A DNA stretch of 37,730 nt. Source: Arcobacteraceae bacterium (GTDB taxonomy: Bacteria; Campylobacterota; Campylobacteria; Campylobacterales; Arcobacteraceae). The notes beneath the pieces are model-generated. The model ran no database searches and was not told where the DNA came from. It saw only the letters and a list, made by a program, of their open reading frames with translations. Shown piece after piece: positions 1 to 37,730 of the stretch (position 1 is the first letter of the stretch; each line of letters starts with the position of its first letter). The stretch is taken from positions 1-37,730 of the forward strand of contig JBLWVX010000026.1 in assembly GCA_048268245.1 (NCBI GenBank), given 5' to 3'. The position numbers and the translations under genes were made by a program.

Positions 1-35
1 TGAGCAATGAATGTAACATTTTTTATTTCATAAGT

Positions 36-1444
36 CTTGAACCAAAACATATGATGTATTGAAATAGATACTACAAAGATGAAAATTTCAATATATGGCC
101 TTGAACCAAAACATATGATGTATTGAAATACATGAAGTGATCCAGTGTGAAACTGCTGCTGAACTTGAACCAAAACATATGATGTATTGAAATGTCGATT
201 AGTTGGATTTGTTTTTTATTTATTTTTGAACTTGAACCAAAACATATGATGTATTGAAATAAAAAACTATAGTCGTATTTATTGTCTTTATAAACTTGAA
301 CCAAAACATATGATGTATTGAAATACAACAAATACATGTTTCTTAAAACCATCTACAAAACTTGAACCAAAACATATGATGTATTGAAATGCAAAGAAAA
401 GAAAACAATGAGCTACTAGGGGATATACTTGAACCAAAACATATGATGTATTGAAATGTCAAGAATATGCACCGAATACACTCTATACAAACTTGAACCA
501 AAACATATGATGTATTGAAATAAATATGTAAATGCAAGCAAAAAGGCTTTATATGCTTGAACCAAAACATATGATGTATTGAAATGGGGGCAGTGAATAA
601 AAGAGGTACTTTGTTGCTAGACTTGAACCAAAACATATGATGTATTGAAATGATGAACCATTAAAAGATTGTTTTTGTAAAATATAGGCTTGAACCAAAA
701 CATATGATGTATTGAAATTATTTCTGTCTCTATCCCAATCTTTACCCCATAACAATCTTGAACCAAAACATATGATGTATTGAAATCAAGATATAGTATC
801 TATCGGTTTAGGAGTTTTACAAGCCTTGAACCAAAACATATGATGTATTGAAATGACATTCCTTTATCGCTAAAACATTTTTGAATATCTTGAACCAAAA
901 CATATGATGTATTGAAATAACAATGGTTTAAGTATTGATTTTTCTTTATTTATACCCTTGAACCAAAACATATGATGTATTGAAATTATTTAACCCTTTA
1001 CAATTGAAATTATTGTTTCTATCTTGAACCAAAACATATGATGTATTGAAATACAAGACAAAATTTAAAGCTGAATTATTAGCACTCTTGAACCAAAACA
1101 TATGATGTATTGAAATGATTTAGAATTAAATGATACTGACTATAGATTTTTTCTTGAACCAAAACATATGATGTATTGAAATTTTGTAAAAATATTAATA
1201 TCGCTATTTTTTTCTTGACTTGAACCAAAACATATGATGTATTGAAATTTTTAAAAGTTAAAAAAGGTGCTGGAGATACATTTGCTTGAACCAAAACATA
1301 TGATGTATTGAAATGGTATATCTGATAAAGAAATACTAGATACACCCACCTTGAACCAAAACATATGATGTATTGAAATGATATTACAGGGTTTTTAGGA
1401 AATACTTTAAATAGCTTGAACCAAAACATATGATGTATTGAAAT
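36..1444 (+). CRISPR. CRISPR array: 22 identical 30-bp repeats CTTGAACCAAAACATATGATGTATTGAAAT with 34-38 nt spacers; probably continues left of the window; type I-B/III-like repeat
   Basis: Repeats start at 36,100,164,231,295,361,428,492,556,622,689,757,825,889,957,1023,1087,1153,1219,1285,1350,1415. The 3' ATTGAAAT handle and the degenerate copy on the right suggest + strand transcription. No cas genes in the window. Confidence 0.99.
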
Positions 1445-1494
1445 TGACAAATAGGAGAATCACTAAAAACCTTCACAATTCTTTTTCTAAAATT

Positions 1495-1524
1495 ATTAAA
1501 TCAAAACATATGATATAATTACTT
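1495..1524 (+). repeat. Degenerate terminal CRISPR repeat containing an extended -10 box (TGATATAAT, 1511-1519)
   Basis: ATTAAATCAAAACATATGATATAATTACTT matches the repeat at 22/30 positions and lies 50 nt after the last perfect repeat. Confidence 0.7.
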
Positions 1525-1546
1525 ATTATAGTTTAAAGGTATAGTT

Positions 1547-1954
1547 ATGTATAGAATTATGTACTTAAGTAGGGCTGTTGTTAGATTCTCTGATGAAGAG
1601 CTTGAAGAGCTACTTTTAAAAGCTAGACAAAATAATAGTAAAAGAAATGTTACAGGATTATTGATATTAAAAGGTAGAAGTTTTTTACAATGCTTGGAAG
1701 GTAAAAAAGAGGATGTTTTAGCAATCTTTGAAAAAATCAAAAATGATGACAGACATGACTCCTTAATAGAGGTTATAATTGAAGAGGATTCTAAAAGGTA
1801 TTTCCCAAACTGGTCTATGGGTTATAAACCAATAAATCATTTAGATGAAGTAAAAACTAAAAAATTGATTGATTTTTCAGAAGCAAAAAATATAAATGCC
1901 TTTTCAAATGATGATATATCAGAAATATTCAAAGAGTTTATAGAGGTTAAGTGA
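1547..1954 (+). CDS. Stand-alone BLUF domain blue-light sensor
   Basis: Conserved Tyr (MYLSRA), NN...VTGLL, FLQCLEG (Gln), DDRH, RYFPNWSM; RBS AAAGGT. Confidence 0.93.
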   Translation: MYRIMYLSRAVVRFSDEELEELLLKARQNNSKRNVTGLLILKGRSFLQCLEGKKEDVLAIFEKIKNDDRHDSLIEVIIEEDSKRYFPNWSMGYKPINHLDEVKTKKLIDFSEAKNINAFSNDDISEIFKEFIEVK

Positions 1955-1998
1955 TTTTATATTATGATGTCATTTTAAATACAAACTAGGATTTATAA

Positions 1999-2748
1999 AT
2001 GATTAAAAAAATTGATATAGAAAGTGAAGAGTATCAAACTGAACTTGAACTGACAAAACAGTTCACTGATAAAGTTGTTGAGAGATTTGATTTTAGATAT
2101 AACCCAAATGATGAGGTAAATGAATCAATTCAAATGGGTCTTACAAGAAACAAAATGATTTATGGAAAGAGATACTGTCCATGTTTTATGGTTGTTGGTG
2201 AGACAAAAGAAGAACAAAAAGCTGCCAACAACCGATTATGTCCATGTACACCTGCTTTAGAAAAAGAGATACCTACAAGTGGAAGCTGTCATTGTGGGAT
2301 TTTCTGTACACCACAATTTGCACAAGAAGCTGCACAAGAAGAGCAAATGCATGATGCAATTGCTACTCATTCAAGAGGGCTTACAAAAGAAGAGTGTGAA
2401 AAACTTTTAGAAAAACAAGAAGTAAATGCAGTAGAGTTAGAGTCACTACTTGAAGCTAGAGATTTAGGCTTTGTAAAATTCAATCTTGTTGACACAAGAG
2501 AGTGGATGGAGTGGGTAAGTCAAAGAATCAAAGGTACTGATTATTTAGTTCCTACAACTGCATTTTATCAAGCTTTAGAGCAAATAGATGATCAAAAAGA
2601 TACACCTGTTGTTGTATATTGTTTAAGTGGAAGTAGATCAGCATATTGTCAAAGAATTATGCTTGATTTAGGCTTTAAGTCAGTTGCAAACTTAGATTAT
2701 GGTATCTCAACATATCAAGGTGAGTGTTTAAGTGGTGAAGAAGAGTAA
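1999..2748 (+). CDS. Ferredoxin-thioredoxin reductase catalytic domain fused to a rhodanese domain
   Basis: CPC...CPC...CHC pattern of the FTR catalytic subunit; C-terminal LVDTRE...YCLSGSRS rhodanese signature. Confidence 0.88.
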   Translation: MIKKIDIESEEYQTELELTKQFTDKVVERFDFRYNPNDEVNESIQMGLTRNKMIYGKRYCPCFMVVGETKEEQKAANNRLCPCTPALEKEIPTSGSCHCGIFCTPQFAQEAAQEEQMHDAIATHSRGLTKEECEKLLEKQEVNAVELESLLEARDLGFVKFNLVDTREWMEWVSQRIKGTDYLVPTTAFYQALEQIDDQKDTPVVVYCLSGSRSAYCQRIMLDLGFKSVANLDYGISTYQGECLSGEEE

Positions 2749-2760
2749 AGAAAAGTGTAG

Positions 2761-3807
2761 TTAAACTACACTCTCTTTATACTCATCTGAGTACTTTTTC
2801 AATAATCTCATTATTGAAATAAAAAATGTAACTGTTGCAGGTCCTATAATCATACCCCAAAATCCAAAGGTAGAAAGTCCAGCTACAATAGAGAAGAAGA
2901 TTAAAATTTCATTTATTTTGGTAGGACTCCTAACTATTTTTTGGTTTATATATTTTATGATTATAGGCTTTGCAAAAGTATCTGCAAATATAGAAATCAT
3001 CAAAATTGAATATACTGCAATTACAATAGCATTTGTAATACTTCCTGTCATAGCTTCATATATGGCAATGGGAACCCACATAATAGCTCCTCCAATTACA
3101 GGTATAAGTGAAGCAAAACCATATAAAACTCCAAATAGTAAACCATCATATCTATAAAAAGTTAAGAAAAATCCAAATAAAAAACCTTCAAATACAGCAG
3201 TAACTAAAATAGAATATAAAACTACTGTCATTACATTTGATGATTCTGAGAAAAGAATAATTGAATCATCTTTTTTTATAGGAAGTAAACCTTTTACATA
3301 AGTTGAAAGGTTTTGTGCATATAGTGTAAAAAAGAAGAAAAATATAAGTATCATAACCATATCCATCATAAAAGATGCAGAATTTCTTCCAAGATATGCT
3401 CCTGTTGATATGATGTTTTGTGCTAGTTGACCCACATCTATTTTTTCTAAAATCTGATTTAAAAGGTCTTTTAGAAAGTGAAAGTCTTCTGAGATGTTTT
3501 CAACCCAAAGTTTTAAATTGTTAAAACCATTTATTAGTAGTTTTTGATCTATTCCTTTAAAGGCATTTGCAAAAGAGAAAATGCAATACATAACGGGAAT
3601 AAAAAATATCCCAGCTAAACTTATAGTCATAAAGCTAGTAGCAGCTACTCTACTTTTTAATCTATTCTCTAAGAAAAAAGTCAAAGAGTTTGTAGCAACT
3701 GCAAGAAGTAAAGCTACAAACATTGCTTTTAAAAAGGGTGAAAAAAGTTCTACCATAAAGAAAATTGTAACTAATGCAATTGCGATTAAAAAGTAAACGG
3801 GTCTCAA
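2761..3807 (-). CDS. AI-2E family transporter
   Basis: 348-aa polytopic membrane protein with SLIPVIGG and GFWGMIIGP motifs; overlaps the ruvB stop. Confidence 0.9.
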
Positions 3808-4832
3808 AATAGCTTACCTTCTGACTCTAGTTTTTCACTTCCTGGATAAGATAGTCTAAACATTTCATAAGTTTTTACAGAAGCAATTCTTCCCCTTGCA
3901 GTTCTTTCTATATATCCATTTGCTAAAAGGTAAGGTTCAATTGCATCTTCAATTGTTCCTTCATCTTCACTAAGTGCAGCTGCCATTGTAGATAATCCCA
4001 TAGGTTTACCTTTATTTGAAACTAAAAGTTCAAGTAAGTTTATATCCATCTCATCAAAACCTGTTTCATTTACTCCAAGTTCATCAAGTGCATATTGAGC
4101 TCTTTTCATATGAATAGAGTTTTCATTTTCAACTTCAGCAAAATCTCTTACTCTTCTAAGTAGTCTTAATGCCACTCTTGGTGTTCCTCTACTTCTTCTT
4201 GAAATTTCAAGAGCAGCATCATCTTCACAATTCTTTTCAAGTTTAAATGATGCTTTTTGAATAATCTTTGCTAATTCATCATGTGTATAAAACTGCATTC
4301 TAAAGTGCATACCAAATCTTTCTCTTAAAGGATTTGATAACATACCCGCTCTTGTAGTAGCGCCAATTAAAGTAAATCTTGGAAGATCAATCTTTACAGT
4401 TTGTGCAGCAGGTCCTGAACCTATAATAATATCAAGTCTATAATCTTCCATTGCAGGATAAAGAATCTCTTCAACAGCTGGGCTAAGCCTATGAATCTCA
4501 TCAATAAATAGAATATCACCTTCTTCAAGGTTTGTTAAAATTGCAGCTAAATCTCCTGATTTTTCTATCATAGGACCTGCTGTAATTTTAATATTTGTGT
4601 TCATTTCATTTGAAATTAGATAAGAAATAGTAGTTTTACCAAGTCCAGGAGGACCATAAAAAAGTATATGATCTAAGGCTTCAGCTCTTTTTTTAGAAGC
4701 CTCAATAAAAATTTTTAGGTTTTTTTTGATTTTTTCTTGACCTATATAGTCATCCCATGAAGAAGGACGTAGACTAACTTCCGCATTATCTTCTTCAAAA
4801 GAGACTTGTTCAACTTCTACAACTCTTTCCAT
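3804..4832 (-). CDS. ruvB: Holliday junction branch migration helicase RuvB
   Basis: [17 protein letters not shown] Walker [14 protein letters not shown]. Confidence 0.98.
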
Positions 4833-4834
4833 TC

Positions 4835-5644
4835 TTAGTACTCTTCCTCTTTTGCAGGAAATGATGAGTCTTGAACATCACTTCTGTATTGATTTACAGC
4901 TTCTTTTACAACAGATGCTCCATTCATATAGTGTCTTACAAATTTTGGTTTAAACTCTTCAAAGAATCCAAGCATATCAGACCAAACTAAAACTTGTCCA
5001 TCAGTTACATTTCCAGCACCAATACCTATAGTTGGAATAGAAACAGCTTCACTAATTTTCTTAGCAACATCACTCATAACACCTTCAACTACAATAGCAA
5101 AAGCTCCTGCTTTTTCAACTGCTATGGCATCTTTGATTAGTTGTTCTGTATCTTCTGGTGTTTTACCTCTTACTTTATATCCACCTTCACTTCTTACATA
5201 CTGAGGCATAAGTCCTATGTGTCCCATAACTGCAATAGAGTTTGAAGTTAAATGTTTGATAATATGTGCTCTATCTTCTCCGCCCTCAATTTTAATTGCT
5301 GCTGCATTTGTTTCTTGGTAAACTTTAACTGCATTGTTTAAAGCATCATTTTCATTGTTGTAAGTTCCAAAAGGCATATCTAAAATTACAAAGGCTTTAG
5401 GTGCTCCTGTACAAACTGCATTTGTGTGATAAATCATTTGATCAAGAGTTGCAGATAAAGTATCTGGTTTCCCAGCAAAACTCATGTTTAAACTATCACC
5501 TACTAAAATCATATCAGCAATCTCTTCAAATAGTTTCGCAAAAAGTGCATCATAAGCTGTAATCATTGTAAGTTTTTTATTATTTTTAGCTTTTTTTATT
5601 TTTGTTACATTCATTTTTTCAAAATCATTTTTGATAATACTCAT
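4835..5644 (-). CDS. panB: 3-methyl-2-oxobutanoate hydroxymethyltransferase
   Basis: [43 protein letters not shown]. Confidence 0.97.
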
Positions 5645-5786
5645 TTTAAGTTTTCCTAATAGTGTATTTAAATTTCTAAATATTGTATCTAAATTATTCC
5701 AACATTATCGTAAAGTAGGTACTGTTTTAGAAAAAATTAATAAATATAAAGCTACATTAAAGTAACGAAAAAAGGTTATTATATAT

Positions 5787-8700
5787 ATGATTAAAAAACT
5801 AATTTTATTCTTTACAATACTTGTTATAAACCTCCATGCAAATATTAGTGTTTCAGGACTTAGTGAAAAGCAAACTTTATGGCTTAAGGAACACCCTGTG
5901 ATTGTTGCTCAAAATGAAGCTGATTATATTCCTATAAATTTTAATAAAAACAGTATTGCTCAGGGGTATTCAATAGATTTTATGAAGTTAGTTGCTTCAA
6001 AACTTGGCATAAAAGTAGAGTATACACAAGGATATGCATGGAATGAATATCTTGATATGGCAAAAGAAAAAAAGATTGATATTGTTTTAAATATTGTAAA
6101 GACGGATGAAAGACTAGAGTATTTGAATTTTACAAAACCTTATTTAAAGTCCCATCCTTTTATATATTCAAAAAAAGATAAACCAATTAACTCACTTGAA
6201 GAGTTAAAAGGTAAAACTTTAGCTATTCCAAAAGGTTATTATTTTGAATCACTTTTTACAAAATATTATCCAAAGATAAAGTTATTATCTTTTAAAAATA
6301 ATTTAGAAGCATTAAAAGCTGTATCTGTTGGACAAGCTGAGGCTACAGTTGGAATGGCTTCTACCTTTGAATACCTAATAAATGAACATTTTATTACAAA
6401 TGTAGCAATCAGTGCAGAAGCAAAAATTGAAGGTATTTCTAAATATTTTGAAAGAATAGGGATTAGAAAAGACTGGCAGATATTTCAAGAAATATTAGAT
6501 ATTGCGATATCTCAAATCAAATATGAAGAAGAGTTATACTTAAAAGAAAAATGGAAATTAGCTTTTGAGAAAAAGAAAAATAAAGTTTTAAAGACTTTTA
6601 CAAAAGAAGAGTTAGCTTGGATAGAAAACAAAAAAGTTTTAAAAGTTTATAATGAAAAAGATTGGGCTCCATATAATTACACAATAAATGATAAACCAAT
6701 GGGCTATTCAATTGATTATATTGAAGAAATAGCGGATGAATTAGGACTTGAATTAGAATTTGTTAGAGGTATTTCTTGGAGTGAAGCTTTAGACAAATTA
6801 AAAGCAAATGAGCTTGATTTGGTTTTAAATATAGCAAAAACAAAAAAAAGAGAAAATGATTTTTTATATACAAAAAATAGTTTTCTTAAAATAACTAATG
6901 GCCTTGTTTTAAGAAGAGATTCTCAAGTAGTAAATACTTTTGAAGATTTAGATGGTAAAAAACTAGCTATTGTAAAAGATTATTTTGTTGATGAATTAAT
7001 TGAAAATAAATACCCAAATATTGAGGTTCTAGCTTTAAAAAATAGTACTGAAGTTGTAAGAGCTGTATCTGATGGTTTCGCTGATATTGGTCATGGTTCA
7101 TTAGGATCATTACAACATGTAATGCTAGAAAACTATATTACAAATTTAAAATACATAAAAGAAAATGAGTCTTCAAACAATTTATATATTGCATCAAGTA
7201 AAAATAATGAAATTCTTATATCTTTAATAAATAAAGTAGAAGAATCATTGTCAAGTTCTCAACTAAATGAAATAAAGAAAAAATGGTTTGTAACAAATGA
7301 AAATAAAAAACCATCTTTCAAGTTAACAAATGAAGAAAGAGTTTGGCTTAATAAAAATGAGATTGTTTTAGGAGTTGATAAAGATTATGCCCCTATGAAC
7401 TTTCTTGATAATAATAAAGAACTAAAAGGTCTTTCTATTGATTTTATTGAGGCTCTAGAAAAACAAATAGGTAAGAAAATAAACTTTTATGTAGACACTT
7501 GGCCAGAGGTTTTAGATAAAGCAATGAATCATGAAATAGATGGAATAATAAATATCAATGAAAGCGAAACTAGAAAAGAAAAACTTCTATTTACTAAACC
7601 ATATATTACTATTCCTATGGGTGTTATAACAAAAAGTGATTTTGAAAAATATACTAACTTAGATGATTTTAAAAATAAAATCTTAGTGGTTAAAAAACAG
7701 ACTATAGAAGTAGAATACTTATCAAAAAATTTCCCTGATATAAAACTTATGATTGTAAACAACTACAAAGATGCACTTAGCTTAATAAGCGAAGAAAAAG
7801 CAGATGGTATTTTTGCTCCATTACCTATAATTTTGCATAATATAAAAAAATATTTGATTTCAGATTTAAAAGTAAATGTAATTCATTTTAATGAAACAAT
7901 AGGGCATCAACAAATAGGTGTTAAAAATACAAATTCGATTTTGCTATCAATTTTAAATAAAGGTATAAATCAAATTGATATTAAAAAAAGAGATGAAATT
8001 GTTGATAAATGGTTAAAAATTGAATATAAGCAAAATGAAACATATACTTTTTTATGGAAATATTTAGTAGGTGCAGTATTAGTTATCTTGTCTTTAGCTA
8101 TTTTCATTCTTATGTTAAAAATGAAAATTAATAAAGAAGTAGAAAAAAGATTAAGTATTCAAAAGCAAAAAGATGAATATGATTCTATTTTAAATGGTTC
8201 TTCAACAATATTAGTTCTTCATTCAGGAACTGAAATGACTAAGGTAAATAAAGCTTTCTTGAACTTTTTTGATTCTTATGAGAATGTAGAAGATTTTAAA
8301 AAAGATTATGTATGTATGTTTAATTTATTTAAAAAAGTAGATATTCAAAGTTACATATCATCTTTAAATACCGATGTAAATACATGGGTTGAAGATTTAT
8401 ATAATAAACCTGAGAGAAATTTAAAAGTAGTTTTATCAAAAGATGGAAAAGATGAACACTTTTTAATTCATGTAAGTTTAGTGAAACTAGATAATAAAAA
8501 CTACTATTTAATAGAGCTAATTAACATAACTTTAGAAATTTTACAAAGTAAAGAAATCGAAAACAAAAATAGAATTATTACCGAACAATCTAAAATGATA
8601 GCCTTAGGTGAAATGATAGGCAATATAGCTCATCAGTGGAGACAGCCTTTAACTATAATATCTTCAATATCAAGTTCATACAAACTAAAATATGATATGA

Positions 8701-9311
8701 ATTTAGAGATAAACAATGAAGATTTAGTAAAAGATATGACTAAGATAACTGATACTTCAAAGTATTTATCTCAAACAATTGATGATTTTAGAAACTTTAT
8801 AAAAGGTGATAAGTTTAAAGATGAGTTTAATGTAAGTAGTAGTATCAATAAAGCTTTAAATATGGTAGGTACTGCAATGGCAAACAACTATATAAATATT
8901 CAAACTAAGATGAAAGGAAATCTTAGAATTGAAAGTTATGAGAATGAATTAATTCAATGTCTTTCGAATATTTTAAACAATGCAAAAGATGCTCTTAAAG
9001 ATGTAAGTGAAGAGAATAGGGTAGTTAGAGTTTTCCTTGAAGAGTTTGAAGATGGTGTTGTTATAACTATTCATGATAATGCAGGGGGAATACCTGATAA
9101 TATTTTAAAGAAAGTATTTGAACCATATTTTACTACAAAACATGAGTCTCAAGGTACAGGTCTTGGACTTTATATGTGTTATAAGATAATAAATGAAAGT
9201 TTAAATGGGGATATAAAGATTTTAAATGAAGAGTTAAAAGTAAATAATGAAGTTTATACAGGAGCAAAAATAGTAATACAACTTCCAAGGAAATTAAAGA
9301 AAGAAGATTGA
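5787..9311 (+). CDS. Sensor histidine kinase with three periplasmic family-3 solute-binding domains
   Basis: Three repeated SBP-like units (DYIP/DWAP/DYAP...G(Y/L)SID), a TM segment, H-box IAHQWRQPL, N-box NILNNAKDA, DNAGGI, GTGLGLY. Confidence 0.92.
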   Translation: MIKKLILFFTILVINLHANISVSGLSEKQTLWLKEHPVIVAQNEADYIPINFNKNSIAQGYSIDFMKLVASKLGIKVEYTQGYAWNEYLDMAKEKKIDIVLNIVKTDERLEYLNFTKPYLKSHPFIYSKKDKPINSLEELKGKTLAIPKGYYFESLFTKYYPKIKLLSFKNNLEALKAVSVGQAEATVGMASTFEYLINEHFITNVAISAEAKIEGISKYFERIGIRKDWQIFQEILDIAISQIKYEEELYLKEKWKLAFEKKKNKVLKTFTKEELAWIENKKVLKVYNEKDWAPYNYTINDKPMGYSIDYIEEIADELGLELEFVRGISWSEALDKLKANELDLVLNIAKTKKRENDFLYTKNSFLKITNGLVLRRDSQVVNTFEDLDGKKLAIVKDYFVDELIENKYPNIEVLALKNSTEVVRAVSDGFADIGHGSLGSLQHVMLENYITNLKYIKENESSNNLYIASSKNNEILISLINKVEESLSSSQLNEIKKKWFVTNENKKPSFKLTNEERVWLNKNEIVLGVDKDYAPMNFLDNNKELKGLSIDFIEALEKQIGKKINFYVDTWPEVLDKAMNHEIDGIININESETRKEKLLFTKPYITIPMGVITKSDFEKYTNLDDFKNKILVVKKQTIEVEYLSKNFPDIKLMIVNNYKDALSLISEEKADGIFAPLPIILHNIKKYLISDLKVNVIHFNETIGHQQIGVKNTNSILLSILNKGINQIDIKKRDEIVDKWLKIEYKQNETYTFLWKYLVGAVLVILSLAIFILMLKMKINKEVEKRLSIQKQKDEYDSILNGSSTILVLHSGTEMTKVNKAFLNFFDSYENVEDFKKDYVCMFNLFKKVDIQSYISSLNTDVNTWVEDLYNKPERNLKVVLSKDGKDEHFLIHVSLVKLDNKNYYLIELINITLEILQSKEIENKNRIITEQSKMIALGEMIGNIAHQWRQPLTIISSISSSYKLKYDMNLEINNEDLVKDMTKITDTSKYLSQTIDDFRNFIKGDKFKDEFNVSSSINKALNMVGTAMANNYINIQTKMKGNLRIESYENELIQCLSNILNNAKDALKDVSEENRVVRVFLEEFEDGVVITIHDNAGGIPDNILKKVFEPYFTTKHESQGTGLGLYMCYKIINESLNGDIKILNEELKVNNEVYTGAKIVIQLPRKLKKED

Positions 9312-9402
9312 TTTTAAGTTGGCTTTTTTAGGCTAAATATAAAAAAAAGATGATTTTTGATAGAATGTAATATTTTATAAATATTTAATAGGATTATTCT
9401 AA

Positions 9403-10158
9403 ATGGGTGAGAACACACAGAAAAAATTAGTTGGTTATATAACTTCATCAGTTCCTGATAATAGTTTTAGTGTCGATTTAGCTTTTAGTATGAAAGAAGC
9501 AGGAGTTGATATTTTGGAGTTAGGTATTCCTTTCTCTGATCCTGTTGCAGATGGACCTGTAATTGAAAAGGCAAATCAAATTGCTTTAGCAAATAATTTT
9601 AAGCTTGATGATTTATTTGAAGTATCTTCAAAAATAGCAAAAGATATTGATACTTTATGGATGGGATATATGAATCCTTTCTTTAGTTATGGGGTTGAAA
9701 ACTTTTTAAAAAAAGCAGATGAATTTGGTGTTAATGGAACAATTATTCCAGATGTACCATTTGAGATGGCAGAAAATTTAAAAGATTTATATACTAAATA
9801 CAATAAAGCAAATATTTCATTTGTAGCTCCAACTCATAGTGAAGATAGAATTAAACAAGTAGTTGAAAACTCACAAAAGTTTATTTATATGGTTGCTTAT
9901 GCAGGTATTACAGGTAGTGGTCAAAGTGAAGACTTATCACAAGTAATTGAGAATGTAAGAAAACATACTAAAACACCTTTATATATAGGTTTTGGTGTTG
10001 ATGAAAAAACTTGTCAAGAAAAAGCAAAAGGTGTTGATGGGGTTATTGTTGGTAGTGCTTTTGTAAAGCATTTAATTGATGATAGTTTATCAAATAGTGA
10101 AAAAATAAATAAAATCTCTTCAATTGCAAAAGAGATTAAAGAAAAAATAAACCAATAA
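9403..10158 (+). CDS. trpA: Tryptophan synthase alpha chain
   Basis: LELGIPFSDPVADGPVI, GITG, IGFG, DGVIVGSA. Confidence 0.96.
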   Translation: MGENTQKKLVGYITSSVPDNSFSVDLAFSMKEAGVDILELGIPFSDPVADGPVIEKANQIALANNFKLDDLFEVSSKIAKDIDTLWMGYMNPFFSYGVENFLKKADEFGVNGTIIPDVPFEMAENLKDLYTKYNKANISFVAPTHSEDRIKQVVENSQKFIYMVAYAGITGSGQSEDLSQVIENVRKHTKTPLYIGFGVDEKTCQEKAKGVDGVIVGSAFVKHLIDDSLSNSEKINKISSIAKEIKEKINQ

Positions 10159-10159
10159 A

Positions 10160-10897
10160 ATGCATATTTTAAATAAAGATATTGAGTTTGTTGAGGAACA
10201 AAGAGAGTGTTCTTACTTTGATAATGAAATATCTGATATAAGATATAGATATATGTTTGATTGCTCTACTGAACAGTATCAACAGATGTTAGAGCGAGGT
10301 TGGAGAAGATTTGGTAAAATGCATTTTGTTCCAGAGTGTAGAGCTTGTGATAAATGTATATCTATGAGAATTGATGTAAAAAATTATAAATTTTCAAAAT
10401 CTGAAAAAAGAGTAATTTCTAAAAATAAAGATACAAAACTTTATATTAGACCTCCATCTATGACAGTTGAACATTTAGATTTATACAACAAATATCATGA
10501 ACATATGAATCAAAAAAAAGATTGGCCTTTTACAAAAATAGAGCCAAATGAGTATGTGAAATCTTATGTTGAAGGTAAAGCTTCGTATGCAAAAGAGTTT
10601 TTATATATGAAGGATGATAAATTAATAGGAGTAGCTTTAGTAGATATATTACCTAAGTCTATCTCTGCAATTTATTGTTATTATGATCATGAATATGCTG
10701 ATTTATCAATTGGAAAATTTTCTATTTTAGCTCAAATAAAAATAGCAAAAGAGATGAATATTCCTTATATTTATTTAGGTTATTGGATTAAAGATCATTT
10801 TTCTATGGGATATAAAGAAGCATATCAACCATTTGAAGTTCTTAAAAATAGACCTACTATAAATGAAGAAACTATATGGGAAAAATATGAACTATAA
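10160..10897 (+). CDS. ate: Arginyl-tRNA-protein transferase family (Ate/Bpt, N-degron pathway)
   Basis: CSY, GWRRFG, CxxC, SAIYCYYD, YIYLGYWI, YK motifs. Confidence 0.88.
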   Translation: MHILNKDIEFVEEQRECSYFDNEISDIRYRYMFDCSTEQYQQMLERGWRRFGKMHFVPECRACDKCISMRIDVKNYKFSKSEKRVISKNKDTKLYIRPPSMTVEHLDLYNKYHEHMNQKKDWPFTKIEPNEYVKSYVEGKASYAKEFLYMKDDKLIGVALVDILPKSISAIYCYYDHEYADLSIGKFSILAQIKIAKEMNIPYIYLGYWIKDHFSMGYKEAYQPFEVLKNRPTINEETIWEKYEL

Positions 10898-11117
10898 TGT
10901 TGTTGTAATTGTTTCTGCCGTAATTTGTGCTATAATTTCTTTGTTACTAAGCTACTATGGCGTATTGTTAATATTAGATGAAGATAGCTCTCTATTTAAA
11001 ATAGCTCAATTGGCTATAGCTGTAGCATCTATGACAACTTTTTATGCACCAATCAAACATTTATTGTTAAAATATATGGATATAGATATAGAAGAAAGTG
11101 AGAATAAAAATGACTAG
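10887..11117 (+). CDS. Small two-TM hypothetical protein
   Basis: ORF with two hydrophobic segments in an operon with overlapping neighbours; start taken at the ATG at 10887. Confidence 0.7.
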   Translation: MNYNVVVIVSAVICAIISLLLSYYGVLLILDEDSSLFKIAQLAIAVASMTTFYAPIKHLLLKYMDIDIEESENKND

Positions 11118-11466
11118 ATTTTTAATTCCTTTTTTATTTCTAGTGACATTTTCTTTTGCTCAAATGCAAGAAAATGAAAACTTTATAGAAGAAGAGAAAG
11201 AGTCTTCAGTTGATTGTCTTATTTTAAAAGATGAAAATTCAATTATATGTAAATTTGAAACACAAAGAAGTGTTGAAGACCAAACTATTATAGCTCAGTG
11301 GATTGATCCATTTGGTGAGGTTTCAAGAAGTAGAGAGATGGTTGTTCCTGCTGGTCATGGATCTATTTATGACTATAGATATATAAAAGGTAGAGTAGAG
11401 GGTACTTGGACTTTCAAGATAATCCTTGATAATCAAGAATATACTACACAATTTGAATTGAAGTAG
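11110..11466 (+). CDS. Hypothetical secreted beta-rich protein
   Basis: Signal peptide (MTRFLIPFLFLVTFSFA), Cys pair, WIDPFG and GTWTF motifs. Confidence 0.75.
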   Translation: MTRFLIPFLFLVTFSFAQMQENENFIEEEKESSVDCLILKDENSIICKFETQRSVEDQTIIAQWIDPFGEVSRSREMVVPAGHGSIYDYRYIKGRVEGTWTFKIILDNQEYTTQFELK

Positions 11467-11467
11467 A

Positions 11468-11890
11468 TTAACTTCTTTTCAAATTATTGTTTAAACTAAT
11501 CACTAAATTCATAGATTTTTTATTAAAACCATTTATTAAACTTTCATTATTTTCATCAAAAACTAAAGCTCTTTGAGTTTGAGATAGCTGTTTTAAATAC
11601 TCTTGTATTTCAATTATAAGTTTTTTATCTTCTAAAAGTAGAACTGTTTTATTGCATATTTCTTTTAATCTTTTTTCATCTTGTGATGATGAGTTTTTTA
11701 TATCAAAAGATAGTATTTCATTTGATATTTTACTAAATAAATTAAGTTTTGTTTCTCTCATCCATTTATTATGATCATTTTTTTTATTGATTTTTGAAGT
11801 TATTATACTATCAACAACCTTTGTAGATACAGCACTAAATAGAGCAGTTCTTGCAACTTGCCCTAAGATATTAATTCCAATATTTAGCAT
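11468..11890 (-). CDS. Hypothetical protein, divergent from the Fur-paralogue unit
   Basis: 140-aa ORF with RBS AAAGGA; Fur boxes upstream. Confidence 0.7.
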   Translation of the reverse strand: MLNIGINILGQVARTALFSAVSTKVVDSIITSKINKKNDHNKWMRETKLNLFSKISNEILSFDIKNSSSQDEKRLKEICNKTVLLLEDKKLIIEIQEYLKQLSQTQRALVFDENNESLINGFNKKSMNLVISLNNNLKRS

Positions 11891-11945
11891 TTTTAATCCT
11901 TTATAGTTAAAATTTTAAAACTAAAATACTTAATATCTAATTAAA

Positions 11946-12017
11946 ACGATAATTATTATCATTAATGTTTTATTAAGATACACTTTTGTATCATAATAAA
12001 AATGATATTAATTATCA
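11946..12017. promoter_or_regulatory. Two Fur boxes
   Basis: CGATAATTATTATCA (11947-11961) and TGATATTAATTATCA (12003-12017) versus the 7-1-7 consensus TGATAATnATTATCA. Confidence 0.75.
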
Positions 12018-12026
12018 AGGTATAAA

Positions 12027-12152
12027 ATGAAAAATATAAATGAAACAAATTTATATAAAAAAAATATTAAACTTCAAAATAATTTATCTAAAGTGTATAC
12101 TGTAGCATTAATATTAGGAATTATTATTGTAGTTTATAAAGGGTTTATCTAG
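12027..12152 (+). CDS. Unannotated 41-aa single-TM small protein
   Basis: MKNINETNLYKKNIKLQNNLSKVYTVALILGIIIVVYKGFI; RBS AAGG; TAG overlaps the GTG of the next gene (TAGTG). Confidence 0.65.
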   Translation: MKNINETNLYKKNIKLQNNLSKVYTVALILGIIIVVYKGFI

Positions 12153-12604
12153 TGAAAAGATATGAAATTAGTTTTGAGTCATTTTTATCGAATTTTAAAA
12201 AATCTGTTTCAAAATCAGGTTATAAAAACTCAATTCAAAAAGACTACATATTAAAGATACTTTATTTTAGTGATGACCATTTAAGTGCAGAACAAATTGT
12301 AAATATAGCAAAAAGTTTATATAAGATTGACTTAGGAATTGCAACTGTTTATAGAACAGTAAAGTTTTTTGAGTCTATGAATATAGTAAAATCTTTAGAC
12401 ATAGGAGATGGTACTAAAAGATATGAACTAAATATTTCAATTCACCATGATCATATGATATGTACAAATTGTGGTAAAATCATTGAGTTTACAGATGATT
12501 TAATAGAAGAACAACAAGAATTAGTTGCAAAAAAGCATAATTTTAGATTAAAAGATCATATTATGACAATATATGGAATATGTGAAGATTGCCAAAATAA
12601 ATAA
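12152..12604 (+). CDS. Fur family transcriptional regulator (divergent paralogue)
   Basis: HLSAE, GIATVYRT, HHDHMICTNCG, CEDC. Confidence 0.92.
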   Translation: MKRYEISFESFLSNFKKSVSKSGYKNSIQKDYILKILYFSDDHLSAEQIVNIAKSLYKIDLGIATVYRTVKFFESMNIVKSLDIGDGTKRYELNISIHHDHMICTNCGKIIEFTDDLIEEQQELVAKKHNFRLKDHIMTIYGICEDCQNK

Positions 12605-12650
12605 CTAATGATAATAATTATTAATATAATCCTTTTTATATAAGAGGATT

Positions 12651-12956
12651 ATGATAAAAATAAACAATAAAATTTTTTTACTTTTTGCATCTTTATTTAT
12701 ATTACTTTTAATATCAATATATATTATTTTAAAAGATGTAGCAATTCGTTTGAAACAGCATTTACATAGTGATGATTTTAATAGGAAGATTTGGTGGAAA
12801 AGAGTTTATATATGAAAAATATAATCTAAGAATCACTGCAAGTTTTGTTGTACTTATTGTACAAAAGGTAAATACTTTGATGACTATTTTAATATTGCAG
12901 ATGAGGTTTTATATAAATCAAAAAATAGTGGAAGAAATAAAGTTATAGTTAAATAG
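12651..12956 (+). pseudogene. Deleted and frameshifted membrane diguanylate cyclase (GGDEF) remnant
   Basis: TM N-terminus joined to ILKDVAIRLKQHLHSDD; downstream fragments, interrupted by frameshifts, read IGRFGGKEFI, LRITASF and ADEVLYKSKNSGRNKV-stop. Confidence 0.75.
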
Positions 12957-12965
12957 TAATAGGCT

Positions 12966-15092
12966 TTAGCCTACTACTATTTTTGTGATGTTATAAACAA
13001 TAAAAGATAAAAGCCATGCTGTTGTAGTTGTAAATACAAATAAATAAGCTAAATATTTCCATCCTCCTGCTTCTTTCGCAAAAACCATTGAAGCCGCTAA
13101 ACAAGGTAAATAAATCATTACAAAGACAATAAATGACATGGCTGATGCGAAAGGAATATTATCTTTGATTTTTTCAATTAAACCTTTTGAACTCTCGTCA
13201 TTATCTTCACCTAAACCATATAATATACCAAGAGTAGAAACTACAATTTCTTTTGCAGCAAGTCCTGTTTCTAAAGCAACAGTCATTCTCCAATCAAAGC
13301 CAAGTGGAGCAAATAAAGGCTCAGTAGCTTTACCTATGATTCCTAAATAAGAGTTTTCTAGTTTATACATAGCTAACTCATTTAATAATTCACCTTTTTT
13401 ATCTTCAGAATTTGTAAGTTCTATTTTACTATTATATTGCTCTTCAACTAAAGGGTATTTAGGATAGTTTGATGCAAACCAAATTAAAATAGAAGCAGCT
13501 AAAATATATGTACCTGCTTTTTTTAAGTACATCAAAGCTTGATTTGAAACTGTATGCCAGATTAGTTTAAAAGAAGGCATTCTATATTTTGGCATTTCCA
13601 TTACAAAAGGTTCATCTTCACTTTTAAATACAATTATTTTTAAAGCTTTAGCTGCTATTAATCCCAAAATTGCTCCAGCTATATATATTATAAATAAGAT
13701 GTTACCTGCATTTCCTTCATTGAAAAATGCACCTACAAAAAGTACATAAATTGGAAGTCTAGCCCCACAAGACATAAAACCTATAATAAATAATGTTAAA
13801 AGTCTATCTCTTTCATTTTTTAAAGTTCTAGCTGCCATATAAGCTGGAACAGAACAACCAAACCCTGTAACTAAAGGAATAAAAGATTTTCCATGAAGTC
13901 CAAATTTATGAAAAAATCCATCAAGTAAAAAAGCAACTCTACTCATATATCCTGTAGTTTCAAGCAAGGCTATACCAAAAAATAGTATTACGATATTTGG
14001 TAAAAAAAGAACTACTGCTCCAACTCCTGCAATAGCACCATCTGCAATTACTGAACTTAATTGATTATCTCCTAAAACTTCTTTTGTACCATCAATTAGC
14101 GAGGCAAAAAATGCATCAATCATATCCATAGGAATATTTCCTACTTCAAAAGTAAGTTGAAATAAACCCCACATCAAAAATAAAAAGATAGGTAAACCTA
14201 AAAATTTGTGAATTAGTAAAGAATCAATTTTTTCAGTTGTTGATTTTGCTATACTTTTTTCTTGTTTAACTGTTTCAGTTACAGCTCCTTTTGCAAAAGC
14301 AAATCTTTCATCACTAAAAATATCATCCATGTTTTTAGTATCATAATGAATAAATAAATGCTCAAAAGCATGAGCTAAAACAGGTTGAAGTTTAACCCAA
14401 ATTGGTTCATCATGAAAATACTTATAAGTTTGTTTATCTTCTTTTAAAAGTTTAATTGCAAGTTGTCTATATGTTTGAGAAGTTCTAAAAGCATTCTCTT
14501 CCATAATTTTTACTAAATTTGAAATCTCTTCTTCCATTACATCTGAAAAAGTAAGTTTTGTTGGAAGTTTTGCAGATTCATGTTTTTTTACAATATTGTC
14601 AAGAATTACTTTTATACCAAGTTTTTTAGCTGCACTTGTCTTTACGCATGGCTTACCTAATATTTTTCCTAATTGAACTTCATCAATTACAATGTTTTCT
14701 TTTGTTGCTTCATCTATCATATTTAAAGCAATAATCATTTTTTTATCAAGAGCAAGTAATTCCGAAGTTAAATATAGATTTCTTTCTAAGTTAGTTGAAT
14801 CTAATACATTTAAGATTATATCATAAGGTGAATTCTCTAAATACTCTTTTGTAACTTTTTCTTCTAAGGTATAGTCATTTAAAGAGTAAGCTCCTGGAAG
14901 GTCAGTAATCTCTATTTTGTAGTTTTTATATTTAAATACAACTTCTTCTTTTGCTACAGTTACTCCTGAAAAATTACCAACTTTAAGTCTTGCATTTGAA
15001 ATAGAGTTAATAAGCATAGATTTACCAACATTTGGCTGTCCTACTAATGCAACTTTAATTACTTTTTCTTCTTTAAAATTTTTTATTTGCAT
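12966..15092 (-). CDS. feoB: Ferrous iron transporter B
   Basis: GQPNVGKS, GNFSGVT, DLPG, NMID G-motifs; GFGCSVPA, MSCGARLP, YLPC membrane motifs. Confidence 0.97.
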   Translation of the reverse strand: MQIKNFKEEKVIKVALVGQPNVGKSMLINSISNARLKVGNFSGVTVAKEEVVFKYKNYKIEITDLPGAYSLNDYTLEEKVTKEYLENSPYDIILNVLDSTNLERNLYLTSELLALDKKMIIALNMIDEATKENIVIDEVQLGKILGKPCVKTSAAKKLGIKVILDNIVKKHESAKLPTKLTFSDVMEEEISNLVKIMEENAFRTSQTYRQLAIKLLKEDKQTYKYFHDEPIWVKLQPVLAHAFEHLFIHYDTKNMDDIFSDERFAFAKGAVTETVKQEKSIAKSTTEKIDSLLIHKFLGLPIFLFLMWGLFQLTFEVGNIPMDMIDAFFASLIDGTKEVLGDNQLSSVIADGAIAGVGAVVLFLPNIVILFFGIALLETTGYMSRVAFLLDGFFHKFGLHGKSFIPLVTGFGCSVPAYMAARTLKNERDRLLTLFIIGFMSCGARLPIYVLFVGAFFNEGNAGNILFIIYIAGAILGLIAAKALKIIVFKSEDEPFVMEMPKYRMPSFKLIWHTVSNQALMYLKKAGTYILAASILIWFASNYPKYPLVEEQYNSKIELTNSEDKKGELLNELAMYKLENSYLGIIGKATEPLFAPLGFDWRMTVALETGLAAKEIVVSTLGILYGLGEDNDESSKGLIEKIKDNIPFASAMSFIVFVMIYLPCLAASMVFAKEAGGWKYLAYLFVFTTTTAWLLSFIVYNITKIVVG

Positions 15093-15310
15093 TTTTCAAT
15101 CTTAATTTTTGCAGCTTCTGTGAATCGTAGAGCAACTCTTGTATTGTTTATTTTTATTTCAATAGTACTTTTTGTTAAAGTTACTTCTTCTACATATATT
15201 TTAGAACCTTTTACTATACCAAAAGAATAGAATCTATTTTTTAGTGTAGGTTCACAATTTATAGATTTTACTATAGCAGACTCATTGATATTTAATTTAT
15301 CGAGGGTCAT
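15083..15310 (-). CDS. feoA: Ferrous iron transport protein A
   Basis: 75 aa with RFYSFGIVKG and VALRFTEA; directly upstream of feoB. Confidence 0.92.
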   Translation of the reverse strand: MTLDKLNINESAIVKSINCEPTLKNRFYSFGIVKGSKIYVEEVTLTKSTIEIKINNTRVALRFTEAAKIKIEKCK

Positions 15311-15326
15311 TTTTATTCCTTGTCTT

Positions 15327-15456
15327 TAATAATGATTATTATAATACAATAAGCCTTACTTATAGTTTATAGATATTATATAAATATGATAAATAAAAGA
15401 AACAATTCTTCTTATATGCAATTGATAATTATTATTAAGTTCAATATTGCTATAAT
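15327..15456. promoter_or_regulatory. Divergent feoA / fez control region: two Fur boxes and an extended -10
   Basis: TAATAATGATTATTA (15327-15341), TGATAATTATTATTA (15423-15437), TGCTATAAT (15448-15456). Confidence 0.75.
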
Positions 15457-15537
15457 CTTTTTTGATAATGAGTCTAGATTTATATTAAGACATAGTTAAG
15501 CTTGATAATATAAAAATCGAAAAGTAAAGGAATTTTT

Positions 15538-15852
15538 TTGATAAGTACAGAAGATATTATAAAAATAGCAGATTATTTTAGCATTATTGCACATTCTCCT
15601 GGGAGACTAAGAGTAAGAGTTAATCCTAAAATAAAGAATGAAGGTGGAAATATCACTTTAGAGGATATTGAGAATTTACCAAAAAAAATAAATGGTATTA
15701 AAGAAATAAAGATTAAAAAAATTATTGCTTCGGTTACAATCACTTATGACCCAGCTATTTTTGAACCAAGACTTTGGGAAGATCTAATAGCTCACAAAAA
15801 TTTGGATGAAGTAACAAAACTAATTAACACCCTAGCAAAGGAGGTAGTGTAA
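15538..15852 (+). CDS. HMA-like (HMA2-type) domain protein of the fez-like cluster
   Basis: HSPGRLRVR Arg-rich motif and GIKEIK...ASVTITYDP; TTG start with RBS AAAGGA. Confidence 0.8.
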   Translation: MISTEDIIKIADYFSIIAHSPGRLRVRVNPKIKNEGGNITLEDIENLPKKINGIKEIKIKKIIASVTITYDPAIFEPRLWEDLIAHKNLDEVTKLINTLAKEVV

Positions 15853-16557
15853 ATGCAACAAAACAACGTGGACCAAAACTTGTTGGATGCTCAAAGAGTT
15901 GATCCTAATGACCCTCAACCTGTGTTATCTCAAGCTTTAAGAATTGCAGCTTATGATGAGTTTGAGGCTTATAATACTTATAGTAATGTAATTACAAAGT
16001 TTGGAAATGTATTGCCTTTTTCAAATATTATAAATTCTGAAATTAATCACTATAATGAAATGATAACATTGATGCAAAAATATGGTGTGGAAGCTCCAAT
16101 TGTTGAGCAAACACAAGTTGAGTTACCTAACACTTTACATGAGTGTTGTGAAATAGCAGTTGCTGCTGAGATTGATAATGTAGCTTTATATGATAATTTA
16201 CTTATGTATGTAAATGAACCTGATGTAAGAGATTTGTTTTATAGAGTTCAAGCAGCTTCATTTAACAATCACTTACCAGCTTTTAGAGCTTGTGTTGCTT
16301 CATTTTATAATCAAGCAAATCCACAAGTAAATAACCAAGTGCCTCAAATGCAACAAAATGGGGCAAATATGATGGATAACATGGCGCAATATCAAGAACT
16401 TCTTGATGATGCAATGAATGGAAATATAGATCAAAATAAAATCATGTCTATGTTATCAAATATGAATATGTCAATGATGAGTGGTCTTGCTGTAGGTGCC
16501 TTAGGTGGTATGGCACTTAGTAGTATGATAAATAAAGAAGATATTACAGAAGAGTAA
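15853..16557 (+). CDS. Ferritin-like domain protein with a C-terminal GxxxG hydrophobic tail
   Basis: DEFEAY, SEINH, AEIDN, SFNNH four-helix ligand pattern; Q/N/M-rich linker; GLAVGALGG. Confidence 0.8.
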   Translation: MQQNNVDQNLLDAQRVDPNDPQPVLSQALRIAAYDEFEAYNTYSNVITKFGNVLPFSNIINSEINHYNEMITLMQKYGVEAPIVEQTQVELPNTLHECCEIAVAAEIDNVALYDNLLMYVNEPDVRDLFYRVQAASFNNHLPAFRACVASFYNQANPQVNNQVPQMQQNGANMMDNMAQYQELLDDAMNGNIDQNKIMSMLSNMNMSMMSGLAVGALGGMALSSMINKEDITEE

Positions 16558-16568
16558 AGGAGTATATC

Positions 16569-16829
16569 ATGGCACTTCCATTTTTATTAGGTATAGCAGT
16601 TGGAGCAGGAGCAGTAGTTGCATATAATAATAGTAAAAAAATAAAAGAAAAAACAGATGAACTATTTGATAAATCAAAAGATATAGTTTGTGATGTAAAA
16701 GATAATGTAAAACAAAATGTTGAAGCGACAGTTGATTGCATAAAAGACAAAAAAGAAAAAAATAAAACTCAAAATGAGTCTAAAGAAGAATGTAAAGATA
16801 AAAAAGAAGAGGAAAAAAATGAAAAGTAA
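16569..16829 (+). CDS. Small GxxxG membrane-anchored protein (FezA/YtxH-like architecture)
   Basis: MALPFLLGIAVGAGAVV followed by a charged helical tail. Confidence 0.75.
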   Translation: MALPFLLGIAVGAGAVVAYNNSKKIKEKTDELFDKSKDIVCDVKDNVKQNVEATVDCIKDKKEKNKTQNESKEECKDKKEEEKNEK

Positions 16830-17184
16830 TTTTGAAGAACCAAAGATAATGACACACCATTTAGTAAGTGGTGCAGCTGTATCTTTATTAGCAGCGGGAA
16901 CAATTAATGCTATGAGAATTAAAAAAGGTGAAACAAATATTAAAAAAGCTACGTATGATGTTGTAAAAAGAACAACTCAAGGTACAATAGCAACAGCTTC
17001 TGTTGTAGCTGCAAGTTCATATAAAAATGAAAAAAATGGTATGTTTAAAGCTTTAGCTTCTTTAGCAGTTGGTGCAGCTGGAGTTTATGCTGTAGAAATG
17101 ATTGACAAAAAGTTTAATAGTGATGAACAAGTAGAAGCAGTTTCTTGTGCTAAAGAAAATAATGAGGTAGTAGAGTATGAATAA
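16819..17184 (+). CDS. Small Gly/Ala-rich membrane protein of the fez-like cluster
   Basis: Start at 16819 (RBS GAGG); hydrophobic segments SGAAVSLLAAG and LAVGAAGV. Confidence 0.75.
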   Translation: MKSNFEEPKIMTHHLVSGAAVSLLAAGTINAMRIKKGETNIKKATYDVVKRTTQGTIATASVVAASSYKNEKNGMFKALASLAVGAAGVYAVEMIDKKFNSDEQVEAVSCAKENNEVVEYE

Positions 17185-17632
17185 TATGAATCAACAAGGA
17201 CAAAATCAAGGGCAAAATATTGCAGGTGTTCAAGATCAAGTTCAAGTAAATCAACAACAAAATATGGGGAATAATCAAATGGTACAAAGTGCTTTTTTAT
17301 CAAATCCTTATATCAATCAAAATCAAAATATGAATAATACTCAACAAGTAAATCCATATATAAATCAAGAAGTGAATACTTCTGTACAAACTCCTATGAA
17401 TGCTCAAAATATAATGCCTCAAAATAATGCTAATGATTCATTTTTTAATGGTGATTTTGTAAAGGGTGCACTAATTGGTGCTGGTGTAACTTTTCTTTTA
17501 ACAAATAAAACTACACAAAAAGCTATTTTTAATGGTTTTTCAAAAGGTAGTGAATTGGTTCAAGCAGGAATTGAAGAGTTAAAAGAAAGAATGGAAGACG
17601 CAAAAGCTCAAATGGAAGCTAAAAACTACTAA
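17177..17632 (+). CDS. N/Q-rich protein with GxxxG segment and C-terminal coiled coil
   Basis: About 85-aa N/Q-rich N-terminus, FVKGALIGAGVTFLL, EELKERMEDAKA. Confidence 0.78.
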   Translation: MNNMNQQGQNQGQNIAGVQDQVQVNQQQNMGNNQMVQSAFLSNPYINQNQNMNNTQQVNPYINQEVNTSVQTPMNAQNIMPQNNANDSFFNGDFVKGALIGAGVTFLLTNKTTQKAIFNGFSKGSELVQAGIEELKERMEDAKAQMEAKNY

Positions 17633-17640
17633 GGTTAATT

Positions 17641-19755
17641 ATGAGTATTAATAGTTTTAAAAAAGTTCATAGTACATCTTTTAGAGCAAGATATAAATTT
17701 GAACTTTTAAGTGATGAGTATATTGATGAAAATATACTTAAAAACTATCTTGAAAAAGTAGAACACGTAACTTCTGTTCGAATAAATAAAAAAGCAAAAA
17801 GTATTATTTTTACTTTTGATGAAGACGTTTGCAATGCTATTGAAGATAGATTAGCTAATGTAGATGCAGATAAATTATTAAGTTCTTTGGATGAAGAAGC
17901 TTCTGTTTGTGTATCTTGTATTAGTGAAGAAGAACCTAGTTTAAAACCTTTGATGTATGCTTCAGGTGCATTAGTTAGTGAAAGATTAATTAAAAATAAT
18001 CTAATAAATGCAACTATTTCAAGTGCTGCTGCAACACCACTTTTAATTGAGGGAACACAAGAACTTTTTAAAGAAGGTCTTACTTCAAGAGTTTTAGAAA
18101 GTGCAGCAGTTGGTATCTCTTTAATTAGAAAAGATTATCTTGCAGCGAATTCTACGAATACAATGTTAGCTCTTGGTGAATATATTGAAGAAACAACAGT
18201 TCATAGAAGTGATGATTTATTAAAAGAACTTGCTAAGCCAAATGTTAAAGAAGCATGGATTGAAAAAGAAGTTGATGGTAAACTAGTTGAAAAGTTAGTT
18301 GATACAGATACTATTGAAGTTGGGGATATAGTTATTGTTTCAGCTGGAAGTACTGTACCTGTTGATGGACATATTGTAAATGGTAGTGCAAGTGTAAATC
18401 AAGTTTCTATGACTGGGGAAGCTGAACCTGTAAAAAAACAAAGAGGTGATAGAGTTATATCAGGAACTGTTTTAGAAGAGGGTAGGCTTAAGATTTGGGC
18501 TGAACAAGTTGGAGCTAATACAGCGACACAAAGAATAAAGCATTATATTGAGAACTCTTTAAATGAAAAATCTTCTGTTCAATTAAAAGCAACTAAATTA
18601 GCTGATAAACTAGTACCTGTTACATTAGGACTTGCGGGAGTTTCTTATGTAATGAGTAAAGATTTTGAAAGAGTAGCTTCTGTTTTACAAGCTGATTATT
18701 CTTGTGCTTTAAAACTAGCAACACCTGTTGCTTTTAAATCTACAATTTCAAAAGCTGGTCATGAAGGCATTATGATAAAAGGTGCTAAATCTATTGAAGC
18801 TTTAAATAGTGCAGATACTTTTATTTTTGATAAAACAGGAACTTTAACTCAAGGTGATTTAGAAGTTGTAGATGTGCAATCTTTCAATGATAAATGGACA
18901 GAAGAAGAAGTTTTAAATCTATCTGCAAGTACAGAAGAGCACTACTTTCACCCAGTAGCAGAGGCTGTTGTTAAAGCTGCTAAAAAAAGAGGTTTTGTTC
19001 ACATGCACCATGAAGAAGTTGAGTTTATTGTAGCTCATGGTGTAAAAACAGAAGTAAATGGTAAAACTGTTGTTATTGGAAGTAGACACTTCTTAGAAGA
19101 TGATGAAGGAATAGATTTTTCTGAACATCAAGATAAAATTGATGAAAAACTTGATGAAGGTAAAACATTACTTTATATTGGTTATAACAATGAGCTTTTA
19201 GGAACAATATCTTTAGTTGATCAAATAAGACATAATACAAAAGATTCTTTAGAAAAACTAAGAGAGTTTGGTGTAAAAAAACTTGTAATGTTAACAGGTG
19301 ATGTTGATAAAAAAGCTCAAAGTGTTGCTAAAGAGTTAGGTATTGATGAGGTTTATTCAGAATTACTACCAACTGACAAAGCTACAATCGTTAAAAAGAT
19401 GATGGATGAGGGTAATAAAGTAGCTTTTGTAGGTGATGGTATTAATGATGCACCTGCATTAATTTCAGCTCATGTGGGTATTTCAATGAGTAAAGGTGCT
19501 GATATTGCTAAAGCAACAGCTGATGTTAGTTTGTTAAAAGATGATATTGCTGCTGTTGTTGAAGCAAAAGAGTTAGCGTACAAAACAATGAAATTAATCA
19601 ACACAAATTTCAATGCAACGGTTGGTATTAATTCAGCCATTTTAGCAGGTGCTACTTTTGGAGCATTTTCTCCTATTGTAACAGCCTTTTTACATAATGG
19701 AACGACAATTGGACTACTTTTAAATTCAATAAGAGGTGTTAAGTTAGATAAATAG
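17641..19755 (+). CDS. fezB: P1B-6-type heavy-metal P-type ATPase (FezB-like)
   Basis: TGE, DKTGT, HP and GDGIND P-type motifs; membrane motifs DYSCA and HNGTT (HNxxT); N-terminal RARY motif. Confidence 0.85.
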   Translation: MSINSFKKVHSTSFRARYKFELLSDEYIDENILKNYLEKVEHVTSVRINKKAKSIIFTFDEDVCNAIEDRLANVDADKLLSSLDEEASVCVSCISEEEPSLKPLMYASGALVSERLIKNNLINATISSAAATPLLIEGTQELFKEGLTSRVLESAAVGISLIRKDYLAANSTNTMLALGEYIEETTVHRSDDLLKELAKPNVKEAWIEKEVDGKLVEKLVDTDTIEVGDIVIVSAGSTVPVDGHIVNGSASVNQVSMTGEAEPVKKQRGDRVISGTVLEEGRLKIWAEQVGANTATQRIKHYIENSLNEKSSVQLKATKLADKLVPVTLGLAGVSYVMSKDFERVASVLQADYSCALKLATPVAFKSTISKAGHEGIMIKGAKSIEALNSADTFIFDKTGTLTQGDLEVVDVQSFNDKWTEEEVLNLSASTEEHYFHPVAEAVVKAAKKRGFVHMHHEEVEFIVAHGVKTEVNGKTVVIGSRHFLEDDEGIDFSEHQDKIDEKLDEGKTLLYIGYNNELLGTISLVDQIRHNTKDSLEKLREFGVKKLVMLTGDVDKKAQSVAKELGIDEVYSELLPTDKATIVKKMMDEGNKVAFVGDGINDAPALISAHVGISMSKGADIAKATADVSLLKDDIAAVVEAKELAYKTMKLINTNFNATVGINSAILAGATFGAFSPIVTAFLHNGTTIGLLLNSIRGVKLDK

Positions 19756-19764
19756 TTTTAATCA

Positions 19765-19825
19765 TGATAATAATTATCAGTTTATTTTAAATTTAAATAA
19801 GTTACAATTATGATAATTATTATTA
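19765..19825. promoter_or_regulatory. Two Fur boxes downstream of fezB
   Basis: Perfect 7-1-7 palindrome TGATAATAATTATCA (19765-19779) and TGATAATTATTATTA (19811-19825). Confidence 0.82.
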
Positions 19826-19837
19826 AAAGGACTAACG

Positions 19838-19960
19838 ATGCCATTTATCTTGCCTTTAGCTGCTGTATTAACAGCAGCTTTAACTTATGAGACTTTAAAA
19901 GGAACAAAGAAAACTATTGATAGAAGAGCTAGAAGGAAAAAAAGGAATGAAAAAGCTTGA
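19838..19960 (+). CDS. Unannotated 40-aa protein with hydrophobic N-terminus and basic tail
   Basis: MPFILPLAAVLTAALTYETLKGTKKTIDRRARRKKRNEKA; RBS AAAGGA; overlaps the next start. Confidence 0.65.
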   Translation: MPFILPLAAVLTAALTYETLKGTKKTIDRRARRKKRNEKA

Positions 19961-20198
19961 TTTAGAGGTTAAAAAAGAAGTTGCAAAAATAGGAATGACC
20001 GCAACATTAGGTGCGACAGTTGTAACTTCAATGTTTATGAAAAATAAACTAGCAAAAAAAACGCATGTTGTTGCTGGTGCAGCATTTTGTGGCTTTGCTT
20101 TATGGCATCATATGCTTTATCAACCTGAAAATAAAAAAAAGAAAAAACTTATAAAAAAAGAATCAAAAGAAGAAGTTATATTAAATGATAATATTTAG
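19947..20198 (+). CDS. Small two-TM His-containing membrane protein
   Basis: KIGMTATLGATVVTSM and THVVAGAAFCGFALWHH; start taken at the ATG at 19947. Confidence 0.75.
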   Translation: MKKLDLEVKKEVAKIGMTATLGATVVTSMFMKNKLAKKTHVVAGAAFCGFALWHHMLYQPENKKKKKLIKKESKEEVILNDNI

Positions 20199-20263
20199 TG
20201 TTTGTATTTTAGGCAAACTTTGGCTATACTATTAAGCATTATAAAGTTTAAGGGCAAATTTTT

Positions 20264-20707
20264 ATGGTAGAGAACGAAGAGATAATAGAAGAACTTAAAA
20301 AGATTGTTAAACAAAAAGGCTTAAAATATACAGAACAAAGAGAAATAGTTTTAAGTATTTTAATTAATGCTGAAGACCATTTAACAGCTGAAGAAGTTTA
20401 CAATGAAATTAAAAAACAATACCCAGATACAAACATTGGAATCGCTACAGTTTATAGAGCATTAAGCTTCTTAGAAGAAGTAGATTTAATTGTATCTATT
20501 AATTTTGGTACTGATGGAAAAAAATATGAGAGTAACGCAAAATCTCATCATGACCATCTTATTTGTACTTCATGTGGTAAAATAGTAGAGTTTTTAGACG
20601 ATGAAATAGAGAAAAGACAAGACAGAATTGCTAAAAAGAATAAATTTAAAATTACAAGTCACTCTATGCAACTTTACGGAACTTGCGAAGATTGTACTCA
20701 AAACTAA
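20264..20707 (+). CDS. fur: Ferric uptake regulator
   Basis: GLKYTEQRE, IGIATVYRAL, FGTDGKKYE, HHDHLICTSCG, HSMQLYGTCEDC; closely resembles Campylobacter Fur. Confidence 0.9.
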   Translation: MVENEEIIEELKKIVKQKGLKYTEQREIVLSILINAEDHLTAEEVYNEIKKQYPDTNIGIATVYRALSFLEEVDLIVSINFGTDGKKYESNAKSHHDHLICTSCGKIVEFLDDEIEKRQDRIAKKNKFKITSHSMQLYGTCEDCTQN

Positions 20708-20728
20708 AAGTTTAAACTTTTAGTTTTG
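20699..20728. terminator. Bidirectional terminator between convergent fur and fldA
   Basis: Perfect 30-nt palindrome CAAAACTAAAAGTTTAAACTTTTAGTTTTG. Confidence 0.75.
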
Positions 20729-20732
20729 TTTT

Positions 20733-21227
20733 TTATATAATATCACTTTTGATATCTTCAATCCAGGCTTTAATTCTATCGTCTGTTAAATCATCTTGAT
20801 TATCTTCATCAATAACTAATCCAACAAATTTTCCATCAATTTCTGCTTTTGATTCATCATAATCATAACCATCCGTAGATGTAAAACCTACAATATTAGC
20901 ACCTTTTGAATTCACTTGTTCATGAATAGTTCCTAAAGCGTCTACAAAAGTATCCCCATAACCTTCTTGGTCTCCTAGTGAAAATAAAGCTACATTTTTT
21001 CCAGAAAAATCAAGTTCACAAAATTCATCCCACACTTCATCTAAATCATCGTTTAGATCACCATCTCCCCAAGTAGAAGCACCAATAATTACTTTATCAT
21101 ACTGTTCAACTTTATCAAGGTTTGCACTTAAATCAAAAACTTCAATTCCTCCTAACTCTTCTGCAATTTTACTTGCAACTTCTGTTGTATTCCCTGTACT
21201 AGTTGTATAAAATATAGCTGTCGCCAT
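20733..21227 (-). CDS. fldA: Long-chain flavodoxin
   Basis: TSTGNT, GASTWGDG, FSLGDQEGY, FVGLVIDEDNQ. Confidence 0.95.
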   Translation of the reverse strand: MATAIFYTTSTGNTTEVASKIAEELGGIEVFDLSANLDKVEQYDKVIIGASTWGDGDLNDDLDEVWDEFCELDFSGKNVALFSLGDQEGYGDTFVDALGTIHEQVNSKGANIVGFTSTDGYDYDESKAEIDGKFVGLVIDEDNQDDLTDDRIKAWIEDIKSDII

Positions 21228-21244
21228 TTGTAAATCTCCTGTTT

Positions 21245-22012
21245 TTATCTTATAATTGATCTAAAAGAGTACGGTATTGCTTTGATTTGGTACTCTTTGT
21301 TTTTTAATTCATCCACATATATAGGTATTTGTTTTTTAAATTCATCATCTTTTGGATACGCTAAATATATTTGATTGAAATCTCCTTTTTTTATTGACTC
21401 AATAGCACTTTCTAGTTCATCTTTAATATTTGGGTTTTTAACTTCAATATTTTTCCAAGATGTGTAGATTTTAAGTTTACATACATCTTTTGCTTCAATA
21501 CAAATCGAGTCACCTAAATCTATTACATTTTTATCTTTATGAAGTTTTTTTATCTTATTTAAAACGAATTCATGAAATAGTAAATGTTTATCAATAAGTA
21601 ACTGCATATTATTATTTATAAAACAATGAGAAATTAGCTTTGCAGCAGGAATTAAATTTTTACTTGTTACGAATGTTGAGTTATTAGTTTTGTTTAAATA
21701 GTTGTTTATAATCTTAGTTGAATTAATACAAAGTTTAAAACTCTTAGAAATTTTGTGTGTTTTTATATTTGAAGTTGGAAGCATTGAATTTATTTTAAAC
21801 TCAAAAGCATTTTTAAGAGAATAAATACTTAATCTTCTTTGCTCATATTTTGTAAAATGGCAGTATGATTTTAAAACATAATTGCTAAGATTTAAAAATA
21901 ATTGTCTTAATCTGTATTGAGAATTAAAGCTGTCAAAGCCTTTTGGTAAAAACTCTTTGTTATTATCAAAACCAACAAAATCATCACAGTAGTTAAAATA
22001 GTTAAAACTCAT
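21245..22012 (-). CDS. Conserved hypothetical protein between DUF2325 and fldA
   Basis: Start taken at the ATG at 22012 (RBS AAGGA). The gene order recalls the iron-repressed cj1384c-cj1383c-fldA unit of C. jejuni (from memory). Confidence 0.7.
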   Translation of the reverse strand: MSFNYFNYCDDFVGFDNNKEFLPKGFDSFNSQYRLRQLFLNLSNYVLKSYCHFTKYEQRRLSIYSLKNAFEFKINSMLPTSNIKTHKISKSFKLCINSTKIINNYLNKTNNSTFVTSKNLIPAAKLISHCFINNNMQLLIDKHLLFHEFVLNKIKKLHKDKNVIDLGDSICIEAKDVCKLKIYTSWKNIEVKNPNIKDELESAIESIKKGDFNQIYLAYPKDDEFKKQIPIYVDELKNKEYQIKAIPYSFRSIIR

Positions 22013-22013
22013 A

Positions 22014-22346
22014 TTAATCCTTCTTCTTAGTACAGTTTGCATAACACTGACTACAATCTGTAATTCCCATAATCTTTACATATTCATCATATACACAAGA
22101 AACTGATCTTTTTGCACATATAAATGGAATGTTTTTTCTTTTTGCTTCATTTTTATATTTAAGCATTGTATTATGGTTTAAAAAAGAAGTTAGCATAACT
22201 ATACAATCCGTATCCATAGGAACTTTTTTCTTAGGAGCAGAAGATTTTTTTCTTGCATCCCAGTGATTGATAGTTTTTGCACCAAGGTTTTCCAACATAT
22301 TTACAATAGGAGATATTTTATCTCCTCCAATAACTAATACACTCAT
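22014..22346 (-). CDS. DUF2325 domain protein
   Basis: SVLVIGGD, DCIVMLTSFLNHN, AKRKNIPFICAKRS; Cys-rich C-terminus. Confidence 0.85.
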   Translation of the reverse strand: MSVLVIGGDKISPIVNMLENLGAKTINHWDARKKSSAPKKKVPMDTDCIVMLTSFLNHNTMLKYKNEAKRKNIPFICAKRSVSCVYDEYVKIMGITDCSQCYANCTKKKD

Positions 22347-22356
22347 TTTACTTCCT

Positions 22357-22422
22357 TTAGCAAGTACAACCAGTTGGCTCTACTAAATCTTTTTTATTTT
22401 TTATTTCGTAACAAGTAATCAT
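22357..22422 (-). CDS. Candidate 21-aa Cys-rich leader peptide MITCYEIKNKKDLVEPTGCTC
   Basis: RBS AAAGGA 6 nt upstream of the ATG; the stop codon overlaps the DUF2325 RBS (TAAAGGAAG). Confidence 0.5.
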   Translation of the reverse strand: MITCYEIKNKKDLVEPTGCTC

Positions 22423-22439
22423 TATAAATCCTTTCATAT

Positions 22440-22507
22440 TGATAATCATTATTAGTATATTACAAGAACAAAACTTAAATTTATATTAATATTGAGAATA
22501 GTTATCA
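22440..22507. promoter_or_regulatory. Two Fur boxes upstream of the DUF2325-fldA operon
   Basis: TGATAATCATTATTA (22440-22454) and TGAGAATAGTTATCA (22493-22507). Confidence 0.78.
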
Positions 22508-22533
22508 CTATACTTTGAAATTTTAGAGATAAA

Positions 22534-22564
22534 AAAAGGAAGAGAGTATAACTCTCTTCCTTTT
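22534..22564 (-). terminator. Intrinsic terminator of the porin gene
   Basis: AAAAGGAAGAGAGT-ATA-ACTCTCTTCCTTTT hairpin with a U-tract on the minus strand. Confidence 0.85.
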
Positions 22565-22582
22565 ACTTTGTTTTGGTAATAA

Positions 22583-23671
22583 TTAAAATGAGTAAGCTAA
22601 GTTTACAGCTACTTTTGATTTGTCCTTATCCGACTCTAAAGATAAGTCTGTATACATAATATCTGCAGCTAAGTTTTCAGTAAATGAATAAGCAGCGCCA
22701 AGAGTAAATTCTTTATCTTCTTTATTTGTACTGTCATTATCAGCAACGGCATATAGTGCAGATAGTTCTACCTCAGAGATAGTATATCCAGCTGTAGCAT
22801 AAATAGTGCTAGTATCAGTAGCATAAATATAATCACCTAACTCTTCAGTTGGATCAATATTATCACCAAATGCAGCAATTGAACCTAGCCCATTGTCCTT
22901 TCCAGCTTTAATATAGCCAGCTGCTAAACTAAATCCAGATACATTAGCACTTGCTTCAAAATGTAAAACTTCACCATCTTCTGTATTTGCTGCATCTTCT
23001 GAACTTTGTGCATAATGAGCAGTTAAACCAAATGTATCAGTTTCATAAGTTGTTTTTAAACCATAGAAGTTTGCTACATCTTGTGCTGAATAAAAATAAG
23101 GGTTTAATACAATATTTTCAATTCCATTATATTTTGCATCTATAACATAGGCACCATCTTTTGTAACATCAGCAAAATTTTTGCTTTCATCTGCACCAAT
23201 CGCAGCTTGTCTAGTTGTATATCCTGCAACTAAAGTTGTATTTGGAATTAGTTTTGATGAAGAGATAACAACTGCTTCATTGTAATCACCCAACCACTCT
23301 AAATCGATCTCTTGTCTACCAGCTTTAATAGTAAGAAAATCATTTGAGAATTCAATATTTGCAGTATGTATAACAGCATTGTTTTCAAAATCACCTTCGT
23401 AATCACCTGGTTCTTTTTCAGAGAATTCATGATTTGCTCTAAATCCAGTGTTTAATTTAAAACCATTTAATGAATCAGTTTCATAGTTTAAGTTAAAAGT
23501 TCCTGCTGTAAAACCAGAGTCTTTTTCACCAGCTCCATTATCCCATGATTGATGATGAGCTGTAAGCTCTCCAGAAAAGCTTCCATCTTTAAAAGCCTCA
23601 TCAACACTATTTGCAGCATAAGCAGTAGATGTTAATACTAATGCACTTGCAATAATACTTAATTTTTTCAT
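22583..23671 (-). CDS. Outer membrane porin (Opr/OprD-like, Campylobacterota type)
   Basis: Signal peptide, SVDEAFKDG, KAGRQEI, alternating beta-strand pattern, C-terminal YSF. Confidence 0.85.
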   Translation of the reverse strand: MKKLSIIASALVLTSTAYAANSVDEAFKDGSFSGELTAHHQSWDNGAGEKDSGFTAGTFNLNYETDSLNGFKLNTGFRANHEFSEKEPGDYEGDFENNAVIHTANIEFSNDFLTIKAGRQEIDLEWLGDYNEAVVISSSKLIPNTTLVAGYTTRQAAIGADESKNFADVTKDGAYVIDAKYNGIENIVLNPYFYSAQDVANFYGLKTTYETDTFGLTAHYAQSSEDAANTEDGEVLHFEASANVSGFSLAAGYIKAGKDNGLGSIAAFGDNIDPTEELGDYIYATDTSTIYATAGYTISEVELSALYAVADNDSTNKEDKEFTLGAAYSFTENLAADIMYTDLSLESDKDKSKVAVNLAYSF

Positions 23672-23765
23672 TTATTATGTCCTTTTGTTTTGAATTTTTT
23701 AGTAGAAATAAATTCAATTTAGTGGTGGAATATTAGTGAATAGAAAATTAATTTATACTTAATTA

Positions 23766-23780
23766 TGATTATGGTTATCA
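23766..23780. promoter_or_regulatory. Fur-box-like site upstream of the porin
   Basis: TGATTATGGTTATCA, two mismatches to the 7-1-7 consensus. Confidence 0.5.
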
Positions 23781-23949
23781 ATTTTATTTGTTTTTGAGTG
23801 TTTTTATATATCTGTTATTTATAACATATTTAAAGTTTGTAATTAGAAAGTATATTTTTATTTATTTTGTTATGGTAAAACCTATGGAATTATTATTTAA
23901 TGTTAGTTGAAGAAAAGTGAGTTATAAAAAATAGAGAGGTCTCTATTTT

Positions 23950-24243
23950 TTATTTACGAGGGGCATATTTAAAAAATATATATAAAACAGCAACCATTAC
24001 CACTACAGTTACAATCGACATTATACTTAACTCAACTTCTGGTCCTGCTCCTCTTTGGTAATTCTTAGGCATAAAAAGGAACATAGCAGATAGTAGCATA
24101 AAAGATGATGTAACTACTGCGATTAAATGAGCAAAAACTCTGTGCAACTTAGTAATGTAAAAGTCTTTTACCATTTTCCATGTAATAAATGCTGCGGATA
24201 AAACTATCACCAAAACAATGATTTTTTCGTACTGTGGTTCCAA
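23950..24243 (-). CDS. Small three-TM hypothetical membrane protein
   Basis: Hydrophobic ORF, TTG start with RBS AAGGA, followed by the hairpin AAAAATAGAGA-GG-TCTCTATTTTT. Confidence 0.75.
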   Translation of the reverse strand: MEPQYEKIIVLVIVLSAAFITWKMVKDFYITKLHRVFAHLIAVVTSSFMLLSAMFLFMPKNYQRGAGPEVELSIMSIVTVVVMVAVLYIFFKYAPRK

Positions 24244-24374
24244 TATTTCTTCCTTAAATAAAAAGTTTCATATTTTATGGATAATATACTTAAATAAGGC
24301 TTTTTTAACTACTCTTTAAAATCAACATATATTTATTTAATGAATAAAGTAAAATAGTACTATAATATACGAAA

Positions 24375-25313
24375 TTGAAAATAACTAAGGTGTGTAAGAT
24401 TTTTAAACTAATTTTATTAATAATAATTATATTTAGTGTTGTATTAAATGCTGAAAATATCAAACCTATACCAAATAATATAGATGTGCATAAACAAAAA
24501 GCTAAACTAGGCGAAAAACTTTTTAATGATAAAAGACTATCTTTAGATAATAGTATATCTTGTGCCTCATGTCATATACTAAATGAGGGTGGTGATGATA
24601 ATAGTGTTGTTGCTATAGGTATTGATGGTAAGCAAGGTAATATAAACACTCCTACAGTTTTAAACTCTGTTTTTAATTTTAGACAATTTTGGGATGGAAG
24701 AGCTAAAAGTTTAAAAGACCAAGCTTTGGGACCTATTGAAAATCCTATTGAAATGGCTAGTGACTTCAATGTATTAATTAAAAAATTAGAAAACACTGAA
24801 TATAAAGAGCTTTTTGATGAAGTTTTCAAAAATGGTATTACAAAACAAAATATAGTTGATGCAATAGCAGAATATGAAAAAACTTTAATAACTCCAAACT
24901 CACCTTTTGATAGATATTTAAATGGTGATGAGAATGCTATTACAAAAAAGCAAAAAGAAGGTTATGAACTTTTTAAAAATAAAGGTTGTATTGCTTGTCA
25001 TAATGGAGTTAATGTAGGTGGAAACTTATATAGTAAGTTTGGAATTATGGAAGATGCAAAAAGTATTAATCTTGGAAGATACAATCTTACAAAAAAAGAA
25101 AAAGACAAGTACTATTTTAAAGTACCTACTTTAAGAAATATAGAACATACTGCTCCATATTTTCATGATGGAAGAACTTATAGTTTGAGTGCAGCAGTTA
25201 AGATCATGACACTTTATCAAGTTGGTAGACCAATGAGTGAAGAAGAGATAAGTAGTATTGTTAGTTTTTTAAAATCACTATCTGGTGAATTGCCAAAAGA
25301 AAGGAGTAAATAA
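24375..25313 (+). CDS. Di-haem cytochrome c peroxidase/MauG family protein
   Basis: CASCH and CIACH haem motifs, QFWDGRA, KVPTLRN, PYFHDG; signal peptide. Exact start uncertain. Confidence 0.92.
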   Translation: MKITKVCKIFKLILLIIIIFSVVLNAENIKPIPNNIDVHKQKAKLGEKLFNDKRLSLDNSISCASCHILNEGGDDNSVVAIGIDGKQGNINTPTVLNSVFNFRQFWDGRAKSLKDQALGPIENPIEMASDFNVLIKKLENTEYKELFDEVFKNGITKQNIVDAIAEYEKTLITPNSPFDRYLNGDENAITKKQKEGYELFKNKGCIACHNGVNVGGNLYSKFGIMEDAKSINLGRYNLTKKEKDKYYFKVPTLRNIEHTAPYFHDGRTYSLSAAVKIMTLYQVGRPMSEEEISSIVSFLKSLSGELPKERSK

Positions 25314-28157
25314 ATGTTTTTAAAAGCTAAAAGTTTATTTATTCCCTCTATCGTTATTACTTCAATCCTTTTAGCAGGACTTTTTTTATATCTTTTTAAA
25401 ATTGAAGATAGTGTAAAGAATTATGATAATTACAAAAATAGTTTAATGCAATTAAGGCTTATAAATAATGACTTCACAAATTTTCTTAATATTAATAGTA
25501 AACTAATTAACTTTGATGAAATAGTTCAAAAAACAAATAGTTTTGAAATCCATCTTAACAATTTGATTAAAAGTTATATTAAAAAAGATTTTGGGATTGA
25601 GTTTAATGAACATTTAAAAGATATACAAAATAAATATTACAAAAAAATTGAGTTGCTAGAGGACTTTAAATCAAGACATGCTACACGGCTTAACTCAATT
25701 CATTTTCTTTTTGATTTAAATAATAGTATTAGTGAAAGTAAAAGTTTAGACAAAGAGTTAAAAAATATAGTAAATAATATTACTTTTTTGTTAATTCAAG
25801 ACTATGTAAATATAAATGAAAATGAAACTATTATTTATAAAAACCTAGAGTATATACAGCATAGAAATATTGATAGTAAAATTGATTATTTTGATAAGCA
25901 TACAAGAAAAGTGTTAGAGTTAAAAGAACAGTTAAAAAAGATTTTAGAAGAGTCATTAAGTATAAGATTAAATGAGAGTATAACAAAAACTTCAAATAGT
26001 TTAGAAATAGCTTATGACAAAGAGCTTTTTTACCAATTAATTATTGCATTGTTGTTTTTTATATTATCAGTAATTTTAGTAATTATAATGGTAAAGCTTT
26101 ATCTAAATACTATAAAAATTCAAAATGAACTTCAAGCTTTTAAATATGCAGTGCAACATAGTGATAACTCCGTAGTATTAACTGATGCAAATAAAAATAT
26201 TTTATATGTTAATGAAATATTTGAGAGTAATTCAGGTTATGAAAAAGAAGAGGTTTTAGGAAATAAACCAAAGGTTTTACAATCAGGCTTGACTCCTGAG
26301 AGTAGATACAAACAGTTAAATGAAAATTTAAGTAATGGAAAAAAATGGGAAGGGGAGTTTATAAATAAAAGAAAAGATGGTTCTATCTTTTATGAAAAAG
26401 CTTCAATTGTACCTATTTTTCTAAATGGTGAAGTTGTAAATTATCTTGCTATAAAACTTGATATTACTAAATATATAAAGCAACAAGAAGAGTTAAAAGA
26501 GTCAGCTATAGTATTTGAAAATACACAAGAGGGTATTTTAATCATAGATAGAAGTGGAGATATCATAAGTGCTAATAAAGCTTATGAGGATATTTCAGGA
26601 TATAAAATTGATGAGTTAATAGGTACGAAACCAAATGTTTTAACTACAAATAGACATGATAAAATGTTTTATAAAAAAGTCTTGACTCATTTAAATAGAA
26701 ATGGGTACTTTAAAGGCAAGGTGAATGATATAGCTAAAGATGGGACATTGATCCCTACTTGGTTAAATATTACTGCTGTAAGAAATGAAGATGGTAAAAT
26801 TCTTAAATATATTTCAATTCATACAAACTTACAAGAGATTATAGATACTCAAGAAAAAGCAGATTTCCTTGCTTATCATGATAGTTTAACATCTTTACCT
26901 AATAGAGTTATGCTTGAAGAACATCTAAATCATGTAATTGATGCATCAAAAAGAAATAATTATAGTGTTGCCCTACTTTTCTTAGATTTGGATAGGTTTA
27001 AAATCATAAATGATACTTTAGGACATAATGTAGGTGATAAGCTTTTAATTGAAGTGTCTTCAAGAATTAAATCTGTGTTAAGACAGTCAGATATGCTTGC
27101 TAGAATGGGTGGAGATGAGTTTGTAATAGTATTAGAATCTGCAAAAAATAAAAGTAGTGCAGGGTTTGTATGTGAAAAGATTTTAGAGATAGTAAAACAA
27201 CCTGTAAAAATAGATAATTTTAAATTAAATACAAGTGCTAGTATTGGTGTAGCTATGTTTCCCAGTGATGGAGATGATATGCAAACACTTATAAAAAATG
27301 CAGATACTGCCATGTATTATGCTAAGAAGCAGGGTAAAGATACCTTTGAGTATTATGATGAAAAACTATCAGAGGATGTGCATGATCAGCTTGTAATAGA
27401 ACAAGCATTAAAACAAGCAGTTCAGAAAAATGAACTTTATTTAAATTATCAACCACAATATGATTTAAATACTAAAAAAACAAGATCTTTTGAAGCCTTA
27501 GTTAGATGGAATAATGACAAATTAGGTTTTGTATCACCTGCTACTTTTATCCCAGTTGCTGAAGATACTGGTCTTATTGTACCAATAGGGGAGTTTATTT
27601 TCAAAAAAGCTTGTGAAGATTTTATGAAGTTTAAACAAATAGATACTACTCTTGAGTATATAGCTATTAATATATCAAGTGTACAGTTCAGGTCATCAGA
27701 CTTTTTGAATAATATTAAAGCAATTATTAAAGAAATAGGAATAAAGCCAAGTCAAGTAGAGCTTGAATTAACTGAGCGATATATAATGGATTTTGGTAAA
27801 GATAGTATAACGTTATTAAATGAACTTAAGTCATTAGGTTTTAAAATGTCTATTGATGATTTTGGTACAGGTTATTCTTCAATGAGTTATCTTTCAAAAC
27901 TTCCTATTGAGACTATTAAGATTGATAAAGCTTTTATTGATTATATTCCTAAAAACAATAATAATCTTCAAATTACTAAAGCAATAATAGCCCTATCAAA
28001 GAGTTTAGGCTATAAAACAGTTGCTGAAGGAATAGAGTACCCTGAACAAGAGGATGTTTTAAGTGATTTAGGTTGTGATATTGGTCAGGGGTATTTTTAT
28101 GCCAAACCACAAAGTTTTGAAGACATTAGAAATAGTCTAATTTTACAAAATATGTGA
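25314..28157 (+). CDS. Membrane sensor with periplasmic helical (DAHL-like) domain, PAS-PAS, GGDEF and EAL
   Basis: Two TMs; two PAS/PAC units; RQSD I-site and GGDEF; EAL, DDFGTGYSS, KID, EGIE, QGY. Confidence 0.93.
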   Translation: MFLKAKSLFIPSIVITSILLAGLFLYLFKIEDSVKNYDNYKNSLMQLRLINNDFTNFLNINSKLINFDEIVQKTNSFEIHLNNLIKSYIKKDFGIEFNEHLKDIQNKYYKKIELLEDFKSRHATRLNSIHFLFDLNNSISESKSLDKELKNIVNNITFLLIQDYVNINENETIIYKNLEYIQHRNIDSKIDYFDKHTRKVLELKEQLKKILEESLSIRLNESITKTSNSLEIAYDKELFYQLIIALLFFILSVILVIIMVKLYLNTIKIQNELQAFKYAVQHSDNSVVLTDANKNILYVNEIFESNSGYEKEEVLGNKPKVLQSGLTPESRYKQLNENLSNGKKWEGEFINKRKDGSIFYEKASIVPIFLNGEVVNYLAIKLDITKYIKQQEELKESAIVFENTQEGILIIDRSGDIISANKAYEDISGYKIDELIGTKPNVLTTNRHDKMFYKKVLTHLNRNGYFKGKVNDIAKDGTLIPTWLNITAVRNEDGKILKYISIHTNLQEIIDTQEKADFLAYHDSLTSLPNRVMLEEHLNHVIDASKRNNYSVALLFLDLDRFKIINDTLGHNVGDKLLIEVSSRIKSVLRQSDMLARMGGDEFVIVLESAKNKSSAGFVCEKILEIVKQPVKIDNFKLNTSASIGVAMFPSDGDDMQTLIKNADTAMYYAKKQGKDTFEYYDEKLSEDVHDQLVIEQALKQAVQKNELYLNYQPQYDLNTKKTRSFEALVRWNNDKLGFVSPATFIPVAEDTGLIVPIGEFIFKKACEDFMKFKQIDTTLEYIAINISSVQFRSSDFLNNIKAIIKEIGIKPSQVELELTERYIMDFGKDSITLLNELKSLGFKMSIDDFGTGYSSMSYLSKLPIETIKIDKAFIDYIPKNNNNLQITKAIIALSKSLGYKTVAEGIEYPEQEDVLSDLGCDIGQGYFYAKPQSFEDIRNSLILQNM

Positions 28158-28284
28158 TTTTGTTACAATGTTACTAAAGAAGGTATAAAAAATATACAAT
28201 TTTTTAATATATATTGAAATAAAAATATTTAAATGATATTATGGTTATTAAATAACTAAATAGTATCAAAAGAGGAGTGCCTTT

Positions 28285-28380
28285 ATGGAGAATCTATATA
28301 TGATGTTAAGCTCAATTGCAGTAGTTGGGCTAGTTGCTTTAACGTTTGTCTATTATTTTGATAGAAAAAAATCATCTTAA
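28285..28380 (+). CDS. Unannotated 31-aa single-TM peptide
   Basis: MENLYMMLSSIAVVGLVALTFVYYFDRKKSS; RBS GAGGAG; followed by the hairpin at 28379-28405. Confidence 0.65.
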   Translation: MENLYMMLSSIAVVGLVALTFVYYFDRKKSS

Positions 28381-28398
28381 AATAGAAGTTTAAAACTT

Positions 28399-28665
28399 CT
28401 ATTTTTTCTTAATTGCATCTTTTGATTTATTGAAGCAAAACATTCCCATTTTTTCATTTGTAAATGTCATAATACAAGTACTTCCTGGATCACTAAGGGG
28501 AGTGAATTCATAAACTCTTGCATTATAACCTTCTGTTTCAATATTATATTTTACATCAGGTTCAATATCTTTATTTGTCCAACTTTTAAGTTGAGACCAA
28601 CTAAGGGCATAGGCAAAGTTAGTACAAAATGCTAGTAGAAAAGCTGAAACTATTACTTTCTTCAT
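28399..28665 (-). CDS. Small secreted hypothetical protein
   Basis: Signal peptide, RVYEFTP, Cys pair; RBS AAAGGA. Confidence 0.75.
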   Translation of the reverse strand: MKKVIVSAFLLAFCTNFAYALSWSQLKSWTNKDIEPDVKYNIETEGYNARVYEFTPLSDPGSTCIMTFTNEKMGMFCFNKSKDAIKKK

Positions 28666-28722
28666 ATTTATTTCCTTTAAAGTATTTTCTAAGTATATAA
28701 AATAGTAGATAAAATTTTTAAT

Positions 28723-29136
28723 TTAATATGTTATTTCAATTATTGGTAGTTTTGAATTGCACTTATAATATCCAATTTTTCTATCTTTATAGTTATTGTA
28801 AAAAATAGCATATTGTTCATATCTTAAAGCAATATTTATTGCTTCTTGAAGCTTTAAATCATATATTAAATACCCATCTTCACTATGGTCATCTAAATAT
28901 CCTCTTGCATAAAGATATTGAACTTCTAACTTTTCTATATCTTTTCTTAGAAGTATATGTCTATCTTGATTTTCTATACAAGATAGAATTTCATTTTGAG
29001 GATTAAATGCTGTAATAATTGTAAAATCTCTTTTAAATAATGAGTTTCTTTTATATTTGTCAAAATCTTTTAGATTAAAAATAAAACTATCATCTATCTC
29101 ATAATAGTTTTGGAAATAAATGTCTTTGTAATCCAT
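28723..29136 (-). CDS. DUF3293-like protein
   Basis: IITAFNP...N motif and EQYAIF. Confidence 0.7.
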   Translation of the reverse strand: MDYKDIYFQNYYEIDDSFIFNLKDFDKYKRNSLFKRDFTIITAFNPQNEILSCIENQDRHILLRKDIEKLEVQYLYARGYLDDHSEDGYLIYDLKLQEAINIALRYEQYAIFYNNYKDRKIGYYKCNSKLPIIEITY

Positions 29137-29147
29137 ATGTAAAGTAT

Positions 29148-29480
29148 CTATTCTTTAGTAGTTTCTATATCTACAAGTTCTACACCAATACAATCTTTTT
29201 TGTTTAGTTTTCTAGCATTTGCATCTTCTTCTGCTAGACTAACTAAATCTGCAAAGTCATCTTTTCTAGCTTCAAACTGATAAAGCTCTTTTTGTGTTTC
29301 TATCTTTAGTTTACAATCATCATTCTTTGTATTTAAAGCTATATTTCTAATACCTTTAGCAAACTCACTTTTAATAACCTTTGCAACTTTTTCATTTGCA
29401 AGTAACTGCTCTAGTGTAACTTCCAAGTTGAAATCAGACTTGCATAATATCTTGTAAGTAACCAAAATCTTACCTTCCAT
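29148..29480 (-). CDS. Hypothetical protein
   Basis: 110-aa ORF with RBS AAAGG. Confidence 0.75.
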   Translation of the reverse strand: MEGKILVTYKILCKSDFNLEVTLEQLLANEKVAKVIKSEFAKGIRNIALNTKNDDCKLKIETQKELYQFEARKDDFADLVSLAEEDANARKLNKKDCIGVELVDIETTKE

Positions 29481-29543
29481 AAAATAAACCTTTATTTTTG
29501 TTTTTTATATTTTAACGAAATCTTTTTGATTGTTTAAATTTTA

Positions 29544-30173
29544 TTACAATTTGTTATGTTTTGACTTTATATTATTAATATGTCTGATGTTTGTTTTGAT
29601 ACCTTTTTTCAAGCTATACTTTTTAACTTCATTCATATACTTTACAACATCTTTTCTTGATAGTATAGGTTTATTAAAACTTTGAATATATGGAACTAAA
29701 TTAGTTACAGTACAAACATTACTTGGAAGTTTGGTTTTAAATTTACTATCTCCTGTAAAAACAACTATGTTTTTAAATATATCATTATTTGTAGAAGTGT
29801 TTAAAGTTTGCTCTAAAGATTTTATATGCTTATAATTTTGATGTAGAGGGTTTTGAAATTTATATTTCTTTTTATATATACTTTGAGTCCAAGTTTTTTG
29901 GTTTGCGTTTCCAAAAATCCAACCTTTATAGTTTTTTACTTCTATAACAAAAATTCCATATACAGAAAATACAATAAGGTCAATTTGTGTTGTATCACCT
30001 TTTTTTTCTAGACTTATATCTTGCATTATAAAGTATTCTTCTTTGTTCAACAAGTTATCTAAAATTGAGTATACATTTTTTTCTCCAATGATTCCTTTTA
30101 TTATTGGTGTTTTAAGTACCAATCCAATAATAACAATAATTATAAATAGAATAATAAGTTCAGTTGCTATCAT
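29544..30173 (-). CDS. NERD (nuclease-related domain) protein with N-terminal TM
   Basis: KGIIGE, TTQIDL, GIFVIEVKNYKGWIFG, FQNPLHQN; start taken at the ATG at 30173 (RBS AAAGG). Confidence 0.9.
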   Translation of the reverse strand: MIATELIILFIIIVIIGLVLKTPIIKGIIGEKNVYSILDNLLNKEEYFIMQDISLEKKGDTTQIDLIVFSVYGIFVIEVKNYKGWIFGNANQKTWTQSIYKKKYKFQNPLHQNYKHIKSLEQTLNTSTNNDIFKNIVVFTGDSKFKTKLPSNVCTVTNLVPYIQSFNKPILSRKDVVKYMNEVKKYSLKKGIKTNIRHINNIKSKHNKL

Positions 30174-30255
30174 ATTTAACCTTTTAATAAAAGTCATTAT
30201 TATATTATCATAAAGTTTTAAATAAATAGTTATATATAATCAAAAAGGATTACAT

Positions 30256-31143
30256 TTGTCAGAAGAAAAAATAAAATTTATATCAACAACTTCATTATCT
30301 AAAAAACATTCAATATCTACAAAGGATTTATTTGGAAAGTTCCAAGATATAGGTTATATAAAAAAAGATAAAGAAAATAAATGGATATTAACTGAAAAAG
30401 GTTTTAAAATAGGAGCAAACTACAAAGAAAATAAACAATATGGCAAATATATAGTTTGGCCAGAAAATATTGATATTTTAGAGAAGAAGAATACTGAAGA
30501 ATTGTTAACTGCAACGAAACTAGGATTACATTTTAAATTATCAGCAAGAAAAATAAATGTAATTTTATCTGAAATAGGTTGGACAAAAAAAGGCATAAAA
30601 GGGTGGGTAGCAACACCACAAGGCTTAAAAAATCAAGCTATTCAATCAGAAGATTTCAAATCAGGCATACCTTATGTACAATGGCCGATAAGTATACTTG
30701 AAAACAAAACTTTGATTTCAACAATAGAAGACATAAGTGGTATAGAAAAAGAATCTGTAGAAGATGATATTAAAAAAGAAACACTATCTTTTAGAGATAA
30801 ATTTGAAGCAAAACATAGAGCAACAGATGGTCATTACACTCGATCAAAAGCTGAAATGCTAATAGACAATTGGCTTTATATGTTTGAAATAGTTCATGCT
30901 TATGAAAGAAGACTTCCTATTGAAGAAGAAGTTTATTCTGATTTTTATATACCAGCTGGAAAAGTTTATATTGAGTATTGGGGATATGAAAATGATGAAA
31001 AATATTTACATAGGAAAAAAATAAAACAAGACATTTATAAAAAATATAATTTAAATCTAATTGAATTAGAAGATAAGGATGTACAAAATCTTGATGATGT
31101 CCTACCTAAGTATTTATTGAAATATGGTATTCAGACTTATTAA
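30256..31143 (+). CDS. Tandem winged-HTH-like domains fused to a PD-(D/E)xK-like nuclease domain
   Basis: Two similar units (STTSLSKK...WILTEKG and TATKLG...WVATPQG); C-terminal RSKAE...SDFYIP...YIEYWG. Confidence 0.65.
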   Translation: MSEEKIKFISTTSLSKKHSISTKDLFGKFQDIGYIKKDKENKWILTEKGFKIGANYKENKQYGKYIVWPENIDILEKKNTEELLTATKLGLHFKLSARKINVILSEIGWTKKGIKGWVATPQGLKNQAIQSEDFKSGIPYVQWPISILENKTLISTIEDISGIEKESVEDDIKKETLSFRDKFEAKHRATDGHYTRSKAEMLIDNWLYMFEIVHAYERRLPIEEEVYSDFYIPAGKVYIEYWGYENDEKYLHRKKIKQDIYKKYNLNLIELEDKDVQNLDDVLPKYLLKYGIQTY

Positions 31144-31274
31144 TAGGTTAGTAGAAAGATTGTATTAATAGTATTAAAATATTAGCAAAAATTCAAGTAC
31201 TAATTAAAAACATTTCAACTTCCAATAGATTTTAGATAAAATCTAAACTATATAAATTTGAGGATATTTTATCA

Positions 31275-32051
31275 ATGGGAAATAATCAACAAAAAAATAT
31301 TGCAATGTTTATTGATTGTGATAATGTTAGTGCAAAATATATAGATAGTATTTTTAAAGATCTATCTCAATATGGAAAAATCACTATTAGAAAAGCATAT
31401 GGTGATTGGTCAAGTAGACATCTTAATGGTTGGGAAAATGTTTTATTAGATTATAGTATTCAACCTTATCAACAGTTTGCTTATACAAATAATAAAAATG
31501 CTTCGGATATTGCAATTGTAATTGATGTTATGGATTCAATATACACAAAAGATATTGATATAGTTGCTTTGATTACAAGTGATAGTGATTTTACTCCACT
31601 TGTTGCTAGGATCTTGTCAGATGCAAAAACTGTACTTGGATATGGTGAAGAAAAAACACCTGATGCATTAGTAAAAGCTTGCTCTCAATTTATCTATGTA
31701 GAAAAGTTTATTCAACTGCAAGAAAAAGGTCAAGACATTGATGATTCTAGTGAATATAAATATGATTTTAAAATCAGTTATAAGGGTAATGATTATGATG
31801 CAAAAAAAGATAATAATTTAAAAAAGTCTCTTCTTGATGCAGTTGAACAAGTATCAGGTGATAATGGGTGGGCTGATTTAAAAGATGTAGGTTTATATAT
31901 CAGTCAAAATAGTTCTTTCTCCCCAATTAATCATGGTTTTAATAAGTTAGGAGCATTAATTAAATATCTTGATATTTTTGAAGTTAGATATATAAATGAT
32001 AATTTAACAATGCTTGTAAAACCTAATAAAAAGGTTTTTGGTAAGTATTGA
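31275..32051 (+). CDS. NYN domain protein with C-terminal LOTUS/OST-HTH
   Basis: FIDCDN, KAYGDW, KNASD, SDSDFTPL, GWADLKDVG...GFNKL. Confidence 0.9.
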   Translation: MGNNQQKNIAMFIDCDNVSAKYIDSIFKDLSQYGKITIRKAYGDWSSRHLNGWENVLLDYSIQPYQQFAYTNNKNASDIAIVIDVMDSIYTKDIDIVALITSDSDFTPLVARILSDAKTVLGYGEEKTPDALVKACSQFIYVEKFIQLQEKGQDIDDSSEYKYDFKISYKGNDYDAKKDNNLKKSLLDAVEQVSGDNGWADLKDVGLYISQNSSFSPINHGFNKLGALIKYLDIFEVRYINDNLTMLVKPNKKVFGKY

Positions 32052-32088
32052 GAATAAAAGTTGATTTAATATACTTGTGATTTATAAT

Positions 32089-32118
32089 AAAACTATAGAA
32101 TTAATATTCTATGGTTTT
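32089..32118. terminator. Hairpin terminator between the NYN gene and the att site
   Basis: AAAACTATAGAA-TTAATA-TTCTATGGTTTT. Confidence 0.6.
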
Positions 32119-32130
32119 TATGAATTATTT

Positions 32131-32150
32131 TGGTGGAGATGTCCGGAATC
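32131..32150 (-). other. Displaced 3' end of tmRNA (ssrA) or tRNA-Ala-like gene; att site of an integrated element
   Basis: Minus strand GATTCCGGACATCTCCACCA = part of the T-loop, T-stem, acceptor strand with U70 and ACCA; the adjacent sequence does not continue the gene. Confidence 0.8.
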
Positions 32151-32305
32151 CAACTCTATCTTCAAAGAGCTTATTTTTAGGGATTTTATAACTTTAAAAA
32201 AGTAACGATATGCCAGTGGATATGCCATTTTGCTTGTACGTTGAAAAATAAAAGGTTTATGTAATTCAATATGAGTCATTTAAAGTCAAAAGTTATACTT
32301 TAAAA

Positions 32306-32923
32306 TTAACTAATTGTTTTATTTAAACTTTTTTGTAGAATTACTTTCATCTTTTCACAATCAGCAATCATACAGTCAATTGATGCTTTTATATAGTCAT
32401 TATTTTCTAAAGTATCTTCATAGTTTATATATTCATATCCATTGAAAGTTACTATCATATCAAAAAATAGCCTTAATGCTCGTCCATTACCTTCATTAAA
32501 AGGATGCAATACATTTAATTCGCAAATATAAAAAGCAAGCTTATCTATAAAATCATCTTTTTTTGATATGTCTTCAAAGTCTTTTAAAAAATTGTCATCT
32601 TTTAACTTTGAAAAAATTTCGTTAGAAAATGATGATAGATTTAAGTATGGACAAAACATACTTTCATCTTTTGATATGTTTACAGTTCTAAATTTTCCTG
32701 CCCAATCATATAATTGAAAAAAGATTTGTTCATGAACTTTACAAAGGTACTTTTCATCAAATTTAATATTTTCATCTAGCTTTGTATGTAGATTTTCATA
32801 AGCTCTAGCTAATAACTCTTTTTCAATCTCAGTTATAACTTCAAGCTCTTTGATATTTAGTTTATTTATAGGAACATCACTATTTTTATAGTAAATGTGA
32901 TTTGAAGGAGGATAGTATTTCAT
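32306..32923 (-). CDS. Fic-domain toxin (adenylyltransferase)
   Basis: Canonical HPFNEGNGRALR motif; LYDWAGKFRTVNISK. Confidence 0.93.
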   Translation of the reverse strand: MKYYPPSNHIYYKNSDVPINKLNIKELEVITEIEKELLARAYENLHTKLDENIKFDEKYLCKVHEQIFFQLYDWAGKFRTVNISKDESMFCPYLNLSSFSNEIFSKLKDDNFLKDFEDISKKDDFIDKLAFYICELNVLHPFNEGNGRALRLFFDMIVTFNGYEYINYEDTLENNDYIKASIDCMIADCEKMKVILQKSLNKTIS

Positions 32924-33057
32924 TATTTAAGTAAAGATAAATATTGTTTTACTTTTTTTAATGTCTCTTTATCTTTAATAGGTTTATAACCCTCAATTTG
33001 ATTTGAAATTGAAGCTGTTTTTAAAGCTTTTTTTCTAGAAAAAGGTGGTTTACTCAT
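32923..33057 (-). CDS. 44-aa Fic antitoxin (VbhA/FicA-like), missing from the ORF track
   Basis: MSKPPFSRKKALKTASISNQIEGYKPIKDKETLKKVKQYLSLLK carries the inhibitory (S/T)xxxE(G/N) motif SNQIEG; RBS AAGGAG; TAATG overlap with fic. Confidence 0.85.
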   Translation of the reverse strand: MSKPPFSRKKALKTASISNQIEGYKPIKDKETLKKVKQYLSLLK

Positions 33058-33216
33058 TTATTAACTCCTTATACAATATTAATATTATACCAGATTATTT
33101 AAATTAAATCTATATCTTTTTTAGAAGTAAAATCTAAATTTACCTATAAATCCTATACATCTAATATTTTGAATATATAGATTCAATTTATGTGACACTA
33201 TTTAAAAAATTAGAGT

Positions 33217-34089
33217 TTATATCTTTATATTATTTAAATCAAGTTCTTTTTCAACTATAAAGCTGTCAACTTCATCAAATTCTTCTTCAACTAAAAAGTT
33301 TTGAACTTCATCAAATTCTTCTTCAACTAAAAAGTTTTGAACTTCATCAAATTTCTCAATTTTAAAAATTTTATTTTCATTTGTTTCTTTATTTTTAATT
33401 GGTTTAGAGGTCTCTTTTTTAAATTCTTTAACAAGTAAAGAATTGCCTTTATTAATAAGCTGATCTTTAAAGGTATTTTTTATATAAAATATTTTTAGAT
33501 TCCTATTTAATAGTTTATTAAATATTGTTTTGTCATAGAAAAATGAATCAAATATTAAATAGATATTTTCGTCTTTATAACAACTTATTAAATATTTGTA
33601 AGTCTTAATTAGGTTTTTTTGATTTTTATTACCACAATAAATAAATTTGTTTTCATTTAATCTTGTCACAATATGTATAAAACCATTTATATATGTTTTA
33701 ACATACAAAATAGTTGTATTATCATTATAACTATCTCTAAGAATGTCATCATTATTTAACAAATTTTTAATTTGATTACCTTTTTTTATTTGTTTTATAT
33801 TAAACCATTTATTTAAATAATCTCTAATAGTTGAAAGAGCTAACTCTTTATTCATTTTTAATTGTATTAATTGCTGAATACTTTTTGGTGACCAAAAAGG
33901 TTGTTCTTTTATATTATAGAAACTTGGCCTATGTTTTATAAGATCAATGATTTTTAATTGTGTTTCTTGTGATAATTTTCCAGTATTCTTTTTTCTTCCT
34001 CTTGTTTCAATCGTAGAATTTGATTGATTAGCTGTTCTTTTTTTATATTCTTCAAAAGTTTCATTTTCTCCAATTTTAATATTACTCAT
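33217..34089 (-). CDS. Winged-HTH protein resembling a degenerate IS630 transposase, with acidic C-terminal repeats
   Basis: RGRK...LSQETQ...RP...FWSPKSIQQLI...LSTIRDYLNKW; IYLIFD remnant; no clear DDE triad. Confidence 0.6.
   Translation of the reverse strand: MSNIKIGENETFEEYKKRTANQSNSTIETRGRKKNTGKLSQETQLKIIDLIKHRPSFYNIKEQPFWSPKSIQQLIQLKMNKELALSTIRDYLNKWFNIKQIKKGNQIKNLLNNDDILRDSYNDNTTILYVKTYINGFIHIVTRLNENKFIYCGNKNQKNLIKTYKYLISCYKDENIYLIFDSFFYDKTIFNKLLNRNLKIFYIKNTFKDQLINKGNSLLVKEFKKETSKPIKNKETNENKIFKIEKFDEVQNFLVEEEFDEVQNFLVEEEFDEVDSFIVEKELDLNNIKI
33232..33353. repeat. 36-bp coding tandem repeat (12-aa unit FDEVQNFLVEEE)
   Basis: AACTTCATCAAATTCTTCTTCAACTAAAAAGTTTTG exact at 33268 and 33304, partial at 33340, degenerate at 33232. 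Confidence 0.9.
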
Positions 34090-34260
34090 TAAATCGCCTT
34101 TGTACCATTATAACTTATTTTATTTTTCCGTTAAGTTCTTTTAAAGTATACCATATAATGGCTATTTACTGATTGATATGAAACAAATATAGAAATTTTT
34201 TTTAATTGTTTTCAGATGATTACAAACTCTGGAAATAATAAATTACTTTAAAGGAAAAAA

Positions 34261-34473
34261 ATGGAAACAAAAAATGATGTTTCTGAGTACCATTTTATTA
34301 GACCCTCACAATCATGGATGTTTGGTATGAGTAAATCTCATCTAATAACATTAATTCAGAATGGAGATGTCCCTTCTTATTTACCAACACCGAAATTGCG
34401 TCTCATAAAAGTTCAGGATTTAATTTCTTACATTGAAAATACAAAGATAGAGGTAAATGTTGATGAAAATTAA
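34261..34473 (+). CDS. Excisionase/AlpA-like HTH protein
   Basis: 70 aa, FGMSKSHLITLIQNGDVPS...RLIKVQDLISYIE; RBS AAGGA. Confidence 0.75.
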   Translation: METKNDVSEYHFIRPSQSWMFGMSKSHLITLIQNGDVPSYLPTPKLRLIKVQDLISYIENTKIEVNVDEN

Positions 34474-34690
34474 ATTTACTCTAATTACAAACACAGAGGG
34501 GTCTTTAAATAAGACCTTCTCTTTAGACCAAAATGGTCAGGTTAAAAAAGAAGCAAATGCATTCCTTTCAAAAGGAACAGCACAGGTTCTTGAAGTTAAC
34601 TCTCTAAGTGAGTTTTATAACATATTGGAAAGCTTACATCCAAGTCAAGCAATAATTTTAGGAGAAATAAATGAACACCAAGATCTATAA
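34463..34690 (+). CDS. Small protein, possibly the N-terminal piece of a primase-polymerase
   Basis: Overlaps both neighbours; start at 34463 fits the RBS GAGGT spacing. Confidence 0.55.
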   Translation: MKIKFTLITNTEGSLNKTFSLDQNGQVKKEANAFLSKGTAQVLEVNSLSEFYNILESLHPSQAIILGEINEHQDL

Positions 34691-35459
34691 TATAGTAAAA
34701 AAGGGACAGGAAAATCCTCCCTTTACTATATCTAGAAGTAATAAATATTTTAAATATCCACAAACAAGTTTATTAATTGCAGATTATGATCCAGATATAG
34801 CAATGCCTAATTATATGGTTATTAAAACACAAGAAGAAGTCTATAAAACATTATCAAAAATTCTTCCTGATAGTTTTAAGAAAGTTGCGTGTTTAGTAGG
34901 TTTTGGATCAAGTTATGGCATTAAAAATAGTAAAGGTGAATTAATTTATACAAGCTTTTCTTTTCATGCTTATTGGTCAAATTCAAATGTTACAGAGGAA
35001 ACGGTTAACAATTTAGTTGAATACATTAAAAGAGCTTGTATCTATTACAATCTTTACTATTTAAAGATTCATAAAGATGGAAGTGCAAGTATGAGATATG
35101 CAATAGATTTAAGTGTTATGAAGTCTGCTTTATCAAGGCTTTGTTTTGAGGCTAAACCAACTTGTAAAGATGGTTTATATCAAGATAAACCACAAAGTTC
35201 TATTTGGAATATGGGTAGTCAAGAAACATTAGATTTATCAAAAGTTTATTATGCTCATCTGCCTGATTGGAAGCCTGTGTATAAGCAGTTAAAGATTGAT
35301 AATCAAGATTTAATTCAACAAACAAAAGATGCTTACAAAGCTTCGAAAGTTAATGAATTAGTTTCTAAAGGTCTAACACAAGAAGTTGCTACAAATATAG
35401 TAGTTAAACAAATTGAAGAGAGTGTAATCTCTGTAAAAACAATAGTAGAGGTAAACTAA
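34671..35459 (+). CDS. Putative AEP-type primase domain protein
   Basis: hhhDhD motif LLIADYD, SFHAYW His motif and IDLSV; lies upstream of a helicase. Confidence 0.55.
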   Translation: MNTKIYNIVKKGQENPPFTISRSNKYFKYPQTSLLIADYDPDIAMPNYMVIKTQEEVYKTLSKILPDSFKKVACLVGFGSSYGIKNSKGELIYTSFSFHAYWSNSNVTEETVNNLVEYIKRACIYYNLYYLKIHKDGSASMRYAIDLSVMKSALSRLCFEAKPTCKDGLYQDKPQSSIWNMGSQETLDLSKVYYAHLPDWKPVYKQLKIDNQDLIQQTKDAYKASKVNELVSKGLTQEVATNIVVKQIEESVISVKTIVEVN

Positions 35460-35460
35460 A

Positions 35461-37173
35461 ATGAGTACATCAATATTACAATTATTAAATAAAACTAATC
35501 AAGACATCTATATTAGAGATGTAATACAGCCAGAGAAAGGAGCTTCTCGGGCTATATTAAGTACAAAACATTTATTTAATGCATATATTTATAGTTATTT
35601 ACATGGTGGTAAAAAGTATAGGTTAGACTTTGATGAAGTTGATATTGAAAGTATTTTAGAACTACATAAAGAAAGTGATCAAATTGAAAAAATTATTGAA
35701 GAACTTGCTGGGTATTTAATGATAAGTAAAAAGCATAAAAGGTTTGTAAAAAATGTTTCAAAATTAATTTTAAAAATTACAAAAGATGAAGAATTACAAG
35801 AACATTTTGAAACTCATTATGATATTAAATCCTTAGAAGACAAGGCCTTTAAATACATGAATTCATATGCTCTAATCCAATCTGGTGGAAAAGTCGGATT
35901 TATTGCAAAAGATAAAGATGTTTTAGAAATCTATAGTAAACATGATTTAAAAATTAAGTTTGAAAACAAAAAGTTAAGAGCCTTATTTAGTAAAAAGATT
36001 CTTAATCCTGTTGATATCTTTACTTCTAGTAAAAATAGAGAAGACTACACTTCTATTGTTTTTAAAGAACCAAGTAAAGTGAAACCTTATGAATACAATT
36101 TATTTAAAGGATGGCCGTATAAGCCAATCAAATCTGTAGATACGTCTTTTTATTGGAATTTTGTGAGACAAGTAATAGCAAATGAAGATGAACTTATATT
36201 TAAGGTAATTTGTTCATGGATGGCTAAAACTATTCAAACACCATTTTGGAAAGGGACAGCAATTGTCATAATTGGCGAAAAGGGCTGTGGAAAGGGAACT
36301 TTTGTAAAAGTATTTGCTTCATTATTTGGACACTATTTTATGGAAAGTGCTGATCCCAAAAGAATTTTTGGATCTTTCAACTCGCATCTTCAAAACTGTC
36401 TTCTTTTATATGGGAACGAAGCATTTTGGAGTGGACAAAAATCTGATGAGTCAAAACTAAAATCGATCGTGACAGATATTGACCATGTATATGAAATCAA
36501 AGGTTCTATGACATATAAAGGAGATAATTATACCCACTTAATCTTAGATTCAAATTCTGATCATGTAGTTTGTGTAACAGCTGATGAAAGAAGATGGATA
36601 ACAACGAAGGCTAAATCTATATATAGAGGTGATTTTGAGTTTTTTGAAAAATTTAATAAGTTAGTATCCACAAAAGAATTTAAAGAATCTTTGATGTATG
36701 ACTTAATGAACTTTGACTATAAACCATGGGAAAGACATTTATATAAAGCTCCTATGACAGAAGCTGTAATGGATCAATTATTACACTCTTTAGATTTATA
36801 TGAACAGTGGTGGTATGATGTTTTAGAAAATGGTTCATTTGGTGAACAGTTATGTAACCTTGATACTGATATGAGTGTTAGAGTTTCAAATGAAGCTTTA
36901 CACGAAAGTTTCAAAAGCTTTTTAAGAGCTAATGGGAAGAAGAACTATGATGCTACTGCAACATTTATTAAGTCAATCAAAAAAAGGTTCTTACCTAATG
37001 AATTAATTATAAAAGAGACAATTAAAAGTCAAGATGGCAAAAATGCAAAGATTATTGCTTCATTGGATAAATGTAGAACTTTCTTTAGCAATAAATATGG
37101 TGTTGAGATTAACTCAGCAATCAATGAATGGCAAGTTAAAACTATGCCTAATTATATGAATAAAGGACTTTAA
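35461..37173 (+). CDS. Primase-associated helicase (DUF5906 / NrS-1-like SF3)
   Basis: YNLFKGW, Walker A GEKGCGKGT, FNSHL, LYGNEA, LKSIVT, SN, DERRW. Confidence 0.82.
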   Translation: MSTSILQLLNKTNQDIYIRDVIQPEKGASRAILSTKHLFNAYIYSYLHGGKKYRLDFDEVDIESILELHKESDQIEKIIEELAGYLMISKKHKRFVKNVSKLILKITKDEELQEHFETHYDIKSLEDKAFKYMNSYALIQSGGKVGFIAKDKDVLEIYSKHDLKIKFENKKLRALFSKKILNPVDIFTSSKNREDYTSIVFKEPSKVKPYEYNLFKGWPYKPIKSVDTSFYWNFVRQVIANEDELIFKVICSWMAKTIQTPFWKGTAIVIIGEKGCGKGTFVKVFASLFGHYFMESADPKRIFGSFNSHLQNCLLLYGNEAFWSGQKSDESKLKSIVTDIDHVYEIKGSMTYKGDNYTHLILDSNSDHVVCVTADERRWITTKAKSIYRGDFEFFEKFNKLVSTKEFKESLMYDLMNFDYKPWERHLYKAPMTEAVMDQLLHSLDLYEQWWYDVLENGSFGEQLCNLDTDMSVRVSNEALHESFKSFLRANGKKNYDATATFIKSIKKRFLPNELIIKETIKSQDGKNAKIIASLDKCRTFFSNKYGVEINSAINEWQVKTMPNYMNKGL

Positions 37174-37174
37174 A

Positions 37175-37636
37175 ATGACAATAAATAATCAAATGACTCA
37201 ATCAGAAATGATTGAGTTAAATTTACAACTATTAGAAAATGAAAGAATTGATACGAAAAATAAGCACACTTTGTATAAATTACTCCCACATTATGTGTCT
37301 TATGTAGATAATGAGCATATTTTATTTTTTAATAAGTATTATGAAGTAGTACTAGATTTTAGTAATTATAATTCACAATCATTTTTTAACCAATTTAACA
37401 AAATAGAGAATGAGGATTACTACAAAGAAGCTGAGAATTTTGATTATCTCTTTATTGAGGCAGTTTTACCTGATACCTCAATCTATTTCTACAACAGCTT
37501 TGAAACTATCTTAAATAAAAAGTATCATAGTGATTATATAAAAAGGGTACGTAAATTCATTGAACTCTTGAATGAAAATAAATGTATCAAAGAGAATGAT
37601 ATGAAATATTTTAGATTAAAAACTAACTACTACTAA
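37175..37636 (+). CDS. Hypothetical protein of the element
   Basis: 153-aa ORF 1 nt after the helicase stop, RBS AAAGGA; followed by the hairpin TTAGAGGGAA-TACTCT-TTCCCTCTAA (37643-37668). Confidence 0.7.
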   Translation: MTINNQMTQSEMIELNLQLLENERIDTKNKHTLYKLLPHYVSYVDNEHILFFNKYYEVVLDFSNYNSQSFFNQFNKIENEDYYKEAENFDYLFIEAVLPDTSIYFYNSFETILNKKYHSDYIKRVRKFIELLNENKCIKENDMKYFRLKTNYY

Positions 37637-37730
37637 CCAAATTTAGAGGGAATACTCTTTCCCTCTAATATTTTAAAATATAAACTCTAAAATAACTTAT
37701 AAAACCTATACTTCCTATATTTTTATAAAT

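What the first reader, a model, noticed from the sequence alone, without database searches (positions are those of the whole stretch)
15538..20198. Ferrosome-like (fez) iron-storage organelle gene cluster in an Arcobacter-like Campylobacterota genome
Seen: a tightly packed operon of an HMA-like protein (HxxPGRLRVR), a ferritin-like protein with a GxxxG tail, three small Gly-rich membrane proteins and a P-type ATPase carrying DYSCA and HNGTT instead of CPC. Two more small membrane ORFs follow, Fur boxes flank the unit, and it is divergent from feoAB. Established: P1B-6 ATPases with DYSCA/HNxxT (FezB) plus GxxxG partners build membrane-bound iron-phosphate ferrosomes in Desulfovibrio magneticus, Shewanella putrefaciens, Rhodopseudomonas palustris and Clostridioides difficile. 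Inference: this organism makes ferrosomes using an expanded eight-gene set. I know of no experimental description in this phylum, and routine annotation would call it a heavy-metal ATPase plus hypotheticals.
Basis: partly seen in the sequence, partly recalled or inferred. Interest (0 to 1): 0.9.

Follow-up and report, generated by a model that had tools for sequence, protein, structure and literature searches.

The report
Ferrosome (fez) gene cluster in Arcobacter
This is an intact copy of the known "fez" gene cluster that builds membrane-bound iron-storage granules (ferrosomes) in a few other bacteria; it is common in this bacterial phylum and already catalogued there, but nobody has yet shown that these bacteria make the granules.

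Summary
Window 15538-20198 carries eight co-oriented genes, divergent from feoAB.

- **Pump:** the ATPase has both FezB (P1B-6) signatures, DYSCA at 352-356 and HNGTT at 685-689. It also has an N-terminal RxR, six predicted membrane helices, and a tree position inside the DYSCA clade.
- **Partners:** these match the published fez description. [quoted passage not shown] There is also a two-helix protein with weak DUF4405 likeness.
- **Further details:** the fourth gene belongs to the MamC (magnetosome protein) family. A conserved pair of Fur boxes lies inside the cluster, in front of the last two genes.
- **Distribution:** a FezB orthologue is in 124 of 301 sampled genomes of the phylum.
- **Novelty:** Grant and Komeili's 2020 preprint already lists SMUL_2748 among FezB homologues with conserved clusters. 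I recall that tag as Sulfurospirillum multivorans, same phylum. This scan also judged a Campylobacter-like copy as known (e1-2983831).

Verdict: a new member of a known kind. Whether granules form is untested.

The parts
12152..12604 (+). fur1, a Fur-family regulator with Fur-box-like sites at 11947, 12003 and 12609
   Evidence: Pfam FUR E 1.8e-35. NCBIfam best hit is the Helicobacter-type Fur model, 130 bits, below its cut-off of 200. Sites.
12966..15310 (-). feoA (15083-15310) and feoB (12966-15092), ferrous iron importer, divergent from the fez genes
   Evidence: Pfam FeoA E 5.5e-17; FeoB_N E 3.7e-56; Gate; FeoB_C.
15327..15437 (.). Two Fur-box-like sites (15327-15341 with 2 mismatches, 15423-15437 with 1 mismatch) in the shared feoA/o1 promoter region
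   Evidence: In relatives, 37 of 75 unique loci have at least one such site within 300 nt upstream of o1. The background is 0.30 sites per kb.
15538..15852 (+). o1: soluble 104-aa HMA_2-like protein with the R-rich motif GRLRVR (G22, R23, R25 invariant) and no cysteine. It corresponds to the 'R-rich', chaperone-like class (FezD-like).
   Evidence: Pfam HMA_2 E 1.2e-6, 29 bits, just under the cut-off of 30. Alignment of 17 orthologues. No hydrophobic segment. Weak likeness to copper-ATPase HMA domains.
15853..16557 (+). o2: ferritin-fold DUF2202 protein, followed by a Q/N-rich linker and a C-terminal hydrophobic helix with invariant G211xxxG215
   Evidence: Pfam DUF2202 26.8 bits, over the cut-off of 22. 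The AlphaFold2 model has a four-helix bundle at 24-155 with pLDDT above 90. Foldseek best matches are MJ0754, Dps-like proteins and bacterioferritins, TM 0.67-0.76 on the target. Invariant columns.
16569..16829 (+). o3: 86-aa protein with an N-terminal helix carrying invariant G8xxxG12 and a Lys/Glu-rich tail; YtxH-like
   Evidence: Weak YtxH hits in 3 of 10 orthologues. Profile-profile match to o5, probability 69%, E 4.4e-5.
16819..17184 (+). o4: 121-aa protein with two Gly/Ala-rich hydrophobic helices (an ORF from 16774 is also open); MamC-family member
   Evidence: 117 of the 120 listed homologues carry precomputed PF26373, and one is named 'magnetosome protein MamC' by NCBI. The Atlas names PF26373 as MamC. 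NCBIfam MamC NF038051 hits 7 of 9 orthologues at E 3e-9 to 1.5e-3, all below its cut-off. The window's own copy does not hit.
17177..17632 (+). o5: 151-aa protein with a Q/N-rich variable N-terminus, a helix with invariant G97xxxG101, and a conserved amphipathic C-terminal helix; YtxH-like. It is the partner found in the most loci.
   Evidence: Weak YtxH hits in 5 of 12 orthologues. The nearest Atlas clusters are 'YtxH domain-containing protein'. Found in 96 of 98 loci.
17641..19755 (+). fezB: P1B-6-type P-type ATPase, 704 aa. Motifs are R15-A-R17, DYSCA 352-356, DKTGT 397-401, GDGIND 598-603 and HNGTT 685-689.
19765..19825 (.). Pair of Fur boxes (19765-19779 exact TGATAATAATTATCA; 19811-19825 with 1 mismatch), 46 nt apart, 10 nt after the fezB stop and in front of o7
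   Evidence: Of 46 unique loci with o7 and o8 directly after fezB, 45 have at least one site and 36 have two, spaced 45-46 nt in 34 of 36. Of 32 loci without o7/o8 there, 2 have a site.
19838..19960 (+). o7: 40-aa protein with one hydrophobic helix and a basic tail
   Evidence: Found in 57 of 98 loci.
19947..20198 (+). o8: 83-aa two-helix hairpin protein (a TTG ORF from 19917 is also open). In 83-aa numbering, H40 and H54 are invariant and the conserved core reads AGxAFCGFALWHH. It is DUF4405-like, the class said to resemble the membrane part of FezC.
   Evidence: Alignment. DUF4405 is the top but sub-threshold Pfam hit in 8 of 9 orthologues, E 4e-4 to 0.06. 578 homologues were found, with no Pfam on the 120 listed, and every protein name shown is 'hypothetical' or similarly uninformative.
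20264..20707 (+). fur2: second Fur-family regulator, followed by a terminator-like hairpin at 20699-20728. It may be co-transcribed with o7 and o8.
   Evidence: Pfam FUR E 9.5e-43. Hairpin. Co-transcription is an inference.

Best explanation
The stretch is a complete Campylobacterota-type fez (ferrosome) gene cluster under Fur control. It sits in an iron-response island: fur1, feoAB, fez, fur2, then flavodoxin.

Likely mechanism:
1. When Fur releases its boxes at low iron, the cell makes FezB together with its small partners.
2. FezB sits in the membrane of a small cytoplasmic vesicle. It uses ATP to pump Fe(II) out of the cytoplasm into the vesicle lumen, where iron is stored with phosphate.
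3. The GxxxG/YtxH-like proteins o3 and o5, the MamC-family protein o4 and the small proteins o7 and o8 are the vesicle's membrane components. They would shape, stabilise or mark it.
4. The ferritin-fold protein o2 is tethered to that membrane by its C-terminal helix.
5. The cysteine-free R-rich HMA_2 protein o1 is a soluble partner of the similar N-terminal domain of FezB.

What is shown here: the gene content, the family memberships, the conservation and the Fur-box sites. What is inferred from other species: the location of the proteins, the metal pumped and the existence of granules in this organism.
For: **Pump**
- It has D-Y-S-C-A and H-N-G-T-T at the positions that define P1B-6/FezB in the preprint.
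- Of the 150 nearest representatives in 1.84 billion proteins, 96 carry both motifs.
- In a 144-row tree it lies inside a 105-row clade with support 98. In that clade 94 rows have D[YF]SC[AGS]. The genome's three CPC-type P1B paralogues lie outside it.
- The AlphaFold2 model (pLDDT 91.2) has six long membrane helices plus one short N-terminal helix, not eight.

**Partners**
- A DUF4405-like protein is also present, but only on sub-threshold hits.

**Conservation**
- o1-o6 keep their order in most of the 18 loci from relatives.
- Across 98 loci the counts are o5 96, fezB 96, o4 90, o2 89, o3 88, o1 87, o8 75 and o7 57. 88 of the 98 loci are unique by FezB sequence.

**Iron link**
- feoAB is divergent and a Fur gene lies on each side.
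- There are 10 Fur-box-like sites against 1.63 expected.
- The double box before o7 is kept in 45 of 46 loci that have o7 and o8.
- In C. difficile, fezA and fezB are reported as Fur-repressed (PMC12574912, passages).

**Function in other species**
- fez genes are necessary for ferrosomes in D. magneticus, S. putrefaciens and R. palustris, and the S. putrefaciens genes are sufficient in E. coli (preprint main text).
Against: - No experimentally verified FezB sequence could be put in the tree. The library carries no names, and the look-up of names was not available. Membership therefore rests on motifs, topology and clade composition.
- None of the characterised clusters (fezABC; the six-gene fezB, C, D, E, F, G operon) is described as holding a DUF2202 protein. 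Here the FezC-like parts are two separate genes. So sufficiency of this particular gene set is untested.
- Ferrosomes were seen only under anaerobic growth in S. putrefaciens and R. palustris. I did not establish the oxygen lifestyle of this organism.
- The HMA_2 hits of o1 and of the FezB N-terminus are just below Pfam's cut-off (29 and 25.8 against 30).
- The genome also has an ordinary ferritin-family gene, so this cluster is not its only possible iron store.
- The Fur-box consensus I searched with is recalled from other bacteria, not determined for this organism.
Confidence: 0.75

Rival explanations
1. The ATPase works in the cytoplasmic membrane as an Fe(II) or other metal exporter, like PfeT-type pumps. 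The small proteins are accessory or regulatory subunits, and no organelle is formed.
For: All solved relatives are plasma-membrane exporters. CopA 3j08 scores E 7e-78, the P1B-4 pump 7qbz 6e-73 and ZntA 4umv 1.5e-56. NCBIfam places the protein only in the general heavy-metal models TIGR01525 and TIGR01512. No granule has been reported for this phylum in the papers searched.
Against: The metal-site motifs are those of the FezB group, not of any exporter group. An exporter would be expected to be induced by excess iron, whereas Fur boxes predict expression at low iron, together with the importer feoAB. Seven conserved membrane or membrane-tethered partners, among them a ferritin-fold protein and a MamC-family protein, are not a feature of known exporters.
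Confidence: 0.13
2. The cluster builds or serves a compartment for a metal other than iron, for example manganese, cobalt or zinc.
For: The sister clade in the tree (13 rows with a DxxTG-type site) and other neighbours have different metal sites, so specificity varies in this part of the family. The metal carried by FezB has not been measured directly in the text I read.
Against: The DYSCA/HNxxT site is the one found in the iron-granule systems. The neighbours are feoAB, two Fur genes and a flavodoxin, and all control sites found are Fur-type.
Confidence: 0.07
3. The cluster is a silent or decaying remnant with no present function.
For: No expression data could be obtained here.
Against: All eight frames are open. 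The proteins are conserved at 30-100% identity across many genera with invariant motif residues. Only 1 of the 20 FezB-type matches in the 41 nearest genomes held a stop codon.
Confidence: 0.03

Closest known systems
Six-gene fez operons of Shewanella putrefaciens CN-32 and Rhodopseudomonas palustris CGA009 (FezB, FezC, FezD, FezE, FezF, FezG); Grant and Komeili, bioRxiv 10.1101/2020.01.10.902569, main text read
   Same: A P1B-6 pump with DYSCA/HNxxT and an R-rich N-terminus. Two GxxxG proteins (FezE and FezG there, o3 and o5 here). A soluble chaperone-like R-rich protein (FezD there, o1 here). A small two-helix protein (FezF there, possibly o8 here). Linked to iron homeostasis.
   Different: Here there is also a DUF2202 ferritin-fold protein, a MamC-family protein and a 40-aa protein. 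No single FezC (HMA plus two helices) is present. Its two parts appear as separate genes, o1 and o8, at opposite ends. I could not compare sequences directly because no named copy of those operons was obtainable.
fezABC of Desulfovibrio magneticus RS-1 (DMR_28320-28340)
   Same: FezB with the same motif set, and a GxxxG protein (FezA). These proteins were found on isolated ferrosomes and are needed for them. Expression follows iron starvation.
   Different: It has three genes against eight, FezC is fused, and no ferritin-fold protein is described.
Catalogued but untested fez cluster of SMUL_2748 (recalled as Sulfurospirillum multivorans, Campylobacterota), named in the preprint's Extended Data Fig. 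5a legend
   Same: Same phylum. An orthologue of o4 is recorded from Sulfurospirillum arsenophilum (P0252). FezB orthologues at 48-66% identity with the same gene order occur in other families of the order.
   Different: I could not see that cluster's gene map. Figures are not held and the preprint's supplementary tables are closed, so the layout match is inferred from unnamed relatives.
Clostridioides difficile ferrosome genes fezA and fezB (Pi et al. 2023, known to me only through PMC12574912 and PMC13463818, passages)
   Same: Fur-repressed and induced by iron limitation, with a FezB pump plus a small membrane protein.
   Different: A minimal gene set in a Gram-positive bacterium.
MamC (Mms13) of magnetosomes; NCBIfam NF038051, Pfam PF26373
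   Same: o4 orthologues match nearly the whole MamC model (positions 7-92 of 97). They share the layout of two helices with a loop, in a membrane around an iron mineral.
   Different: Scores of 19-37 bits are far below the equivalog cut-off of 100, and the window's own copy does not hit. No other magnetosome gene is in the cluster.
P1B-4 Fe(II)/Co(II) exporters such as PfeT, and the solved pump 7qbz
   Same: A P1B core with a reduced number of membrane helices and a link to iron.
   Different: The metal site differs (recalled as SPC and HEGxT there; DYSCA and HNGTT here). Those pumps are induced by metal excess and have no partner-gene set.

Membership tests
FezB / P1B-6 P-type ATPase | D[Y/F]SCA motif in the fourth membrane helix in place of CPC | tested here: met
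   DYSCA at 352-356. D352, S354 and C355 are invariant in a 62-row alignment. All 16 relatives checked have it.
FezB / P1B-6 P-type ATPase | HNxxT motif in the last membrane helix | tested here: met
   HNGTT at 685-689. H685, N686 and T689 are invariant.
FezB / P1B-6 P-type ATPase | N-terminal R-rich motif (RxR or RxRxR) and no CxxC metal-binding domain | tested here: met
   R15-A-R17, both at least 90% conserved. The N-terminal domain at 6-72 is HMA_2-like at 25.8 bits, under the cut-off of 30.
FezB / P1B-6 P-type ATPase | Six membrane helices rather than the eight of classical P1B pumps | tested here: met
   AlphaFold2 model, pLDDT 91.2. Helices are 120-145 and 149-197 before the actuator domain, then 295-339, 342-374, 637-672 and 678-698, plus one short helix at 102-116. 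This is a prediction, not a measurement.
FezB / P1B-6 P-type ATPase | Groups with FezB homologues in a P1B phylogeny | tested here: inconclusive
   It lies inside a 105-row clade (support 98) with 94 DYSC-type rows, apart from CPC and DxxTG rows. No experimentally verified FezB sequence was available to include.
FezB / P1B-6 P-type ATPase | Sits on ferrosomes and is required for them | not testable with these tools
   Needs microscopy and genetics.
fez gene cluster | One or more neighbours with a hydrophobic region carrying a conserved GxxxG | tested here: met
   o3 G8/G12, o5 G97/G101 and o2 G211/G215 are all invariant.
fez gene cluster | A neighbour with an N-terminal R-rich motif | tested here: met
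   o1 has GRLRVR, with G22, R23 and R25 invariant and R27 at least 90% conserved.
fez gene cluster | [quoted passage not shown] | tested here: met
   Pfam 26.8 bits, over the cut-off of 22. Ferritin-like fold. GxxxG tail.
fez gene cluster | DUF4405-type protein like the membrane part of FezC | tested here: inconclusive
   DUF4405 is the top hit for o8 in 8 of 9 orthologues, but all are below the cut-off (14-21 bits against 26.7).
fez gene cluster | Neighbourhood of iron-homeostasis genes (Feo, Fur) | tested here: met
   A Fur-family gene lies within the locus in 69 of 98 loci.
fez gene cluster | Fe/P-rich membrane-bound granules depend on it | not testable with these tools
   Needs TEM/EDX of wild type against a deletion.
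MamC family (NF038051 / PF26373), for o4 | Match to the family model over its length | tested here: inconclusive
   7 of 9 orthologues hit NF038051 at E 3e-9 to 1.5e-3 over about 85 of 97 positions, all below the cut-off of 100 bits. The window's own o4 has no hit at E up to 1. 117 of 120 listed homologues carry precomputed PF26373. PF26373 is not in the Pfam copy I could run.
Classical HMA metallochaperone (CxxC), for o1 | Metal-binding CxxC loop | tested here: not met
   o1 has no cysteine at all. The GRLRVR motif occupies the N-terminal loop region.
Cage-forming ferritin or bacterioferritin, for o2 | Full di-iron site (E, ExxH, E, ExxH) in a four-helix bundle | tested here: inconclusive
   The fold matches. 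E36 and E106 are invariant. E63xxH66 is present in most orthologues but not in the Campylobacter-type ones. The fourth helix keeps only a His in most.

The most novel reading that the evidence does not exclude
The Campylobacterota-type cluster may be a distinct ferrosome variant rather than a plain copy. Three features set it apart:
- It joins the FezB pump to a MamC-family protein, two YtxH-like proteins (the family of gas-vesicle accessory proteins GvpP and GvpT) and a membrane-tethered ferritin-fold protein.
- It splits FezC into a soluble part and a membrane part.
- It puts the last two membrane proteins (with fur2) behind their own, much better conserved, double Fur box.

That would mean two-stage control of organelle building. 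It would also mean a shared membrane-protein toolkit between ferrosomes and magnetosomes, which would bear on how iron-mineral organelles arose.
Probability: 0.3. Interest if true: 0.6.

Novelty: new member of a known kind. Interest (0 to 1): 0.3.

Why it matters
By the texts I read, ferrosomes have been shown in only four species, none in this phylum.

- **Reach:** a FezB orthologue is in 124 of 301 sampled Campylobacterota genomes and in 20 of 58 genera. Named isolates with it include Arcobacter cryaerophilus, Malaciobacter halophilus and Poseidonibacter lekithochrous, and there are many Campylobacter genomes. If the cluster works as in the model species, membrane-bound iron storage is a common trait of a phylum with gut-associated and marine sulfur-cycle bacteria.
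- **Test system:** the cluster is compact at 4.7 kb and has culturable hosts. It could be used to test what the DUF2202 and MamC-like proteins add to ferrosome formation.
- **Annotation:** the partners are named 'hypothetical' in nearly all records seen. The pump fits only general heavy-metal models.

Tried and rejected
- **Binding of o1 to FezB:** a predicted complex of o1 with FezB residues 1-100 gave no answer. This is evidence neither for nor against binding.
- **Expression:** no RNA holder was listed for the stretch, and I laid no reads.
- **Fused forms of o1:** a search among longer proteins (FezC-like fusions) found none at E up to 0.001. The tool itself calls this weak evidence.
- **Names for the FezB representatives:** the look-up could not be made because the database was switched off.
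- **Literature not held:** the Nature 2022 ferrosome paper is not held, and the preprint's supplementary tables are closed. I could confirm only SMUL_2748. The ferrosome part of the Chem Rev review lies beyond the held text.
- **PF26373:** it is not in the Pfam copy available to me.
- **o4 and o5 as paralogues:** rejected, profile-profile probability 2.5%.
- **Programmed frameshift joining o7 and o8:** I considered this because of an A7 run in their overlap. Such runs occur in most relatives (7 or 8 A in 31 of 46). They encode the Lys-rich tail of o7, and both genes are called separately in public records, so ordinary overlapping genes is the simpler reading.
- **RNA families and repeats:** no Rfam family is in the window, and there is no notable repeat in 15000-20800.
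- **Promoter scan:** the sigma-70 scan was no better than shuffles, 55 against 54.9.


Full report
**What is there**

Window 15538-20198 holds eight co-oriented ORFs with short spacers or overlaps. Public gene calls use the shorter starts for o4 (121 aa from 16819) and o8 (83 aa from 19947). On the other strand, feoA and feoB run away from o1 across a 227-nt spacer. A Fur-family gene lies on each side: fur1 at 12152-12604 and fur2 at 20264-20707.

**The pump**

- Pfam finds the E1-E2 ATPase and HAD hydrolase domains. It also finds a sub-threshold HMA_2 domain at residues 9-64.
- NCBIfam puts the protein over the cut-off only for the general heavy-metal models TIGR01525 and TIGR01512. It is below the cut-offs of the copper and zinc models. 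This is what routine annotation would print.
- The fourth membrane helix reads DYSCA (352-356) and the last reads HNGTT (685-689). The N-terminus has R15-A-R17.
- The ferrosome preprint defines the P1B-6/FezB group by D[Y/F]SCA and HNxxT, and notes the R-rich N-terminus.
- In a 62-row alignment of the nearest DYSC-type representatives (chosen by that motif), D352, S354, C355, H685, N686 and T689 are invariant.
- An exhaustive search of 1.84 billion representatives returned 150 best hits. Of these, 96 carry both motifs.

I built a FastTree tree of 144 rows with SH-like support only:
- 132 of the 150 representatives were used, and 18 were dropped for length.
- I added the window protein, 6 of the 16 relatives' FezB, two second pumps from relatives, and this genome's three CPC-type P1B paralogues as outgroup.
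- The window protein sits deep in a 105-row clade with support 98. In that clade 94 rows have D[YF]SC[AGS] and the rest have near variants.
- Its sister is a 13-row DxxTG clade, and all CPC rows lie outside.

The AlphaFold2 model (pLDDT 91.2) shows six long membrane helices and one short N-terminal helix, where classical P1B pumps have eight. It also shows a small beta-alpha N-terminal domain. No structure of this group is solved. The best PDB match is CopA at E 7e-78.

One weakness remains.

**The partners**

- **o1** is a soluble, cysteine-free protein of 104 aa. It has a sub-threshold HMA_2 hit (29 bits against 30) and the motif GRLRVR. G22, R23 and R25 are invariant in 17 orthologues.
- **o2** passes Pfam's DUF2202 cut-off.
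  - Its model is a four-helix bundle whose best structural matches are MJ0754, Dps-like proteins and bacterioferritins.
  - After a Q/N-rich linker it ends in a hydrophobic helix with invariant G211xxxG215.
- **o3 and o5** each have a helix with an invariant GxxxG, followed by a charged or amphipathic helix.
  - They match each other weakly (probability 69%, E 4.4e-5).
  - They get weak YtxH hits in 3 of 10 and 5 of 12 orthologues.
  - The Atlas puts o5 next to 'YtxH domain-containing' clusters.
- **o4** has two Gly/Ala-rich helices.
  - The Atlas places it in clusters that carry Pfam PF26373, which it names MamC.
  - 117 of the 120 listed homologues carry that family, and one is named 'magnetosome protein MamC' by NCBI.
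  - NCBIfam's MamC model hits 7 of 9 orthologues at E 3e-9 to 1.5e-3 over most of its length. All are below its cut-off, and the window's own copy does not hit.
  - The preprint does not mention MamC. Four papers hold both 'ferrosome' and 'MamC'. I read passages in two, and neither links them.
- **o7** is a 40-aa single-helix protein with a basic tail.
- **o8** is a two-helix hairpin with invariant His residues and a conserved AFCGFALWHH core.
  - DUF4405 is its top but sub-threshold hit in 8 of 9 orthologues.
  - The preprint describes a DUF4405 protein resembling the membrane part of FezC.
  - So o1 plus o8 may stand for a split FezC. This is my inference.

**Conservation and spread**

- In the 41 nearest genomes, a FezB-type match (46-100% identity, E at most 4e-169) is present in 20. 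All other P1B matches are at most 35% identical.
- In 18 loci fetched from those genomes, o1-o6 keep their order wherever the contig is long enough.
- A scan of one genome per species found 552 confirmed stretches with the FezB-specific peptide patterns.
  - The best 80 are titled Arcobacter, Poseidonibacter, Halarcobacter, Malaciobacter, Aliarcobacter, Campylobacter and Sulfurimonas.
  - The 100% match is titled Arcobacter sp. YIC-310.
- Over all 98 loci (88 unique by FezB sequence), the counts are o5 96, fezB 96, o4 90, o2 89, o3 88, o1 87, o8 75 and o7 57. A Fur-family gene is present in 69.
- In an even sample of the phylum, 124 of 301 genomes and 20 of 58 genera have a FezB orthologue at E at most 1e-150.

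**Control**

- The 7-1-7 Fur-box pattern with up to two mismatches occurs 10 times in the window against 1.63 expected, always between genes. The 19-mer consensus with up to three mismatches occurs 3 times against 0.06. Both consensus patterns are recalled from other bacteria.
- Two sites lie in the feoA-o1 spacer. Two better ones, 46 nt apart, begin 10 nt after the fezB stop and end 13 nt before o7.
- This inner pair is the most conserved non-coding feature.
  - Of 46 unique loci with o7 and o8 directly after fezB, 45 have at least one site and 36 have two.
  - Of 32 loci without o7/o8 there, 2 have a site.
- Upstream of o1, 37 of 75 loci have a site.
- No terminator-like hairpin follows fezB or o8, and one overlaps the end of fur2. 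So o7-o8-fur2 may be a second Fur-controlled unit. This is an inference.

**How it most likely works**

In D. magneticus, FezA, FezB and FezC are enriched on isolated ferrosomes. Deletion of fezBC in D. magneticus, or of the whole fez cluster in S. putrefaciens and R. palustris, abolishes the granules. The S. putrefaciens operon makes granules in E. coli.

By homology, I read this cluster as follows:
- A Fur-derepressed set of genes puts FezB into a small internal vesicle.
- FezB loads the vesicle with Fe(II).
- The GxxxG, MamC-like and hairpin proteins are the vesicle's membrane components.
- The ferritin-fold protein is tethered to that membrane.

The metal, the location and the granules themselves are not shown for this organism. 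The genome also has one ordinary ferritin-family gene.

**Novelty**

- The preprint surveyed 304 FezB homologues. Its Extended Data Fig. 5a legend names SMUL_2748 among those with conserved clusters. I recall the prefix as Sulfurospirillum multivorans, a member of this phylum.
- An o4 orthologue from Sulfurospirillum arsenophilum supports the presence of this cluster type in that genus.
I could not see the tables it relies on.
- No held paper joins 'ferrosome' with 'arcobacter'.

So this is a sound identification of a new member of a known kind. Three details may be new in print: the MamC-family partner, the split FezC-like parts and the conserved inner double Fur box.

Noticed in passing
window 20733-22507: On the - strand, a flavodoxin gene (20733-21227), a 265-aa ORF with no Pfam hit and a DUF2325 gene (22014-22346) run together, with two Fur-box-like sites upstream (22440, 22493). 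Hits to them occur in 27, 27 and 22 of the 98 fez loci. This looks like an iron-sparing operon that travels with fez in several genera.
   Followed up: partly
window 22583-23780: A 362-aa ORF on the - strand has a signal-peptide-like start and a C-terminal Phe but no Pfam hit at E 1e-5. A Fur-box-like site lies upstream (23766). It is possibly an iron-regulated outer-membrane channel.
   Followed up: no
window 12152-12604 and 20264-20707: Two Fur-family paralogues, about 43-45% identical by cross-hits in relatives, bracket feoAB and fez. Both score best on the Helicobacter-type Fur model, and both are under its cut-off. Which is Fur and which might be PerR-like is open.
   Followed up: partly
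L020:5706-7802 and L022:3821-5956: In two relatives a second P1B ATPase lies directly upstream of o1, after a fur gene. It has an SCPC site and an N-terminal RxR and is about 29% identical to FezB. It fits the preprint's FezH class, and this window has none.
   Followed up: partly
window 19917-19960: o7 and o8 overlap in different frames across an A7 run. Runs of 7-8 A occur at this place in 31 of 46 relatives. I read it as the Lys-rich tail of o7, but slippage was not tested.
   Followed up: partly
L049, L075, L080, L089: Four contigs with 81-88% identity to the FezB stretch are titled as Paceibacteria, Gammaproteobacteria or Desulfurellales MAGs. The likely cause is mis-binned Campylobacterota contigs, though transfer was not excluded.
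   Followed up: no
P0160, P0183: Two o4 homologues come from Anaeramoeba transcriptome sets. They are probably reads from an associated bacterium.
   Followed up: no
window 28723-37636: This stretch holds NERD, NYN/OST-HTH, Fic, DUF5906 and several ORFs with no family. G+C drops to 0.20 at 33-34 kb. It is possibly a mobile or defence island.
   Followed up: no
window 1547-2748: A BLUF blue-light sensor gene lies next to a gene that fuses a ferredoxin-thioredoxin-reductase catalytic domain to a rhodanese domain.
   Followed up: no
window 16860-17080: The DNA for the two hydrophobic helices of o4 is similar (20 nt at 85%), which hints at an internal duplication.
   Followed up: no
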